The notes under the pieces are model-generated. The model did no database searches and was not told the origin of the DNA. It saw only the letters and a list, made by a program, of their open reading frames with translations. Shown here in pieces: positions 1 to 64,000 of a DNA stretch of 64,000 bases (positions within the stretch are counted from its first letter, which is position 1; every line of letters starts with the position of its first letter). The position numbers and the translations under genes were made by a program. Source of the stretch: Escherichia coli. GTDB taxonomy: Bacteria > Pseudomonadota > Gammaproteobacteria > Enterobacterales > Enterobacteriaceae. The stretch lies in the NCBI RefSeq assembly GCF_003991155.1, contig NZ_CP031293.1; one strand, written 5' to 3'.

Positions 1-53
1 CCTGCCCCTATTGGTATATGTACCAGGATATTCTGCACACTAAAAAAATCCAT
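1..53 (-). CDS. pnuC: Nicotinamide riboside transporter PnuC, N-terminal fragment (gene continues beyond window start)
   Basis: Reverse complement of 1..53 reads ATG GAT TTT TTT AGT GTG CAG AAT ATC CTG GTA CAT ATA CCA ATA GGG GCA GG = MDFFSVQNILVHIPIGAG, the PnuC N-terminus as I recall it; sits directly downstream of nadA as in the nadA-pnuC operon. Confidence 0.7.
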   Translation of the reverse strand, partial: MDFFSVQNILVHIPIGA

Positions 54-90
54 CTTTCCCCCAAAGCGTAACGTTACGCCTTATTATTCG

Positions 91-1134
91 TTATCCACGT
101 AGTGTAGCCGCAAATTCCAGCATACGATTGAGCGGCACCAGCGCCCTCTCTCGCAGCCTTTCATCAACATGAACCTCGTGATTGCTTCCTTCCTGTTCTA
201 ATGCCTCTGCGATAGCCCGAAGGCCATTCATGGCCATCCACGGACAATGCGCGCAACTGCGGCAGGTTGCGCCCTCACCCGCGGTTGGTGCTTCCAGTAA
301 CTCTTTATCTGGCACCGCCTGCTGCATTTTGTAGAAAATGCCCCGATCGGTTGCCACGATAAGCCGCTGATGTGGCAATGTTTTCGCAGCAGCGATCAGT
401 TGACTGGTGGAACCGACCGCATCCGCCATATCGACAATAGCTTGTGGTGATTCTGGATGCACCAGTATGGCAGCATCCGGGTATTCTTCTTGCAAGCGGG
501 TTAACGCCTGAGTCTTAAATTCATCATGCACAATGCAGGCACCCTGCCAGCATAAAATGTCTGCGCCCGTCTGTTTTTGCACGTAACGCCCCAGATGTTT
601 GTCGGGTGCCCAGATGATTTTTTCACCCAAACTATCCAGATGATCAATAAGTTCGACGGCAATGCTTGAAGTTACCACCCAATCTGCCCGCGCTTTTACC
701 GCAGCAGAAGTGTTGGCGTAGACGACGACAGTATGATCGGGATGGGCATCGCAAAATGCGTTAAATTCTTCAACAGGGCAGCCGAGATCCAGTGAACATT
801 CAGCCTGAAGTGTCGGCATCAGAATTGTTTTTTCCGGACTGAGAATTTTGGCGGTTTCTCCCATAAATCTCACCCCCGCGACTAACAACGTAGAAGCGGG
901 ATGCTTTGCACCGAAGCGCGCCATTTCCAGAGAATCAGAAATACAGCCACCGGTTTCTTCTGCCAGTTGTTGAATTTCGGGATCGGTGTAGTAGTGGGCA
1001 ACCATCACCGCATTACGTTCTTTTAGCAGACGTTTTATCTTCTCACGGTAATACGCTTTTTCATCAATACTTAACGGCGTCGGCTTCGGGGGGAAAGGAT
1101 AAATCGCCGCTTCAGGATCAAACATCACGCTCAT
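91..1134 (-). CDS. nadA: Quinolinate synthase A
   Basis: 347-aa ORF, near-identical by recall to E. coli NadA (MSVMFDP...[15 protein letters not shown]...). Confidence 0.95.
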
Positions 1135-1350
1135 CTTACCATCTCGTTTTACAGGCTTAACGTTAAAACCGACATGAGCGTAATATTCGCTGTTATCGGT
1201 GAAATTTGTTTTATATGCTAAACAAGATAGTCGAATGGTGGGGAAAAGTCACTCGAATTACGCCTGATTCCACCGACGTAGAGTTGCTTGCACAGTAAGC
1301 TCTGACGATGTCATCAGGTTTACAAAGTGAAATTGAGGATACCTGAATAG

Positions 1351-1379
1351 CAAAAAAGCGCCTTTAGGGCGCTTTTTTA
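1351..1379 (-). terminator. GC-rich hairpin flanked by A-run and T-run (aaaaaagcgcc-ttta-gggcgctttttt); likely intrinsic terminator ending the tRNA operon, possibly bidirectional
   Basis: Inverted repeat gcgcc/ggcgc with flanking A6 and T6 runs, seen directly in sequence just 3' of the last tRNA on the minus strand. Confidence 0.5.
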
Positions 1380-1382
1380 CAT

Positions 1383-1458
1383 TGGTGGGTCGTGCAGGAT
1401 TCGAACCTGCGACCAATTGATTAAAAGTCAACTGCTCTACCAACTGAGCTAACGACCC
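1383..1458 (-). tRNA. lysQ: tRNA-Lys (anticodon UUU)
   Basis: Reverse complement matches the E. coli tRNA-Lys(UUU) sequence GGGTCGTTAGCTCAGTTGGTAGAGCAGTTGACTTTTAATCAATTGGTCGCAGGTTCGAATCCTGCACGACCCACCA; 7th gene of the cluster; symbol assigned by K-12 gene order. Confidence 0.9.
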
Positions 1459-1491
1459 CTTGCGGGATTATGCTGCTTTAATCATTCAGGA

Positions 1492-1567
1492 TGGTGGGTC
1501 GTGCAGGATTCGAACCTGCGACCAATTGATTAAAAGTCAACTGCTCTACCAACTGAGCTAACGACCC
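1492..1567 (-). tRNA. lysZ: tRNA-Lys (anticodon UUU)
   Basis: Identical 76-nt tRNA-Lys copy on the minus strand; symbol by K-12 order. Confidence 0.9.
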
Positions 1568-1615
1568 ATACGGGTGTTACCTGAAAGATTTCTACTCGGA
1601 ACCAATCTTTAAAAT

Positions 1616-1691
1616 TGGTGGGTCGTGCAGGATTCGAACCTGCGACCAATTGATTAAAAGTCAACTGCTCTACCAACTGAGCTAACGACCC
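1616..1691 (-). tRNA. lysY: tRNA-Lys (anticodon UUU)
   Basis: Identical 76-nt tRNA-Lys copy on the minus strand; symbol by K-12 order. Confidence 0.9.
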
Positions 1692-1694
1692 GAG

Positions 1695-1770
1695 TGGTGG
1701 GTGATGACGGGATCGAACCGCCGACCCCCTCCTTGTAAGGGAGGTGCTCTCCCAGCTGAGCTAATCACCC
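1695..1770 (-). tRNA. valZ: tRNA-Val (anticodon UAC)
   Basis: Reverse complement matches tRNA-Val(UAC) GGGTGATTAGCTCAGCTGGGAGAGCACCTCCCTTACAAGGAGGGGGTCGGCGGTTCGATCCCGTCATCACCCACCA; symbol by K-12 order. Confidence 0.9.
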
Positions 1771-1821
1771 GATACTGCGCTGGATACTACAAACTACTTC
1801 CACCGAACCCACCGTCATTAG

Positions 1822-1897
1822 TGGTGGGTCGTGCAGGATTCGAACCTGCGACCAATTGATTAAAAGTCAACTGCTCTACCAACTGAGCTAACGACCC
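1822..1897 (-). tRNA. lysW: tRNA-Lys (anticodon UUU)
   Basis: Identical 76-nt tRNA-Lys copy; symbol by K-12 order. Confidence 0.9.
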
Positions 1898-1899
1898 GG

Positions 1900-1975
1900 T
1901 GGTGGGTGATGACGGGATCGAACCGCCGACCCCCTCCTTGTAAGGGAGGTGCTCTCCCAGCTGAGCTAATCACCC
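1900..1975 (-). tRNA. valT: tRNA-Val (anticodon UAC)
   Basis: Identical 76-nt tRNA-Val copy; symbol by K-12 order. Confidence 0.9.
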
Positions 1976-2010
1976 GATACTACGCTGGATACTACAACTA
2001 ACTACGTTAG

Positions 2011-2086
2011 TGGTGGGTCGTGCAGGATTCGAACCTGCGACCAATTGATTAAAAGTCAACTGCTCTACCAACTGAGCTAACGACCC
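2011..2086 (-). tRNA. lysT: tRNA-Lys (anticodon UUU)
   Basis: Identical 76-nt tRNA-Lys copy; first gene of the minus-strand lysT-valT-lysW-valZ-lysY-lysZ-lysQ operon. Confidence 0.9.
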
Positions 2087-2208
2087 ACTTTTTCGTTGCT
2101 TTCGGTTTGTTTGATATCCCGTGGCAACGGCGGCATATATTACTGATTTCAGACTTGAGCGCAACAAAAATTTCGATGTAGATCACTCAACTGCTTATGA
2201 TTCGCACG

Positions 2209-2242
2209 ACACGACCAGAAATAATGCGACTTCTGGTCGTGT
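2209..2242 (-). terminator. Perfect 12-bp stem / 10-nt loop hairpin immediately 3' of the cpoB stop; candidate tol-pal-cpoB operon terminator or processing structure (no U-tract)
   Basis: acacgaccagaa (2209-2220) pairs with ttctggtcgtgt (2231-2242); seen directly. No T-run follows on the transcribed strand, so intrinsic-terminator status is uncertain. Confidence 0.35.
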
Positions 2243-2250
2243 GTTATGCA

Positions 2251-3042
2251 TTACATCGCGTTCAGACGTTTTTGCGCCTGTTTAGCGCCATCAGTACCAG
2301 GGTATTTACTGATAACCTGCTGGTATACGGCTTTCGCTTTTGCGGTGTCACCTTTGTCCTGCATGATGACGCCGACTTTAAACATCGCATCTGCAGCCTT
2401 CGGTGACTTCGGATAGTTTTTCACTACCGAAGCAAAATAATACGCCGCATCATCTTTTTTACCCTTGTTGTAGTTTAACTGACCCAGCCAATAATTGGCG
2501 TTTGGCAGGTAAGTTGAATCAGGGTAATTCTTGATGAAATTCTGAAATGCCACCATTGCGTCATCCTGGCGGGATTTATCCTGCACCAGCGCAATAGCTG
2601 CATTGTAATCCGTGTTTGCATCACCGCTTTTCACCGGCGCGCCAGCATTCGCAGTACCAGCATCAGCTGTCGGCGTCGTTGATGCCGCCGCACCGCTTTG
2701 ATCGCCGCTGGTTGATTGCGCCGTTGCACCACCGCTGCTGAGGCTATCGATCTGCAACAGGATCTGCTTTTGCCGCTCCACGACCTGATTCAGTTGATAC
2801 TGATTTTCCTGAATCTGACCACGCAGGGAATCAATATCGGATTGATTATCAGAGAGTTGTTGCTGGAGTTGGGTTAAAAGCTGGCTGTGAGCATTAGAAA
2901 TACGCTCAAGTTGAGTGACGCGGTCTTCGACCGAGCCTGAGCCGACACTACTGATTGGTGCCTGAGCAAAAGCGGCCCAGGGGGCCGCTATACCAACCAG
3001 TAACGACAGACTCAATAGTTGATGTCTGAAGTTACTGCTCAT
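2251..3042 (-). CDS. cpoB: Cell division coordinator CpoB (YbgF), TPR protein of the Tol-Pal system
   Basis: 263-aa ORF, near-identical by recall to E. coli CpoB/YbgF; signal peptide, coiled-coil, C-terminal TPR repeats. Confidence 0.95.
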   Translation of the reverse strand: MSSNFRHQLLSLSLLVGIAAPWAAFAQAPISSVGSGSVEDRVTQLERISNAHSQLLTQLQQQLSDNQSDIDSLRGQIQENQYQLNQVVERQKQILLQIDSLSSGGATAQSTSGDQSGAAASTTPTADAGTANAGAPVKSGDANTDYNAAIALVQDKSRQDDAMVAFQNFIKNYPDSTYLPNANYWLGQLNYNKGKKDDAAYYFASVVKNYPKSPKAADAMFKVGVIMQDKGDTAKAKAVYQQVISKYPGTDGAKQAQKRLNAM

Positions 3043-3051
3043 GCAATTCTC

Positions 3052-3597
<546 letters not shown>

Positions 3598-3607
3598 TTA
3601 ATTATTA

Positions 3608-4900
3608 TCACAGATACGGCGACCAGGCAGGGAATTTGACCTGTCCATCAGTTGCCGGAAGACGCGCTTTGAAACGCCCATCTGTAGAAACCAAATTCAG
3701 CACGGATCCCATCCCCTGAGAAGAGCTGTAGATTACCATAGTGCCGTTAGGTGCCAGACTTGGCGTTTCATCCAGGAACGTGGACGACAGAACTTGTACG
3801 CCTCCCGTTGCCAGATCTTGTTTGGCAATGTGCTGCTGTCCACCGTTGGAGCTAACCATTACCATAAATTTACCGTCGCTGCTGACATCCGCATCCTGGT
3901 TCTGCGAACCTTCCCAGGTAATACGTTGTGGCGCACCGCCGTTGATATTCACTTTATAAACCTGTGGACGACCGGCCTGGTCAGAAGTAAATGCCAGGTT
4001 CTGGCTATCCGGGAACCAGGTCGGTTCGGTATTGTTACTGCGACCATCAGTCACCTGGCGGATCTGACCAGAAGCCAAATCCATTACGTACAGGTTCAGA
4101 CTACCGGTTTTCGACAAGGCGAATGCCAGTTTGCTGCCGTCTGGCGAGAATGCAGGTGCACCGTTGTGACGCGGGAATGAAGCCACCTGACGTACAGCGC
4201 CATTTGCCAGCGTCTGAATAACCAGCGCGGAACGACCGCTTTCGAAGGTCACATAAGCCAGTTTAGAACCGTCTGGTGACCACGCCGGAGACATCAGCGG
4301 CTGCGGTGAACGGTGAACGACAAACTGGTTGTAACCGTCATAGTCAGATACGCGCAGTTCATACGGGAACTGACCGCCGTTGGTCTGAACAACGTAGGCA
4401 ATACGGGTACGGAACGCACCTTTAATGCCGGTCAGTTTTTCAAACACTTCATCACTGGCGGTATGACCAGCATAACGCAGCCACTGCTTGTTCACTTTGT
4501 ACGAGTTCTGAGCAAGTACAGTACCCGGTGCGCCGCCAGTGTCAACAAGTTGATAAGCAACATTGTAAGAACCATCCGGATTCGGAGTGACCTGACCGAC
4601 AACTACAGCGTCAATACCCAGCGCGGACCATGCAGCTGGTTGTACTTCCTGCGCACTACCCGGCTGCTGTGGCAGACGAGCGCGATCTAACGGATTAAAT
4701 TTACCGCTGTTACGCAAGTCGGCAGCAACGATGCCGCCAATATCTTCAGGTGCCGCACCAGGGCCCGCCCACTGGAAAGGAACAACTCCAATAGGACGAC
4801 CGGAATCTACACCGCTGTCGATCACAATGCGGACTTCAGCATGCAGAACTGATGCCCACAGTATGAGAAAACCAAATGCTACTCGTAATGCCTGCTTCAT
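3608..4900 (-). CDS. tolB: Tol-Pal system periplasmic beta-propeller protein TolB
   Basis: ORF-track frame 3608..4903; second Met ([21 protein letters not shown]...) matches the 430-aa E. coli TolB. Confidence 0.95.
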
Positions 4901-5032
4901 CATATCTCCCTTATCTGGACCGATGGCCCACGATAATTTAGCAGAATGTTAACAAACTAAAATACACAAAACTACCAGAACCCCGTGGCAACCGGTGCCT
5001 GATGTTGACCGTCGGAACAGTCAACATCGCGA

Positions 5033-6298
5033 TTACGGTTTGAAGTCCAATGGCGCGTTTTTGAACACTTCATATACTGCCTGGCTTGGTGGTTTCGGGA
5101 TCTTCGCAAGTTTAGCTGCTGCCAACGCAGCCTGACAAAGTGCGGGATCGCCACCTTCAGGTTTGATATCCAGTAACATACCATCGGGTGCCAGTTTTAT
5201 GCGCAGCGTACAGGTTTTGCCTGCATAGGACGATGCGTCATAGAACTTACTTTCGATAGCAGATTTAATCTGCCCGGCATAGTTATTGATATCGGCCCCT
5301 GATGCGCCATTGTTTTTAGTATTACCACTCCCGGCTGGCGAAGCATTGTTCCCTTTCGCCCCTCCCCCCGTTTTCGGTGCATTCTTACCAGAGCTTAGCT
5401 CACCGAAAATATCATCTGCCTCTGCGGCAGCTTTTGCTGCAGCGGCTTTTTCAGCTGCTGCTTTTGCCGCTGCCGCTTTTTTGTCTGCGGCGGCTTTTTC
5501 TGCCGCTGCTTTCTTATCAGCTGCTGCCTTTTCAGCAGCCGCTTTTTCTGCTGCTTTTTTGTCGGCTGCCGCTTTCTCTGCTGCCGCTTTCTTATCAGCT
5601 GCAGCCTTTTCAGCAGCCGCTTTCTTCTCAGCTTCTGCTTTGGCTTTTTCAGCAGCTTCAGTTGCCGCTTTCTTTCTTGCTTCAGCTGCAGCTGCTTCTG
5701 CCGCTTCCGCTTTCTTCTTCAGTGCCGCCGCGGCTGCCTCGGCTTTTTTCTGCGCTTCGGCTGCGGCTTTGGCGGCTTCTGCTTCTGCTTTTTTCTTCGC
5801 GTCTGCAGCCGCTTTCTTCGCTGCTTCTTCCGCAGCTTTTGCATCCGCTTCAGCCTTCGCTTTAGCATCTGCCGCCGCTTTCGCTGCCGCTTCTTCCGCT
5901 TGCTTCTGCTTTAACTCGGCCTGTTTTGCGGCTTCTTCAGCCTGCTTTTTCTGTTCCTGAGCCGCTAACCGCTCTTTCTCAAGTTGCTTCAGGCGTTCCT
6001 GTTCAGCCGCTTGTTTCTCACGCAGTTCTTCAGCAGCCTGCTGTTCCTTCATCTTGCGCTGCTCATCAGAACGCTTCGCGCTTGATTCCTGGCTTTGCAT
6101 GCGTTTGTACTGCTCAACTACCGCACCTGAATCAACCATGACAGCGTCGATGGACGAACCACCGCCGCCTCCGGCTGAAGCTTCTATATTCTCATCGAAC
6201 GAACTCCAGATCAGCGCCGCAAATAAGATGACATGCAGCACTGCTGAAATAATTATCGCCCGTTTGAGCTTGTCGTTTTGTTCGGTTGCCTTTGACAC
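5033..6298 (-). CDS. tolA: Tol-Pal system protein TolA
   Basis: 421-aa ORF matching E. coli TolA: N-terminal TM anchor, long Ala/Lys/Glu-rich helical domain II, C-terminal domain III. Confidence 0.95.
   Translation of the reverse strand: MSKATEQNDKLKRAIIISAVLHVILFAALIWSSFDENIEASAGGGGGSSIDAVMVDSGAVVEQYKRMQSQESSAKRSDEQRKMKEQQAAEELREKQAAEQERLKQLEKERLAAQEQKKQAEEAAKQAELKQKQAEEAAAKAAADAKAKAEADAKAAEEAAKKAAADAKKKAEAEAAKAAAEAQKKAEAAAAALKKKAEAAEAAAAEARKKAATEAAEKAKAEAEKKAAAEKAAADKKAAAEKAAADKKAAEKAAAEKAAADKKAAAEKAAADKKAAAAKAAAEKAAAAKAAAEADDIFGELSSGKNAPKTGGGAKGNNASPAGSGNTKNNGASGADINNYAGQIKSAIESKFYDASSYAGKTCTLRIKLAPDGMLLDIKPEGGDPALCQAALAAAKLAKIPKPPSQAVYEVFKNAPLDFKP
5400..5960 (-). repeat. Imperfect in-frame tandem repeats encoding the Ala/Lys/Glu-rich domain II of TolA
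   Basis: Reiterated gctgc/ttttc/gccgc units on the plus strand encoding KKAAAEKAAAD-type repeats; coding repeat, not an intergenic array. Confidence 0.8.
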
Positions 6299-6362
6299 TC
6301 TCGGTTTCCAAAAACTGTTCGCCTGTTACCCGCTCTCTTTCAAGCAAGGGAAACGCAGATGT

Positions 6363-6791
6363 TTAGATAGGCTGCGTCATTAAACCAACCGATTTCACAC
6401 CCGCACTATGTAACAAGTTCAGTGCTTTAATTATTTCATCGTAAGGCACATCTTTTGCGCCACCGATCAGAAAGACCGTTTTCGGGTTGGCCTTGAAACG
6501 GCTGGACACTTCCGCCACCACCTGCTCTGGTGGTAAACGCTCCAGGCGATCTTTCTCAACCACCACGGTGTACTGACCAATACCAGACACTTCAACAATC
6601 ACTGGCGGATTATCGTTACTGCTCACCGCCTGTGATTCAGTAGCGTCTGGCAGATCGACCTCCACGCTCTGGGTAATGATGGGCGCTGTCGCCATAAAGA
6701 TCAGCAACAGCACCAGCAGTACGTCCAGCAACGGTACAATGTTGATTTCGGACTTGAGATCGCGACGACCTCGTCCACGCGCTCTGGCCAT
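6363..6791 (-). CDS. tolR: Tol-Pal system protein TolR (ExbD/TolR family)
   Basis: 142-aa ORF matching E. coli TolR. Confidence 0.95.
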   Translation of the reverse strand: MARARGRGRRDLKSEINIVPLLDVLLVLLLIFMATAPIITQSVEVDLPDATESQAVSSNDNPPVIVEVSGIGQYTVVVEKDRLERLPPEQVVAEVSSRFKANPKTVFLIGGAKDVPYDEIIKALNLLHSAGVKSVGLMTQPI

Positions 6792-6794
6792 GGC

Positions 6795-7888
<1,094 letters not shown>

Positions 7889-7994
7889 TTTACATCCCGG
7901 TAATGCAACAAAAGTTAGAGCTTTTAAACGCTGCTACTATACGCGCGCGATTGAGGTTTGGGAATGAGGGCAAGTTAAGGGAGCGTAAAAATTT

Positions 7995-8014
7995 ATGGGC
8001 CTGGAGCGGCCCAT
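7995..8014 (-). terminator. Hairpin atgggcc-N6-ggcccat flanked by A/T runs; likely terminator of the cydABX-ybgE transcript (bidirectional appearance)
   Basis: Inverted repeat with A/T-rich flanks between the ybgE stop and the ybgC start; seen directly. Confidence 0.5.
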
Positions 8015-8037
8015 AATTTTTTAAAGAGAATTCTGAT

Positions 8038-8331
8038 TTAAAAGAAGAAGAAAATCAGCCCGACAATGAGAACAATATCGGCAAGCAATGGGCAAAAAAT
8101 CCCTTGCCAAAGAACCTTCTGCGGACGAAAGCCCACGCCGTGAATAACACCAGCACAGACGGCCCACATCAGCAATAAACCATGCCAGATTTCCAGTTCA
8201 CTGGTCTTCGCGGCGAAACGTGACGGGTCCCAAAACATACATCCTGCTAACAGAAGCGCCATCACGAAGGAAAGCGCCCGCAGGGGGCGCTTGTCCATTA
8301 CCGCATACAAGGTTGCGATAATCTTACTCAT
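8038..8331 (-). CDS. ybgE: Cyd operon protein YbgE
   Basis: 97-aa hydrophobic ORF matching E. coli YbgE, downstream of cydX. Confidence 0.9.
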   Translation of the reverse strand: MSKIIATLYAVMDKRPLRALSFVMALLLAGCMFWDPSRFAAKTSELEIWHGLLLMWAVCAGVIHGVGFRPQKVLWQGIFCPLLADIVLIVGLIFFFF

Positions 8332-8444
8332 CAGATGTCTTCTTGACCGGCTTTGCCTGATTCGACGTGCTCAAGCGCCAGCGCGGTGATTACCCCAAAC
8401 GAACAGGCAAGAAGCGTTCCCAGAATCCATGCGAAATACCACAT
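8331..8444 (-). CDS. cydX: Cytochrome bd-I oxidase small subunit CydX (YbgT), 37 aa
   Basis: Not in the ORF track (below size cutoff). Reverse complement reads ATGTGGTATTTCGCATGGATTCTGGGAACG... = MWYFAWILGTLLACSFGVITALALEHVESGKAGQEDI*; stop overlaps the ybgE start by 1 nt. Confidence 0.85.
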   Translation of the reverse strand: MWYFAWILGTLLACSFGVITALALEHVESGKAGQEDI

Positions 8445-8458
8445 TTTTAGCTCCTTAC

Positions 8459-9598
8459 TTAGTACAGAGAGTGGGTGTTACGTTCAATATCTTCTTTGGT
8501 GATACGACCGAACATTTTCCAGTAACACCAGGCGGTGTAGAGCAGAATGATCGGTACCAGAACCACCGCAACCCAGGTCATGACGTTAAGTGTCAGCTGG
8601 CTGGAAGTTGCATCCCACATTGTCAGACTTGCGTTCATCATGGTGCTGGACGGCATCACAAACGGGAACATTGCGATACCGGCAGTCAGGATGATGCAGG
8701 CCAGCGTCAGGGAGGAGAACACAAACGCCCACGCGGCTTTATCCATACGTGCAGTCAGGATGGTCAGCAGCGGCAGAACCACACCCAGTGCCGGAATAGC
8801 CCACAGAATTGGCGTGTTGTTGAAGTTAACCAGCCATGCGCCAGCTTCACGAACCACTTCTTTATTCAGCGGGTTAGAGGCTGCGTAATGGTCCATTGTC
8901 GATTTCACGACATAACCATCGATACCGTACATCACCCATACGCCAGCCAGTGCGAAGCAGACCAGTGTCACCAGTGCCGCCACCTGAGCCGTTGCACGGG
9001 TACGCAGGTGCAGTTCGCCCACGGTACGCATTTGCAGATAGGTTGCGCCCTGAGTAATGATCATCCCTACGCTCACCACGCCTGCCAGCAGGCCGAACGG
9101 GTTAAGCAGCTGGAAAAAGTTACCGGTGTAGTACAGACGCAGATATTCATCAACGTTGAACGGTACGCCCTGCAACAGGTTACCGAACGCTACACCAATC
9201 ACCAGCGGCGGAACGAAGCTACCAATGAAGATGCCCCAGTCCCACATGTTACGCCAGCGGGTTTCTTCAATCTTGGAGCGGTAGTCAAAACCGACCGGAC
9301 GGAAGAACAAAGACGCCAGCACGAGGATCATCGCCACATAGAAGCCGGAGAACGCAGCGGCATAGACCATCGGCCAGGCAGCAAAGAGTGCGCCGCCCGC
9401 GGTGATCAGCCAAACCTGGTTACCGTCCCAGTGTGGTGCAATGGAGTTAATCATAATTCGACGCTCGGTGTCGTTACGACCGAGGAAACGGGTGAGCATG
9501 CCCACCCCCATGTCGAAACCGTCAGTGACTGCAAAACCAATCAGCAGAACGCCAACCAGCAGCCACCAGATAAAACGCAATACTTCATAATCGATCAT
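8459..9598 (-). CDS. cydB: Cytochrome bd-I ubiquinol oxidase subunit II
   Basis: 379-aa ORF matching E. coli CydB. Confidence 0.95.
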   Translation of the reverse strand: MIDYEVLRFIWWLLVGVLLIGFAVTDGFDMGVGMLTRFLGRNDTERRIMINSIAPHWDGNQVWLITAGGALFAAWPMVYAAAFSGFYVAMILVLASLFFRPVGFDYRSKIEETRWRNMWDWGIFIGSFVPPLVIGVAFGNLLQGVPFNVDEYLRLYYTGNFFQLLNPFGLLAGVVSVGMIITQGATYLQMRTVGELHLRTRATAQVAALVTLVCFALAGVWVMYGIDGYVVKSTMDHYAASNPLNKEVVREAGAWLVNFNNTPILWAIPALGVVLPLLTILTARMDKAAWAFVFSSLTLACIILTAGIAMFPFVMPSSTMMNASLTMWDATSSQLTLNVMTWVAVVLVPIILLYTAWCYWKMFGRITKEDIERNTHSLY

Positions 9599-9613
9599 TT
9601 GACGACTCCTGTC

Positions 9614-11182
9614 TTAGCGTGCCGGCTGAGTAGTCGTGGAAGACTGCTCAAAGTGATAGCGACCGGTTTTCAGGCTGCTTGGGCCGAGGCGTGCAAACTT
9701 GAACATTAAGAACAATTCTGCCACCAGGAACAGGGTATACAGGCCGCAAATCAGCACCATTGAGAAGATGAGATCGCCTGCGGTCAGTGACGAGTTCGCC
9801 ACAGCTGTCGGCAGCACTTCACCGATAGCCCACGGTTGGCGGCCATATTCAGCCACAAACCAGCCCGCTTCTACAGCAATCCACGGCAGCGGAATACCGT
9901 ACAGCGCGGCGCGCAGCAGCCATTTTTTCTCGCCAATGCGGTTGCGGATGACACTCCAGAAAGAGAGCGCGATGATTGCCAGCAGCAGGAAGCCACACGC
10001 CACCATGATACGGAACGCGAAGTACAGCGGCGCTACACGCGGAATGGAGTCTTTGGTTGCCTGTTGAATCTGCGCTTCAGTCGCATCAGCCACGTTTGGC
10101 GTATAGCGTTTCAGCAGCAGACCGTAACCGAGGTCTTTCTTCATGCTATTGAACTGGTCACGAACCGCCTGGTCGGTAGAACCAGAACGCAGTTGCTCGA
10201 GCAGAGAGTACGCCTTCATCCCGTTACGAATGCGTTCTTCATGCTGCACCATCAGTTCTTTCAGGCCGATAACTGGAGTATCCACGGAACGCGTTGCAAT
10301 GATGCCCAGCGCGTAAGGGATCTGGATCGCAAATTTGTTCGTCTCCTCTTCCTGATCAGGAATGCCGAACAGAGTAAAGGCAGCAGGCGCAGGTTGCGTT
10401 TCCCACTCGGCTTCAATAGCAGCCAGTTTGGTTTTCTGCACGTCGCCCATTTCGTAACCAGATTCATCACCCAGAACAATAACAGACAGAACGGCAGCCA
10501 TACCGAAGCTGGCAGCGATAGCAAAGGAGCGTTTAGCGAAGGCGAAGTCACGACCTTTCAGCATATACCATGCGCTGATACCGAGGATGAACATCGCGCC
10601 AGTCACATAACCAGACGCTACAGTGTGAACGAATTTCACCTGAGCAACCGGGTTAAGCACCAGCTCGGAGAAGCTCACCATCTCCATACGCATAGTTTCA
10701 AAGTTGAAATCGGACGCGATTGGGTTTTGCATCCAGCCGTTCGCAACCAGAATCCACAGTGCGGACAGGTTTGAACCGAGCGCCACCAGCCAGGTGACAC
10801 ACATATGCTGAACTTTACCCAGACGATCCCAACCGAAGAAGAACAGACCTACAAAGGTGGATTCGAGGAAGAAGGCCATTAGACCTTCGATTGCCAGCGG
10901 CGCACCGAAGATATCCCCTACATAGTGGGAATAGTAAGACCAGTTAGTCCCGAACTGGAACTCCATGGTCAGACCGGTAGCCACACCCAGAGCGAAGTTG
11001 ATACCAAACAACTTGCCCCAGAACTTGGTCATATCTTTATAAATCTGTTTGCCGGAAAGGACGTAGACCGTTTCCATAATGGCCAGCAGGAACGCCATAC
11101 CGAGCGTCAGTGGCACAAAAAGGAAGTGGTACATCGCGGTCAAGGCAAACTGTAAGCGCGACAGTTCGACTATATCTAACAT
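9614..11182 (-). CDS. cydA: Cytochrome bd-I ubiquinol oxidase subunit I
   Basis: ORF-track frame 9614..11185; second Met ([20 protein letters not shown]...) matches the 522-aa E. coli CydA. Confidence 0.95.
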
Positions 11183-11185
11183 CAT

Positions 11186-11987
11186 GACTCCTTGCTCATC
11201 GCATGAAGACTCCGAGAGTGAACCCCGTTAGAAAGGGTCACACGCATGCCCCAATACAAAATTATTTGCTCGCCTCTATCGTTGCCATTTCATCAAAAGA
11301 GGAAAAGACAATGATAAAAAAGTTACAAATATGTTAATGAATAAACCAAATTGATCCCGTAATTATATTACGCCGCAAAATCCTTACAATAAACAGGTTT
11401 TTATTGAGCAAATTTGCATTTTTCGACAGTGATCAATTTATAGCGAAATTGTCACGATCTCACCAATTTGATCTACGACAATTTATCGTGTTTTGCAGAT
11501 TTTTTTCAAGAATTAAAAATTGATTTATATCAAAACCAACCAAATATGTTAATTATGTATAAACCATAGATCATTGGTGATTTTATTGTTAATTTATTGT
11601 GAAATATTTATGCAACACAATTATTACAATGAAAAGGTATAGATAAAAAACCAGTGTTTTATTTAACAGAACCGCCTTATCCACTTTTTATAATACCAAT
11701 TGATTAGATTAGCCAATTTGTTGCTATTTTACATAACATATTTTTATCAAAGTTAATTGATTGTTGCCTTTATGAGCACCGGCCGTAAGCCCGTTATGTT
11801 ATTGTTTCATTAGTAATAATCACTTAAATGTATCGATGAAACAGGTATGACTTAGCGGGAGTGATTGTTTCTGAGTGAACAGAAACCACTTTCGCCTGAT
11901 AAATGAAAAATGAGCGATTTTTGCAAGTTAGTTTTTCTATAGCCGAGTACGCTCAGCGCCTCGCTTGATTACAATGAGGTTGCTGCT
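11186..11987 (-). promoter_or_regulatory. Long AT-rich cydA upstream region (expected multi-promoter, ArcA/FNR/H-NS-controlled cydAB regulatory region) merging into the accessory-island junction
   Basis: About 800 bp without a convincing ORF upstream of cydA, visibly AT-rich with several TTGAT-like half-sites. cydAB is known to have a long multi-promoter regulatory region; individual sites were not mapped. Confidence 0.45.
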
Positions 11988-12932
11988 ATGAGTCCTGATA
12001 ATATCGGTTCGGCTGTCAATCGCTTCTCAGGTTGGCCATCTAATGATCCTCTAAAAACAGATAACGAATCAATGACATCACCCGTGACTGTGCAGGTAAT
12101 AAAGATGATTGCCGCCATCCTTGACCCATATCGGATAGTCGTTGGAATCGATACACTTTATACAACGCAGCGCGAAACATTTACCTCAGAGAGTCAACAG
12201 CTCATTGAATCAGCATTGCAAACACTTCATGTGATAAATTTAAATAACCTGGAAACAAATCTCGATGAGGACGGTCACTATCTGGCTTTTGGATATAACG
12301 TTGACACTCCTGACAGAATAACCGTTTCTGCTTATAATGAAAAAAAGCCTGGCTGCTATGGCCAATGTCTTTTAATACAGGATGACGAAACAGACTTATT
12401 TAACCTGATAAAAGTTAAAATTTTTGAAGCCAGGCATAATTATGTCGCTCAATTGATGAGCGATCCGGAATTTATGTTCAAATTTAGTTATAGCGCTCAA
12501 CAAAATAGATTAGAACCTCATCTTCTGGTTCCCACTTATTTCCCTCTAAAAACAAACGAACCGGTTACGCAAGAGGATGTACTGTTACTTTATCGTTTCT
12601 TTAAAATGGATGGTGATTTTAATATATTAACATCAGATGAATACATGAGTATCATGACACCTCTGATGAAGTGTGAGCGCAGCATCCACGACCACAACAG
12701 GTATGTGACGGGCAAAGATACCCTTCTTCTGGACTATCCTCCTTCTGGTAACCAGATATATTTCCATATTTTTCCTGACGAATCAGCAACACTAGTCCTT
12801 TATTTTTCAAACAATGACATTGAATGTTTCGTCTTTGAAAGAGATATTCCGAGCCAGTATCGCTTTTTCAAAATGTTTACCAATCTGGCACTGGTTATTG
12901 ATCAGTTAACCGATGCCAATCAAATACTTTAA
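11988..12932 (+). CDS. Hypothetical protein, 314 aa, no recognisable family; AT-rich gene with Ser/Thr/Pro/Asn-rich N-terminus
   Basis: Uninterrupted 945-nt ORF with an AGG-type SD about 9 nt upstream; visibly lower GC than the flanking cyd and glm genes; no TM segments or known motifs detected by eye. Confidence 0.55.
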   Translation: MSPDNIGSAVNRFSGWPSNDPLKTDNESMTSPVTVQVIKMIAAILDPYRIVVGIDTLYTTQRETFTSESQQLIESALQTLHVINLNNLETNLDEDGHYLAFGYNVDTPDRITVSAYNEKKPGCYGQCLLIQDDETDLFNLIKVKIFEARHNYVAQLMSDPEFMFKFSYSAQQNRLEPHLLVPTYFPLKTNEPVTQEDVLLLYRFFKMDGDFNILTSDEYMSIMTPLMKCERSIHDHNRYVTGKDTLLLDYPPSGNQIYFHIFPDESATLVLYFSNNDIECFVFERDIPSQYRFFKMFTNLALVIDQLTDANQIL

Positions 12933-13012
12933 TTTTTATATATTCCCTGTGGCAAATATTGCTAAACAATGCCCGGGGATTAATTTTTATTACTCACGGA
13001 AAGATTTAAATA

Positions 13013-13435
13013 ATGATCCCATCTCAAATCTCTTTCAACACCCTTCCTGTCAATGCAACATACGCTTCAGAGACAACAGTTGACACACAAAAATTCTCTG
13101 ACATCCTCTACTCAGCGGGGTGTTCCCTAAAGGATCTGGCTTATCTGAGCAGATGTCTGGCATCAATACATCCGACTATCGCCAAAAACATTTATGAAAC
13201 AGAAAATCTCAGCGATCAAAAATTACTACATATTGATTGCCGTAGTACAAATGAAATCAAGATAAATATCTTTTTTGGTCAACAACGAGAAGGATTAATT
13301 GAAATTAATTCTGACACTGTCATTTTTTCGATATTGTCTTCATTAATTGACTCCGCCATTTCTAAATTTCAACACCAAATCCCCGTTAACGGTTCAGTTA
13401 ATCGTGAACTATTGTATGAGGATTATACTGATTAA
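13013..13435 (+). CDS. Hypothetical protein, 140 aa, no recognisable family; second gene of the AT-rich module
   Basis: 423-nt ORF 80 nt downstream of the 314-aa ORF, same strand and same AT-rich composition; no known motifs detected by eye. Confidence 0.5.
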   Translation: MIPSQISFNTLPVNATYASETTVDTQKFSDILYSAGCSLKDLAYLSRCLASIHPTIAKNIYETENLSDQKLLHIDCRSTNEIKINIFFGQQREGLIEINSDTVIFSILSSLIDSAISKFQHQIPVNGSVNRELLYEDYTD

Positions 13436-13981
13436 ATCCACCCAGTCGCGAAAATGGCCTGCGTTATTGCCAGAGGTAATAAAACCTTTGATTAACGTTA
13501 CTCATACTGGTAGCACCTTCATGTACCTCTCTTTTTTACGAAAAATCAAAAGAGCTAACTAAGGTCATAATTCGCATGAATCATTAACCATTTGTTATTT
13601 TCAACATTATTTTTACATTAAGCAGAGATGAATTGCAGTGAAATTCGACTTAAATTTTATGAAATGCATTTACTCATGGCTAAACCCATATCACTAAAAT
13701 GCAAATTAGAAGTAGATCACAAATACCTCAATACACCAAATCAAGTTAATTTTAAAAATTTAACATTCATGACATTAGTTGACATAACACACTGAATTAA
13801 CATGAGAATTTAACAACATACTTTAAACAATCATTTCCCGAAAGACATTTTGAAAATAGATCAATTGCAACATTACGGTCAGATAAAGACACTCCTGTGA
13901 TATTAAACCTGTGCCGTTATGAACGGCCATAAATACGACGTGTGTAACTTATTTTACTCTCTGTCTTACAAAGGATTACCC

Positions 13982-14431
13982 ATGAAGAAAGCAACACTTG
14001 TGATTGGCGTTATTGGCGCGGACTGCCATGCAGTAGGCAATAAAGTTCTGGACCGCGTTTTTAGCAACCATGGCTTCAGAGTCATTAATCTGGGCGTAAT
14101 GGTCAGCCAGGACGAATATATTGATGCGGCCATTGAAACTGGCGCTGACGCGATTGTCGTCTCCTCTATCTATGGGCATGGCGATATCGACTGTCTGGGC
14201 ATGCGCGAACGCTGCATCGAGCGTGGACTGGGGGACATCCTGCTCTATGTGGGCGGTAACCTGGTGGTCGGAAAACATGACTTCGCTGACGTGGAAACCA
14301 AATTCAAAGAGATGGGATTTGATCGCGTCTTTGCCCCAAGTCATGACTTAGAAGATGTTTGTCAGCTGATGGCACACGATATCAACCAACGTCATGACGT
14401 TGATACTCGTATTCTTGAAGAGGCAATCTGA
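13982..14431 (+). CDS. glmS: Glutamate mutase sigma subunit (B12-binding, GlmS/MutS/MamA)
   Basis: ORF-track frame begins 13919; start set to [21 protein letters not shown] (AGGA SD 6 nt upstream). Strong resemblance to the Clostridium cochlearium GlmS B12-binding subunit (DxHxxG-type motif ...[10 protein letters not shown]...). Confidence 0.9.
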
Positions 14432-15819
14432 TGCAAATCGTCTCTGTCGATATTGGATCGACGTGGACCAAAGCAGCCCTCTTCGCCCGGGAGGGGGATG
14501 CGTTAACGTTGGTTAACCACGTACTGACCCCAACCACCACCCATCATCTGGCGAAGGGGTTTTTCTCCAGCCTGAACCTGGTGTTAAACGTAGATAATGC
14601 CCTCCCCCTGTTTAACAACGGTGAGGTTGCATTGAAGTATTCCTCCTCTGCCAAAGGTGGGCTGGCGGTTGCCGCAATGGGATTGGTGCCTTCTATCACC
14701 CTGGAAACCGCGAAAGTAACCGCTCACTCTGCGGGGGCTAAAATTGCGCAATATTACGCCTACAAGCTGAACCGCCGTGATATCCAGGCACTGGAAGAAA
14801 CGCAGCCCGATATTCTCTTGTTCACCGGCGGCACCGACGGCGGAGAAGAAAGCTACGGCCTGAATAACGCCCGTGTGCTGGCAGAATCCAAACTCGACTG
14901 CGCCATTATTTATGCCGGAAACCGGGATATTCAGGACGAGGTGCAGGAGATCCTAGGGCATAAAGACCTGACCATCGTCGACAACGTTCTGCCCGATCTT
15001 GACCATCCGAACCCTTTAGCTGCACGCCAGGCTATCTGCGACATATTCCTTAAACGCATCGTTAAAGGGAAAGGGCTGGATGTCGTTGTTGATAAAACAG
15101 GCGAAGAACCAATGCCGACACCGTGGACAGTCTTTGAACTGGTTAAGGCAATCAGTAATGTCGATCACAGCTGGAAAGAGTTCATGCTGATCGACATGGG
15201 TGGCGCAACCACCGATGTCTATTCCGCCTGTGCCAACACGCTCTCGCCCGACACCGTTTTACACGGCGTACCGGAACCCTTCGTGAAACGGACGGTGGAA
15301 GGCGATCTGGGAATGCGCGTCTCGGCAATGGTGGTTGGTGAAAGTGCGAAAGAGTTAGTCAATGTGAATTTTGCTCAGCAACCCGCACAGCTGGACGCTT
15401 TTTATCATTACCTCCGTCATCTAGTCGCTCATCCCGACTACTTACCCGCGAATGCAGAAGAAAAATATTTCGATACCGTCCTGGCCGGACTGTGTGTGGG
15501 TTATGCCACCGAAAGACATGCGGGCACCAAAAAAGAGGTCTGCACCTGCGTCGGCAATGTCGATTTACAGATGGGACGTGACCTGACAACCGTGCGTAAA
15601 GTCGTCGGATCCGGCGGATGGCTCTCGCGTGCCAGTCAGTTCGATATGCATCACTGGTTGAAATACCGCGAGTTAAACGACGACGGTAAACGCATTCTCT
15701 TACCGACCGAATTTGAATATTACCGCGATTCCCGGGGGCTATTACCACTGCTGGCAAACGTCGCCAGAGTCGATCCGCTGGCCGCCGCGCGCACCAGTAT
15801 TCAATGCTTAACCCTATAA
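14431..15819 (+). CDS. glmL: Glutamate mutase-associated protein GlmL/MutL (putative chaperone/reactivase)
   Basis: 462-aa ORF sandwiched between glmS and glmE as in clostridial glutamate mutase operons; ATGA start/stop overlap with glmS. Confidence 0.85.
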   Translation: MQIVSVDIGSTWTKAALFAREGDALTLVNHVLTPTTTHHLAKGFFSSLNLVLNVDNALPLFNNGEVALKYSSSAKGGLAVAAMGLVPSITLETAKVTAHSAGAKIAQYYAYKLNRRDIQALEETQPDILLFTGGTDGGEESYGLNNARVLAESKLDCAIIYAGNRDIQDEVQEILGHKDLTIVDNVLPDLDHPNPLAARQAICDIFLKRIVKGKGLDVVVDKTGEEPMPTPWTVFELVKAISNVDHSWKEFMLIDMGGATTDVYSACANTLSPDTVLHGVPEPFVKRTVEGDLGMRVSAMVVGESAKELVNVNFAQQPAQLDAFYHYLRHLVAHPDYLPANAEEKYFDTVLAGLCVGYATERHAGTKKEVCTCVGNVDLQMGRDLTTVRKVVGSGGWLSRASQFDMHHWLKYRELNDDGKRILLPTEFEYYRDSRGLLPLLANVARVDPLAAARTSIQCLTL

Positions 15820-15837
15820 CAATTAAGGCTGCAATCA

Positions 15838-17283
15838 ATGGAACTTCGAAATAAGAAATTAACCCATGACGAATTCATGACCGAGCGGCAACAGGTACTG
15901 AAAACCTGGGAAACCGGCAAGGATGTTGAAAACTTTGAAGATGGCGTTAAATACCAACAAACCATTCCTGAGCATAAACGCTTCTCTCTTGCCCTGCTGA
16001 AAGCAGACAAGGAAGGTAAAACTCTTAGCCAACCGCGCGCAGGCGTGGCGCTGATGGACGAACACATCGAACTACTGAAAACACTACAAGAAGAGTGCGA
16101 TCTGCTGCCGAGCACCATCGATGCATATACCCGTCTGAATCGGTACGAAGAAGCGGCTGTAGGGATTAAAAAATCCATCGAAGCCGGAACCTCTAAACTG
16201 AACGGTTTACCGGTCGTTAACCACGGCGTCGCAGCTTGCCGTCGCCTCACCGAAACTCTGCAAAAACCGCTACAGATCCGCCACGGCACGCCAGATGCGC
16301 GTCTGCTGGCTGAAATCTCGATGGCCAGCGGCTTTACCAGTTATGAAGGCGGCGGCATTTCCTACAATATTCCGTATGCCAAGCGCGTAACGCTGGAAAA
16401 ATCGATCCGCGACTGGCAGTACTGCGACCGTTTAATGGGGATGTATGAAGAACACGGGATCCGCATCAACCGCGAACCGTTTGGCCCACTAACGGGTACC
16501 CTGATCCCGCCGTTTATCTCGCACTCTATCGCGATAATCGAAGGCTTGCTGGCGCTGGAACAGGGTGTGAAATCTATCACCGTTGGTTATGGACAGGTCG
16601 GCAGCCTGACGCAGGATGTTGCGGCGATCCAGTCTCTGCGTGAACTTGCACACGAATATTTTCAGAGCTATGGCTATACCGACTATGAATTAAGTACCGT
16701 GTTTCACCAGTGGATGGGCGGCTTTCCGGAAGACGAATCGAAAGCGTTCGCTATTATCTCCTGGGGCGCAGCCGTCGCGGGGATGTCTGGTGCCACCAAA
16801 GTCATCACCAAAAGTCCGCACGAAGCCTGGGGCATCCCGACTGCCGCTGCCAACATTCAGGGGCTGAAAGCCTCCCGCCAGATGCTCAACATGGTCAACG
16901 AGCAGAAATTCCCGCCGTGCCCTGCGGTTGAACTGGAAATTGAACTGATTAAGAGCGAGGTTCGCGCGGTACTGAATAAAGTGTTCGAACTGGGTAATGG
17001 TGATATTGCGCGCGGTACGGTGCTGGCATTTGAAGCGGGCGTACTGGATGTGCCGTTTGCGCCAGCCGCCTGCAACGCGGGCAAAATTCTTCCGGTCCGT
17101 GACAACACCGGCGCGATACGCGTACTGGAAGCCGGAGCCGTTCCATTGCCAAAAGATATTCTCGACCTCCACCACGATTACGTTGCGGAACGCGCACGCT
17201 TTGAAGGACGCCAACCGACATTCCAGATGGTTGTAGATGACATCAATGCTGTATCCCACAGTAAATTAATAGGAAGACCATAA
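15838..17283 (+). CDS. glmE: Glutamate mutase epsilon (catalytic) subunit
   Basis: 481-aa ORF collinear with clostridial GlmE (MELRNKK..., ...SQPRAGVALMDEHIELL..., ...FHQWMGGFPEDESKAF..., ...FQMVVDDINAV...). Confidence 0.9.
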   Translation: MELRNKKLTHDEFMTERQQVLKTWETGKDVENFEDGVKYQQTIPEHKRFSLALLKADKEGKTLSQPRAGVALMDEHIELLKTLQEECDLLPSTIDAYTRLNRYEEAAVGIKKSIEAGTSKLNGLPVVNHGVAACRRLTETLQKPLQIRHGTPDARLLAEISMASGFTSYEGGGISYNIPYAKRVTLEKSIRDWQYCDRLMGMYEEHGIRINREPFGPLTGTLIPPFISHSIAIIEGLLALEQGVKSITVGYGQVGSLTQDVAAIQSLRELAHEYFQSYGYTDYELSTVFHQWMGGFPEDESKAFAIISWGAAVAGMSGATKVITKSPHEAWGIPTAAANIQGLKASRQMLNMVNEQKFPPCPAVELEIELIKSEVRAVLNKVFELGNGDIARGTVLAFEAGVLDVPFAPAACNAGKILPVRDNTGAIRVLEAGAVPLPKDILDLHHDYVAERARFEGRQPTFQMVVDDINAVSHSKLIGRP

Positions 17284-18524
17284 TGAAAATAAAACAGGCT
17301 CTGTTCACCGCTGGCTACTCCTCATTCTATTTCGATGACCAGCAGGCGATAAAAAACGGAGCGGGTCATGACGGCTTTTTTTATACCGGGGAGCCGGTAA
17401 CACAGGGGTTTAACGCCGTTCGTCAGGCCGGGGAGTGCGTATCAGTACAGTTGATTCTGGAAAACGGCTCGGTCGCCGTAGGTGACTGTGCTGCCGTACA
17501 GTATTCCGGGGCAGGTGGTCGCGATCCACTGTTCCTCGCTGAGCACTTTATTCCGTTCCTCAACGACCATATCAAGCCATTACTGGTAGGCCGCGATGTG
17601 GATGCTTTCCTGCCGAATGCCCGTTTCTTCGACAAATTGCGTATTGACGGCAACTTGCTGCATACCGCCGTGCGCTACGGATTATCACAGGCGCTGCTTG
17701 ATGCTACCGCGCTGGCAACCGGCCGTCTGAAAACTGAAGTAGTTTGCGATGAATGGCAGTTGCCACGCGTGGCGGAATCCATTCCATTATTTGGTCAGAG
17801 CGGGGACGATCGATATATCGCCGTCGATAAGATGATCCTTAAGGGCATCGACGTGCTGCCCCATGCACTGATTAATAACGTCGAAGAGAAACTGGGCTTT
17901 AAAGGTGAAAAACTGCGCGAATATGTCCGCTGGCTGTCGGATCGTATTCTGAGCAAGCGCACCAGCGCACGCTACCACCCTACCCTGCACATCGATGTAT
18001 ACGGCACTATCGGTCTGATCTTCGATATGGATCCGCTTCGCTGTGCGCAATACATCGCCAGCCTGGAAAAAGAAGCGCAAGGCCTGCCGCTCTACATTGA
18101 AGGGCCGGTCGATGCCGGTAACAAGCCCGATCAAATTCGCCTGCTGACCGCGATTACCAAAGAGCTGACGCGCCTCGGTTCCGGCGTGAAAATTGTGGCC
18201 GATGAATGGTGTAACACCTACCAGGATATTGTTGATTTCACTGATGCCGCCAGTTGTCACATGGTGCAAATCAAAACCCCGGATCTGGGCAGTATTCACA
18301 ACATCGTCGATGCGGTTCTTTACTGCAACAGCCACAGCATGGAAGCGTACCAGGGCGGCACCTGCAATGAAACTGATGTCAGTGCCCGCACCTGTGTCCA
18401 CGTCGCCCTTGCCGCTCGCCCTATGCGTATGCTGGTAAAGCCAGGGATGGGCTTTGACGAAGGCCTCGATATCGTCTTCAACGAAATGAATCGTACTATC
18501 GCGCTGTTGCAGGCTAAGGATTAA
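17283..18524 (+). CDS. mal: 3-Methylaspartate ammonia-lyase (beta-methylaspartase)
   Basis: 413-aa ORF highly similar by recall to the Clostridium tetanomorphum enzyme (MKI...FYFDDQ.AIK.GAGHDGF.YTG..., ...HMVQIKTPDLG..., ...CNET...); ATGA overlap with glmE. Confidence 0.9.
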   Translation: MKIKQALFTAGYSSFYFDDQQAIKNGAGHDGFFYTGEPVTQGFNAVRQAGECVSVQLILENGSVAVGDCAAVQYSGAGGRDPLFLAEHFIPFLNDHIKPLLVGRDVDAFLPNARFFDKLRIDGNLLHTAVRYGLSQALLDATALATGRLKTEVVCDEWQLPRVAESIPLFGQSGDDRYIAVDKMILKGIDVLPHALINNVEEKLGFKGEKLREYVRWLSDRILSKRTSARYHPTLHIDVYGTIGLIFDMDPLRCAQYIASLEKEAQGLPLYIEGPVDAGNKPDQIRLLTAITKELTRLGSGVKIVADEWCNTYQDIVDFTDAASCHMVQIKTPDLGSIHNIVDAVLYCNSHSMEAYQGGTCNETDVSARTCVHVALAARPMRMLVKPGMGFDEGLDIVFNEMNRTIALLQAKD

Positions 18525-18527
18525 CAA

Positions 18528-19898
18528 ATGGCTCGTTCTTTTAAAGTCTTATCGCCAACGGCAATCCTCGGGTATGGATTCCCGGAAGAGAGCTTCCGCA
18601 AAGCGATGGCAGAATCGCCCGATCTGATCGCCGTTGATGCAGGCTCTTCCGATCCTGGCCCCCACTACCTCGGAGCGGGCAAACCGTTTACCGATCGCGC
18701 AGGGGTCAAGCGCGATCTGCGCTATATGATCACCGCAGGCGTGCAAAATAATATACCGGTGGTGATCGGAACAGCTGGCGGTTCTGGTGCCGCACCACAC
18801 CTGGAGTGGTGCCGAGAAATAATTCATGAGATTGCCCGGGAAGAGCGACTCGTGTTCTCGATGGCGCTGATCCCGGCAGACGTTGACAAAGCCATCGTCC
18901 ACCAGGCGCTGGATAACGGCAAAATCACGGCGCTGGATTTTGTCCCGCCGTTAACCCACGACGCGATTGACGAAAGTACGTATATCGTTGCGCAAATGGG
19001 CATCGAACCCTTCCAGCGGGCGCTGAAAGAAGGCGCGCAAGTGGTGCTGGGCGGGCGCGCTTACGACCCGGCCTGCTTTGCTGCGCTCCCGATCATGCAA
19101 GGCTTTGATGAAGGTCTGGCGCTGCATTGTGGGAAAATCCTTGAATGCGCGGCAATCGCCGCAACGCCCGGCTCAGGCTCTGACTGTGCGATGGGCATCA
19201 TTGATGACAACGGCTTTACGCTGAAGACATTTAATCCGAAGCGTAAATTTACCGAAACGTCAGCGGCTGCACACACACTGTATGAGAAATCCGATCCCTA
19301 CTTCCTGCCTGGACCTGGCGGCGTGTTGAACCTGAAAGGCTGCACATTTAAAGCGGTCAATGACGGCGAAGTGTACGTCAGCGGTTCTAAGCATGAAGAA
19401 ACGCCGTATGCCCTGAAACTGGAAGGTGCGCGACGGGTGGGCTTCCGCTGTCTGACCATCGCAGGAACGCGCGACCCGATCATGATCGCCGGGATCGATA
19501 AAATCATCGATGAAGTCAAAACCAGCGTTTCACGTAACCTGTCGCTCGACGATGACAGCATTCGCATCAATTTCCACCTGTACGGCAAAAACGGGGTGAT
19601 GGGCGACCATGAACCGATGCAAACTGCCGGGCATGAGCTGGGGATTGTCCTTGATGTAGTTGCACCGACCCAGGAAATTGCCAATAGCGTTTGCTCGCTG
19701 GTGCGCTCTACCATGCTGCACTACGGCTATGAAAACCGCATCGCTACCGCAGGCAATCTGGCGTTCCCGTTCTCCCCTTCTGATATCCAGGGCGGGCCGG
19801 TATACGAATTTTCCATATATCACCTGATTGAAGCCAACGACGCTCTGCGTTTTGATTTCCATATTGAACAGGTGACGCCAGAAGGAGTTCAGGCATGA
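18528..19898 (+). CDS. Conserved hypothetical protein, 456 aa; family not confidently assigned (size and pairing reminiscent of AtuA-like DUF1446 proteins)
   Basis: ORF starting 3 nt after the mal stop with an AAGGA SD; no cofactor motif recognised by eye. The DUF1446 suggestion is from memory of domain architecture, not from alignment. Confidence 0.7.
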   Translation: MARSFKVLSPTAILGYGFPEESFRKAMAESPDLIAVDAGSSDPGPHYLGAGKPFTDRAGVKRDLRYMITAGVQNNIPVVIGTAGGSGAAPHLEWCREIIHEIAREERLVFSMALIPADVDKAIVHQALDNGKITALDFVPPLTHDAIDESTYIVAQMGIEPFQRALKEGAQVVLGGRAYDPACFAALPIMQGFDEGLALHCGKILECAAIAATPGSGSDCAMGIIDDNGFTLKTFNPKRKFTETSAAAHTLYEKSDPYFLPGPGGVLNLKGCTFKAVNDGEVYVSGSKHEETPYALKLEGARRVGFRCLTIAGTRDPIMIAGIDKIIDEVKTSVSRNLSLDDDSIRINFHLYGKNGVMGDHEPMQTAGHELGIVLDVVAPTQEIANSVCSLVRSTMLHYGYENRIATAGNLAFPFSPSDIQGGPVYEFSIYHLIEANDALRFDFHIEQVTPEGVQA

Positions 19899-20212
19899 AA
19901 CAGTCAATTGTCTCACTGGCGCAAGTCATTCGTTCGAAAAATGCCGGACCTTACGAACTGGTTTTAGATATTTTATTTAAAACGAAAGAAAACTATGAGC
20001 GAGTTAAATCATCAGGGCAATTAACCCCAGAACTGATTGCGCGCTTATATCATGTTGAACCTGACTTTATTCACCGTATTGTCTGGTTTGATCCTTCTAA
20101 CGCAGTAAAAATCGTCATGCCACGAGATATTATCTCCGGGAATGTAGGTGACAATGATGTCTATGGTGCACAGCAACATGCACCTTTATTAAATATGAGT
20201 TTCGATTTGTAA
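19895..20212 (+). CDS. Conserved hypothetical small protein, 105 aa (possible DUF4387-like partner of the preceding gene)
   Basis: ORF whose ATG overlaps the stop of the 456-aa gene (ATGA), implying translational coupling; no motifs recognised by eye. Confidence 0.6.
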   Translation: MKQSIVSLAQVIRSKNAGPYELVLDILFKTKENYERVKSSGQLTPELIARLYHVEPDFIHRIVWFDPSNAVKIVMPRDIISGNVGDNDVYGAQQHAPLLNMSFDL

Positions 20213-20295
20213 AAATCCGAATACTTTTAGCCAACTGACATCCCGTCACTTATTGCAGTTCAACACTTCAGCTATTTGTAAGGTTGTAATAGCAG

Positions 20296-20327
20296 GTAGA
20301 TGCCTGAATCTCTATTCAGGCATCTAC
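20296..20327 (+). other. Perfect 14-bp inverted repeat (gtagatgcctgaat-ctct-attcaggcatctac) in the 160-nt gap before the transporter gene; intra-operon terminator/attenuator or operator candidate
   Basis: Seen directly; followed by a T-rich tract (ttctcctgattctgattt). Confidence 0.4.
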
Positions 20328-20372
20328 TTCTCCTGATTCTGATTTATCGCCGTGCACCTGATGGAGGAAAAA

Positions 20373-21653
20373 ATGAAGAAAATAAGTTTAACCACGATGA
20401 TTCTTTTGGCGCTGGTACTTGGAATGATTATCGGCGTAGTGCTCAATAACACTGCTTCACCGGAAACCGCAAAACTCTATGCGCAAGAAATATCGATATT
20501 CACGACGATTTTCTTACGACTGATAAAAATGATTATCGCTCCGTTAGTGGTCTCTACCCTGGTGGTAGGTATAGCTAAAATGGGAGATGCCAAAGCCCTT
20601 GGTCGTATTTTTTCTAAAACACTCTTTTTATTTATTTGCGCCTCATTGCTGTCAATTGCCTTAGGCTTGATAACGGTAAATTTCTTCATGCCAGGCACAG
20701 GAATTAATTTTGTTGCACACGGTGCCGAAACCACCGGAGTGGTCGCGTCAGAACCCTTTACACTAAAAGTATTTATTTCGCATGCTTTCCCCACCAGCAT
20801 TGTCGATGCCATGGCACACAATGAAATTTTGCAAATCGTGGTGTTCTCAATTTTCCTCGGCTGTAGCCTGACGGCGATTGGTGAGAAAGGCAGCGCCATC
20901 GTTCACGCCTTAGATTCGCTGGCACATGCCATGTTAAAGCTCACTGGCTACGTCATGCTCTTCGCTCCCCTGACCGTATTCGCCGCTATTTCAGCATTGA
21001 TTGCTGAACGAGGACTGGCAGTTATGGTGAGCGCCGGGATCTTTATGGGTGAATTTTATTTCACCATGTTGTTACTTTGGGTGCTGCTTATCGGTCTGGC
21101 CATCGTTTATGTCGGCCCCTGCATCAGACGCCTGACCCGTGCCCTTTCGGAACCCGCCCTGCTGGCATTTACCACATCCAGTTCTGAAGCGGCTTTTCCG
21201 GGAACGCTTGAAAAACTGGAGCAATTTGGCGTTTCCCCCAAAATTGCCAGCTTTGTCTTACCCATTGGCTACTCATTTAATCTCGTTGGATCAATGGCCT
21301 ACTGCTCCTTCGCCACAGTTTTCATCGCCCAGGCCTGCAATATCCATTTATCCATCGGTGAGCAAATCACCATGCTGTTGATCCTGATGTTGACCTCGAA
21401 AGGAATGGCTGGCGTACCACGCGCCTCAATGGTGGTTATCGCCGCCACGCTCAACCAGTTCAATATTCCGGAAGCGGGGCTGATCTTGCTGATGGGCGTT
21501 GATCCGTTCCTTGATATGGGGCGTTCCGCGACAAACGTCATGAGCAACGCAATGGGCGCTGCGATGGTGAGTCGGTGGGAAGGCGAACATTTCGGCGAGG
21601 GCTGTCGGGGTAAAGCATTAAAACCCAATGAATCGAACGTTGCTCTGCCCTGA
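20373..21653 (+). CDS. Dicarboxylate/amino acid:cation symporter (DAACS family, GltP/GltT-like); putative glutamate or C4/C5-dicarboxylate uptake
   Basis: ORF-track frame begins 20352; start set to MKKISLTT with a GGAGG SD. Multi-TM protein with the family-typical layout; family call by overall resemblance to GltP/DctA-type carriers. Confidence 0.8.
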   Translation: MKKISLTTMILLALVLGMIIGVVLNNTASPETAKLYAQEISIFTTIFLRLIKMIIAPLVVSTLVVGIAKMGDAKALGRIFSKTLFLFICASLLSIALGLITVNFFMPGTGINFVAHGAETTGVVASEPFTLKVFISHAFPTSIVDAMAHNEILQIVVFSIFLGCSLTAIGEKGSAIVHALDSLAHAMLKLTGYVMLFAPLTVFAAISALIAERGLAVMVSAGIFMGEFYFTMLLLWVLLIGLAIVYVGPCIRRLTRALSEPALLAFTTSSSEAAFPGTLEKLEQFGVSPKIASFVLPIGYSFNLVGSMAYCSFATVFIAQACNIHLSIGEQITMLLILMLTSKGMAGVPRASMVVIAATLNQFNIPEAGLILLMGVDPFLDMGRSATNVMSNAMGAAMVSRWEGEHFGEGCRGKALKPNESNVALP

Positions 21654-21760
21654 GGGGGATCTTAAGCAATCAGAAGCCAATGACTACGCATTTTTATAAG
21701 CCGGATCATGAAGTTAGACGGCAATTAAGTAAAACTAACGTTTAAGGTGAAAAGTGAAAT

Positions 21761-23413
21761 ATGTCCAAACCATTTATCTGGCAAGAACCGTTTCTACAAA
21801 ATAAAGACGGTACAGAATATACATTAATTAGCGATCAACATATTACAGTAACGGAATTAGACGGCGAAGAAGTGATAAAAATCGCTCCTGAAGCATTAAC
21901 GCTGCTTGCCCGGCAGGCATTTTATGAAGCCTCTTTTTTCTTACGTTCCGCTCATTTGCAACAGGTCGCCAGCATTCTTAACGATCCGCACGCCAGTAGT
22001 AATGATAAATACGTTGCGTTGCAGTTATTACGTAATGCTGAAGTCTCAGCAAAAGGGGTATTACCCAACTGTCAGGATACCGGCACCGCAACTATTGTTG
22101 CCAGTAAAGGGCAACAGATATGGACCGGAGGTAACGACGCTGAAGCCTTAAGCAAAGGCATTTACACCACTTTTCAGGAAAATAATCTGCGCTTTTCACA
22201 AAATGCGCCACTGGATATGTATACCGAAGTCAATACGCAAACCAATCTACCGGCGCAGATTGATATCAGCGCCGTCGCTGGTGATGAGTACCATTTTCTC
22301 TGTATTAATAAAGGGGGCGGCTCTGCCAATAAAGCCGCGCTTTATCAGGAAACCAAATCCCTATTGCAACCAGAAAAACTGACCGCATTTTTAATCGAAA
22401 AAATGAAATCGCTGGGCACCGCTGCCTGCCCGCCTTACCACATCGCCTTTGTCGTCGGAGGGCTTTCAGCCGATCAAACCTTAAAAGTTGCCAAGCTGGC
22501 CTCAACGAAATATTACGACAATTTGCCCACCAGCGGAAACGAGCAAGGACAAGCATTCCGTGATATTGAGCTGGAAAAAGTATTGCTCGAGGCCAGTCAG
22601 CAATTTGGTATTGGTGCGCAATTTGGGGGTAAATATTTCGCTCATGATATTCGCGTCATTCGTCTGCCGCGTCACGGTGGCTCTTGCCCGATAGCTATGG
22701 CGCTCTCCTGTTCTGCGGATCGCAATATCAAAGCAAAAATTAACAAGCACGGTATCTGGCTGGAAAAACTCGAACACAATCCGGGGCAATATATTCCAGC
22801 CTCACTGCGGGAAGAAAATCACGCGCAACATGTACAGCTGGATCTAAACCGTCCGTTGCGTGACGTGATGCAGGATCTCGCCAGATTACCGGTAGGCACC
22901 CGCGTGTCGTTAAGTGGTCCCATCGTAGTGGCGCGCGATATCGCCCACGCCAAAATAAAAGCGCGGCTGGATAGCGGCGAACCGATGCCGGATTACCTGA
23001 AGCATCATATTGTCTATTACGCTGGCCCGGCGAAAACACCGGAGAACATGGCCTGCGGTTCACTGGGTCCAACCACGGGCGGTCGAATGGACGGTTATGT
23101 CGATACCTTCCAGGCGGCTGGCGGCAGTCTGGTGATGTTATCGAAAGGTAACCGCAGCCAGCAGGTCACCGATGCCTGTCACAAACATGGCGGCTTCAAT
23201 CTGGGGAGTATTGGCGGTGCAGCTGCGTTACTGGCGCAAGAATATGTCAAAAGTCTGCGTTGCCTGGAATACCCGGAGCTGGGTATGGAAGCGGTGTGGA
23301 TGATGGAAGTGGAAAATTTACCCGCATTCATCCTGGTAGATGATAAAGGCAATAATTTCTTTAGTCAGTTTGAGCAGCAACACCGCTGCGCCAGTTGCCC
23401 TGCGGGACATTAA
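21761..23413 (+). CDS. fumD: Class I (Fe-S) fumarate hydratase paralogue; probable mesaconase/fumarase FumD of the methylaspartate pathway
   Basis: 550-aa ORF with FumA/FumB-like length and sequence, located in the glm-mal operon. A class I fumarase paralogue encoded with glutamate mutase/methylaspartase in E. coli O157:H7 was reported to act as mesaconase; orthology here is inferred from context. Confidence 0.8.
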
Positions 23414-23422
23414 GGAAAATGA

Positions 23423-24025
23423 ATGGAAGCGCGAATTTCAACTGAACGGCATGTGCAGCGCCAGCAGAAATTGAAGGAACAGGTCGATACGCGCGTCGCG
23501 GCGGCGATAGAGAAAAAAGGGATTTTGATTGTTTTCACCGGCAACGGCAAAGGGAAATCCACTGCCGCGTTTGGTACTGTGACGCGCGCGGTGGGTCATG
23601 GCAAAACGGTGGGGGTTGCGCAGTACATCAAGGGGCAATGGGACAACGGCGAATACAACCTTCTCCAACCGCTGGGGGTTGAGTTTCATATTATGGGAAC
23701 CGGTTTTACCTGGGAGACACAGAACCGGCAAGCGGATATCGACGCGGCGAAAGAGGTCTGGTCGGAAAGCAAACGGATGCTGGCTGACAAGCGTTACGAC
23801 TTAGTGGTGCTTGATGAGCTGACCTATATGCTGGCTTACCATTATCTGGACACCGAAGAAGTGATCGCTTCTCTGCAAAACCGCCCGGCACAACAAAGTG
23901 TCATTGTCACCGGACGCGGTTGCCACAGTCAGATATTAAAAATGGCGGATACGGTCAGCGAAATCCGCCCCGTCAAACATGCTTTTGATAACGGCATTCA
24001 GGCGCAGCCGGGTATCGACTGGTAA
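23423..24025 (+). CDS. Corrinoid adenosyltransferase (CobA/BtuR family, cob(I)alamin adenosyltransferase)
   Basis: 200-aa ORF with P-loop GNGKGKSTAAFG and BtuR/CobA-like length; plausible supplier of adenosylcobalamin for glutamate mutase. Confidence 0.8.
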   Translation: MEARISTERHVQRQQKLKEQVDTRVAAAIEKKGILIVFTGNGKGKSTAAFGTVTRAVGHGKTVGVAQYIKGQWDNGEYNLLQPLGVEFHIMGTGFTWETQNRQADIDAAKEVWSESKRMLADKRYDLVVLDELTYMLAYHYLDTEEVIASLQNRPAQQSVIVTGRGCHSQILKMADTVSEIRPVKHAFDNGIQAQPGIDW

Positions 24026-24028
24026 TAA

Positions 24029-24056
24029 CTGCGCCTGGCATCCCGCCAGGCGCAGG
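24029..24056. terminator. Convergent terminator hairpin (ctgcgcctgg-N8-ccaggcgcag) between the cobA-like and LysR genes
   Basis: 10-bp perfect inverted repeat followed by gtttta on the plus strand; seen directly. Confidence 0.55.
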
Positions 24057-24058
24057 TT

Positions 24059-24964
24059 TTACATCTCCTGCGGTACGACCGATTTCGCCAGCAACCATTC
24101 ACGAAATTGCTGCAAGTGCGGTGAGTCAGACTTCTCTTCCTGCCACGTCATAATAAAACGATTACCGGTACGAATAGGCACATCACAGGGAATCACCATA
24201 TCGCCACTATCCAAATCATGTTGAATAGCGAACCGTGGTAACAGCGCCACGCCGAGATTAGAGCGCACGGCGGCAATCAGCATTGAAAGCAAATCGAAAC
24301 GTGGTCCGTTATTGACCAGCGGACTGCTAACGCCAGATAAAGCAAACCACTCTTCCCAGCCAGTAATACGGGTGCTTTGATGCAGAAGTGGTAACTCAGT
24401 AAGCAGTTCTGCCACTGACAGTTTTTGATCGGACATTGCAAGCAAACTGCCGCTGCATACCGGCAAAATCTCCTCATCAAAGAGATATTCTACTTCCGCC
24501 CAGGGCGCGCAAAAATTTTCGCGCATAATGACAGCATCGTACTCCCGATTAAGAAAATCGCCGTTATTAGCTAAAGAATGAATATTAACAATAATATCGG
24601 GATGTAACTTTGTGAATTCATGTAAATTTGGGATTAACCAGTGGGTACTAAAAGTAGGATTAACGGCAAGTTCAATAACCTGAACCGTAGGCTGCCAGGT
24701 CATAATGGTATTGGTATCGCGTTCCAGCTTATTTAATGTTTCTTTTACTATCCCCAGGTAATACTTCCCTGCATCATTAAGAAAAATGCGTTTTTTAGAG
24801 TGTGAAAATAACGGAGTACGTAAAAATTCCTCCAGCGCACTTACTTGTCTGAATACTGCACTTTGGGTTAACGCTAACTCCTCTGCCGCTCTGGTATAAC
24901 TTTCATGACGTGCGACGACCTCAAAAGTCACCAGCAGTTCCGTTTTAGGTATTTTTCCTCGCAT
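24059..24964 (-). CDS. LysR-family transcriptional regulator
   Basis: 301-aa ORF with N-terminal wHTH (...TFEVVARHESYTRAAEELALTQSAVFRQVSALEE...) and LysR substrate-binding-domain length; AGGGAAGG SD. Confidence 0.85.
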   Translation of the reverse strand: MRGKIPKTELLVTFEVVARHESYTRAAEELALTQSAVFRQVSALEEFLRTPLFSHSKKRIFLNDAGKYYLGIVKETLNKLERDTNTIMTWQPTVQVIELAVNPTFSTHWLIPNLHEFTKLHPDIIVNIHSLANNGDFLNREYDAVIMRENFCAPWAEVEYLFDEEILPVCSGSLLAMSDQKLSVAELLTELPLLHQSTRITGWEEWFALSGVSSPLVNNGPRFDLLSMLIAAVRSNLGVALLPRFAIQHDLDSGDMVIPCDVPIRTGNRFIMTWQEEKSDSPHLQQFREWLLAKSVVPQEM

Positions 24965-25234
24965 AATGCCTTCCCTTAAAAATAGTTGAAACTATCAAAA
25001 AACCATTACTTATTGCTAAGTAATGGCAACCAAAGCAGCAATCAATATTTTATAAAAATCATGTTCGATATTTATAACCTGGTAAGCCTGGCGTGACAAT
25101 TGTCTCAATCAGACAATAATAATCCGAAAAGCAAAACGCCCTTCGGATTATTATGATTCAAGTTAAGTGAAGATTATTAAATTGATAGCAATTATCATAT
25201 CTATGGATATTATGACAAACAATCAACAAAAATT

Positions 25235-26905
25235 TTATTTTTGATTTATAGCATATCCTTCTAAGAATTTTTGCGAAGCTGCAATATCTGGGGTAAAGAC
25301 CCGATCCTGGTCGACAAACGGCACGACTTTTCTGTATTCGGTAAACATTGCTTTGGTGGATTTCCCTAATGCCAGTTGTGGATCGGCCTGCAACCGTAAA
25401 TCGAGAGCCTGTGCGGAATGCATCAGTTCAATGCCATAAATCACGTTCAGATTATCGACAACCTGTTTCAATCTTCTGGCCGCGTGGTCATTATTGGCAC
25501 CGGTATCTTCTATACCTCCGGCAACCGGTTGAATATCGAAAGAAACCGGGTTAGCGAGATCGACATTTTCCGCATGCAGCGCAACAAACGGGATATGTAA
25601 TGAACCGAAGCCATGACCTTTATTACCTGCTGCCGACAGGAAGCGTGACAAACCGGTAAAGTGATCATCTTCAAGATGCAGCGAGCGGCGCATACTGTTA
25701 TGTGAAACATGCACTAACGCCACGGTCAGACGCTGGGTGGCAAGCGCAACCGGTAACGATTCGAAATTCGCCGTCGGGAAGATCCCACCGCTGATTGCCC
25801 CATCTTTAACAAAATATTGCGCGACCTGACTGGAGTCCTGATACGCTTTGTCTGCATTCAGCACGGTTGCCGGGTTGTCATCGGAACTGTTGATCTGCAC
25901 GGTAATGGTATCTTCAGCATCGCGCAACGCGCGCATTGCCTCAGAAATGGTATACACCGTCGTTCTGAACGATAACGGATCCTGCAATGCACGTTTGTCA
26001 TGCTTATGCCATAAATAAGAACCACTTAACGCATCGCGAATCTCTTTAGCGGAATCAGCCAACTGCGGGAAAGGACGCACGGCGATCGACTGCGGCAGTA
26101 CCGGCGCGACATTGCCATTCAACGCTTCCAGACTCATAGCGAAAACCACCGGGCTGACATTCAGCAACTGACGTGCCGAACGAACAGCTTCGATAGCGTA
26201 GGCTGTCCCGACGCTGTTGTTCGATAAAATCGCCAGCATATCTTTACCCTGCGGTACCAGTGGCTTAAGTCCCACTTTCGCCAGCGCGTCACCACCGCTC
26301 ATTTGCACGCCATTTACTCGGGCTTTCCATTCCCCCATCATCACCAGACCAACGTGCGAAGCGAGCATAATATCCGCTGCGCCGATACTTCCCCGCACCG
26401 GAATTAACGGTGTAACGCCGCGATTAATAAATTCGGCATACAACTCGGCAATATAAGGCTGTGCGCCGGTTTGCCCATGCAGCATGGTATTTAAACGTAA
26501 TACCATTGAAAGGCGTGCCAGATAATCCGGTAACATCGGACCAACGCCCGCAGAATGGGCGCGCAGCGCGGCAGCATTAAATTTTTTCGACGCGTCAATC
26601 ACCTCAGGCGTTAAATTTCCTTTGGCATCAAATATGGGCTGATCTTTATTTAGCCCCACGCCCACGGTTAAGCCATAAACAGGCGTACCTGAATGCGCGG
26701 CAGTCATCACCAGATCATAACTTTTTTCCATGCGCTCCATGGCGTTCGACGCGATTTTGACGCCGTTATCACCTAATGCAATTGACCAGGCCTGGTCAAT
26801 GGAAAGATGTTCGCCATCCAGCGTAATGGTTGATTTCGCCATCGCAATGGAGCAAACGCTCCAGAGCACAACGGTGACAGTGACTCTTCGTATCAATCCT
26901 TTCAT
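25235..26905 (-). CDS. Histidine ammonia-lyase (HAL/PAL) family protein with N-terminal signal peptide and apparently degenerate MIO motif
   Basis: 556-aa ORF. N-terminus MKGLIRRVTVTVVLWSVCSIAMA-KS looks like a Sec signal peptide; the rest aligns by eye with HutH (YGLTVGVG, ...PVRGSIGAADIMLASH...), but the canonical GASGDL (Ala-Ser-Gly MIO precursor) reads GAADIM. Confidence 0.7.
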   Translation of the reverse strand: MKGLIRRVTVTVVLWSVCSIAMAKSTITLDGEHLSIDQAWSIALGDNGVKIASNAMERMEKSYDLVMTAAHSGTPVYGLTVGVGLNKDQPIFDAKGNLTPEVIDASKKFNAAALRAHSAGVGPMLPDYLARLSMVLRLNTMLHGQTGAQPYIAELYAEFINRGVTPLIPVRGSIGAADIMLASHVGLVMMGEWKARVNGVQMSGGDALAKVGLKPLVPQGKDMLAILSNNSVGTAYAIEAVRSARQLLNVSPVVFAMSLEALNGNVAPVLPQSIAVRPFPQLADSAKEIRDALSGSYLWHKHDKRALQDPLSFRTTVYTISEAMRALRDAEDTITVQINSSDDNPATVLNADKAYQDSSQVAQYFVKDGAISGGIFPTANFESLPVALATQRLTVALVHVSHNSMRRSLHLEDDHFTGLSRFLSAAGNKGHGFGSLHIPFVALHAENVDLANPVSFDIQPVAGGIEDTGANNDHAARRLKQVVDNLNVIYGIELMHSAQALDLRLQADPQLALGKSTKAMFTEYRKVVPFVDQDRVFTPDIAASQKFLEGYAINQK

Positions 26906-26955
26906 TGTGTTTCCTTATCATGATGAGTTTAACAACGGGTTACTGCGACAACGTT

Positions 26956-27906
26956 TTAATTTGTTCTATCTGTTTTCCCCCGCCGGACAATACTGGTCAC
27001 CAGGCGAGCGGCAACTTTCGCAGTTAAATTATCGCGGTCCAGGTCCGGGTTAAGTTCGGCAATATCCGCAGCAATCAACTTCTCGCTACCGGCGATTAAA
27101 TTCACAATGGCTTCAGTAATATTTAACGGCACGCCTAACGGTGATGGAGCAGAAACACCGGGCGCCTGATAACCTGGTAAAACATCGAGACAAATCGTTA
27201 AATAAATGGCGTCACAAGCCTGAATATCTGCCGAGAGCGCATTAGCGATCTCATGCAAACCACGTTCAAATTGCAGAGATTCGTCCAGCCAATAACGCAC
27301 ACCGAGACAATCAGCGCGATCAAATAACGCCTGAGTATTGGCAAAACGACTTATTCCCAGCACGCGATAATGAAACGGTTTGCCATGCTGCGCGTTCCAC
27401 TCTTGCATCTGACGAAACGGCGTACCTGAATTGGCTTGTTCCGCCATCCGTAAATCAAAATGCGCGTCAAGGTTCACAATCAGTAACCGCTGAATATCCG
27501 GACGCGACTGCATAATCCCCTGAAATGTTCCCCACGCCACTTCATGACCGCCCCCCAGAACCACCGGTAAACTGCCGCGCGCAATGGCTGTAGATACGTT
27601 AGCCGCCAGACGATTTTGTGCGGATTCCAGCGCGTGGTCCTCGCTTTGTACATCGCCCATATCGAAAATAGCGCCTTCACAGAGCACTGGCATATTTCCC
27701 AACATGCTGCGCAACGCGCCCGGTCCGCCTGCTGCACCCGCTCGCCCATCATTACGTTGCACTCCGTCATCAACGGCAAAACCAATCAGCGTACAACCGC
27801 CGTGGCTTTGTTCACTAAACGGTTGCACATGCTGATGCCAGCGAGTGCTGATGCCGGTTTCCTGCGAGTCAACACGCCCACTCCACGGCAAAAATGTTTG
27901 CTTCAT
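26956..27906 (-). CDS. hutG: Formimidoylglutamase (arginase-family HutG)
   Basis: ORF-track frame extends to 27945; start set to MKQTFLPW, whose ATG overlaps the hutI stop by 1 nt. Arginase-fold motifs (GGGHEVAWG, NLDAHFDLR, DVLPGYQAPGVSAPSPLG) resemble Salmonella/Klebsiella HutG. Confidence 0.85.
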   Translation of the reverse strand: MKQTFLPWSGRVDSQETGISTRWHQHVQPFSEQSHGGCTLIGFAVDDGVQRNDGRAGAAGGPGALRSMLGNMPVLCEGAIFDMGDVQSEDHALESAQNRLAANVSTAIARGSLPVVLGGGHEVAWGTFQGIMQSRPDIQRLLIVNLDAHFDLRMAEQANSGTPFRQMQEWNAQHGKPFHYRVLGISRFANTQALFDRADCLGVRYWLDESLQFERGLHEIANALSADIQACDAIYLTICLDVLPGYQAPGVSAPSPLGVPLNITEAIVNLIAGSEKLIAADIAELNPDLDRDNLTAKVAARLVTSIVRRGKTDRTN

Positions 27907-29117
27907 TACCAACTCCTTTTTCCGCCGACAATAAGCCCCTGGCAAGGCTGATGCCCAAACCAGTAAGCCAGTTCACGTGGATGATTAAGATCCCAGACCG
28001 CCATATCCGCCCGTAATCCCGGTGCAAGTTCACCCCGGTCAATAAGTCCAAGTGCCTTTGCCGCATTACGCGTAACGCCCTGAACGGCTTCCAGCGGCGT
28101 CATGCGAAACAGCGTACAGGCCATATTGATCATCAATGGCAATGACATATTGGGAGACGTTCCGGGATTATGGTCCGTGGAGATAGCAATCGGCACACCT
28201 GCGGCCCGCAGAGCGACAATCGGCGGCAGATGGGTTTCGCGCAGGAAGTAATAAGCACCGGGAAGCAAAACCGCCACTGTTCCAGCCGCTTTCATGGCGG
28301 CGATCCCCGACTCGCTCAGGTACTCCAGATGATCGCAGGAGAGTGCAGAAAACGCCGCTGCCAGCGCCGCGCCTTGCTGGTCAGAAAGCTGTTCGGCATG
28401 CAGTTTTACAGGTAATCCATAGCTTTGCGCTTTACTGAAAACGCGCCGTACCTGCTCTGGAGTAAAGGCGATGTTTTCACAAAAAGCATCAACTGCATCA
28501 ATCAGCCCCTGTTCATGCAACACGCACATCCAGTCGCAAAGCGCCGTAATGTAATCATCACTGCGCCCGGCAAACTCTGGCGGCAGGCTGTGCGCCCCGA
28601 GAAACGTAGACTGAATATGTAACCCGGTAGATTGCTGCAAGCGGCGGATCACGCGTAAACAACGTGCTTCATCTTCCAGCGTTAAGCCATAACCCGATTT
28701 GATTTCAAGCGTACTGACGCCTTCACGTTGCCAGTTTCGCAGTCGCTGCGCCGCCAGTTCAAACAACTGTGTTTCGCTGGCTGCCCGCGTGGCATTAACC
28801 GTAGATAAGATCCCGCCGCCCGCTCTGGCGATATCTTCATAAGCCACGCCTTGCAACCGCATCTCAAACTCGTTCGCCCTCTGGCCGCCATACACCAGAT
28901 GTGTATGACAATCCACCAGACCGGGTGTCAGCAACTTACCCTGTAGATCGTGTTCCTCTGTAATATCAGCCGTCAGTTCACGGGGGATCTGCGTGGCCTT
29001 CCCAAGCCAGACAATCGAGTCACCACGGCTGATTAATGCCCCCTTTTCAATCACTCCCCAATCGTTAGCGGAAAGCGTCGCCAGCGTGGTATTTCGCCAG
29101 AGCGTTAATGCACTCAT
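27906..29117 (-). CDS. hutI: Imidazolonepropionase
   Basis: ORF-track frame extends to 29150; start set to MSALTLWRN (ATGA overlap with the hutD stop). Amidohydrolase motif DCHTHLVYGG and overall collinearity with HutI. Confidence 0.85.
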   Translation of the reverse strand: MSALTLWRNTTLATLSANDWGVIEKGALISRGDSIVWLGKATQIPRELTADITEEHDLQGKLLTPGLVDCHTHLVYGGQRANEFEMRLQGVAYEDIARAGGGILSTVNATRAASETQLFELAAQRLRNWQREGVSTLEIKSGYGLTLEDEARCLRVIRRLQQSTGLHIQSTFLGAHSLPPEFAGRSDDYITALCDWMCVLHEQGLIDAVDAFCENIAFTPEQVRRVFSKAQSYGLPVKLHAEQLSDQQGAALAAAFSALSCDHLEYLSESGIAAMKAAGTVAVLLPGAYYFLRETHLPPIVALRAAGVPIAISTDHNPGTSPNMSLPLMINMACTLFRMTPLEAVQGVTRNAAKALGLIDRGELAPGLRADMAVWDLNHPRELAYWFGHQPCQGLIVGGKRSW

Positions 29118-29704
29118 AAGGATTTTTCCCCTCGTAGATAATAAAGCCACCAGCCCGCCAGCTCACCGACGGAGACTTTCTTCCGTGGTACGAAACGCCA
29201 GGGCCTGCCATCAGGTGCAACCAGCCATAACAACATATTTGCCGCGACAAACACCCTTTTCTTGCCGCTTATCCACTCCCCTTCACACAGCGTGAACAGG
29301 CCCGCTTGCGCAAGTGACGGAGGACGCCAGTCAACGGCACTTTGCACCCGCAACATCCCCGCATCGCCTTCCCGCGCCATAACATTCAGATCGCGAACCC
29401 CGCCGCCCAGCAGCTGGCAATCAGGCATAGCTTCTCCAGGGAAAATTAAGGCGGGATCGTGACGTTGCAGGTTGATGATCGAATCGGCAAACGTTAGCTT
29501 CACCCCTTCCCCGTCGAGAATCGCGAGGCCACGAACCACGCCAGGCCACGCTGAAAAAGAGCCATCCTGACTGACATTCGCCATACTGATGCGCAACAAC
29601 CAGTTTTCATCATCGGGCCAGGCAAGCAGCTGTCGGGTAAACCCCCCGCCGTTGCGCCACGGTTGCAGCGGCTTATCCATTGCAGAAATCAGCATCGGTT
29701 CCAT
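29114..29704 (-). CDS. hutD: HutD/Ves-family protein
   Basis: 196-aa ORF with the PWRNGGG motif I associate with HutD/Ves; located within the hut cluster. Confidence 0.7.
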   Translation of the reverse strand: MEPMLISAMDKPLQPWRNGGGFTRQLLAWPDDENWLLRISMANVSQDGSFSAWPGVVRGLAILDGEGVKLTFADSIINLQRHDPALIFPGEAMPDCQLLGGGVRDLNVMAREGDAGMLRVQSAVDWRPPSLAQAGLFTLCEGEWISGKKRVFVAANMLLWLVAPDGRPWRFVPRKKVSVGELAGWWLYYLRGEKSL

Positions 29705-29705
29705 A

Positions 29706-31115
29706 TTAAGACTCGGGATAAATCGTATAAGCAGGAACGCAGGTGGTGCGTTTGGCCCACGGGTAATAGATAACGGCGGTAATTAACAAGCCGACAATCC
29801 AGGAGATATCCGCCCCATCCATCAGGACAGAAATGGGTCCCTGATACAGTTTTTGATTCAGGAAGGGGATCTGCACCAACACGCCTACGCCATAGCACGT
29901 CAAAGCGGTTTTGTTATACGCGCCATAACGCCCTTCCGGGGTATAAAGTGCCGGAATATCGGTTTTACCTTGTGAGATGAAGTAGTAGTCGATGAGATTA
30001 ATGGCGCTCCACGGCACAAATACCGTCAACAGCAGCAGAACGAAGTTTTTGAAATTATTCAAAAAATCTGCGCTTGCCGCCAGCGCGACGACCATCGACA
30101 ACAGCACGAACCCTACAACGTAGGCAGCACGAACACGCTGTGAAACCTGACTGCGATTATTAAAGGCGCTGACGGTCGCCAGAATCGACATAAAGCCACC
30201 GTAGGCATTCAAACAGTTCACCGTCAGTTTGCCGCAAACAATCACCGTATAAATCAGAATGGCGAAGGTGGGTCCGGCTAACTCACCCATAAAACCAACC
30301 TGATCCTTCAGGAAGTTAGCACCACAGGCCGCAACAAGCACGCCAAACGTCATGGCACATTGCGCGCCAAGCGTGGTTCCCAGAAAGGTGGCAAAGAAGA
30401 TTGATTTTGCTGGCGTATCAGAGGGTAAATAGCGGGAATAATCAGAGGCGTAAGGGGCAAACGTTAATTGCCATCCGGCAGAGAGAGCAATCGTTAATAA
30501 AAAGACCGACAGACTAAATGGCTTTTGACCAAATGCCGCAGCCACATCGTAGTGACCGCTAAGTTGAGTGGCCAGGTAAATAAACCCCAGAATACTTAAT
30601 ATCCCTGCAACACGGCCAACGACGTGAATAAGTTTATAACCGACCAATGCGATCATCGCGGTCAGCATGCCGAAAATAATAATTCCGGTCGATGCCGATT
30701 CGAAACCAAATATCCGGTTAATCGCCTGACCGGATAATACTGTACCCGTCGCGGCAAATCCAAGGTACATAATAATCACCATCAGTAACGGTAGCGCCGC
30801 TCCTTTAACGCCAAAGCGGATACGACTGGAGATCATCTGGGGTAATCCCAGCTTTGCCCCCTGCGACGAGTGCAATGCCATTACTGCACCACCAATAATA
30901 TTACCGATTAATAAACCAATTATTGCTGACATGGCTTCGGAGCCAAAAATAATCGCTAACGCGCCGTCCACCACAGCGGTAATTTGTAAGTTAGCACTTA
31001 GCCATAAAGTAAACTGACTGGATGGCGAGCCGTGGCGAGCAGACTCAGGAACGGCGTTAATCGTATTTGATTCTAATACTGGCTTTTTACTGCGGATAGG
31101 GCTGCTTGATTCCAT
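29706..31115 (-). CDS. NCS1-family permease (cytosine/purine/uracil/thiamine/allantoin permease family); putative urocanate/histidine-related transporter
   Basis: ORF-track frame extends to 31160; start set to MESSSPIRSK (AGGAGA SD 7 nt upstream). Multi-TM protein with NCS1/CodB-like layout; substrate inferred only from the hut context. Confidence 0.75.
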   Translation of the reverse strand: MESSSPIRSKKPVLESNTINAVPESARHGSPSSQFTLWLSANLQITAVVDGALAIIFGSEAMSAIIGLLIGNIIGGAVMALHSSQGAKLGLPQMISSRIRFGVKGAALPLLMVIIMYLGFAATGTVLSGQAINRIFGFESASTGIIIFGMLTAMIALVGYKLIHVVGRVAGILSILGFIYLATQLSGHYDVAAAFGQKPFSLSVFLLTIALSAGWQLTFAPYASDYSRYLPSDTPAKSIFFATFLGTTLGAQCAMTFGVLVAACGANFLKDQVGFMGELAGPTFAILIYTVIVCGKLTVNCLNAYGGFMSILATVSAFNNRSQVSQRVRAAYVVGFVLLSMVVALAASADFLNNFKNFVLLLLTVFVPWSAINLIDYYFISQGKTDIPALYTPEGRYGAYNKTALTCYGVGVLVQIPFLNQKLYQGPISVLMDGADISWIVGLLITAVIYYPWAKRTTCVPAYTIYPES

Positions 31116-31278
31116 GAAAAAGTCTCCTGCAAAATGAGAGGTCATTTTTTGAAACAGCAATAGAGGGTCGGGAGATATTTCTCTCGACGATGTAAAAATA
31201 TTTTTTGATAATTATTGTTATACAGGCGAATTATTCTCCGCCTGTATTAGCGCAAATATTAAATGACGGCGTTAATAT

Positions 31279-32976
31279 TTAGCGAATCATCGGTAATTTC
31301 AGACCATAGTTTTTGGCACATTCAATTGCCGCTTCATAACCCGCATCCGCATGACGCATAACCCCGGACGCACAGTCATTCACCAGCACACGCGCCAGAC
31401 GTTTTTCGGCTTCTTCGCTACCATCGGCAACAATAACCATCCCGGCGTGTTGTGAATACCCCATCCCGACGCCGCCGCCATGATGCAGGGATACCCACGT
31501 TGCTCCCCCTGCAGTGTTGAGCAAACCGTTGAGCAACGGCCAGTCAGAAACCGCATCACTGCCATCAAGCATGCTTTCGGTTTCGCGGTTCGGGCTGGCG
31601 ACAGAACCGGTATCAAGATGATCGCGCCCAATCACAATCGGTGCTTTTAGTTCACCGTTGCGCACCATTTCGTTGAATGCCAGCCCCGCCAGGTGACGCT
31701 CACCAAGCCCCAGCCAGCAAATACGTGAAGGAAGTCCCTGGAAGGCAATGCGCTCGCGCGCCATATCCAGCCAGCGATGCGTCAGTACGTTATTGGGGAA
31801 CAACTCTTTAATTTTGGCATCAGTTTTATAGATATCTTCCGGGTCGCCAGACAGCGCCACCCAACGGAATGGACCTTTGCCTTCACAAAACATTGGACGA
31901 ATATAAGCCGGAACAAAGCCCGGGAAATCAAAGGCATTTTGCAGACCTTCGTTGAAGGCCACCTGGCGGATGTTGTTGCCATAATCGACAACCGGGATCC
32001 CCATCGCCTGGAAGTCCAGCATCCCCTGAACATGTGCGACGCAGCTCTGTGCCGCTTCTTTTTGCAATCTGGCGTGTTGCTGTGGATCCTGCTGTGCAGC
32101 GCGCCATTGTTCTACGCTCCAGCCCATCGGTAGGTAGCCATAAACCAGATCGTGAGCGGAAGTCTGGTCGGTCACCAGATCCGGCTTGATCGCCCCCTGA
32201 CGTGCACGTTTCACCAGTTCAGGAACAATTTCCGCCGCATTGCCCAACAGCGCGATTGAAACAGCGTCTTTGCGCTCAGTATGGTATTTAATCAGCGCCA
32301 GTGCATCATCGAGATCTTTCGCTTGTTTATCGACATAACGGGTACGCAGACGGAAGTCGATGCTACTTTGCTGGCACTCGATATTTAATGAACACGCCCC
32401 CGCCAGAGTCGCCGCCAGCGGTTGTGCACCGCCCATACCACCTAGCCCTGCGGTCAGGATCCATTTTCCACTCAGCGAATTGTTGTAGTGCTGACGACCC
32501 GCTTCAACAAAGGTTTCGAACGTTCCCTGCACAATGCCCTGACTACCGATGTAGATCCACGAGCCAGCGGTCATCTGGCCGTACATGAACAGACCTTTAC
32601 GATCCAGTTCATTGAAATGATCCCAGTTGGCCCATTGCGGTACCAGGTTAGAGTTGGCAATCAATACGCGCGGCGCATCGGTATGCGTTTTAAACACGCC
32701 TACGGGTTTACCGGACTGAACCAGCAGTGACTCATCAGCTTCCAGATTTTTCAGTGATTCAAGGATTTTGTCAAAACACTCCCAGTTACGTGCCGCACGA
32801 CCAATACCACCATACACCACCAGATGCTGTGGATTTTCGGCAACGTCGGGATCAAGGTTGTTCTGCAACATCCGATAGGCAGCTTCGATCTGCCAGTTTT
32901 TGCAGTGCAGCTGCGTACCGTGTGGCGCATGGATTACACGGCTGGTATCAATACGCGGGTCTGAAGGCTTACTCAT
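31279..32976 (-). CDS. hutU: Urocanate hydratase (urocanase)
   Basis: ORF-track frame extends to 33075; start set to [11 protein letters not shown] (AGGAG SD). Near-collinear with canonical HutU (...[17 protein letters not shown]..., ...[15 protein letters not shown]..., ...[11 protein letters not shown]...). Confidence 0.9.
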
Positions 32977-33733
32977 GAATCTTCTCCTGTTACTTGATAA
33001 AATTAAACGCTGTAATCGGTCAGAAAAAACGAACGAATGAATATAGAAACGGTTTCTATAATTCCCGTTTATCATTTTGTATTATTAATTCATTTAGTGA
33101 ATATTGTTTGTCGTGGTATATTCACTATGAATATAAATTCAAAACCACCAACGCGTTGTATGCGAATTCAATATGCTTAATTTAACTTGTCGAAAAAGTG
33201 ATATTGTTGGCAAAATATTTTCTAATTTGAACATATGAATATGATGAGATTGCAAGATGTCAGTAATTTAATTATATGAGAAATGCGTTAATAACGACCA
33301 GATATTAGCGTAACAACAGGTGTTCCGACACCACACAGTGCGCATAACACAATGATATTTAAAATAAGATCTTCATTATTCGTCATAAAGACATGTTTTA
33401 TTATCATTAATAATCCATTTGTTTTCATCCCACTTTTGATAATTAAAAAACGGCAACAATGGATAGTTACCCGACGTAAAAACAGGCGTAAAAATAAATC
33501 TTAAAATATATCCACTGGAAATTATCATTTTTCATATTTTACAATCTGGCGTCGATAACTGACCCCTTTTATAACACCCCCGTTTGTTAATAGTCTTTTT
33601 TATCTTGTATTGATCGTCATTGCTGCATACACTACGCGCGTTTTCTTTCCCTTTTGCTGGCTGCTGACCGGAAAGACAAAATTACCCTCGCAATAAAGGG
33701 GGTTGTTTAACGTCTATATTTCAGGACAGCGTT

Positions 33734-35131
33734 ATGCATCATCTTTCAAGGCTTGATAAAGCCTTTCTGCGCAAAGGGATCCAACTTTCCCGCGCCAACA
33801 ATATTGTTTCATTATGTCGTCCATCAGGAGCCAGTGCCCACGTACTGCTGCCGGACGAACTGCCGCTGGAAGAAAAAGCAGTGACACAACTGCTTGATTT
33901 TGCAGAAGTGAAGATACCAGACCATCCAGGTTACGTACGCCAGACCTGTGCGACGCCAGATTTTCATCCCGGCAATGGCGTCCCCGTTGGCGCGGTAGTC
34001 GCCTCTACGCCGGATTTAGTCATTCCTGCGGCCATCGGCACCGATATTTCTTGTGGCATGCGGCTGCTGACGACCGGATTAACACTTGAGCAAGCCGAAG
34101 CGAATAAAGAAATAATCACTCAGCGGTTAACACAAGTGTTACTGCAAAATGAGCGCGATGTTCCGTTATCCGCACGAGCGTTCACCGCGCTTTTTGATGG
34201 CGGACCGGCAGATTGCATGTCGGCCTTGCCATCAGCAGGTCTCTGGACACGTACAAATATCCCCCGAATGACGCAAGAGATTGACCGCTGCATTGGGCTT
34301 AACGAGCATAACAGTCATTCGCGTTATGCCCCACCCGCCCTACTGGTAACGGACCGCCCATTACTCCGCGATCCTTGTCTTGGTACGCCGGGTTCAGGTA
34401 ATCATTTTATTGAACTTCAGGTGGTTGATAGCGTGGTTGATCGCCATGTTGCCTGGCAACAAGGGCTGAAAACGGGCGATATTGTGGTGATGATCCACAG
34501 TGGATCGCGAGATGTTGGCTTTTACGTCGGAAGACGCTGGATGGATCGCGCCCGTGCTGAATGGCCCACCGGACATAAACATCCACAAAGCGGGTTATAT
34601 GGCCTGGCAGGCGGACTGGCGGAGGAATATCTACAAGCGATGGGAATGGCGGCGCGTTACGCGTGGTTAAATCGCGTCACAATTGCCGAAATGGTGCGCG
34701 TATGTCTTGCCAATCTCTTTCATCAGGACAATTCGCATCTGGTGGTGGATGTGCCGCATAACATCATCCTTCGCGAGCATGAAATGAATATTCATCGCAA
34801 AGGTGCAACACCGGCACGCGCGGGCAATCTGGCGTTAATCCCCGGTTCAATGGGCGATTATTCGTGGCTTGCAGTCGGTTGCGGCAACCCGGAGTGGCTG
34901 TGGTCTTGCAGTCACGGAGCAGGACGCAGCCAGCGTCGGCAGGCCATGCACTCACGCGCGACTGAAGAGTCAACGTTGCCGTGGCAATGCGTCACATTGC
35001 GCGAAGAACGGCGTATTGAAGAAGCGCCAGCTGCTTATAAAGATATTGGTCCGGTTATCGAAGCCCAACAAGAGGCCGGATTAATTCATCCAGCGGTTAG
35101 ATTCCGACCGTGGTTAACGTTTAAGGCATAA
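33734..35131 (+). CDS. RtcB-family RNA ligase paralogue with about 35-55 residue N-terminal extension
   Basis: 465-aa ORF with RtcB signatures by eye: IPAAIGTDISCGMRLL, GSGNHFIELQ, MIHSGSRDVG, ALIPGSMGDYSW, SCSHGAGRSQRR, AYKDIGPVIEAQ. Confidence 0.85.
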   Translation: MHHLSRLDKAFLRKGIQLSRANNIVSLCRPSGASAHVLLPDELPLEEKAVTQLLDFAEVKIPDHPGYVRQTCATPDFHPGNGVPVGAVVASTPDLVIPAAIGTDISCGMRLLTTGLTLEQAEANKEIITQRLTQVLLQNERDVPLSARAFTALFDGGPADCMSALPSAGLWTRTNIPRMTQEIDRCIGLNEHNSHSRYAPPALLVTDRPLLRDPCLGTPGSGNHFIELQVVDSVVDRHVAWQQGLKTGDIVVMIHSGSRDVGFYVGRRWMDRARAEWPTGHKHPQSGLYGLAGGLAEEYLQAMGMAARYAWLNRVTIAEMVRVCLANLFHQDNSHLVVDVPHNIILREHEMNIHRKGATPARAGNLALIPGSMGDYSWLAVGCGNPEWLWSCSHGAGRSQRRQAMHSRATEESTLPWQCVTLREERRIEEAPAAYKDIGPVIEAQQEAGLIHPAVRFRPWLTFKA

Positions 35132-35229
35132 AAAAAGGCCATCATATGATGGCCAACCATGTCGAAACCGACAGCCCTTCGCCATTCCTGTAGAGGGAAG
35201 CGGCGAGGGCTATTTCTTATTACAGATAT
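35132..35229 (-). ncRNA. sdhX: sucD 3'UTR, expected position of the SdhX (RybD) small RNA, ending in an intrinsic terminator
   Basis: About 98 nt between the sucD stop and a GGCCATCATATGATGGCC hairpin (35137..35154) followed on the minus strand by a U-run. SdhX is known to be processed from the sucD 3'UTR; its sequence was not verified here. Confidence 0.5.
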
Positions 35230-36099
35230 TTATTTCAGAACAGTTTTCAGTGCTTCACCGATATCCGCCAGGCTGCGAACGGTTTTCACGCCTGCGGCTT
35301 CCAGAGCAGCGAATTTCTCATCCGCAGTCCCTTTCCCACCGGCAATGATCGCACCTGCGTGACCCATACGTTTGCCTTTCGGCGCAGTCACACCAGCGAT
35401 GTAACCTACAACTGGCTTGGTAACGTGCTCTTTGATGTATGCAGCCGCTTCTTCTTCAGCGCTACCACCGATCTCACCGATCATCACGATCGCTTCGGTC
35501 TGCGGATCTTTTTCGAACATTTCGAGGATGTCGATAAAGTTAGAGCCAGGGATCGGGTCGCCGCCGATACCAACACAGGTCGACTGACCGAAACCGTAAT
35601 CCGTGGTCTGTTTAACCGCTTCATAGGTCAGTGTACCGGAACGGGAAACGATACCCACTTTACCCGGTTTGTGAATGTGACCAGGCTGGATACCGATTTT
35701 GCATTCACCCGGAGTGATAACGCCCGGGCAGTTCGGGCCGATCATGCGAACGCCCGCTTCATCCAGTTTCACCTTCACGGTCAGCATATCCAGCGTCGGG
35801 ATGCCTTCAGTGATGGTGATAATCAGTTTGATGCCTGCATCAATAGCTTCCAGAATGGAGTCTTTGCAGAACGGTGCTGGTACGTAGATAACAGAAGCGG
35901 TAGCGCCAGTAGCAGCAACAGCTTCACGCACGGTGTTGAACACCGGCAGGCCGAGGTGGGTGGTGCCGCCTTTACCTGGGGTTACGCCGCCAACCATTTT
36001 AGTGCCGTATGCAATAGCCTGTTCTGAGTGGAAAGTCCCCTGGCTACCGGTAAAGCCCTGGCAGATAACCTTGGTGTTTTTATCAATTAAAATGGACAT
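35230..36099 (-). CDS. sucD: Succinyl-CoA synthetase alpha subunit
   Basis: 289-aa ORF matching E. coli SucD. Confidence 0.95.
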
Positions 36100-37265
36100 T
36101 ATTTCCCCTCCACTGCGGCAACAACCTGCTGAGCTGCATCCGTCAGACCTTTTGCTGCAATAATATTCAGGCCGCTGTCAGCCAGTTTCTTCGCGCCGAG
36201 TTCGGCGTTGTTACCTTCCAGACGTACCACGACCGGTACGTTAACACCCACTTCCGCTACCGCGCCGATGATACCGTCAGCGATCAGGTCGCAACGAACG
36301 ATACCGCCGAAGATGTTAACCAGAACGGCTTTCACTTTGTCGTCAGAGAGGATGATTTTGAACGCTTCGGTTACGCGCTCTTTGGTTGCGCCGCCGCCAA
36401 CGTCCAGGAAGTTAGCTGGTTCGCCGCCGTGCAGTTTAACGATGTCCATGGTGCCCATCGCCAGGCCTGCGCCGTTAACCATACAACCGATGTTACCGTC
36501 CAGCGCAACGTAGTTCAGTTCCCACTGTGCAGCCTGTGCTTCACGCGGATCTTCCTGCGACTGGTCACGCATTTCGCGCAGATCAGGCTGGCGGAACAGT
36601 GCGTTGCCATCAGCGCCCAGTTTGCCGTCGAGGCAAATCAGATCGCCCTGTTTGGTGATGACCAGCGGGTTGATTTCGATCAGCGCCAGGTCGCGCTCCA
36701 GGAAAATGGTCGCCAGGCCCATGAAGATTTTGGTGAACTGCTGAACCAGTTTACCTTCCAGACCCAGTTTGAACGCCAGCTCGCGTCCCTGATACGGCAT
36801 CGGGCCAGTCAGCGGATCAAGCGCAACTTTGTGGATCAGGTGCGGAGTTTCTTCCGCCACTTTTTCGATTTCCACGCCGCCTTCGGTGGAGGCCATAAAG
36901 ACCACGCGACGTGAACTACGGTCTACAACGGCACCGAGATACAGCTCTTTAGCGATATCGGTCGCTGCTTCAACCAGAATCTGGTTAACCGGTTGGCCAT
37001 TGGCATCTGTTTGATACGTTACCAGACGCTTGCCCAGCCAGTTTTCTGCAAAAGCACGGATGTCTTCTTTGCTGTTTACCACTTTCACACCGCCCGCTTT
37101 ACCGCGGCCACCAGCGTGAACCTGACATTTCACTACCCACGGACCGGCACCGATTTTTGAAGCGGCTTCTTCTGCTTCGCGCGGAGTAGTACAGGCATAA
37201 CCCACCGGTGCTGGTAAGCCATAGCGGGCAAAAAGTTGTTTTGCCTGATATTCATGTAAGTTCAT
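36099..37265 (-). CDS. sucC: Succinyl-CoA synthetase beta subunit
   Basis: 388-aa ORF matching E. coli SucC. Confidence 0.95.
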
Positions 37266-37358
37266 GTGTTCTGTCCATCCTTCAGTAATCGTTATCTTTT
37301 AAACCGTAGACCGACACCCTATCCACGTCGGTCTACAGTGCAGGTGAAACTTAAACTA

Positions 37359-38576
37359 CTACACGTCCAGCAGCAGACGCGTCGGATCTTCCAGCAACTC
37401 TTTGATCGTTACCAGGAAGCCCACGGATTCGCGACCATCGATCAGACGGTGATCGTAGGACAGCGCCAGGTACATCATCGGCAGGATCTCAACCTGACCA
37501 TTCACCGCCATCGGACGATCTTTGATAGCGTGCATACCCAGAATTGCGCTCTGCGGCGGGTTGATGATCGGCGTAGACATCAGGGAACCGAACACACCAC
37601 CGTTGGTGATGGTGAAGTTACCACCGGTCAGATCTTCAACCGTCAGCTTGCCGTCACGGCCTTTAACTGCCAGCTCTTTAATTTTCTTCTCAATGTCTGC
37701 CATACCGAGGGTATCGACATCACGCAGTACCGGCGTCACCAGGCCGCGCGGCGTAGAAACCGCCATGCTGACGTCGAAATAGTTGTGGTAAACCACGTCA
37801 TCGCCGTCGATAGAAGCATTCACTTCCGGGTAACGTTTCAGGGCTTCAACCACCGCTTTCACGTAGAAGGACATAAAGCCCAGACGGATGCCGTGGCGTT
37901 TTTCAAACGCTTCACCGTACTGCTTACGCAGATCCATAATCGGCTTCATGTTGACTTCGTTGAACGTGGTCAGCATGGCGGTGGAGTTTTTCGCTTCCAG
38001 CAGACGCTCTGCCACACGCTTACGCAGGCGAGTCATCGGCACACGTTTTTCGCTACGTGCAGCCAGGGCCGGTTGCGCCGCCGGAGCAGCCGCTGCCGGA
38101 GCAGACTCTTTCGCCGGGGCTTTCGCCAGATGTTTTTCCACATCTTCACGGGTCAGACGACCACCTACACCGGTGCCTTTAATGGCGCTGGCATCAAGAT
38201 TGTGTTCAGCCAGCAGGCGACGGATCGCCGGGCTTAAAGCATCGTTGTTTTGCTCTTCCAGAGACGCCTGCTGGCGTTGCGCCGGAGTGGACGCTTTCTC
38301 TTCAGATTTGGCGCTGGTTTCTTTACCGGCGCTGTTGCCTTCACGCAGGCGACCAAGGATCTGACGAGACGTTACCGTTGTACCTTCATCTTCCAGAACC
38401 GCATCCAGAATGCCGTCTGCTGATGCCGGTACTTCCAGTACCACTTTGTCAGTTTCGATTTCTACCAGCACTTCATCACGTACGACTGCGTCGCCGGGTT
38501 TTTTATGCCAGGTTGCGACGGTGGCATCGGCTACGGATTCAGGCAGGTCAGGGACCAGAATATCTACGCTACTCAT
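37359..38576 (-). CDS. sucB: 2-Oxoglutarate dehydrogenase E2 (dihydrolipoyllysine-residue succinyltransferase)
   Basis: 405-aa ORF matching E. coli SucB (lipoyl domain, Ala/Pro linker, catalytic domain). Confidence 0.95.
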
Positions 38577-38590
38577 TGTGTATCCTTTAT

Positions 38591-41392
38591 TTATTCGACG
38601 TTCAGCGCGTCATTAACCAGATCTTGTTGCTGTTTCTGGTGAACGGACATATACCCTACCGCCGGAGAGGCGGAGGCCGGGCGGCCTGCATAACGCAGAG
38701 AAGCCCCAAACGGAATCACTTCACGGAAATGATGCTGGCTGCAGTACCATGCGCCCTGATTGAGCGGCTCTTCCTGGCACCAGACAAAATCCTTGACGTG
38801 AGCAAACTGCTGCAACACTTCCTGCATCGCTTTATGCGGGAACGGGTAGAGTTGCTCGATACGCACAATGGCGACATCGTGTTGATTGTTCTTACGACGC
38901 TGTTCCAGCAGGTCGTAATAAACCTTACCAGAACACATCACTACGCGCTTCACGCCCTTCGGATCAAGCTCGTCGATTTCACCGATGGCTGGCAGGAAGG
39001 TGCCGTTCGCCAGTTCTTCGAGGCTGGAAACCGCCAGCGGATGACGCAGCAGGGATTTCGGCGACATCACGACCAGCGGACGACGCATCCCGCGCAGCGC
39101 CTGACGACGCAGCATGTGGTAAACCTGTGCCGGGGTAGACGGTACGCACACCTGCATGTTTTGCTCAGCGCAAAGTTGCAGATAACGTTCCAGACGCGCG
39201 GAGGAGTGCTCCGGCCCCTGCCCTTCGTAACCGTGCGGCAGCAACATCACCAGACCACACATCCGGCCCCATTTCTGCTCGCCAGAGGAGATGAACTGGT
39301 CGATAACCACCTGAGCACCGTTGGCGAAGTCACCGAATTGCGCTTCCCAGATAGTCAGAGTGCGTGGTTCTGCGGTGGCATAACCGTATTCAAACGCCAG
39401 TACGGCTTCTTCAGACAGTACGGAGTCCCAGACACGGAACGCGCCCTGGCCGTTATGGATGTGTTGCAGCGGCGTGTAAGTGGAACCGTTAGACTGGTTG
39501 TGGATCACCGCGTGGCGGTGGAAGAAGGTACCGCGACCGGAGTCTTCACCCGACAGGCGAACCGGAATGCCTTCGTCAACCAGCGTGGCGTAAGCGAGGT
39601 TTTCCGCGCCGCCCCAGTCGAACAGTTTCTCACCAGCAGCCATCGCCTGGCGATCGCCATAAATCTTGGCAACGCGAGACTGCATTTCAACTGCTTCCGG
39701 CACCGTGCTGATGCGTTTAGCCAGTTCCTGCAGGCGCTTCATCTCAACTTTGTTCGGGTACTCTTCGTCCCATTCGTGGTTGAGGTACGGCGACCAGGTG
39801 AAAGAGTGCATGTTCATCGGACGCCACTCTGCTACAACGCAATCGCCAGCATCCAGCGCATCGCGGTACAGGTTAACCATCTCGGTGGCATCTTCCAGCG
39901 TCGCGACTTTTTCCTGCTCCAGCTTGTCAGCATAGATTTTGCGCGGCGTCGGATGTTTTTTGATTTTCTGATACATCAGCGGCTGGGTTGCGCTCGGCTC
40001 GTCGGCTTCGTTGTGGCCGTGACGGCGGTAGCACACCAGGTCGATGAAGACATCACGTTTAAAGGTGTTACGGAAATCGAGCGCCAGACGGGTCACAAAG
40101 GCAACGGCTTCCGGATCATCCGCGTTTACGTGGAAAATCGGTGCCTGAACCATCTTACCGATATCAGTACAGTACGGTGTAGAACGAGCATCCAGCGGAT
40201 TAGAGGTGGTGAAGCCAACCTGGTTGTTGATAACGATACGTACCGTACCGCCAACTTCATAACCACGCGCTTTCGACATGTTCAGGGTTTCCTGAACCAC
40301 GCCCTGCCCGGTCACTGCGGCGTCACCGTGGATGGTGATTGGCAGCACTTTGTTGCTGCTCGGCTCATCGAGTCTGTCCAGACGGGCACGAACAGAACCG
40401 ATAACTACCGGGCTGACAATCTCAAGGTGAGACGGGTTAAACGCCAGCGCCAGGTGCACCAGGCCGCCATCGGTCTGGAAGTCAGACGAGAAGCCCATGT
40501 GGTATTTCACGTCGCCCGTGCCGAGGTGTTCTTTATGTTTACCGGCAAACTCGTCGAACAAGTCTTGCGGTTTTTTACCCAGCACGTTCACCAGCACGTT
40601 CAGACGACCACGGTGCGCCATCCCGAGAACCACTTCGCGGGTGCCGCTGTTGCCAGCGTGGCGGATCATCTCTTTAAGCATCGGGATTAACGCGTCACCG
40701 CCTTCCAGCGAGAAGCGTTTTGCGCCAGGGAATTTTGCGCCGAGGTAACGTTCAAGGCCTTCAGCGGCGGTCAGTTCGCTTAAGAAGCGTTTTTTCTCTT
40801 CGCTATTGAAAGTCGCGCGACCAGACTCGATACGCTGTTGGATCCAGCGTTTTTCTTCGGTGCTGGTGATGTGCATATACTCGGCACCAATCGGGCCGCA
40901 GTAGGTTTGCTTGAGGGCTTCCAGCAGCTCGCCGAGTTTCATGGTTTCTTTGCCGCTGGCAAATGAACCGACGTTGAAGGTCTCCTGGAAGTCTGCTTCG
41001 GTCAGATCGTGGAAAGACGGATCCAGATCGGCCACTTTATCTTGCTGCCACAGTCCCAGCGGATCGAGATTCGCATGCTGGTGACCACGGAAGCGGTATG
41101 CGTTAATGAGCTGCAGGACTTTAACCTGCTTCACATTGGTGTCAGGGTCGGAGATCGTTGAAGAGTAACGTGAAGCGTCTTTCGCCAGGCGGCGGAAATA
41201 TTCACGCGTTTGAGAGTGGAATTGATCCGGTTTGACTCCCGTACCAGGTAACTGCTGGAACGTCGAACGCCAGTTAGCGTCAACCGAGTCAGGATCGGTT
41301 AAGAAGTCTTCATAGAGCTGTTCTATCCAGCTCTGGTTTGCGCCAGAGAGGTAAGAAGAGTCCAACCAGGCTTTCAAAGCGCTGTTCTGCAT
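38591..41392 (-). CDS. sucA: 2-Oxoglutarate dehydrogenase E1 component
   Basis: 933-aa ORF matching E. coli SucA. Confidence 0.95.
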
Positions 41393-41561
41393 CGTGATCC
41401 CTTAAGCATCTTTTTTATGCTTACTTCGCCGTGGATACTACCACGCACAGTGATGTGCGTGCCGGGGTTCACTTGCGAGCTCTTGTCTACGTAGTGGCTC
41501 GCGAAGGAACCTTTAAAAACTGTCTTAGTGTCAGGGGCAGTTTTTAAAGATTTCCTGAATA

Positions 41562-41581
41562 GCCGGGGGATTTCCCCGGCA
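41562..41581 (-). other. GC-rich hairpin (agccggggga-tttccccggc) in the sdhB-sucA intergenic region; possible attenuating/processing structure within the sdh-suc transcript
   Basis: Inverted repeat seen directly, 12 nt downstream of the sdhB stop on the transcribed strand; function not established from sequence. Confidence 0.3.
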
Positions 41582-41592
41582 TCAACATTTAA

Positions 41593-42309
41593 TTACGCAT
41601 TACGTTGCAACAACATCGACTTGATATGGCCGATGGCGCGCGTCGGGTTCAGCCCCTTCGGACATACACTGACGCAGTTCATGATGCTGTGACAGCGGAA
41701 TACACTGAATGCATCGCTCAAACCGTCGAGGCGGCTGTCAGTCTCGGTATCACGGCTATCGATCAGGAAACGATATGCCGCTAACAAGCCTGCCGGGCCG
41801 ATAAACTTATCGGGATTCCACCAGAAAGACGGACAAGAGGTTGAACAACATGCGCAGAGAATACATTCATACAACCCGTCGAGTTTTTCGCGCTGCTCTG
41901 GCATCTGTAAATGCTCGCGAGCTGGCGGATTTTGTCCATTATTCAACAGGTAAGGCTTAATTTTCTCATATTGCGCATAGAATTGTCCCATGTCTACCAC
42001 CAAATCGCGGATCACCGGTAAACCTGGCAGCGGGCGAATCACAATCTTCTTGCCCGGCTGGTTGAGTGCCGAAATCGGGGTAATACAGGCCAGACCATTC
42101 TTGCCGTTCATGTTCAGACCGTCGGAACCGCACACACCTTCGCGGCAGGAGCGGCGGAACGACAGGCTGGGATCTTTCTCTTTCAGCTGGATAAGCGCAT
42201 CCAGCAGCATCATGTCGCGACCTTCTTCCGCTTCCAGGGTGTAATCCTGCATACGCGGAGCATCATCAACATCCGGGTTATAGCGATAAATTGAAAACTC
42301 GAGTCTCAT
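41593..42309 (-). CDS. sdhB: Succinate dehydrogenase iron-sulfur subunit
   Basis: 238-aa ORF matching E. coli SdhB (Cys clusters for the 2Fe-2S, 4Fe-4S and 3Fe-4S centres). Confidence 0.95.
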   Translation of the reverse strand: MRLEFSIYRYNPDVDDAPRMQDYTLEAEEGRDMMLLDALIQLKEKDPSLSFRRSCREGVCGSDGLNMNGKNGLACITPISALNQPGKKIVIRPLPGLPVIRDLVVDMGQFYAQYEKIKPYLLNNGQNPPAREHLQMPEQREKLDGLYECILCACCSTSCPSFWWNPDKFIGPAGLLAAYRFLIDSRDTETDSRLDGLSDAFSVFRCHSIMNCVSVCPKGLNPTRAIGHIKSMLLQRNA

Positions 42310-42324
42310 TTTCCTGTCTCCGCA

Positions 42325-44091
42325 TTAGTAAGTACGAATCTTCGGCGGGAATGCCGGGCGCAGTTTCGGTTCCATGTTGACGCTTCGGCGCGTCATGGAT
42401 TCCGACTCTGGCAGATACAGGGAGTGGCACAGCCAGTTTTCATCATCGCGATCCGGGAAGTCGAAGCGGCTATGCGCGCCACGGCTTTCGGTACGGAAGT
42501 TGGCAGAAACAGCCGTTGCATACGCCGTTTCCATCAGGTTATCCAGTTCCAGGCACTCAACGCGCTGGGTGTTGAACTCGCTGGAAGTGTCATCCAGACG
42601 GGCATTTTTCAGACGCTCGCGGATAACTTTCAACTGCTCAAGCCCTTTCGCCATCGCATCACCTTCACGGAAGACCGAGAAGTTATGCTGCATACATTCT
42701 TGCAGTGCTTTACGGATCGCCACCGGATCTTCACCGTTACGGTTGTTGTTCCAGCGATTCAGACGATCCAGAGACGCTTCTACATCAGACTCGCTGGCAT
42801 CGCGCAGTGCGCCCTGCTCGGCAATAGACTCTTGCAGATGCAGACCCGCTGCGCGACCAAAGACCACCAGGTCCAGCAGCGAGTTGCCGCCCAGACGGTT
42901 AGCGCCGTGTACCGATACACAAGCGATTTCACCAACGGCAAACAGCCCCGGAACAACCACATCTTCGCCTTTCTCGTTCACAGTCAGCGCCTGACCGGTC
43001 ACTTTGGTCGGAATACCGCCCATCATGTAGTGACAGGTTGGGATAACCGGAATCGGCTCTTTCACCGGATCAACGTGAGCGAAGGTACGGGAGAGTTCCA
43101 GAATACCCGGCAGACGGGATTCGAGAACTTCTTTACCCAGGTGATCGAGTTTCAGTTTCGCGTGTGGCCCCCACGGACCATCACAGCCGCGACCTTCACG
43201 GATTTCGATCATGATGGAACGCGCCACCACATCACGGCCCGCCAGGTCTTTGGCGTTCGGCGCATAACGCTCCATAAAGCGTTCGCCATGTTTGTTCAGC
43301 AGATAACCGCCTTCACCACGGCAACCTTCGGTGACCAGTACGCCCGCACCGGCAATACCGGTCGGGTGGAACTGCCACATTTCCATATCCTGTACCGGTA
43401 CGCCTGCACGGATAGCCATGCCGACACCGTCGCCAGTGTTAATGTGGGCGTTGGTGGTGGACTGATAAATACGCCCTGCCCCGCCAGTCGCCAGCACTGT
43501 CGCGCGAGCTTTAAAGTAAACCACTTCACCAGTTTCGATGCACAGTGCGGTACAACCGACCACTGCGCCATCCTGGTTTTTCACCAGATCCAGCGCATAC
43601 CACTCGGAGAAAATGGTGGTGTGGTTTTTCAGGTTCTGCTGATAAAGCGTGTGCAACAGTGCGTGACCGGTACGGTCAGCTGCCGCCGCAGTACGTGCCG
43701 CCTGCTCGCCGCCGAAGTTTTTCGACTGACCGCCAAACGGACGTTGATAGATACGACCATCATCAAGACGCGAGAACGGCAGGCCCATATGTTCCAGTTC
43801 CAGAATCGCTTCCGGCCCGGTTTTACACATATATTCAATCGCGTCCTGGTCACCGATATAGTCCGACCCTTTTACGGTGTCGTACATATGCCATTCCCAG
43901 TTATCTTCATGGGTATTACCCAGCGCAACGGTAATGCCGCCTTGCGCAGAAACGGTATGGGAACGGGTCGGGAAGACTTTAGAGAGCAGCGCACAGGTCT
44001 GACCGCTCTGGGAAATTTGCAGCGCCGCGCGCATACCTGCGCCACCGGCACCAATCACAACTGCATCAAATTCTCTGACTGGCAATTTCAT
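42325..44091 (-). CDS. sdhA: Succinate dehydrogenase flavoprotein subunit
   Basis: ORF-track frame extends to 44103; start set to [19 protein letters not shown] (588 aa as in E. coli), ATG overlapping the sdhD stop by 1 nt. Confidence 0.95.
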
Positions 44092-44438
44092 CACACACCC
44101 CACACCACAACGAATCCATAAATCACGTAAACCACCAGAGCAACGACAATCACCAGTTGCAGCATCAGGCGCAAGGCCAGCGGTTTAACGTAGTCGGTCA
44201 ACACCTGCCACATGCCGATCCAGGCATGGATCAAGATAGAAAACAGCGCCAGCAGGGTGAACACTTTGGTGAACGCAGAGGCGAAGAAACCAATCCAGAC
44301 TTCATATGTCAGCTCGCCACTGGTAGCGAAAAAACCGACCATATAAATGATGTAGAGCGTCAGGACGATAGCGGTAGCGCGAACGAGGATGAAATCATGT
44401 ACGCCATTGCGTCCTAATGCGGAGGCGTTGCTTACCAT
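44091..44438 (-). CDS. sdhD: Succinate dehydrogenase hydrophobic membrane anchor subunit
   Basis: 115-aa ORF matching E. coli SdhD. Confidence 0.95.
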
Positions 44439-44821
44439 ACGAGGACTCCTGCGAGAAGTGAAAGCACGACAGTAATAACAAAGGAGATTTTGGCGGAGCG
44501 TTTACCCGCTTCGAATGTTTCTTCCAGATAGCCAAAATCCATCATCATGTGGCGAATACCTACGACGACGTGATATGCCAGAGCGGTAAGGATGCCCCAC
44601 ATGATAAATTTGACGAAGAAGCTGCCCATAATCGCAGAAGCTTGCTCGAAACCTTCAGGGGAAGAGAGGCTGGTACCCAGAAGCCACAGCAGGATGCCCA
44701 CTGCAACAAAGGTGATCACACCGGAAACGCGATGGAGAATGGACGCTATCGCCGTGACGGGGAACCGAATGGTCTGTAGGTCCAGATTAACAGGTCTTTG
44801 TTTTTTCACATTTCTTATCAT
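44432..44821 (-). CDS. sdhC: Succinate dehydrogenase cytochrome b556 subunit
   Basis: ORF-track frame extends to 44836; start set to [15 protein letters not shown] (129 aa as in E. coli SdhC). Confidence 0.9.
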
Positions 44822-45529
44822 GAATAACGCCCACATGCTGTTCTTATTATTCCCTGGGGACTACGGGCACAGAGGTTAACTTTCTGTTACCTGGAGACGT
44901 CGGGATTTCCTTCCTCCGGTCTGCTTGCGGGTCAGACAGCGTCCTTTCTATAACTGCGCGTCATGCAAAACACTGCTTCCAGATGCGAAAACGACACGTT
45001 ACAACGCTGGGTGGCTCGGGATTGCAGGGTGTTCCGGAGACCTGGCGGCAGTATAGGCCGTTCACAAAATCATTACAATTAACCTACATATAGTTTGTCG
45101 GGTTTTATCCTGAACAGTGATCCAGGTCACGATAACAACATTTATTTAATTTTTAATCATCTAATTTGACAATCATTCAACAAAGTTGTTACAAACATTA
45201 CCAGGAAAAGCATATAATGCGTAAAAGTTATGAAGTCGGTATTTCACCTAAGATTAACTTATGTAACAGTGTGGAAGTATTGACCAATTCATTCGGGACA
45301 GTTATTAGTGGTAGACAAGTTTAATAATTCGGATTGCTAAGTACTTGATTCGCCATTTATTCGTCATCAATGGATCCTTTACCTGCAAGCGCCCAGAGCT
45401 CTGTACCCAGGTTTTCCCCTCTTTCACAGAGCGGCGAGCCAAATAACAAACGGGTAAAGCCAGGTTGATGTGCGAAGGCAAATTTAAGTTCCGGCAGTCT
45501 TACGCAATAAGGCGCTAAGGAGACCTTAA
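44822..45529. promoter_or_regulatory. Divergent gltA / sdhCDAB-sucABCD promoter region
   Basis: About 700-bp AT-rich intergenic region between divergently oriented sdhC and gltA. The equivalent K-12 region is known to carry both promoters with ArcA/CRP/Fur-type control; individual sites were not mapped. Confidence 0.6.
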
Positions 45530-46813
45530 ATGGCTGATACAAAAGCAAAACTCACCCTCAACGGGGACACAGCTGTTGAACTGGATGTGCTGAAAGGCAC
45601 GCTGGGTCAAGATGTTATTGATATCCGTACTCTCGGTTCAAAAGGTGTGTTCACCTTTGACCCAGGCTTCACTTCAACCGCATCCTGCGAATCTAAAATT
45701 ACTTTTATTGATGGTGATGAAGGTATTTTGCTGCACCGCGGTTTCCCGATCGATCAGCTGGCGACCGATTCTAACTACCTGGAAGTTTGTTACATCCTGC
45801 TGAATGGTGAAAAACCAACTCAGGAACAGTATGACGAATTTAAAACTACGGTGACCCGTCATACCATGATCCACGAGCAGATTACCCGTCTGTTCCATGC
45901 TTTCCGTCGCGACTCGCATCCAATGGCAGTCATGTGTGGTATTACCGGCGCGCTGGCGGCGTTCTATCACGACTCGCTGGATGTTAACAATCCTCGTCAT
46001 CGTGAAATTGCCGCGTTCCGCCTGCTGTCGAAAATGCCGACCATGGCCGCGATGTGTTACAAGTATTCCATTGGTCAGCCATTCGTTTACCCGCGCAACG
46101 ATCTCTCCTATGCCGGTAACTTCCTGAATATGATGTTCTCCACGCCGTGCGAACCGTATGAAGTTAATCCGATTCTGGAACGTGCTATGGACCGTATTCT
46201 GATCCTGCACGCTGACCATGAACAGAACGCCTCTACCTCCACCGTGCGTACCGCTGGCTCTTCGGGGGCGAACCCGTTTGCCTGTATCGCAGCAGGTATT
46301 GCTTCACTGTGGGGACCTGCGCACGGTGGTGCTAACGAAGCGGCGCTGAAAATGCTGGAAGAAATCAGTTCCGTTAAACACATTCCGGAATTTGTTCGTC
46401 GTGCGAAAGACAAAAATGACTCTTTCCGCCTGATGGGCTTCGGCCACCGCGTGTACAAAAATTACGACCCGCGCGCCACCGTAATGCGTGAAACCTGCCA
46501 TGAAGTTCTGAAAGAGCTGGGCACCAAAGATGACCTGCTGGAAGTGGCTATGGAGCTGGAAAACATCGCGCTGAACGACCCGTACTTTATCGAGAAAAAA
46601 CTGTACCCGAACGTCGATTTCTACTCTGGTATCATCCTGAAAGCGATGGGTATTCCGTCTTCTATGTTCACCGTGATCTTCGCGATGGCGCGTACCGTTG
46701 GCTGGATCGCCCACTGGAGCGAAATGCACAGTGACGGTATGAAGATTGCCCGTCCGCGTCAGCTTTACACCGGCTACGCGCAGCGTGATTTTAAGTCGGA
46801 TATTAAGAAGTAA
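45530..46813 (+). CDS. gltA: Citrate synthase (type II)
   Basis: 427-aa ORF matching E. coli GltA. Confidence 0.95.
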
Positions 46814-46830
46814 AAATGACACCGACAAAA

Positions 46831-46855
46831 CCCTGCGTGTTCACGCAGGGTTTTT
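46831..46855. terminator. Intrinsic terminator hairpin (ccctgcgtg-ttca-cgcaggg + T5) after gltA; A-run on the other side makes it plausibly bidirectional for the convergent TRAP operon
   Basis: Seen directly: aaaa-ccctgcgtgttcacgcaggg-ttttt. Confidence 0.7.
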
Positions 46856-46859
46856 AGTT

Positions 46860-48170
46860 CTACACCAACAGCAAAGATATTGCCGGGATATAGGTAATAA
46901 CCAACAGCAGTAAAATAAGACTAACCAGTAGTGGCACCGCTTCTCGCATAAATTGCCCGACAGAAACCTGCACGGTATTACATACCAGCAGCATCACCGT
47001 TCCGACAGGCGGTGATAACGTTCCTAACGATAAGTTGAGGATCATGATGATGCCAAAATGCACCGGATCAATGCCAAAATGAGCCACCACAGGTTTAAGT
47101 AATGGAACTAATATCAGCAGGATGGCACTACCTTCAAGAAACATGCCAAGCACCAGCAGCAATAGATTGATAATCAATAAAAAGACGTATTTATTATCAG
47201 TCAGAGATGTCACAAACTCCGCAACCGTGATACCTGCCCGCTCAAGGGAAAATATCCAGCCCAGCGCGGCACTCGCCATAATGATTAACATGACCGATGC
47301 CGTCGAACGCGCCGTCTCTGAGAGTGCTGTAAATACATGGCTGATTTTCAGTTCGCGATAAATTACAAAACCAATAAACATCACCAATAATACTGCTACG
47401 GCTCCAGCTTCCGTTGGCGTAAAGATATTTGCCCGAATACCACCGATAACCGCAACAATTAAGAACAGTGCTGGCCAGGCCTGCACCAGCGCCACTGACA
47501 CTTCTTTCGGTTTTGGCCAGTGTTCGCTGGAAGGTTTTAAACCGCGCCGAATAGCTACCAGCCATACAGTGACAATCAACATGGCGGAACACAGCAGACC
47601 GGGCAGGATCCCGGCCATAAACATGGAGCCGATGGAGACATCCGCCACCAGTCCGTAAAGGATCAGTGCAATACCCGGTGGAATAATTGGTGTAATCAGC
47701 GAACCACTTGCCGTTATCGCCGCCGCAAAGCCACGGGAATAACCTTTCTGTTCCATTTCCGGCACCATCATGCGCGATAACATCGCAGCATCCGCCAGGT
47801 TTGAGGCGCTAACGCCGCCCATCATGGTACTGACCAGAATATTAGCCCCACCCAGACCACCGCGCATTCTGCCAATCAACACGTTGGCAATTTGCAAAAT
47901 ACGCGCGGCAATACCGGTATAGCTCATTAACGTGCCTAATAAGATAAAAAATGGAATAGCTAACAGCGAAGGGGTTTGCGTCGTGGCAATCAAACGCTGA
48001 ATTGCTACCATTAACGGCACATTTGAATAGCAAAGGAAGTAGGTCAGAATGCCGCAAAACATCGCCAGCCATACCGGCATATTGATAAATAAACAGATGA
48101 ACATAAGCGGAATGATCATTAGCCAGTTATCCAGCCAGCTTCCCGCCAGTAATTCACTCAATGCTGTCAT
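46860..48170 (-). CDS. TRAP transporter large permease subunit (DctM family)
   Basis: 436-aa polytopic membrane protein; ATGA overlap with the upstream small-permease gene; family call from size, hydrophobicity and the DctP/Q/M gene triad. Confidence 0.85.
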   Translation of the reverse strand: MTALSELLAGSWLDNWLMIIPLMFICLFINMPVWLAMFCGILTYFLCYSNVPLMVAIQRLIATTQTPSLLAIPFFILLGTLMSYTGIAARILQIANVLIGRMRGGLGGANILVSTMMGGVSASNLADAAMLSRMMVPEMEQKGYSRGFAAAITASGSLITPIIPPGIALILYGLVADVSIGSMFMAGILPGLLCSAMLIVTVWLVAIRRGLKPSSEHWPKPKEVSVALVQAWPALFLIVAVIGGIRANIFTPTEAGAVAVLLVMFIGFVIYRELKISHVFTALSETARSTASVMLIIMASAALGWIFSLERAGITVAEFVTSLTDNKYVFLLIINLLLLVLGMFLEGSAILLILVPLLKPVVAHFGIDPVHFGIIMILNLSLGTLSPPVGTVMLLVCNTVQVSVGQFMREAVPLLVSLILLLLVITYIPAISLLLV

Positions 48171-48631
48171 TATTCACCTTCCTTGCGTGGCGTTTTCTTG
48201 ATCAGGTGTAAGGCAGTAAAACAGGCGATACCGATTGCACCAACCGTGACCGCAATATCGATCCAAAACCAGGATATTTTTAATATTTGCGTGGTTTTAA
48301 ATGCTGTTCCGGCAGCTAATTTCCATGCTGACCAAGCCATCACACTCAGTAAAACAATAGATATCAGAGAGACAAATAACGTTAAAACACGTTGCACGCG
48401 TGGTGTCAGTGCATCAGCTAAAAATGGAATCGACAAATGGGTATTATCCCGCTCGGCAACGACCGCACCAAACATGACTACCCAAATCATTAATAAACCG
48501 GAAACCTCTTCTGTCCACTGTAATGGCATATGAAAACAGTAACGCATTATTACCGCAGCAATGGTCATGATTACCAATATAAAGAGCGTTAATACCGCAG
48601 CAACTTCAATCATTTTCCCTAAAAGACGCAT
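48170..48631 (-). CDS. TRAP transporter small permease subunit (DctQ family)
   Basis: ORF-track frame extends to 48667; start set to the internal Met (MRLLGKMIEVAAV...) with an AGAGG SD; start is uncertain. Four predicted TM segments. Confidence 0.75.
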   Translation of the reverse strand: MRLLGKMIEVAAVLTLFILVIMTIAAVIMRYCFHMPLQWTEEVSGLLMIWVVMFGAVVAERDNTHLSIPFLADALTPRVQRVLTLFVSLISIVLLSVMAWSAWKLAAGTAFKTTQILKISWFWIDIAVTVGAIGIACFTALHLIKKTPRKEGE

Positions 48632-48690
48632 AAACACCTCTGCTCTTAACGGTCGGTGCCGAAACACCGACCAGTCCTTATGCCATGAAG

Positions 48691-49659
48691 TTATTTCAGC
48701 TGTTGCTGAATAGTGTCATACAAACCAGGGGTCCATTCCGGGAATTGTTGATAGACTTTTAAGGCTTTTTCTTTGAAAGGGGCGACGTCAGGATAGATAA
48801 TTTCCACGCCCTGCTCCTGCATGGTTTTCAACATTGTCGCATCCTGCTCAGTGGTAATTTTCTGGCTATATAAACCAGCTTCATACGCTGTCTGGTGAAT
48901 AATATCTAACTGCGCAGGTGTCAGGGTACTGAAAAACGCTTCACCACCCAACCATAATGATGTATTGGTCAGATAGTTCACCATTGACAGATATTTCGCC
49001 TGCTCATGCAGTTTTTGCCCATACAGAACAGAAACCGGGTTTTCCACACCATCGATCATCCCCTGCGTCAGCGCCGGATAAACGTCTCCCAGCGGCATTG
49101 GCGTTGGGGTTGCGCCCATTGCTTCAATGGCTTTAATCTGCATAACGTTATTCGGCACGCGGATCTTCATCCCTTTCAGGTCTTCAGGTGTACGAATCGG
49201 TTTTTTAGCAATGATCTGCCTGGTACCGTACAGATAGTTGCTCATGACAATATGCACACCTTTTTCCCGTAGTTTCTGTTCTTTTTGTTTAAACCAGTCA
49301 CTGGCATAAATCGCAAACAGTTTCTGCGGATCTTCGGTTAAATAAGGCCCAAACAATATTCCCAGGTCTGCATCGTAGTCAGTTAAAAATCCCACATCAC
49401 TGATGGTGATAATATTCATCCCCATCAACGCTTGTTCAGTAATATCTTGTTTAGAACCTAACTGTGAACTTGGGTAAAGTTCGAAAACAATATCTCCATT
49501 GCTTTTTTTCTTCACAAGTTCTGCCCAGTGCTTCACTACTGTATCCGCTGGCTCGCCGGGGTTACTTTCATAGGCGATTTTGATAGTTACCGGTGCGGCA
49601 TTCAGCATCGGACTAAATAAAGCGAAAAGAAATAAAAGTGGTGTCAGTAATTTTTTCAT
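48691..49659 (-). CDS. TRAP transporter substrate-binding protein (DctP family), signal peptide present
   Basis: 322-aa ORF with N-terminal signal peptide MKKLLTPLLFLFALFSPMLNA and DctP-like length and composition. Confidence 0.85.
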   Translation of the reverse strand: MKKLLTPLLFLFALFSPMLNAAPVTIKIAYESNPGEPADTVVKHWAELVKKKSNGDIVFELYPSSQLGSKQDITEQALMGMNIITISDVGFLTDYDADLGILFGPYLTEDPQKLFAIYASDWFKQKEQKLREKGVHIVMSNYLYGTRQIIAKKPIRTPEDLKGMKIRVPNNVMQIKAIEAMGATPTPMPLGDVYPALTQGMIDGVENPVSVLYGQKLHEQAKYLSMVNYLTNTSLWLGGEAFFSTLTPAQLDIIHQTAYEAGLYSQKITTEQDATMLKTMQEQGVEIIYPDVAPFKEKALKVYQQFPEWTPGLYDTIQQQLK

Positions 49660-49686
49660 TATTATTACCTGTAAGAGCTTTATCGA

Positions 49687-50883
49687 TTAACGGGGATCTG
49701 CCCGACAGACTGCACTTTTGCTGTAATCAAATGCTTTATACGTTAAAACAAACTCCTGATGTTCCAGTCGTTCTGCGGCACAATATTGACCGTTGGCGAC
49801 ATGTTCAATCACCTGCATAATATCGTCTGCAATATCGTCGAGCGTTGCGCCTTCGCTAATTACACGACCGGCATTAACGTCCATATCGTCAGATAAATGC
49901 TCCCACGTCTGCGGGTTATTACACACTTTAATAATAGGAGCGATCACTGAACCAATAACTGAACCGCGACCTGTGGTAAATAACACCATATGACAGCCAG
50001 AGGCGATAAGTTCCAGTGCTTCTGAGGAATCGTTAATATTCGGATACCCAAAACGAGGTTCACCATCAGGCACCACGTCCATCAACCAAAGCCCAGGAAA
50101 GGGCGTTTGTTGCGTCGGCAAAATAACGCCAGCAATCAGCGCATCGCCCGACTTGGTATAAGCCCCAAGGGATTTTTCTTCCTGAGTGGTTAAGCCGCCT
50201 TCAGCATTACCATTAGAAAAACTCCCCAGCCCCATCAAACTGTAATAACGTTCGGCTTTTGCCATTGCCACTTCGATGGCATCACGTGCCTGCGAACTAG
50301 CCGCGCGCGACATCATATGCTGCTCACAACCAAGCAACTCACCGCTTTCTTCAAAAATACAGGTAGCCCCTTTCTCCAGCAGTTGGTCAAAGGCACGTCC
50401 TACTGCCGGGTTACCCGTGATACCACTGGTGCCATCGGAGCCACCGCAGATAGTACCAACCACCAGGTCGCTCCAGTTCAGGATACAACGCGGTGTATCC
50501 GCAAGCTGTTCCAGCATTTCAGCGACCAACTGCTTACCCAGAGTAATGGTGTTGGTCGTGCCTTTATTTTCCTGAATGACCAGCGTATGGCACGGTCGCC
50601 CACTTTCTCGTACTTCTTGCTCCAGCCGACGGCGATCAAAATTCTCGCACCCCAGCGAAATAATCAGTACACCACCTACGTTGCTATGAATCGCCAGATT
50701 TTTTACCAGACGATAGCCATAATCGCTGGGATAACAACCTGAAAAACCAAAATACTGCACGTCGTGACAAGGAAATCCTTCGGCAATCTTTTTAGCGACA
50801 TGGCTGGCACACTCCACCATAAAGATTACCTGCACAGTATTACGAATACCCGGTCGACCATTTTGCCGTACATAACCTTCCAT
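49687..50883 (-). CDS. UxaA-family (altronate dehydratase / SuyB-like) dehydratase, large subunit
   Basis: 398-aa ORF starting MEGYVRQNGRPGIRNTVQVIFMVECASHVA, resembling the C-terminal catalytic portion of UxaA/GarD-type dehydratases; ATGA overlap with the upstream SAF-domain gene. Confidence 0.75.
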   Translation of the reverse strand: MEGYVRQNGRPGIRNTVQVIFMVECASHVAKKIAEGFPCHDVQYFGFSGCYPSDYGYRLVKNLAIHSNVGGVLIISLGCENFDRRRLEQEVRESGRPCHTLVIQENKGTTNTITLGKQLVAEMLEQLADTPRCILNWSDLVVGTICGGSDGTSGITGNPAVGRAFDQLLEKGATCIFEESGELLGCEQHMMSRAASSQARDAIEVAMAKAERYYSLMGLGSFSNGNAEGGLTTQEEKSLGAYTKSGDALIAGVILPTQQTPFPGLWLMDVVPDGEPRFGYPNINDSSEALELIASGCHMVLFTTGRGSVIGSVIAPIIKVCNNPQTWEHLSDDMDVNAGRVISEGATLDDIADDIMQVIEHVANGQYCAAERLEHQEFVLTYKAFDYSKSAVCRADPR

Positions 50884-51194
50884 TATGCTTTTTCCTCTGG
50901 CTGATAGCCGGCATCATCATGATGAAAAATGGCGATGGCATTGCTGGCAAGATTATGGGAATGCACATGTTCACCCATGGCAATATCGCGAGTGGCGTGT
51001 CCGATAATGGCGCCGTATTTCAGAATCGAATCACCATTGTTCAGCGCTTCGCAGGCCAGTTTGTGACCCAGGGTAACGGAACTACAGGCCACCATTTCCC
51101 CCTCATCCCACCAGACAATATCGCCACTGGCGATGTCATTCAGCGCGACTACACAGTTATCTTTGGCATGTAGCTTTAACGCACGTTTGCGCAT
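50883..51194 (-). CDS. UxaA-family dehydratase small subunit (SAF domain; SuyA-like)
   Basis: ORF-track frame extends to 51299; start set to MRKRALKLHAKDNCVVAL (GGAGG SD 4 nt upstream). Sequence resembles the N-terminal SAF domain of UxaA/GarD, giving a split two-subunit dehydratase. Confidence 0.7.
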   Translation of the reverse strand: MRKRALKLHAKDNCVVALNDIASGDIVWWDEGEMVACSSVTLGHKLACEALNNGDSILKYGAIIGHATRDIAMGEHVHSHNLASNAIAIFHHDDAGYQPEEKA

Positions 51195-51208
51195 AATTCC
51201 TCCGTACA

Positions 51209-51964
51209 TCAGAAGCCGATCAATGCGCCGCCATCCACCACCAGCACCTGACCACTGACAAATGCCGCTGCGTCTGAAGCCAGATAAACCGCAGCCCAAC
51301 CGATATCTTCCGGCTTGCCGAATTTTTTCATCGGTGTCCGCCCCAGGATTTTGTTACGGCGTTCGTCATCACCTTCAATGGCCTTACGCAACATTGGTGT
51401 ATCGATCCAGCCTGGCGCAATACCGTTGACGCGAATCCCATGAACGGCAAGCTCCGTGGTCATACCGCGAATCATGCCGAGATAGGCTGACTTCGCTGCG
51501 CTGTAGCCAGTAACCAGAGGCTGCCCAAGAAATGAGGTCATCGATGCAGTAAAAAGCACACAGCCTTGACCGCGTTGTTTCATATGCGGCACCAGCGCTT
51601 TGGTTAACGCAAATGCGCCGACTACGTGAACGTCGAGTACTGACTCAAAATCACTGACGCTCATCTCTTCAATCGGTTTTTTGCAGTGATTGCCTGCGTT
51701 ATTGACCAGGATATCGATAGCCCCGTGTTCGCTAATAAGCGCATCAACTTTTTCCTGCGCGGCTGCGGTATCCCCGACATCCATTTGTATCCAACTGGCC
51801 TGCGACCCCAATGTTCCGGCGGTCGCTTGCGCCAGCTCGCCGTTCAGGTCAGCAATAATGACCTTCGCCCCGCTGACTATCATGCATTTCGCCATTGCCA
51901 GCCCCAGCCCACTGGCTGCACCGGTGATCAACGCGGTTTTGTTATGTAAAGAAAAAGCATTCAT
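51209..51964 (-). CDS. Short-chain dehydrogenase/reductase (SDR) family oxidoreductase
   Basis: 251-aa ORF with TGAASGLG cofactor-binding motif, NNAG, and catalytic YSAAK. Confidence 0.85.
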   Translation of the reverse strand: MNAFSLHNKTALITGAASGLGLAMAKCMIVSGAKVIIADLNGELAQATAGTLGSQASWIQMDVGDTAAAQEKVDALISEHGAIDILVNNAGNHCKKPIEEMSVSDFESVLDVHVVGAFALTKALVPHMKQRGQGCVLFTASMTSFLGQPLVTGYSAAKSAYLGMIRGMTTELAVHGIRVNGIAPGWIDTPMLRKAIEGDDERRNKILGRTPMKKFGKPEDIGWAAVYLASDAAAFVSGQVLVVDGGALIGF

Positions 51965-51975
51965 GGTGTCGCTCC

Positions 51976-52989
51976 TTAAAGGTCAATGAGGATTTTGGTA
52001 TACGCGCCGGGATCACTTGCCCAGTCGCTAAAAGCATGATCAGCCTGTTCCAGCGGGTAGTGAGCACTCACCAGATTGCTGACCGGATAACGCCCGGACT
52101 CCATCAATGCCAGCACGGCACGAAAATCCGCCACGGTGGCATTGCGCGAACCACGGATATCCAGTTCTTTCATCAGGAACTGCGCACTCTGATAACTCAC
52201 TGGCTGTTTGGCGTAACCGACATAAACCACACGACCGCTAAACGCCACCAACCCTGTAGCCTGTTCAATGGTTTGTTGATTACCCACCGCTTCAATCACC
52301 ACTTCCGGGCCGCGACCGTCATTTAACAGCACCAGTTCTGCCGCCACGTCACATTGCTGCGAATTAAGAAAACGTTGCGCACCGCATTCCAGGGCAATGT
52401 TCTGCTTGCGATCATCAATATCGATAGCAATTACGCGCGCCCCCATGGCGGATGCCGCGGCGATAGCGCCAAGGCCAATTACCCCACAACCGATAACTGC
52501 GACCCATTCACCCACATTAATTTGCGCACGTCTGGCCGCATGTAGTCCCACGGCCAGCGGTTCTACCAGCGCTAACTCATCAACACTTAAGGCATTACAG
52601 ACAATGACTTTATGTGCAGGCATCGTCAGTTGTTGCGCCATCCCCCCCTGACGTTGCACACCAAGAGTTTGGTTGTTTTTACAGGCGTTAGGACGACCGC
52701 TCAGACAGGAGCTGCACACGCCACACTCAGTGCAAGGCAGAACGACCACCCGGTCACCTGGCTTGATCGCCCCTGCCATATCGCCAGTTGCCAGCACCGT
52801 GCCGCCAATTTCATGCCCCGGAATACAGGGATAATTAACCAGCGGATTCAGTCCCCGCCATGTATTGAGGTCAGAACCACACAGTCCGACACGCTCAACA
52901 TTGATTAGCACTTCTCCTTTACCGCAGACAGGTTCGGGGATATCAACAAATCGCGCCTGACTTCCCTGCTCAATGGTTAATGCCTTCAT
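51976..52989 (-). CDS. Zinc-dependent medium-chain alcohol/polyol dehydrogenase (MDR family)
   Basis: 337-aa ORF with GHE.G zinc-site motif, structural-zinc Cys cluster (CTECGVCSSCLSGRPNAC) and GCGVIGLG Rossmann motif. Confidence 0.85.
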   Translation of the reverse strand: MKALTIEQGSQARFVDIPEPVCGKGEVLINVERVGLCGSDLNTWRGLNPLVNYPCIPGHEIGGTVLATGDMAGAIKPGDRVVVLPCTECGVCSSCLSGRPNACKNNQTLGVQRQGGMAQQLTMPAHKVIVCNALSVDELALVEPLAVGLHAARRAQINVGEWVAVIGCGVIGLGAIAAASAMGARVIAIDIDDRKQNIALECGAQRFLNSQQCDVAAELVLLNDGRGPEVVIEAVGNQQTIEQATGLVAFSGRVVYVGYAKQPVSYQSAQFLMKELDIRGSRNATVADFRAVLALMESGRYPVSNLVSAHYPLEQADHAFSDWASDPGAYTKILIDL

Positions 52990-53001
52990 TCATTGCTCTC
53001 C

Positions 53002-53688
53002 TTACATTACGCCGAAGGTTTCAAAGGCCTGTACCGTGCTCATGCCATCACTGATGGCTTTGCGCACTTCACTTTCAGTTGCCACTTTTTCCAGGGCCTG
53101 GGTAATAACTTCTTTCTCAACAACCTGGGGAATAATCAGTAATCCATCACGATCACCAAACACGATATCGCCCGGATTCACCCGCACGCCGTGAAATTCA
53201 ATAGGTACGCCGAAGTCGATGACCTTGCCGCGCGGACCTTGATCTTGTGCGTAAGTGCCATGACAAAAGGTGGGAAATTTCAATTCAAGAATTTCAGCAG
53301 AGTCACGGGCGTAACCATCGAGTACCGCACCTGCTGCTTTCAGATGCATGGCACGGGTAGACATCAACCCGCCCCACAAGGCATAGCGCAGAGAGCTGCC
53401 CGTAGTGATGTAAACATCGTTCTCTTTGAGGGCATCCAGCGCTTCAAACATGATGCCAAACGGTTTTTCGCCAATCGCCGTCTTACCCGACGTCGATTTG
53501 GTTTCGTAAACGTCCGACTCCAGCACCGGCATTGCCCGGCCTGCCACCACCGTATTCACATCCAGCGGCTTGATTGCCGGAGAAACAAACTGGTGCATAT
53601 AGCCCAGCGTGTCGAGAATATCGCCAACCACGGCGGTAAATAGCCGGGTTTTCATCAAAGCAAAAAGTTCGTTATCACTCTTCCACAT
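53002..53688 (-). CDS. RraA-like family protein (class II 4-hydroxy-2-oxoacid aldolase / RraA fold)
   Basis: ORF-track frame extends to 53745 (apparent GTG start); first ATG at 53688 chosen (228 aa). Family call from overall resemblance to RraA/HMG-CHA aldolase proteins; moderate certainty. Confidence 0.65.
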   Translation of the reverse strand: MWKSDNELFALMKTRLFTAVVGDILDTLGYMHQFVSPAIKPLDVNTVVAGRAMPVLESDVYETKSTSGKTAIGEKPFGIMFEALDALKENDVYITTGSSLRYALWGGLMSTRAMHLKAAGAVLDGYARDSAEILELKFPTFCHGTYAQDQGPRGKVIDFGVPIEFHGVRVNPGDIVFGDRDGLLIIPQVVEKEVITQALEKVATESEVRKAISDGMSTVQAFETFGVM

Positions 53689-53951
53689 TATTTTCACCCT
53701 GTAAGCCTGTTTAACAGGTTTACAGGGTAAGGAGAAAAAGCGCACAATACTGCGAAGGGCGTCACGAAAAAGTTGTGTATTTACTATTTCTTCGCCACTC
53801 TTTCACACAATATGTCTTTGATTCGCACTGCATGGCGGGCGCACAGGCGCAGTAGTCTATTGATAATCAAGGGTTCTGGAGGAAAATATGAAGGATACAG
53901 TCCCGGTATTCTGGATTTTACCGACCAGGAAAAAGTACAACAGGAGTAAAA

Positions 53952-54665
53952 ATGAGTGAGAGTGCGTTATTGACCAGCGTAACGTTATCGTCACAGGTCA
54001 AAAATCATATTCTTAATCTGATCGCCGAACAAAAATTGACACCGGGGATGCCAGTTCCCAGTGAAATTCAGTTGATTCAGAAATTGGGCGTCAGTCGGGG
54101 TATTGTGCGTGAGGCCTATCGTTCACTTGCCGCCCTGGGGATTCTGGAAACGCACAGCGGTAAAGTGCCACGGATCAAAAAATTTGATGATGAAGTGCTG
54201 CGCGTGGTGTTTGGATTTGCCCTGGCGACCGAACAAGTAACAACAGAGCAAATTCTTCAAGTACGTCGCTGGCTAGAGTTGGGCGTTGTGGAAGCTGCTG
54301 CCCGTAATGGCGGAGAAGAAGATTTTGCTAACCTACGGGCTGAAATGGCAAAAATCCGCGAACAGTTCGATGATGTCGAAAGCTTTATCACCCATGACAT
54401 CCGCTTCCATCAGTTACTCGCCGTTGCCTCAAAAAATCCGCTTTTTATGATGTTATTGCAGGCATTACATCAGCAATTGCGGCAATCCATCCAGGAGGGA
54501 TTAAACGCCCAAAGCGATCAGAAAGAGTATGGCAATCACATCATCACACTACACCAGAAAATCTGCGACGCTGTGTGTGCCAGAGATGTCGAAACGGCGA
54601 CTCAAGCCATGAAATCACACTTCGACAGCCCGGTCAGTGCACTGATCAATAATTCCTCGCCATAA
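53952..54665 (+). CDS. GntR-family transcriptional regulator (FadR/FCD subfamily)
   Basis: 237-aa ORF with N-terminal GntR wHTH (...LIQKLGVSRGIVREAYRSLAALGILE...) and helical C-terminal FCD-like domain; divergent from the catabolic operon; AGGAG SD. Confidence 0.85.
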   Translation: MSESALLTSVTLSSQVKNHILNLIAEQKLTPGMPVPSEIQLIQKLGVSRGIVREAYRSLAALGILETHSGKVPRIKKFDDEVLRVVFGFALATEQVTTEQILQVRRWLELGVVEAAARNGGEEDFANLRAEMAKIREQFDDVESFITHDIRFHQLLAVASKNPLFMMLLQALHQQLRQSIQEGLNAQSDQKEYGNHIITLHQKICDAVCARDVETATQAMKSHFDSPVSALINNSSP

Positions 54666-54844
54666 GACTTATTTCAGTTCAATCGTTTACTCTTCCCTCT
54701 TTTACAAATGAGAGGGAGACAACGGTACTTAATACGCCCTTTAGCCAAAATCTGTCTTTTTCTTGATTACCGCTATTTTTTCGTTGAGGCGCATTCTTTA
54801 TGCTGTATCGATACACCAAAGGTAAGTTAAACAGGGAGTGACGG

Positions 54845-55891
54845 ATGCCAGTTTTGCAGTGGGGAATGTTATGTGTTCTGTCACTTCTCCTTTCTATTGG
54901 CTTCCTCGCTTTACATCTCCCGGCGGCACTCCTGCTTGGCCCGATGCTCGCCGGGATCATCTTCAGTATGCGCGGGGTTACCCTGCAACTCCCCCGCTCC
55001 GCTTTTCTCGCCGCGCAGGCCATTCTTGGCTGCATGATTGCGCAAAACCTGACCGGTTCGATCCTGACCACGCTAGCGGTGAACTGGCCGATAGTGTTAG
55101 CCATTTTACTGGTGACGCTGCTTTCCAGCGCCATCGTGGATTGGTTATTGGTGCGCTATAGCTCACTGCCTGGAAATACCGGTGCCTGGGGTTCTTCTCC
55201 TGGCGGCGCGGCGGCAATGGTCGCTATGGCGCAAGATTACGGCGCAGATATTCGCCTGGTGGCGTTTATGCAATATCTGCGAGTGCTGTTCGTCGCGGGG
55301 GCCGCTGTTCTGGTCACCCGCATGATGCTGGGCGATAACGCTGAAGCGGTTAACCAGCAGATCGTCTGGTTCCCGCCAGTGAGCATTAATCTCCTGCTTA
55401 CGATTTTGCTCGCGGTCGTTGCCGGTACGGCGGGATGCTTGCTACGTCTTCCTTCCGGCACGATGCTCATCCCGATGCTGGGGGGCGCAGTGCTCCAGTC
55501 TGGTCAGCTCATCACGATTGAACTCCCGGAATGGCTGCTGGCGATGGCATATATGGCAATTGGCTGGCGGATTGGTCTTGGTTTCGATAAGCAAATATTA
55601 CTGCGGGCATTGCGCCCACTGCCACAAATCCTGCTGTCGATTTTTGCTCTGCTGGCTATTTGTGCGGGTATGGCGTGGGGACTGACCCGGTTTATGCATA
55701 TTGATTTTATGACTGCCTACCTCGCCACCAGTCCCGGCGGGCTTGATACCGTGGCGGTCATCGCCGCAGGGAGCAATGCCGATATGGCGCTCATTATGGC
55801 GATGCAAACCCTGCGCCTGTTCAGTATTTTGCTGACGGGACCTGCCATTGCGCGGTTTATTTCAACCTATGCGCCGAAACGTACGGCCTAG
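54845..55891 (+). CDS. abrB: AbrB-family putative transporter (YbgN)
   Basis: 348-aa polytopic membrane protein matching E. coli AbrB by recall and by position next to nei. Confidence 0.85.
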
Positions 55892-56679
55892 TGCTGACAG
55901 CCAGGGCACCAGTAAAACGGGCGAGATGACAGCGTGGTTTTCTCAATGATGCCGCCACAGCGTTCGCACGGTTCGCCATCACGATGAAAAACCTTAAAGC
56001 GAAACAGCGCCCCATGATATTTGTTTTCATCCACCTGCCCCCGCGTAGCGTAAGAAAGTCGCGGAATATCCAGTAACGCGTGTGCGAGTGCGTCCAGTTG
56101 CGCCGCATTGAGATCTTTCGCTTTATGATTTCCGGTCAACCCAACCTGCCAGAGGATCTCCACCCGCAAATAATTGCCAAGTCCTGCCAGAAACGCCTGA
56201 TCGAGTAGTAATCCAGCAAACTGACGGTTACGAAAGCGCGGTGACAATAATCGTTCCTTTACCACCTCTGGCGTCAGATTCGGATCCAGCACATCGGGAC
56301 CAACGCGTTGTAAAAACGGATGCGTGGTCAGTTGTTCCGGGGTCAACATCTCAATATCCGAGGCGCTATAAAGCAGAATGGTTTTGTCAACCGTTTGCAG
56401 TTTTACCCGCAATACTCGCGTGGTCTGCGGCTCTTCGCCGGTATCAACCACGCGCCAGACGCCGTAAAGCTGATTATGGCTGTAGAGCGTTAATTCGTTG
56501 GAAAAATGAGTTAACAACGCCTTACCACGCGTTTCCACATGGGTAACGTGTTGACCGATAAGTTGTGATTGATAAGATTTTAACTGCGGGAAGGCAAACC
56601 AGACATCAGTTAGTGGTTTGCCTTTGATCGCCGCCTCCAGGTTATCCGCTGCACGGCGGATCTCCGGGCCTTCAGGCAT
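55888..56679 (-). CDS. nei: Endonuclease VIII (DNA glycosylase/AP lyase)
   Basis: 263-aa ORF starting [15 protein letters not shown] with a C-terminal zinc finger ([25 protein letters not shown]). Confidence 0.95.
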
Positions 56680-56714
56680 GGTGATATCCTTTTTTCATTC
56701 TTTATTAAGCGGGG

Positions 56715-57449
56715 TTATGCTGCGACAACAATCCCCTTTTCGGCAAATGTAGAGCGTAGTCGGCGGGCGAACGCCAGTGCGTGCTCGCCATCGCCATGCA
56801 GGCAGACCGTTTGCGCCGTGACCGTTGCCCATTCGCCGGTGATACTTTTGACTCTGCCGTGTTGCACCATCTCCAGCGTTTGCGCCAGCGCCTGTTCTTC
56901 GTTTTCAATCAACGCGCCTGGCTGGCTTCGCGGCACCAGCGAACCGTCTGCCTGATAACCGCGATCGGCAAACACTTCCTCGCGCGTTGTCAGGCCATAT
57001 TGCTTGCCTGCACGAATCAGCTCGCTTCCCGCCAGCCCGACGAGAATCAATGCCGGATCGCAAGCGTATACCGCTCTGGCGATGGCGTCTGCCAGTTGTG
57101 CCTCTTTCGCCGCCTGGTTGTATAACATGCCGTGCGGTTTGACATGACGCATTACACCGCCTTGCGCACGGGCAATCGCTGCCAGCGCGCCAATTTGATA
57201 CAGCGTCTGGGCGAAAGCGGTTTCTGGCGGCAGCTGCATGGCGCTGCGACCAAAATTTTCCCTGTCGGGAAAACTCGGGTGAGCGCCAATCGCGACACCA
57301 TTTTTTATTGCTTCACGCACGCAAGCCTGCATGGTTTGCGCATCGCCTGCATGAAATCCACAGGCAATATTGGCAGAGGAAACCAGCGTTAATAGCTCTG
57401 CGTCGCTGGCATAGCCTTCGCCCAGATCAGCGTTCAGGTCAATTTTCAT
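56715..57449 (-). CDS. pxpA: 5-Oxoprolinase subunit A (LamB/YcsF family)
   Basis: 244-aa ORF starting [12 protein letters not shown], matching E. coli YbgL/PxpA. Confidence 0.9.
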
Positions 57450-58371
57450 TGTGCAGCCGCCACGCTAATTGTTCGAAATAACGTTGCTGATCTTGCCGTG
57501 CTTTAAGTGCCTCTTCCAGTGAACACTGGACAAAATGAATCGGCTGACCGAGCGGAATTTGCGCCAGATGGTACATATCAGCCTCGATGATACAGGCAAT
57601 ACGCGGATAACCACCGGTGGTCTGTGCGTCGTTCATCAACACAATGGGCTGCCCGTTATGCGGCACCTGCACCACGCCCGGTAACAAACCGTGAGATAAC
57701 AGTTCGCGATCGGTGGTACGTTTTAAAATTTGCCCCTGTAAGCGATAGCCCATTCGGTTACTTTGCGGGCTAAGCTGCCAGGGCGAACGCCAGAATGCAT
57801 CCTGCGAGGCGCGATCGAACTCATGATATTCCGGCCCCGGCAAGGCGCGAATGCGGTTGCCCCACAGCAGCTGTTTAACGCCCTGCGCTTCCATAAAATC
57901 ACGCTTCGATTTGCCAATCGGGAGTCGGTCACCATCCTTCAGTAAACGGCCTTCCAGCCCGCCAATCCCCACTTTGAGATCGGTGCTGCATGACCCCATT
58001 ACCGGCGGAACGTCAATACCACCCGCGACCGCCAGATAACTGCGCATCCCGTGCTGCGGGCGTTTAAGCGTTAAACGCTGGCCTGCTTTCATCGGCAATC
58101 GCCAGCCGGTCCAGACGGCGTTATCATCCAGCCGCGCTTCGCAACCGGCCCCCGTCAGAGCAAACCACCCATCAGTTTCGAACTCAACCGTTAACTGACC
58201 GAGCGTGATCTCCAGCGCGGGGGCATTGGCGTCATTACCCACCAGTAGGTTAGCAATGCGTAACGCGGGCATATCCAGTGCGCCGCAGTGGCTGATACCC
58301 GACTGGCGAAAACCGTGACGACCGCCATCCTGCACAGTGGTATACATGCCCGCACGAATAATCTTCAGCAT
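57439..58371 (-). CDS. pxpC: 5-Oxoprolinase subunit C (allophanate hydrolase subunit 2-like)
   Basis: 310-aa ORF matching E. coli YbgK/PxpC by size and position. Confidence 0.9.
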
Positions 58372-59021
58372 ACTCCCTCCTTTTGCGGTACAAAGCGCAC
58401 GCTGTCTCCCGGACGTAATAAGATGGGTTCGCCACGCGCCGGATCAAACAGGCTGAGTGAGGTATGACCAATCAACTGCCAGCCACCCGGCGTTGCCAGC
58501 GGATAAACACCAGTCTGCGGCCCGCCGATCCCGACAGAACCTGCCGGAACGAGCAAGCGCGGTTCAGCGCGCCGTGGCGTGTGTAGTTGTTCCGGCAAAC
58601 TCCCGAGATACGGGAAGCCCGGTTGAAAACCTAAAAACCAGACCACGTATTCCACGGAGGAGTGCAATTCAACAACCTGTTTTTCGCTCAACCCGCAATG
58701 CGCCGCGACCACCGCCAAATCCGGTCCGCCTGCACCACCGTAAACCACCGGAATTTCAATAAAGCGAGACTCCGGCTCCAGCGCCTCACTCTCCTCCCAC
58801 CAGCGTTGCAAACGCTCTATGGCATCCAGCGCCAGCGACTCAGGATTACGTAAAATCACCGTGATATTGTTCATCCCCGGTATCGCTTCAACCACATTTG
58901 GCATATCCACCAGACGCTGCGCCAGTCGCCAGATCCGTTTCTGGCTAGCCAGCGTCACCGGCGGTTCCAGCTCCAGCACTACCGCCGTTTCACCTATCAG
59001 ATAACAACGCGCTCGTTGCAC
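58365..59021 (-). CDS. pxpB: 5-Oxoprolinase subunit B (allophanate hydrolase subunit 1-like)
   Basis: 218-aa ORF matching E. coli YbgJ/PxpB by size and position. Confidence 0.9.
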
Positions 59022-59043
59022 TTTCGATCCCTCTGATTATTCG

Positions 59044-59787
59044 TTATGCAGGATTAGGAATATCAATAAAGGTCACATCAAGATCGGTATTTTCATTCAG
59101 CCACTCGCTCAACGCGCGAATACCACCGCGTTCAGTGGCATGGTGACCCGCAGCATAAAAATGCAATCCCTGCTCGCGGGCTGAATGAATGGTCTGTTCA
59201 GAAACTTCGCCAGTAATAAAAGCATCCACGCCAAAACGCGCGGCGCTATCGATAAAACTTTGCCCGCCCCCCGTGCACCAGGCGACGCGCTGGACCACCT
59301 CAGGTCCGGTATCGCCACACCATAACGGCTTACGTCCCAGACGCGCTTCAATCCAGGAGGCCAGTTCCAGTCCCGGCACAGGCATGGTCAGTTCGCCCCA
59401 CGGCACCAACGGCTCAATATCGCCCATGACCGTGATCCCCAGTAACGCCGCCAGCTGTGCGTTATTGCCCAGCTCAGGATGTGCGTCAAGCGGCAAATGC
59501 CAGCCATACAGGTTGATATCATTTGCCAGCAACGTTTTTAAACGGTTACGCTTCATGCCGCGAATGACCGGGGATTCACCTTTCCAGAAGTAGCCATGAT
59601 GCACAATGACCGCATCCGCGCCCAGACGCACCGCTTCATCGAGCAAAGCCTGGCTGGCGGTGACACCGGTAACAATTTTTTGCACCGTCTCTTTGCCTTC
59701 CACCTGCAAACCATTCGGCGCGTAATCACTAATCGCCGCGCTGTTCAGTTTTTCGTTAATCAGTTGTTCCAGTTCGGTGTTTTTCAT
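59044..59787 (-). CDS. ybgI: Nif3-family metal-binding protein (GTP cyclohydrolase 1 type 2 homologue)
   Basis: 247-aa ORF matching E. coli YbgI. Confidence 0.9.
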   Translation of the reverse strand: MKNTELEQLINEKLNSAAISDYAPNGLQVEGKETVQKIVTGVTASQALLDEAVRLGADAVIVHHGYFWKGESPVIRGMKRNRLKTLLANDINLYGWHLPLDAHPELGNNAQLAALLGITVMGDIEPLVPWGELTMPVPGLELASWIEARLGRKPLWCGDTGPEVVQRVAWCTGGGQSFIDSAARFGVDAFITGEVSEQTIHSAREQGLHFYAAGHHATERGGIRALSEWLNENTDLDVTFIDIPNPA

Positions 59788-59874
59788 CTTCGCGCCTTCC
59801 GTATTCTGATAGCTACACCGTTAACATAGCGTTACCTCGCCTGTTCGTCGATAGCCAATCTTTTGACATATTAA

Positions 59875-61539
<1,665 letters not shown>

Positions 61540-61581
61540 CAGGCCAGCACCGATGCCTGATAAGACGCTCGCTGCGTTTTA

Positions 61582-63000
61582 TCAGGCTCCTTTCCTCGCT
61601 TCTTCGTACGCTGCCAGCGTTCGCAGCCTTGCCTCTTTGTGATCAACTATCGGTTGCGGATAATCCAGCGTCACACCTGCTTTCTGCGCCCACTTCCACG
61701 GCTCATGCACCACTTTCCCTGGCACATCGCGCAGCTCCGGGAGCCACTGGCGGATAAATTCGCCTTCGCGGTCAAATTTCTCACCCTGAGTTGTCGGGTT
61801 GAAAATACGAAAATACGGCGCTGCATCGGTTCCGGTTGAAGCGGCCCACTGCCAGCCACCGTTATTGGCTGCCAAATCACCATCAATCAGCTGCGACATG
61901 AAATATCGCTCACCTTCGCGCCAGTCGATCAATAAATCTTTCACCAAAAAACTGGCTGTAATCATCCGTAGCCGGTTATGCATCCAGCCAGTGCTGTTAA
62001 GCTGACGCATGGCAGCATCAACAATCGGGTATCCCGTTTTGCCTTCCTGCCAGGCCTTTAAATGCGCGGAATTGCTCTGCCACTGCACGCGGTCGGTCCA
62101 GACAATAAACGGACGATGTTTACACAGCGAGGGGTAATACGTTATCAGATGACGGTAAAACTCGCGCCAGATCAGCTCATTAAGCCAGATACTACCGGCC
62201 CCACCGTCCAGCGCCTGCGGCTGTTCCGCCAACAGGCGATGCAAACACTGGCGAGGCGATAACCCGCCCGTTGCCAGGCTGGCGGACAAACGGCTGGTGC
62301 CTTCTACCGCAGGGAAATCTCGCTGTTGCTCATACTCTCCGGCACCGTTCTGGCAAAACTGGCGTAATTGCGCAATCGCCGCTTTCTCTTCCACCGGGAA
62401 ATGCGCAGTATCGAAAGGCTGACGAGGATAATTCAGCGTAATGGATGGCGCGGGCTTTATCGATCCGCTACTACGAACTTTTGGTGCAGCGACGCACTCC
62501 GGCATCCCTTCCCGCAGCCGTTTCAGCCAGGCATTTTGAAAAGGCGTAAAGACTTTGTACATCTCATGATTGCCAGTCATCACCGCCCCCGGCGGCAGGA
62601 TCACGCTGTCGTCAAATCCTTCACACACCACGTTACGCAGCGTTCTCTCAACCTGCACATCCCGCGCCCGCTCATTCACCTCATACTGATAGTTATAAAA
62701 CAGATGGGTAACACGATTTTCCGCGCACACCTGTTTAACTATTTCGACGCTGGCGGCAAAGTCATCCACTTCATGAAACAGTAAAGGAATGCCTTTTTCC
62801 GCCAGCGCAATTTGTAGCCCATTCAGTTGAGCATTGATAAGTTCAGCCTGACGCGGCGACATGTTATGCGCCGCCCACTGGCGTGGTGTAGCGATATACA
62901 ACGCCAGCACGCGCGCAGACGAATTGCGGCAGGCGGCAGCCAGCGCGAGATTATCATGCTGACGTAAATCCTGGCGAAACCAGACCAGATGGGTAGTCAT
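61582..63000 (-). CDS. phr: Deoxyribodipyrimidine photolyase
   Basis: 472-aa ORF matching E. coli Phr (MTTHLVWFRQDLR...). Confidence 0.95.
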   Translation of the reverse strand: MTTHLVWFRQDLRQHDNLALAAACRNSSARVLALYIATPRQWAAHNMSPRQAELINAQLNGLQIALAEKGIPLLFHEVDDFAASVEIVKQVCAENRVTHLFYNYQYEVNERARDVQVERTLRNVVCEGFDDSVILPPGAVMTGNHEMYKVFTPFQNAWLKRLREGMPECVAAPKVRSSGSIKPAPSITLNYPRQPFDTAHFPVEEKAAIAQLRQFCQNGAGEYEQQRDFPAVEGTSRLSASLATGGLSPRQCLHRLLAEQPQALDGGAGSIWLNELIWREFYRHLITYYPSLCKHRPFIVWTDRVQWQSNSAHLKAWQEGKTGYPIVDAAMRQLNSTGWMHNRLRMITASFLVKDLLIDWREGERYFMSQLIDGDLAANNGGWQWAASTGTDAAPYFRIFNPTTQGEKFDREGEFIRQWLPELRDVPGKVVHEPWKWAQKAGVTLDYPQPIVDHKEARLRTLAAYEEARKGA

Positions 63001-63506
63001 AAAACTCCTGAATGGCGCAAGTTAATCACACGCGGCCAAAGTTCGAAATAACGCTGCCCTGAAAGCCAGGCGTCAGGATAAAGCGCCATATAGTGTTTGA
63101 TACGCATCAGCGGCGCAAGAAGCGGTTGCTCGCCACCGCGATAACTGTCGATAAGCGCCGCCAGCTGCTGGCGTTCTGTGGAATCAATATGAGGGCGAAA
63201 ATAACCCTGAACGTGCATCAAAACATTGGTGTGGTCACGTCGGTTGGCGGGGTGAGAAAGCAAAACAACTACGCGTTGGCGGTACTGGTTGTAATAGTCA
63301 TCCAGATTTTGCCACTGGTGAATATCAGCCACGAACGGGCCAAGTTTGCGGTACTCGGGCTGGGAATGGGCCAGAAAGACGAGTTTATAGCGGCTGTGAT
63401 AATCGTTGAGTGCCCCGCGCGTTAGTCCTCGATCTTTGAGATTGTGTAACTCATGCAAAGCAAAAATGCGGATAAGGGTGCTGTCATCAAAAAGTTGTTG
63501 ATTCAT
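62997..63506 (-). CDS. ybgA: DUF1722-family protein YbgA (co-transcribed with phr)
   Basis: 169-aa ORF whose stop overlaps the phr start (ATGA), as in the E. coli ybgA-phr operon. Confidence 0.85.
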   Translation of the reverse strand: MNQQLFDDSTLIRIFALHELHNLKDRGLTRGALNDYHSRYKLVFLAHSQPEYRKLGPFVADIHQWQNLDDYYNQYRQRVVVLLSHPANRRDHTNVLMHVQGYFRPHIDSTERQQLAALIDSYRGGEQPLLAPLMRIKHYMALYPDAWLSGQRYFELWPRVINLRHSGVL

Positions 63507-63606
63507 TACTGCTCCTGAACGGTTTACAGGAGTAAGTGTAGACGCCGAAAAAAGAAAACCGCCAGCGTTTCCACCGGCGGTTTTCTTTAAACGTCATGTT
63601 TGGCAA

Positions 63607-63813
63607 TCAGTAAAAATCACCGGTTGCCTTTTCGGCCTGATCCATCCACACCGGTTTATCGCTGGTTTTCGACCAGACGCGGTGCAGGTAGCTGTAAAAG
63701 CGGGCGCGGTCTTTCCAGAAAAGCATGAAAGGCAGCGCCAGAACGCCCGCTGCAACCGCATAAGTACGGCGTAAAAAGATAAGCCATGCAGGATATTCTC
63801 TGTAGAGTTCCAT
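63607..63813 (-). CDS. ybfA: Small membrane protein YbfA-like (68 aa)
   Basis: 68-aa [38 protein letters not shown]... consistent with E. coli YbfA by recall. Confidence 0.65.
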
Positions 63814-64000
63814 ACTTTTCTCCCCCTTTTGTATCTACCCGGTGAATGGCACCGGAAAAATGAATTTGTTTATCTGATGAAAATAGTACCGCCTTTTGTG
63901 TAATTTTACTACTCATCCGACCACTTATTTTTGTTTATTGATGGTTTATTTACATTCACTGTGTAATTAAGTTACACAAAAGTTAAATTAATACTAAACA

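Follow-up and report, generated by a model that had tools for sequence, protein, structure and literature searches.

The 3′ untranslated region (3′UTR) of sucD in Escherichia coli, source of the small RNA SdhX, lies directly against DNA that differs between strains, which raises the question of whether this point is the site where an island was inserted or simply the place where conserved sequence ends. The question was addressed in a 64,000-nt stretch of E. coli DNA (the window), in which sucD, the last gene of the sdhCDAB-sucABCD operon, is found on the minus strand at 35230–36099, with its TAA stop codon at 35230–35232. The gene was taken from the list of open reading frames and is annotated as sucD in the record NZ_CP029747.1 (E. 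coli 2016C-3878), which is 100% identical to the window over 33000–37000 and carries the same annotation for sucD and the neighbouring rtcB.

Read on the minus strand, the sucD 3′UTR extends from 35229 to the last U at 35130, a length of 100 nt rather than the ~98 nt given in a preliminary description of the locus, whose identification of the stretch as SdhX with a hairpin and a U-run holds. The SdhX (RybD) region was delimited at 35130–35229 by alignment to the K-12 sRNA and by its presence in E. coli genomes. In K-12, the ncRNA sdhX (b4764) is annotated at 765050–765150, starting 1 nt after sucD, and the stop codon of mngR lies 2 nt past its annotated end. The alignment to K-12 sdhX, which the preliminary description had suggested as a check, is identical from the sucD stop to the U-run save for a single substitution in the terminator loop (G in K-12, A in the window) and one extra U in the window (7, against 6 in K-12), and similarity between the two ends directly after the U-run. 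The seed, UUCGACAUGGU (35156–35166, minus strand; core CGACAU), was read directly from the sequence as defined in PMC6393394 and is located just 5′ of the terminator. Divergence at this position would, according to the same description, have told against the identification; the seed is unchanged with respect to K-12. The E. coli-specific part upstream of the seed is identical to K-12 when taken as one whole stretch, within which the katG-pairing bases were not mapped separately. Judged by this alignment, the stretch is the known SdhX sRNA together with the operon terminator, intact and essentially identical to that of K-12.

The Rho-independent terminator is formed by the hairpin GGCCAUC-AUAU-GAUGGCC, corresponding to GGCCATCATATGATGGCC (35137–35154, minus strand; assigned from the fold, a terminator scan and covariation), and by a U-tract of 7 U at 35130–35136 (minus strand; from the sequence and the K-12 alignment). 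A 99-nt UTR was folded with an energy of −40.8 kcal/mol (z = −4.77 relative to shuffled sequences). The terminator scan alone is not discriminating, with 6 sites called against 4.0 ± 2.3 expected, and it is homology and covariation, not the generic scan, that set the hairpin above chance. It aligns base for base with the annotated K-12 sdhX, and its 7-bp stem is 99.3% paired over 21 distinct enterobacterial versions, with compensatory changes across genera in the three inner pairs (AU/GC, CG/UA and CG/UA); the outer four pairs are partly fixed by the pattern used in the search and carry no information on covariation. The first base of the loop varies within E. coli (A, G or T), being A in the window, G in K-12 SdhX and T in Nissle and E. 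albertii. A search against Rfam 15 gave no SdhX match at the gathering threshold over 20000–50000, and an E-value scan of 35000–35400 likewise brought up no SdhX model, returning only chance-level terminator matches to RprA (E = 7.5) and RyhB (E = 1.5). Compared with SdhX of K-12 and Salmonella, the window has the same site right after the sucD stop, the same seed and the same 7-bp GC-rich hairpin with its U-tail, while the convergent neighbour is rtcB in the window and mngR in K-12.

SdhX (RybD) is an sRNA of E. coli K-12 and Salmonella, reportedly described by De Mets et al. in 2019. It is an Hfq-binding RNA, released by RNase E from the ~10-kb operon mRNA, and represses ackA, with whose start region the seed pairs, while katG is a target of the E. 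coli-specific upstream part, and removing the entire 3′UTR leads to lower SucD (Miyakoshi et al. 2019, PMC6393394). As a homologue of the K-12 and Salmonella sRNA, SdhX of the window would be excised from the operon transcript by RNase E, would bind Hfq via its hairpin and U-tail, and would repress ackA through its seed and, in E. coli, also katG and fdoG.

SdhX was found in 5,424 of 5,426 complete E. coli genomes, whatever neighbour adjoins it (presence being defined as at least 80% coverage of a 103-nt query, and genome counts representing non-independent events). The sole genome in which coverage falls below 80% through an IS1 is that of E. coli FDAARGOS_944 (NZ_CP065613.1; locus L008, 8248–8945), where the element lies between the seed and the hairpin, at the equivalent of ~35157. 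This isolate is a natural SdhX/terminator disruption mutant, and the disruption is viable at least in that isolate. Essentially no deletions or replacements removing the terminator were seen. Across species, an 18-nt pattern of seed plus stem, run against one genome per species, yielded 50 loci, 43 of them enterobacterial, and all 43 have the hairpin and the U-run. The seed is identical in these 43 loci, which were retrieved with a pattern that contains it. The remaining seven loci, in non-enterics, are chance matches with neither hairpin nor U-run, and served as a negative control. The pattern is consistent with purifying selection, whether on SdhX, on the stability of the mRNA, on termination of the operon or on a combination of these. 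The selected trait may be termination or the stability of the sucD mRNA as much as the sRNA; loss of the entire 3′UTR is reported to have lowered SucD (PMC6393394).

Homology to K-12 is restricted, according to BLAST, to positions 7640–11558 and 35131–36779 of the window. The intervening segment of ~23.6 kb (11559–35130; delimited by BLAST and the annotation of the closest record) contains two hypothetical genes, a methylaspartate (glutamate mutase) cluster, a LysR regulator, a hut operon and rtcB, where K-12 has mngR-mngA-mngB. Comparison of the junction with the island-free K-12, also suggested in the preliminary description, thus places the break at 35131, at the end of the U-run, and the claim that acquired DNA begins right outside the terminator is correct to the nucleotide as far as the boundary is concerned, its reading as an insertion point being another matter (see below). 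The same right-hand break, at exactly 35131, was obtained against Nissle, HB37, E. albertii, E. coli E69, Citrobacter FP75 and Citrobacter Res13, and the gene that follows SdhX encodes a TPR protein in Nissle and HB37, a PocR-type regulator in Citrobacter FP75 and an Asp/Glu-racemase-like protein in Citrobacter Res13. The border on the cydA side is staggered (11558, 11823 and 13038). Between sucD and cydA the region is multi-allelic, and on one side of it the conserved core block ends with the last base of the terminator.

Nearly all of the complete E. coli genomes (5,420 of 5,426) fall into four types according to the neighbour of SdhX, which is mngR in 3,882, the methylaspartate cluster with only remnants of rtcB and HAL in 835, the TPR gene in 547 and an intact rtcB in 156. 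This resembles the general concept of accessory-gene hotspots between E. coli core genes, without a tRNA or an integrase, in that the interval from sucD to cydA is occupied by alternative gene sets, which recombination and deletion exchange or erode. It differs from that concept in that a functional RNA fixes one border to the nucleotide while the other is staggered. The locus is the edge of an ordinary variable region, and the differences seen there are ordinary genome variation.

Several features of the segment and its surroundings were observed along the way. The methylaspartate (B12-dependent glutamate mutase) cluster at 13982–24964 comes with a class I fumarase, cobO and the LysR regulator, and several Citrobacter species have a homologous LysR (84–86% amino acid identity) downstream of sucD, with PocR and a tetrapyrrole methylase lying between. 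A complete hut cluster that K-12 lacks (hutH-like HAL, hutG, hutI, hutD, a permease and hutU) is present at 25235–32976; only ~3% of complete E. coli genomes have it intact beside rtcB, and its decay has occurred independently in several Escherichia lineages. In the spacer between hutU and rtcB, a 119-nt AT-rich piece (33165–33283) reaches 94% identity with E. albertii, a species in which hut and rtcB are missing and whose adjacent island DNA matches at only ~84%; Nissle and E69 have weaker copies, and the piece could be a conserved regulatory or RNA element or a mere remnant. An IS1A and its 9-bp target duplication, which in strain 2016C-3878 lie between a hypothetical gene and glmS (at 13395–13404 in window coordinates), are absent from the window. 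On the other side of the junction, BLAST alignments to other E. coli break in the spacers between sucC and sucB (37314–37329) and between sdhB and sucA (41560–41593), which in some strains are 180–350 nt longer, probably through REP-type insertions. A second variable region flanks the TCA operon at ~46807–54756, from gltA to abrB, where the window has a gene set of a TRAP transporter, a UxaA-type dehydratase, an SDR and an RraA-like gene; its place is taken in other E. coli by ybgQ-type fimbrial genes or a remnant. A tandem tRNA-Lys/tRNA-Val array downstream of cpoB (1375–2087; 7 genes in the closest record) gives many internal repeat matches.

The gene convergent with sucD encodes a 465-aa paralogue of the RtcB family of RNA ligases (33734–35131, plus strand; from the list of open reading frames), which matches the Pfam RtcB profile over positions 7–425 of 426 (E = 6.7e-95). 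The PrfH-associated RtcB subfamily was considered, but NCBIfam matches fell below the equivalog cut-offs and no subfamily was assigned. The paralogue is solitary, without rtcA, rtcR or prfH, and divergent from the hut operon. Its nearest named relatives outside Escherichia are from beta-proteobacteria and Pseudomonas (60–67% identical), which makes an ancient horizontal origin of part of the island plausible. The TAA stop codon of rtcB, at 35129–35131, is 5 nt from the base of the hairpin; the close abutment on the opposite strand that had been described earlier is thus real, its distance being 5 and not 6 nt. The codon overlaps the U-run by 2 nt, its AA being complementary to the last two U. 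Such an overlap is normal and no special feature, since mngR does likewise: in at least 13 other enterobacterial species its TAA extends over exactly 2 nt of this U-run, while in K-12 a gap of 4 nt separates the mngR stop from the U-run. The convergent mngR-sucD pairs of Enterobacter, Kluyvera, Leclercia, Citrobacter braakii and Huaxiibacter therefore share with the window a TAA placed over the last 2 nt of the U-tract, although the neighbour there is a GntR-type repressor and not an RNA ligase, and although their arrangement looks old and vertically kept, whereas the abutment of rtcB appears to have been made by a deletion.

The grounds for the latter lie in two loci in which rtcB and SdhX are further apart. 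E. coli SCU-172 has the order sucD-SdhX-TPR-rtcB C-terminal fragment-LysR-methylaspartate cluster, and a divergent metagenomic contig (Logan contig L060, ~80% identical) has hut-rtcB-TPR gene-SdhX terminator, with an RtcB protein 86% identical to that of the window. In both, rtcB ends in its own stop codon (GGG TAA in SCU-172, GGA TGA in L060) followed by a conserved hairpin, and the window lacks both the stop and the hairpin, the present last codon and TAA of its rtcB being different from these. Aligned with SCU-172, the window has two matching blocks, one on the rtcB side that ends at 35126 (...TTTAAGG) and one on the terminator side that starts at 35131 (AAAAAAGGCC...); in BLAST, positions 13924–14244 of locus L062 correspond to 34806–35126 of the window, and those from 15927 onward to 35131 onward. 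The TPR gene, together with the stop and hairpin proper to rtcB, makes up the ~1.7 kb that the window lacks. Because the match to the end of rtcB runs to 35126 and that to the terminator flank starts at 35131, the four bases between them, CATA at 35127–35130 (located by BLAST and a three-way alignment), are most likely the scar of a ~1.7 kb deletion, not an insertion point, with the qualification that the scar is only 4 nt long and that the shared ATAAAAAA is low-complexity sequence.

Remnants elsewhere mark the other alleles as deletion derivatives of the same island. The E. coli genomes with rtcB remnants keep pieces of HAL (25235–25372 and 25715–25776) and of rtcB (34858–34914 and 35090–35131), which marks them as deletion derivatives of the arrangement in the window, and the TPR-type genomes (Nissle and E69) have fragments of the hutU-rtcB spacer and of the 5′ end of hutU beyond the TPR gene. 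E. whittamii and Escherichia sp. E1V33 have the 3′ end of rtcB against SdhX and other deletions elsewhere. The scar junction itself is found in these two and in a ~95%-identical MAG, so it is old and did not arise recently in the window strain. The ancestral composite island would have had the order sucD-SdhX-TPR-rtcB-hut-LysR-methylaspartate cluster-cydA. From it, a deletion of ~1.7 kb would have taken the TPR gene together with rtcB's own stop and 3′ hairpin, ending 2–4 nt from the U-run, and the present TAA of rtcB would have been built from the A-run of the terminator. One composite island, eroded differently by lineage, would be the simplest history, in which the polarity of TPR loss is suggested by parsimony over a few genomes. 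An intact SdhX terminator against which rtcB came to lie through a ~1.7 kb deletion from an older composite island is thus, in our assessment, the probable explanation of the locus.

It could also be proposed that a single event, ending just outside the terminator, brought in a foreign island, either by insertion or in place of mngR-mngAB, in which case the junction between rtcB and SdhX would be original and TPR a later insertion. The exact ends of K-12 homology at 35131 and 11558 speak for this, as does the wide occurrence of the mng arrangement in other genera, and the beta-proteobacterial and Pseudomonas relatives of RtcB fit an old horizontal origin. Such an event is nevertheless unlikely, given that the TPR-rtcB order occurs both in SCU-172 and in a contig as divergent as L060, that rtcB in both has the stop and conserved downstream hairpin missing from the window, that TPR-type genomes hold hut and rtcB-spacer remnants beyond the TPR gene, and that the junction shared with E. 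whittamii, Escherichia sp. E1V33 and the MAG is not recent here. As for mng, mngR is convergent with sucD in Enterobacter, Kluyvera, Leclercia, Lelliottia, Citrobacter braakii and Huaxiibacter, with MngR ~70% identical to that of K-12, and the island allele or its remnants are found in every representative of the non-coli Escherichia species retrieved. That selection kept SdhX while mng was replaced, as first proposed, is borne out for the retention of SdhX (5,424 of 5,426 genomes), while the replacement of mng by acquired DNA in the window strain, and with it the direction of change, is not established. A literature search on a methylaspartate/mngR/sucD island found nothing relevant. The palindromic terminator might itself be thought of as an att-like target of site-specific integration or recombination, considering that at least six neighbours (mngR, rtcB, TPR, the PocR-type regulator, the Asp/Glu-racemase-like gene and cydA directly) start within a few nt of the U-run. 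We consider this extremely improbable: the left borders are staggered, the two island borders share no direct or inverted repeat of at least 9 nt, and a search of the island annotation and its borders for an integrase or recombinase gene and flanking att repeats found none, the closest record having no annotated integrase or transposase in the island save a strain-specific IS1 absent from the window. The composition is not clearly foreign either, with a GC content in 1.5-kb windows of 0.38–0.56 in the island against 0.52–0.58 in sdh-suc, lower mainly in intergenic and hypothetical-gene stretches.

The deletion reading leaves rtcB without its own 3′ hairpin, which bears on the earlier proposal that the SdhX hairpin is shared by both convergent genes. 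Bidirectional intrinsic terminators between convergent genes, reportedly described by Ju, Li and Liu in 2019, resemble the window in having one hairpin between two convergent stops, flanked by an A-tract and, on the opposite side, a U-tract. The geometry of the proposal is right, and the palindrome folds on both strands; shared termination is not supported, because the hairpin lacks a U-tract on the rtcB strand. The U-tract of the window is present in the sucD direction only, and in the rtcB direction the hairpin is followed by AACCAUGUCG (AACCAUG); the terminator scan called only the minus-strand site and no plus-strand terminator. About 40 nt further on the rtcB strand, across the whole SdhX antisense region, there is a second hairpin with a U-rich tail. 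It is the antisense copy of the SdhX 5′ stem-loop (35173–35211) followed by the U-rich UAUUUCUUAUUA (together 35173–35223, plus strand; from the plus-strand fold, and not called by the terminator scan), and is a possible candidate for a place where read-through from rtcB would stop. After loss of the rtcB terminator by deletion, transcription would cross the U-less palindrome and the whole SdhX region, and would possibly stop only at this stem-loop. Taken together, the lost hairpin, the two-way fold and the second hairpin could be read as a true bidirectional terminator for rtcB and sucD, or as rtcB read-through that modulates SdhX in antisense. Considering that the plus strand has no U-tract after the palindrome and that mngR shows the same geometry in at least 13 species, we hold this broader reading to be quite unlikely; to our knowledge, no such effect has been reported for the convergent mngR geometry. 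Its more specific form, in which read-through over SdhX gives an antisense RNA of perfect complementarity by which SdhX is titrated or destabilised in the ~3% of E. coli with this allele, seems very improbable. If true, acetate/TCA-cycle regulation would be coupled, in a strain-specific manner, to how an RNA-repair ligase is expressed.

The finding matters little beyond annotation and opens no new mechanism. It is useful for annotating the variable region between sucD and cydA, with its mng, TPR, rtcB-hut and methylaspartate alleles, and it calls for caution, as a place where an island appears to start need not be an insertion site. Whichever of at least four alternative gene sets lies downstream in E. 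coli, and across many enterobacterial genera, SdhX and its terminator are preserved to the nucleotide, and the deletions that erode the neighbouring island stop before the terminator, which provides a natural example of the constraint on a 3′UTR-derived sRNA and operon terminator.

Follow-up and report, generated by a model that had tools for sequence, protein, structure and literature searches.

In Escherichia coli K-12, L-galactonate is handled by LgoT, LgoR and LgoD (YjjLMN), followed by UxaB, UxaA, KdgK and Eda. Our literature search found no paper on the unit described here. The K-12 pathway would resemble it in the proposed substrate and in its course, namely oxidation at C5 by a Zn-MDR, reduction to D-altronate and dehydration to KDG by a UxaA-family enzyme, and both have a GntR-family regulator. 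However, every component of the unit is non-orthologous to its K-12 counterpart, and all are gathered in one operon. A TRAP transporter stands in for the MFS carrier LgoT; the MDR shares 35% identity with LgoD, its closest E. coli paralogue, and forms its own clade (31-36% to LgoD-type enzymes); an SDR occupies the place of UxaB, a member of the mannitol-dehydrogenase family; the dehydratase, a split enzyme, shares only 28% identity with UxaA; and a putative RraA-like aldolase replaces the kinase and Eda.

Several other described systems share parts of this scheme. The non-phosphorylative L-fucose pathway with its UxaA-family L-fuconate dehydratase (Watanabe et al., cited in PMC11199699) resembles the unit in dehydratase subfamily and in yielding pyruvate and a C3 product without phosphorylation. 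It begins at the sugar, with a dehydrogenase, lactonase and mutarotase, whereas the unit begins at the acid, and it ends with KDF 4-dehydrogenase and an FAH hydrolase or with the L-KDF aldolase FucH. The unit has an MDR, a different SDR and an RraA-like protein instead. FucH is, we presume, of the DHDPS type. In the L-idonate system, the neighboring Zn-MDR/SDR pair IdnD and IdnO inverts C5 of an L-hexonate through a 5-keto acid, as we propose here for the unit, whose SDR is 38% identical to IdnO but whose MDR is only 25% identical to IdnD; that system runs from the idonate to the gluconate series and ends with a kinase, not with a dehydratase and an aldolase.

Two RraA-type enzymes are also relevant. 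The HMG/CHA aldolase (LigK, PcmE, P. putida F1; 3NOJ) shares the long-form RraA fold with the unit's protein, along with Arg123, Asp124, Glu199 and Gly101, and the chemistry that we would expect of that protein is the aldolase's, through a metal-stabilized pyruvate enolate. However, the two are only about 20% identical, the TIGR02798 score is 54 bits against a cut-off of 304, His75 is not kept, and the context is sugar acids rather than aromatic ring cleavage. FlDet of Flavobacterium sp. UMI-01, a 2-keto-3-deoxy-glucarate dehydratase/decarboxylase (PMC8563752), is likewise an RraA-like enzyme acting on a 2-keto-3-deoxy sugar acid, but it differs in its N-terminus (MTTLSASTKEKLK...) and length (237 aa), and its gene adjoins one for ketoglutarate-semialdehyde dehydrogenase, whereas the unit has no aldehyde dehydrogenase.

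Within the window (the whole 64,000-nucleotide stretch of E. coli DNA that we analyzed), an open reading frame check placed the unit at 46860-53688 on the minus strand as eight tightly packed genes, with a divergent GntR/FCD gene at 53952-54665. The features are as follows.

45530-46813: gltA, flank
46831-46850: GC-rich hairpin with A4 and T5 flanks, between the convergent gltA and dctM
46860-48170, minus strand: DctM, TRAP large permease, 436 aa (TIGR00786, 389.8 bits against a cut-off of 268)
48170-48631, minus strand: DctQ, TRAP small permease, 153 aa (RefSeq start; stop overlaps the dctM start, ATGA)
48691-49659, minus strand: DctP, periplasmic binding protein, 322 aa, placed in the L-galactonate/L-fuconate clade by its matches to PDB 4OVT and 4O8M
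49687-50883, minus strand: large (catalytic) subunit of a split UxaA/GarD-family dehydratase, 398 aa
50883-51194, minus strand: SAF-domain small subunit, 103 aa (TIGR03248 N-terminus match; stop overlaps the large-subunit start)
51209-51964, minus strand: classical SDR, 251 aa, with TGAASGLG and YSAAK motifs
51976-52989, minus strand: Zn-dependent MDR dehydrogenase, 337 aa, with a GHE motif and a four-Cys structural site
53002-53688, minus strand: long-form RraA-like protein, 228 aa, first operon gene (catalytic residues, fold, neighborhoods)
53698-53728: near-perfect 31-bp palindrome CCCTGTAAGCCTGTTTAACAGGTTTACAGGG, 10 bp upstream of the RraA-like start codon
53952-54665, plus strand: GntR/FadR-type regulator with FCD domain, 237 aa (sub-cut-off NCBIfam matches)
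54845-55891: abrB, flank

From its first gene the operon reads RraA-like protein, Zn-MDR, SDR, SAF small subunit, UxaA-type large subunit, DctP, DctQ and DctM, separated by 12, 11, 14, -1, 27, 59 and -1 nt, and the two gaps of -1 nt (SAF/large subunit and DctQ/DctM) are therefore true ATGA start/stop overlaps. The genes are complete and preceded by Shine-Dalgarno sites, and RefSeq calls the same nine in a genome that is 100% identical across the region. The longest open reading frames were too long for two proteins, the RraA-like protein (228 aa, not 247) and the SAF subunit (103 aa, not 138), for which both RefSeq and alignment with the Sodalis and Propionivibrio orthologues back the shorter starts. 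The gene families, operon structure, start/stop overlaps and divergently transcribed regulator given in a preliminary description of this DNA were thus borne out.

We put at about one in two the probability that the unit is a functional operon under repressor control, through which L-galactonate, and probably its 6-deoxy analogue L-fuconate, is taken up and degraded without phosphorylation. On this reading, DctPQM would import the sugar acid, the Zn-MDR would oxidize C5 to a 5-keto acid (D-tagaturonate from L-galactonate), and the adjacent SDR would reduce that product with opposite stereochemistry to D-altronate, such that the two steps jointly epimerize C5 in the manner of IdnD/IdnO and LgoD/UxaB. 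D-altronate would then be dehydrated to KDG, which the RraA-like protein, as a metal-dependent pyruvate aldolase, would cleave to pyruvate and glyceraldehyde (or lactaldehyde), bypassing KdgK and Eda. Families and neighborhoods support the logic proposed earlier, in which a compound imported by the TRAP is oxidized, dehydrated to a 2-keto-3-deoxy acid and split by aldol cleavage, with no phosphorylation.

The transporter is what narrows the substrate, which the preliminary description had held could not be assigned from sequence. DctP, whose signal peptide ends ...LNA/AP and whose AF2 model has a pLDDT of 90.5, is 68% identical to PDB 4OVT (E=1e-142) and 43% identical to 4O8M (E=1e-80), structures reportedly deposited with L-fuconate and L-galactonate bound, respectively; it is only 26% identical to the isethionate binding protein IseP. 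Relatives of DctP at 72-74% identity stand in for LgoT at the lgoR-lgoD loci of Citrobacter and Pectobacterium, where the TRAPs replacing LgoT are 72-76% identical to the unit's, and across lgoD-type loci the range is 66-76%. DctM and DctQ are 76% and 56% identical, respectively, to those of the Citrobacter farmeri lgo locus. The TRAP Csal_1738-1731, which is non-orthologous to DctPQM, has dual L-fuconate/L-galactonate specificity according to PMC5507952, which cites for that different TRAP the same study as 4OVT and 4O8M. We therefore assign the binding protein to the L-galactonate/L-fuconate TRAP clade, and the substrate can be narrowed.

The MDR, which we propose to be an L-galactonate/L-fuconate 5-dehydrogenase, has LgoD, RspB and xylitol or sorbitol dehydrogenases as its top matches and is only 24% identical to Ahr, which places it by sequence in the polyol/sugar-acid branch of its superfamily and not in the aldehyde-reductase branch. 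Its gene lies directly upstream of the SDR gene in Escherichia, Sodalis dw_96, Rhizobium, Shimia and Mesorhizobium, a constant order like that of idnD-idnO. The SDR is 35% identical to KduD, its best sugar-acid matches in the PDB are DhuD and gluconate 5-dehydrogenase, and its orthologues at 72-77% identity are found in UxaC-linked clusters; we propose that it is a 5-keto-hexonate reductase, a functional stand-in for UxaB.

Dehydratase assignment rests on both subunits. Pfam PF04295 and PF20629 are annotated on a protein 99% identical to the large subunit, which also matches the GarD structure 6U7L (E=1e-31), and the SAF subunit is 61% identical to a Sodalis SAF protein bearing PF08666. The large subunit shares 58% identity with its counterpart in a Sphingomonas L-fucose cluster and 70-71% with the Rhizobium and Phyllobacterium versions, but only 28-35% with true UxaA. 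For the RraA-like protein, residues G106, R128, D129 and E205 correspond in alignment to Gly101, Arg123, Asp124 and Glu199 in HMG/CHA aldolase and do not vary across 31 sequences, and its fold matches 3NOJ with a TM-score of 0.78. In HMG/CHA aldolase the Arg and Asp are catalytic, the Glu binds metal and the Gly lines the pocket (PMC5065237). Across 79 loci, the subfamily's neighbors included unrelated sugar-acid dehydratases (split UxaA-type, UxuA-like, IlvD/Edd-like and enolase-type) and KduI; KdgK occurred at none of these loci and Eda at one. In Atlantibacter and Izhakiella, a dehydratase and the RraA-like protein are accompanied by MFS and IclR alone. We propose that the protein is a metal-dependent 2-keto-3-deoxy-sugar-acid (KDG-type) aldolase.

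Neighborhood comparison within the binding-protein clade revealed one-for-one swaps of UxaB-like reductase for SDR, fused for split UxaA, and KdgK for the RraA-like protein. Clusters in Pseudomonas paeninsulae, Salipiger thiooxidans and Brucella sp. IR073 share the binding-protein clade (65-71%), have an MDR beside the transporter and, as in the unit, follow it with a reductase and a UxaA-family dehydratase; they differ in having a Mannitol_dh-family reductase, a fused UxaA and no RraA-like gene. The P. paeninsulae cluster (TRAP, LgoD-type MDR, Mannitol_dh, fused UxaA) adds a PfkB kinase that Salipiger lacks, while Brucella combines a unit-type TRAP with an island-type MDR (48% identical to the unit's, 79% to that of Mesorhizobium). 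Mesorhizobium sp. BAC0120 has all nine of the unit's families, eight at 44-69% identity, but in another gene order and with a regulator (25%) from another FCD lineage. Clusters without the MDR often have UxaC, which joins the core module in Propionivibrio, C. amalonaticus and one uncultured bacterium; UxaC, like the proposed MDR step, yields tagaturonate. Locus counts across these relatives are not phylogenetically independent.

The regulator has NanR, LldR and GlcC subfamily matches in NCBIfam, all under cut-off, and is 62% identical to a Sodalis regulator bearing PF00392 and PF07729. It probably represses at the palindrome before the first gene, which is probably its operator, with binding of a pathway acid releasing the operon; the core ACCTGT-N3-5-ACAGG is retained ahead of the leading catabolic gene in E. 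albertii, E. whittamii, two Sodalis genomes and Citrobacter amalonaticus. At the other end, the hairpin (folding energies of -18.7 and -19.0 kcal/mol on the two strands, z-scores of -5.1 and -4.8) is probably a two-way terminator belonging to the unit and differs from the gltA terminator of K-12.

K-12 homology ends at window position 46807 and restarts at 54756, the gltA-abrB interval of K-12 being occupied by ybgOPQD. We found the full-length unit in 660 of 5,426 complete E. coli genomes, none of which had a junction placing it beside ybgOPQD. The preliminary view of a unit in place of ybgOPQD therefore holds for E. coli but not for E. albertii, one divergent Escherichia genome and E. whittamii, which carry both adjacently, in both orders. 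It had also been called an island, but it is not a recently acquired one, since its divergence from E. albertii equals that of the flanks. Against E. albertii dN/dS is 0.01-0.10, without gaps or stops; over all nine genes it is 0.01-0.17, without frameshifts or stops between species at a synonymous divergence of 0.6-0.9. The genes are full length. Given this strong purifying selection and flank-like divergence, we conclude from the sequences that the unit is an old Escherichia locus, neither a recent import nor a pseudogene.

Of the competing explanations, the most serious is that dehydration comes first. Given that the dehydratase is nearer to the L-fucose-type cluster enzymes (54-70%) than to true UxaA, direct dehydration of L-fuconate or L-galactonate is conceivable, and the unit's enzyme may catalyze it, in which case C5 epimerization would be unneeded ahead of that step. 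We regard this as possible, at distinctly less than even odds. The split enzyme would form L-KDF or L-KDGal, and then either the RraA-like protein would release pyruvate and L-lactaldehyde or L-glyceraldehyde, with the two dehydrogenases handling the aldehyde, or MDR and SDR would epimerize C5 of the keto-deoxy acid before cleavage, as in agar degraders (L-KDGal to 2,5-diketo-3-deoxygluconate to KDG). A two-dehydrogenase route from L-KDGal through L-DDGal to KDG is published (PMC5943477), and the SDR resembles KduD and DhuD. Also in its favor are the Sphingomonas dehydratase, which lies beside an aldo-keto reductase, a KDF-dehydrogenase-like SDR, an FAH hydrolase and a mutarotase, its still closer Rhizobium and Phyllobacterium relatives, and a Phyllobacterium locus with MDR, TRAP and split dehydratase alone; the extra aldo-keto reductase and L-fuconolactonase-like gene of the Shimia and C. 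amalonaticus clusters are cited for it too, yet fit either order of steps. However, the same SDR occurs in UxaC clusters without an MDR, a setting that better suits a tagaturonate reductase working ahead of the dehydratase, Brucella pairs the island-type MDR with a UxaB-like reductase and a true fused UxaA, and the MDR's branch and its top match to LgoD argue against aldehyde handling. An L-fucose variant, in which the SDR oxidizes C4 of L-KDF and the RraA-like protein, replacing the FAH hydrolase, splits the 2,4-diketo acid into pyruvate and L-lactate, strikes us as improbable. The Sphingomonas series of dehydratase, SDR and FAH does parallel the unit's, NF009399 (NCBIfam) joins FAH and RraA-like domains in one protein, and on chemical grounds cleavage of the hydrate is formally retro-aldol, giving a pyruvate enolate. 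Yet the SDR shares only 35% identity with that of Sphingomonas, itself a KDF-dehydrogenase candidate by cluster context, no entry named KDF dehydrogenase is among its 60 listed PDB matches, minimal Atlantibacter and Izhakiella clusters hold only dehydratase, RraA-like protein, MFS and IclR with no dehydrogenase, and the MDR is left roleless.

It is quite improbable that the true substrate is another hexuronate-family acid (D-tagaturonate, D-altronate, D-galacturonate) or D-arabinonate. UxaA-family substrates share their C2-C4 configuration, and UxaC is tied to the core module in the three cases above, but those clusters use different transporters (a 27% identical binding protein in Propionivibrio, an MFS carrier in Sodalis), whereas the unit lacks UxaC and its TRAP is of the lgoD-linked kind. 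That the operon is a silent relic is very unlikely: the unit is missing from 88% of complete E. coli genomes, and a simple consensus scan found promoter-like sites in no excess over chance, but the constraint on its genes, a palindrome conserved across genera and a region 100% identical in the top-listed E. coli genomes, from humans, cattle, poultry, pigs, dog, mink and water, speak against decay. Least probable is the sulfonate catabolism suggested earlier, with a SuyAB-type sulfolactate sulfo-lyase and a TRAP importing a C3 sulfonate. Its sole point in favor is the SAF plus large-subunit architecture; all large-subunit relatives examined (54-81%) lie among sugar or sugar-acid genes, galactarate dehydratase is the only NCBIfam match of either subunit, neither the unit nor its immediate neighbors include a sulfite exporter, a sulfolactate dehydrogenase or a sulfoacetaldehyde enzyme, and the lgoD-linked binding protein is far closer to 4OVT than to IseP.

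The unit would thus be a variant of an established pathway rather than a system of a new type, and is on its sequence divergence a long-standing resident of the genus Escherichia that most E. coli lack. Given that lgoTRD is already present in E. coli, and uxaA, kdgK and eda in K-12, the L-galactonate part of the unit would be redundant. For a 6-deoxy substrate, the proposed aldolase bypass would be the sole route, because there is no 6-hydroxyl to phosphorylate.

The catabolic unit comprises an operon of eight genes on the minus strand and one divergently transcribed regulatory gene (window 46860-54665). The gene families and layout that the preliminary description had read from the sequence are borne out by the ORF list, the translations and the RefSeq annotation, the annotated genome being 100% identical over the region.

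Genes of the unit, with the operon in transcription order (window coordinates, strand, product)
53002-53688, minus strand: RraA-like protein, first gene
51976-52989, minus strand: Zn-dependent MDR dehydrogenase, second gene; GHE and a four-cysteine structural zinc site seen in the translation
51209-51964, minus strand: SDR, third gene; TGAASGLG and YSAAK in the translation
50883-51194, minus strand: SAF small subunit of the dehydratase, fourth gene
49687-50883, minus strand: UxaA-family large subunit, fifth gene
48691-49659, minus strand: DctP, sixth gene; signal-peptide-like N-terminus in the translation
48170-48631, minus strand: DctQ, seventh gene
46860-48170, minus strand: DctM, eighth and last gene
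53952-54665, plus strand: GntR/FCD regulator, divergent from the operon

Intergenic gaps within the operon are, in transcription order, 12, 11, 14, -1, 27, 59 and -1 nt, and Shine-Dalgarno-like sequences lie upstream of the gene starts.

The transporter points to L-galactonate/L-fuconate as the probable substrate. DctM scores above the cut-off of TIGR00786 (389.8 versus 268) and DctP above that of NF037995 (175 versus 50), while DctQ matches the YiaM model weakly (54 bits) and has orthologues with PF04290; by these matches, all three components of a DctPQM-type TRAP transporter are present. Arg147 and Arg167 of DctP are invariant in 25 clade members, the equivalence to SiaP Arg147 coming from alignment offsets only. 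DctP is 68% identical to Ochrobactrum anthropi Oant_3902 (PDB 4OVT; E=1e-142) and 43% identical to an Actinobacillus succinogenes protein (4O8M), and its AlphaFold model (pLDDT 90.5) superposes on both, with TM-scores of 0.87/0.93 given for 4OVT. We take these two structures to be complexes with L-fuconate and L-galactonate. One paper independently credits the same structural-genomics study with a TRAP system of dual L-fuconate/L-galactonate specificity (PMC5507952). Relatives of the binding protein in Citrobacter farmeri and Pectobacterium (72-74% identity) adjoin lgoR and lgoD, and the TRAP transporter at those loci occupies the position of LgoT, the MFS carrier for L-galactonate in K-12. 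The C. farmeri transporter (neighborhood locus L003/L004, 10001-12780 in its own coordinates) is 72-76% identical to that of the window in DctP and DctM and 56% in DctQ, and in Pectobacterium sp. (L008, 10001-12795) the same transporter swap involves a binding protein 74% identical to the window's.

For this binding-protein family, L-galactonate-type catabolic genes or the island-type set were found at all six loci checked. Two carry lgoR-lgoD, and each of the other four has either the island-type set or an MDR dehydrogenase together with UxaA and a UxaB-like reductase. Pseudomonas paeninsulae combines the TRAP transporter with an LgoD-type MDR, a reductase of the mannitol-dehydrogenase family (UxaB-like), a fused UxaA and a PfkB kinase, and the Salipiger cluster is the same set minus the kinase. 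Brucella sp. IR073, whose binding protein is 90% identical to the 4OVT protein, has a UxaB-like reductase and a fused UxaA, yet it carries an island-type MDR, which shares 48% identity with the island's, 79% with the Mesorhizobium enzyme and only 35% with LgoD. Phyllobacterium joins an island-type MDR to a split dehydratase with SAF and large subunits, and in Mesorhizobium sp. BAC0120 every one of the nine families that make up the E. coli unit is represented. Within one transporter clade, then, a UxaB-like reductase is exchanged for an SDR, a fused UxaA for a split one and a kinase for an RraA-like protein. Because these swaps are one for one while the transporter stays constant, we infer that the unit would run the known L-galactonate route with different proteins, and this is our strongest argument. 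Wherever a lineage possesses the MDR as well as the SDR, the two genes are neighbors and keep that order, as in idnD-idnO, and clusters with the same core of SDR, dehydratase and RraA-like protein and no MDR often carry UxaC, which likewise yields tagaturonate.

In the pathway that we propose, L-galactonate would be converted to D-tagaturonate, D-altronate and then 2-keto-3-deoxygluconate (KDG) by proteins unlike those of K-12, and the keto-deoxy acid would finally be cleaved by the RraA-like protein acting as an aldolase, without KdgK or Eda. A 6-deoxy substrate, for example L-fuconate, could be completed only through such aldolase cleavage. The unit would work like the K-12 LgoT/LgoD-UxaB-UxaA route, but with nonorthologous parts and a different ending. 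We assign a probability of about 0.8 to the reading that the operon is expressed, handles sugar acids of the L-galactonate/L-fuconate type and ends in an RraA-like cleavage enzyme, whereas the specific order of steps, epimerization and then dehydration, is an even bet.

The nearest E. coli paralogue of the MDR is LgoD (35%). We rejected membership in the LgoD clade, given identities of 31-36% to four LgoD-type enzymes that share 41-84% among themselves; at 47-79% identity, it instead forms a clade of its own with proteins from Mesorhizobium, Brucella, Phyllobacterium, Sodalis, Rhizobium and Shimia. From the Brucella context, it is nonetheless plausible that the island MDR has the activity of LgoD. 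The SDR is closest in E. coli to IdnO (38%) and KduD (35%). Its assignment as an L-KDF 4-dehydrogenase was discarded, since it shares only 35% identity with the SDR in the L-fucose cluster of Sphingomonas and none of the 60 PDB matches listed for it is named as a KDF dehydrogenase. The dehydratase is placed by its domains in the UxaA/GarD family of sugar-acid dehydratases, with these domains split over two genes: TIGR03248 positions 2-79 match the SAF subunit and positions 180-490 the large subunit. PF04295 and PF20629 are present in a protein 99% identical to the large subunit, and PF08666 in a small-subunit orthologue. Neither galactarate dehydratase GarD (163 bits versus a cut-off of 731) nor a UxaA orthologue was retained as a candidate, the large subunit sharing 28% identity with K-12 UxaA and 33% with the fused form found in TRAP-linked clusters.

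The main rival to this order of steps is that dehydration comes first, so that L-fuconate or L-galactonate would give L-KDF or L-KDGal, to be cleaved or epimerized afterwards. It draws on the large subunit, which is only 28-35% identical to true UxaA and 54-71% identical to enzymes in clusters resembling oxidative L-fucose pathways, with an aldo-keto reductase, an L-fuconolactonase-like protein, a mutarotase, a KDF-dehydrogenase-like SDR and an FAH hydrolase. D-altronate, L-galactonate, L-fuconate and D-arabinonate have the same configuration at C2-C4. The dehydratase could therefore accept any of these four acids, and it may act on D-altronate despite its low identity to UxaA. Precedent for a dehydrate-first sequence also exists in the literature, where L-KDGal is converted through L-DDGal to KDG (PMC5943477).

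A different substrate class altogether had been left open by the preliminary description, namely sulfonate catabolism through a SuyAB-type sulfo-lyase. The only feature in its favor is the two-subunit architecture of SAF and large subunit, which is common to many family members that do not act on sulfonates, and the comparisons lend the idea no support. Neither the unit nor the cluster genes at the loci of nine relatives include a sulfite exporter or a sulfolactate/sulfonate enzyme, all dehydratase relatives examined lie in sugar or sugar-acid clusters, and the binding protein is far from the isethionate-binding protein (26% identity, versus 68% to 4OVT). We regard this alternative as extremely improbable.

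The preferred reading depends for its ending on the RraA-like protein. At 228 aa versus about 160, and with an NF006875 score of 42.7 versus a cut-off of 136, it is not RraA, the regulator of RNase E. It was also rejected as an orthologue of the HMG/CHA aldolase LigK/PcmE, in view of its scores (TIGR02798, 53.9 versus 304.5; NF006731, 61 versus 179) and its sugar-acid context. In a profile of 31 subfamily members aligned to the HMG/CHA aldolase structure 3NOJ, its G106, R128, D129 and E205 correspond to Gly101, Arg123, Asp124 and Glu199, and all four are invariant in the 31 members. In HMG/CHA aldolase, these residues serve in the pyruvate pocket, in enolate stabilization and in metal binding, with Arg123 catalytic, Asp124 and Glu199 metal ligands and Gly101 in the pocket (PMC5065237). 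The long form of the alpha-beta-beta-alpha RraA fold, extended at both the N- and C-terminus, is seen in the AF2 model (pLDDT 89.7), which has a TM-score of 0.78 to 3NOJ over 235 columns, whereas short RraA proteins align over only about 165. The nearest solved structure is PDB 5IR2 (27% identity, TM-score 0.79), deposited as a gut-metagenome "cellulase," a name that is doubtful because the structure has the RraA/aldolase fold. NCBIfam NF009399 describes a 501-aa protein in which a fumarylacetoacetate-hydrolase domain is fused to an RraA-like domain, a hint that these two kinds of enzyme, both of which complete keto-deoxy-acid pathways, are functionally connected.

We surveyed RraA-like relatives with one genome per species, which gave 142, and examined the best 80 of these 142 loci by clustering neighbor genes drawn from all ORFs. 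These 80 (54-99% identical) come from Proteobacteria, Bacteroidota, Firmicutes-type MAGs and others. Beside the RraA-like gene they carry dehydratases of four mutually unrelated families, namely split UxaA (13 loci), UxuA-like (24), IlvD/Edd-like (7-8) and enolase superfamily (11), and KduI is found in 7. KdgK occurs in 0 of 79 RraA-like loci, and Eda in 1 of 79, weakly. Izhakiella (locus L073) and Atlantibacter (L080) have a minimal cluster (8253-12860) of IlvD/Edd-like dehydratase, RraA-like protein, MFS transporter and IclR, which resembles the E. coli yagF-yagE/yjhG-yjhH clusters for xylonate, except that the aldolase slot is taken by the RraA-like protein. In Flavobacteriia, the gene is embedded in complete sets made up of a sugar porter, an SDR, a lactonase and a dehydratase. 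Some Flavobacteriia have two paralogues per polysaccharide-utilization-type locus (L029, 9995-10687 and 15535-16293). Often there follow a conserved trio of CoA-transferase, enoyl-CoA hydratase and an unknown protein of ~380 aa (L039 and L024, 13400-17700) and a conserved 139-aa protein that has no NCBIfam match; the trio may process the aldehyde or acid from the cleavage step.

The simplest reading of these comparisons is that the RraA-like protein is a metal-dependent aldolase for 2-keto-3-deoxy acids of the KDG type, which would make a kinase and Eda unnecessary. More tentatively, and at somewhat less than even odds, the gene belongs to a large subfamily of such enzymes (Proteobacteria, Bacteroidota and Firmicutes-type, 55-68% identical across phyla) and enables L-fuconate use in E. 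coli. A literature search returned no report of a KDG-type aldolase function for an RraA-like protein, none linking such proteins with fuconate and no paper describing the E. coli unit. The sole sugar-acid RraA-like enzyme that it returned, the KDGR dehydratase/decarboxylase FlDet, belongs to a different subfamily and was rejected as an orthologue, having another N-terminus and another partner gene.

The unit is flanked by gltA and abrB, between which K-12 has ybgO-P-Q-D. Similarity to K-12 ends at window 46807, a few bases short of the gltA stop, and restarts at 54756, 89 bp before abrB; over its final two codons (46808-46813), gltA reads KK* in the window versus KR* in K-12. A hairpin at 46831-46850 (region 46827-46855; about -19 kcal/mol on either strand) lies between the convergent gltA and dctM, and this hairpin of the unit's own apparently replaces the K-12 gltA terminator and can serve both genes. 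Mobile-element signatures (IS elements, tRNA genes) were seen at neither junction in the sequence or annotation. The full-length unit is present in 660 of 5,426 complete E. coli genomes (12%). None of the 660 has a junction joining the unit to ybgOPQD, so within E. coli the two are mutually exclusive. The earlier view that the unit stands in place of the fimbrial operon thus holds for E. coli but not for sister taxa, where they coexist: Escherichia albertii (locus L014) and the divergent "E. coli" SCPM-O-B-8794 (L012) have abrB-ybgOPQD-unit-gltA, and Escherichia whittamii (L013) has the opposite order, abrB-unit-ybgOPQ. The E. coli layout has one junction in common with each sister layout, as if two ancestral arrangements had recombined at a hot spot.

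Pseudogenization, which the preliminary description had named as grounds for abandoning its reading, is contradicted by the alignment of the nine genes with those of E. albertii, which is free of gaps and stops and has dN/dS of 0.01-0.10. The dS values are 0.6-0.9 (higher, about 2.1, for the GntR gene), and the flanks are comparable (gltA, 0.50; abrB, 0.76). Judged from these divergences, the unit, which most E. coli lack, has long been established in the genus under selection and was not imported recently; that selection predates the split of E. coli and E. albertii. A separate accessory region, GR21 of ExPEC BEN2908, differs from the unit in position and content. It encodes a regulator, a YjjN-like MDR, a UxuB-like reductase and a TRAP transporter, with no UxaA or RraA (PMC12928451), and gives the appearance of a further E. 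coli module for L-hexonates linked to a TRAP system.

The divergent gene encodes a member of the FadR/FCD subfamily of the GntR superfamily, with a winged helix-turn-helix at the N-terminus and an FCD domain at the C-terminus. The NanR, LldR, GlcC and PdhR models match it over their full length, each scoring under its cut-off, and an orthologue carries PF00392 and PF07729. Upstream of the RraA-like gene, at a distance of 10 bp, is an almost perfect 31-bp palindrome (53698-53728), whose core, ACCTGT-N3-5-ACAGG, recurs in the corresponding position in E. albertii and E. whittamii, in two Sodalis genomes and in Citrobacter amalonaticus; Propionivibrio has half-site-like sequences. The palindrome fits a candidate GT...AC operator of a FadR-type repressor. 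A consensus promoter scan was uninformative (12 sites versus 11.7 expected).

Most E. coli also carry lgoTRD, and for L-galactonate the unit would therefore add an alternative to an existing route. What would set it apart is L-fuconate use and freedom from KdgK and Eda, as the K-12 L-galactonate pathway cannot finish L-fuconate because the keto-deoxy product is not phosphorylatable at C6. If the prediction holds, it would entail a growth phenotype on L-galactonate/L-fuconate, a second, kinase-independent route to pyruvate and a function for a subfamily that many genomes name only "RraA family protein." Bacterial handling of L-series keto-deoxy-hexonates is still unresolved according to a review (PMC11219438), and the enzymes of the unit are candidates for that question. 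Which lineages of E. coli colonize a gut can depend on how strains differ in their use of sugar acids, and the unit is a clean presence/absence polymorphism, alternating with a fimbrial operon at one site. If our reading is true, oxidized fucose would provide a private nutrient for one in eight E. coli strains.

Follow-up and report, generated by a model that had tools for sequence, protein, structure and literature searches.

Near the end of the window, by which we mean the whole stretch of 64,000 nucleotides (64 kb) of Escherichia coli DNA analyzed here, lie three genes on the minus strand, ybfA, ybgA and phrB. These genes and the elements between them were delineated as follows:

63607..63813, minus strand: ybfA, encoding a 68-aa DUF2517 small membrane protein, with ATG at 63813-63811 and TGA at 63609-63607 (ORF list, Pfam, RefSeq)
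63547..63588, minus strand: predicted intrinsic terminator of ybfA, with a 17-bp stem (63572-63588 / 63551-63567), a GAAA loop (63568-63571) and a U-tract to about 63547 (RNA fold)
63545..63554, no strand: unoccupied RhsC insertion point, an interval of at most 10 bp, most likely 63545-63551 (blastn and junction alignments)
63507..63544, minus strand: 5' leader of ybgA, common to occupied and empty alleles (CGTCTACACTTACTCCTGTAAACCG..CAGGAGCAGTA) (alignment to K-12)
62997..63506, minus strand: ybgA, encoding a 169-aa DUF1722 protein (ORF list, Pfam, NCBIfam, RefSeq)
61582..63000, minus strand: phrB, encoding deoxyribodipyrimidine photolyase, the downstream gene of the ybgA-phr pair (Pfam, NCBIfam, RefSeq)

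Gene identities and the ybfA-ybgA spacer

An earlier note on this DNA had proposed, from the letters alone, that the 68-aa ORF is YbfA, and sequence searches confirmed this identity. The ORF matched the Pfam profile PF10725 (DUF2517) with an e-value of 2.9e-34 (117.1 bits against a cutoff of 25), with residues 4-63 covering profile positions 1-60 of 61, and its amino-acid sequence is 100% identical to that of K-12 b0699; RefSeq names the product 'YbfA family protein' (WP_000424924.1). YbgA was recovered both by the NCBIfam equivalog NF007549 (340.7 bits, cutoff 237) and by Pfam DUF1722 (E 8.3e-35), and shows 95% amino-acid identity between the window and K-12. The photolyase contains the Pfam domains FAD_binding_7 and DNA_photolyase and matches the NCBIfam equivalog NF007955 with 956 bits, and its start overlaps the ybgA stop by 4 bp. 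The genome of E. coli 2016C-3878 (NZ_CP029747.1) is 100% identical to the window, and RefSeq places ybfA, ybgA and phrB at the same coordinates. In the genome record identical to the window kdpF lies on the opposite strand, 312 bp past ybfA; the kdpFABC control region starts beyond 63813, and the start of kdpF falls just outside the window. This end of the window is oriented opposite to the K-12 map.

The spacer between ybfA and ybgA (63507-63606) is exactly 100 bp long. The distance of about 100 bp given previously thus stands, but it had been measured to the wrong end of ybgA: both genes are on the minus strand with ybfA upstream, and the spacer leads to the ybgA start rather than to its stop. 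The last 38 bp of the spacer (63507-63544) constitute the ybgA leader, which contains a ribosome-binding site, AGGAG, at 63512-63516 and aligns to the K-12 DNA that lies between the right end of the Rhs element and ybgA. As occupied strains keep no more than these 38 bp of native DNA ahead of ybgA, the promoter serving ybgA-phr would have to differ between the two alleles.

Upstream of ybfA starts an 86-aa ORF (63656-63916, minus strand; start MSSKITQKAVLFSS...) that crosses ybfA out of frame. It was considered as an N-terminal extension of YbfA, but it is out of frame in the window and was taken as non-coding. In 23 of 80 species surveyed, chiefly Citrobacter along with E. whittamii and Escherichia sp. 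MOD1-EC7003, the same peptide-like sequence shares the reading frame of YbfA and is joined to it, giving 101-103 aa. It could represent conserved regulatory DNA, or an alternative longer form of YbfA in those species.

The remainder of the spacer is dominated by a hairpin that begins 18 nt past the ybfA stop and ends in the tail UUUUCUUUUUU. Folding of the 100-nt minus-strand spacer RNA yielded -42.7 kcal/mol with a z-score of -6.2, and none of 200 shuffled sequences folded as well. The hairpin is kept in all the Escherichia alleles that we aligned, and two changes specific to the window (A>G and C>U) retain pairing as wobble pairs. A scan for promoter and terminator patterns missed the hairpin and found no promoter within the spacer, and an Rfam scan of 63300-64000 returned only chance-level matches, all far below the gathering scores. 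The predicted fold and its conservation suggest that the hairpin serves as a rho-independent terminator that ends ybfA transcription.

The RhsC insertion point is unoccupied in the window

In K-12 MG1655 a distance of 9,660 bp lies between ybfA (729134-729340) and ybgA (739001-739510), with the order ybfA, rhsC, ybfB, ybfO, ybfC, ybfQ, ybfL, ybfD, ybgA. The earlier note was hence right in placing an Rhs block here in K-12, the block comprising seven genes in MG1655. The two loci occupy the same chromosomal site and share the flanking kdpFABC, ybfA, ybgA and phr genes, with homology extending on the left up to the terminator and on the right from 38 bp before the ybgA ATG. In blastn comparisons window 63555-64000 aligned to K-12 728947-729392 (95.3%) and window 61607-63544 to K-12 738963-740900 (94.0%), so that the flanks are only 94-95% identical. 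Between these segments the 9,570 bp of K-12 729393-738962 have no counterpart in the window, where just 10 bases (63545-63554) remain unaligned.

The insertion point coincides with the 3' foot of the ybfA terminator hairpin. In the junction alignments the left edge of the K-12 insert lies at the terminator T-tract (...GGCGGTTTTTTGTAT/CAGGAAG..., the slash marking the junction) and the right edge (...TTTCTCAA/CGTCTACAC) lies 38-39 bp before the ybgA ATG; no direct repeats longer than about 4 bp were detected flanking the insert. Its composition is classic for Rhs and foreign to the flanks, with a GC content of 57-66% in the core and 32-42% in the tips and the H-repeat, against about 50% in the flanking DNA. 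At the same site E. coli O157:H7 has an Rhs core gene, ybfC, immunity genes and an ISAs1 element, and a ybfD-like H-repeat/ISAs1 transposase is present in both K-12 and O157.

None of this was recovered from the window, in agreement with the proposed absence of the Rhs block. K-12 RhsC gave no tblastn match at E<=1e-3 against the whole 64 kb, and K-12 YbfD, the H-repeat/ISAs1 transposase, likewise had no tblastn match there. A remnant of the element leader (CAGGAAGATGTTCAGA...) is absent after the ybfA terminator; the window spacer does not align with the leader of K-12, E. albertii or E. whittamii, and aligns instead to empty alleles.

Distribution of the occupied and empty states

Using YbfA as the query we scanned one genome per Enterobacteriaceae species and obtained 80 loci, a set in which the type genomes of E. 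fergusonii, E. marmotae and E. ruysiae are not represented. Within 1.5 kb after ybfA we found ybgA-phr in 33 of the 80 species and phr alone in 37; the remaining loci include four that are cut off by the end of the contig and five that differ in other ways. A homologue of RhsC was detectable only in E. albertii, where 4.2 kb align to K-12 with 91.6% nucleotide identity. Citrobacter, Salmonella, Enterobacter, Klebsiella, Kluyvera and Trabulsiella resemble the window in having ybfA followed by ybgA-phr or phr without Rhs. Since ybfA directly precedes (ybgA-)phr in 70 of the 80 species, the Rhs-free adjacency is, judging from these gene orders, the ancestral arrangement of Enterobacteriaceae.

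Beyond this conserved order the ybgA gene itself varies. Many other Enterobacteriaceae possess a 319-aa ybgA homologue, which unites 2-thiouracil desulfurase with DUF1722, or no ybgA, whereas Escherichia has only the 169-aa DUF1722 form. In Citrobacter sp. MGH106 (positions 10303-11262 of locus L016), for example, the 319-aa fusion combines PF04463 and DUF1722, and Escherichia YbgA corresponds to its C-terminal DUF1722 half only. In 37 species no ybgA intervenes between ybfA and phr.

An empty junction, with a spacer of 101 bp, also occurs in E69 and SCPM-O-B-8794, two genomes that bear the label E. coli and are 6-10% divergent at this locus. In the window, UM146, E69 and SCPM-O-B-8794 the empty alleles are collinear across the junction, with spacers of 100-101 bp, and no scar or Rhs remnant was found at the junctions of these four. 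This bears on the reading that a resident RhsC was excised or deleted in the window lineage, leaving ybfA beside ybgA. Rhs elements are repeats and known substrates for rearrangement. Against such a deletion in situ, the window junction is collinear at every base with empty junctions found in other species and retains an intact terminator and ybgA leader, and around the K-12 element there is no direct repeat above about 4 bp that would allow precise excision. Furthermore, the window flanks are 5-7% divergent from the occupied type of K-12 and O157; flanks resembling K-12 would be expected after a recent deletion of a K-12-like element, and the window does not have them. We consequently regard deletion in situ as very unlikely, even though gene loss at rhs loci has been reported by Jackson et al. 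2009 (PMC2935791).

The occupied state also extends beyond E. coli. The exact left junction of K-12 recurs in E. albertii, E. whittamii and Escherichia sp. MOD1-EC7003, and the insertion is therefore older than E. coli. In E. whittamii the insertion point of K-12 and the first ~197 bp of the element leader are followed by a gene for VgrG (Phage_GPD, E 3.6e-66; Phage_base_V; Gp5_trimer_C) where K-12 has rhsC, and the window lacks all of these. This vgrG (positions 9840-11441 of locus L006) is apparently frameshifted near its 5' end in the assembly used; a 65-aa ORF at the start of the insert had no Pfam match, and the adjacent frame matches VgrG. Escherichia sp. MOD1-EC7003 (positions 10400-11632 of locus L008) combines the K-12 RhsC insertion point and leader with different cargo, namely an AT-rich stretch without long ORFs and then ISAs1/H-repeat fragments at the contig end. 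On the evidence of these junctions both the occupied and the empty states persist across Escherichia species, and the polymorphism is old.

The same two states were counted among the complete E. coli genomes that gave a match, 5,424 in number, in percentages that mirror the composition of the database rather than natural frequencies. The contiguous ybfA-ybgA arrangement was seen in 1,310 genomes (24%), B2 strains such as UM146 and ST131 among them, the K-12-type ybfA-leader-rhs junction in 3,704 (68%), and another arrangement, neither empty nor K-12-type, in about 410 (8%), among which there may be vgrG-linked, IS-disrupted or deleted versions. In about 4,100 E. coli genomes the alignment breaks at the very point where K-12 does (query positions 545/556). 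A few of the contiguous genomes have small insertions such as IS1; E. coli DETEC-S586 (NZ_CP116074.1), for instance, has IS1 in an otherwise empty ybfA-ybgA region. Across 61600-64000 (2.4 kb) the window has 100% identity to about 49 independent complete genomes. Given these genomes and the 1,310 contiguous junctions, together with the DUF2517 match and the identity to K-12 YbfA reported above, we attach virtually no credence to an artefact, be it the assembly collapse of a repeat or a 68-aa ORF other than YbfA, and we found nothing in support of either.

The presence or absence of Rhs at this site is thus a common polymorphism, and one already published. The rhs 'position 5' (kdpA...phr) of Jackson et al. 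2009 (PMC2935791) is the ybfA-ybgA site, and the same study described a group of pathogenic strains without the clade I rhs expansion and inferred that ancestral E. coli had an rhs at position 5, because E. albertii has one. Our results agree with theirs in that the insertion is old. The window strain, being without the RhsC cassette, is missing a module for contact-dependent competition, one of several such modules that are polymorphic in E. coli. Hill et al. are said to have found in 1995 that the presence and location of Rhs track the ECOR clonal structure.

Haplotypes of the flanks and the origin of the empty allele

The phylogroup B2 empty junction (UM146, ST131, NC101) shares with the window ybfA, the 100-bp spacer with the terminator and ybgA-phrB, and is the closest flank haplotype to the window within 0.5 kb. 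It differs in a nucleotide divergence of 2-4% at the junction and in that, farther off, the window is more similar to K-12 and O157. The identities underlying this comparison are:

Window versus UM146 (empty): left proximal ~450 bp, 97.8%; right proximal 550 bp, 96.2%; 3 kb distal, 97.4%
Window versus K-12 (occupied): left proximal ~450 bp, 95.1%; right proximal 550 bp, 93.6%; 3 kb distal, 98.5%
K-12 versus O157 (both occupied): left proximal ~450 bp, 99.1%; right proximal 550 bp, 96.7%; 3 kb distal, 99.0%

Near the junction the window groups with the B2 empty allele, and 3 kb off it is nearer to K-12 and O157 (98.4-98.5%) than to UM146, a contrast to be read with caution as segments of ~500 bp amount to 10-20 site differences in an unusually diverse region. 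On its left flank the SCPM-O-B-8794 empty allele resembles K-12 more closely than it does the window. The two classes diverge by 5-7% in the ~0.5 kb adjoining the junction, against a background of 1.5-2.5%.

The surrounding region is itself variable. Pairs drawn from the window, UM146, K-12 and O157 are 91-96% identical in ybgA-phr (61600-63544), versus 97.4-99% at a distance of a few kb. Unusual diversity also marks the kdp operon beyond the window, with any two E. coli strains showing 91-99% identity across the kdp-phr region, and the divergence of ybgA-phrB among E. coli approaches that to other Escherichia species (88-91%).

Taken at the level of the allele, we believe that the window very probably carries the uninterrupted, ancestral-type form of the ybfA-ybgA junction, with the RhsC site unoccupied, and that this is an old haplotype rather than the product of a deletion in situ. 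The end of ybfA is followed by a strong predicted rho-independent terminator, 38 bp and then ybgA-phrB, and occupied strains have, between the terminator U-tract and the ybgA leader, a composite Rhs element in which a GC-rich rhs core gene is combined with immunity genes, toxin tips that are AT-rich, and ISAs1/H-repeat. The window strain lacks the RhsC toxin/immunity cassette, very probably with no deletion having occurred in situ, and its empty junction would be a haplotype akin to the B2 empty allele that was either inherited or gained in one piece through homologous recombination. The empty allele itself was presumably never interrupted, an uninterrupted descent that is weakened for the lineage by the age of the insertion, which predates E. 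coli, so that the window lineage could have had occupied ancestors. The suggestion in the earlier note of an ancestral, Rhs-free state is accordingly upheld for the allele, which is collinear with two divergent Escherichia genomes and follows the family-wide gene order, but may not hold for the lineage in view of the rhs-bearing ancestor inferred in the literature (PMC2935791).

This distinction gives room to a history in which an ancestor of the window strain had RhsC and the locus was exchanged, through homologous recombination, for the empty allele of another strain. Such a loss from the lineage is compatible with an uninterrupted allele and differs only in the history of the strain; we consider it a credible alternative, though on balance not the one to be expected. 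The left junction shared by E. albertii, E. whittamii, MOD1-EC7003 and 68% of E. coli implies that occupancy predates E. coli, and the published inference of an occupied ancestral E. coli (PMC2935791) points in the same direction. A K-12/O157-like background at 3 kb combined with 0.5 kb resembling the B2 empty allele at the junction is also the pattern of a short import. Conversely, the identity to the B2 empty allele is only 96-98% and no recent donor was identified, and in the 91-99% patchwork of the kdp-phr region an old polymorphism that has sorted among strains would account for the pattern just as well.

More tentatively, the occupied and empty states might constitute an ancient trans-species polymorphism, each linked to its own ~0.5-kb haplotype and maintained or shuffled by recombination, possibly with balancing selection on the carriage of Rhs toxin/immunity genes; we think this less likely than not. 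If it were true, the same selection would also raise the diversity of ybgA-phr, the photolyase genes next to the site.

The uninterrupted ancestral-type allele has little importance other than for bookkeeping, but it does provide a clean definition of the empty RhsC site at the level of single bases. A scar-free empty allele with its own haplotype also suggests that absence is not simply loss in situ, and thereby qualifies the published view of an occupied ancestor.

Other structural differences from K-12

The window had also been described as a mosaic differing from K-12 at three or more points, and blastn against K-12 bore this out with three structural differences, located at the RhsC site, 46777-54755 and 11559-35130. 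The 64-kb window is therefore distinguished from K-12 by three insertion or replacement events and not by point divergence alone. An array of lysine and valine tRNAs (1383-2086) that appeared rearranged relative to K-12 in the blast output was rejected as a further difference, as it contains the same seven tRNAs as K-12.

The segment 46777-54755 (8.0 kb), from abrB to gltA, stands in place of the ybgOPQD fimbrial operon of K-12 (747859-753221). It is annotated with a GntR regulator, an RraA-family protein, a Zn-ADH, an SDR, two UxaA-family hydrolase genes and a TRAP transporter, and looks like a sugar-acid catabolic island. The segment 11559-35130 (23.6 kb), from sucD to cydA, stands in place of mngR-mngA-mngB (K-12 765149-771084). 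Its annotated genes include RtcB, the hut operon (hutU, hutI, hutG, HAL), a LysR regulator and cobO, in addition to a class I fumarase, a dicarboxylate symporter, methylaspartate mutase and ammonia-lyase genes (glutamate fermentation), IS1 and two hypothetical genes.
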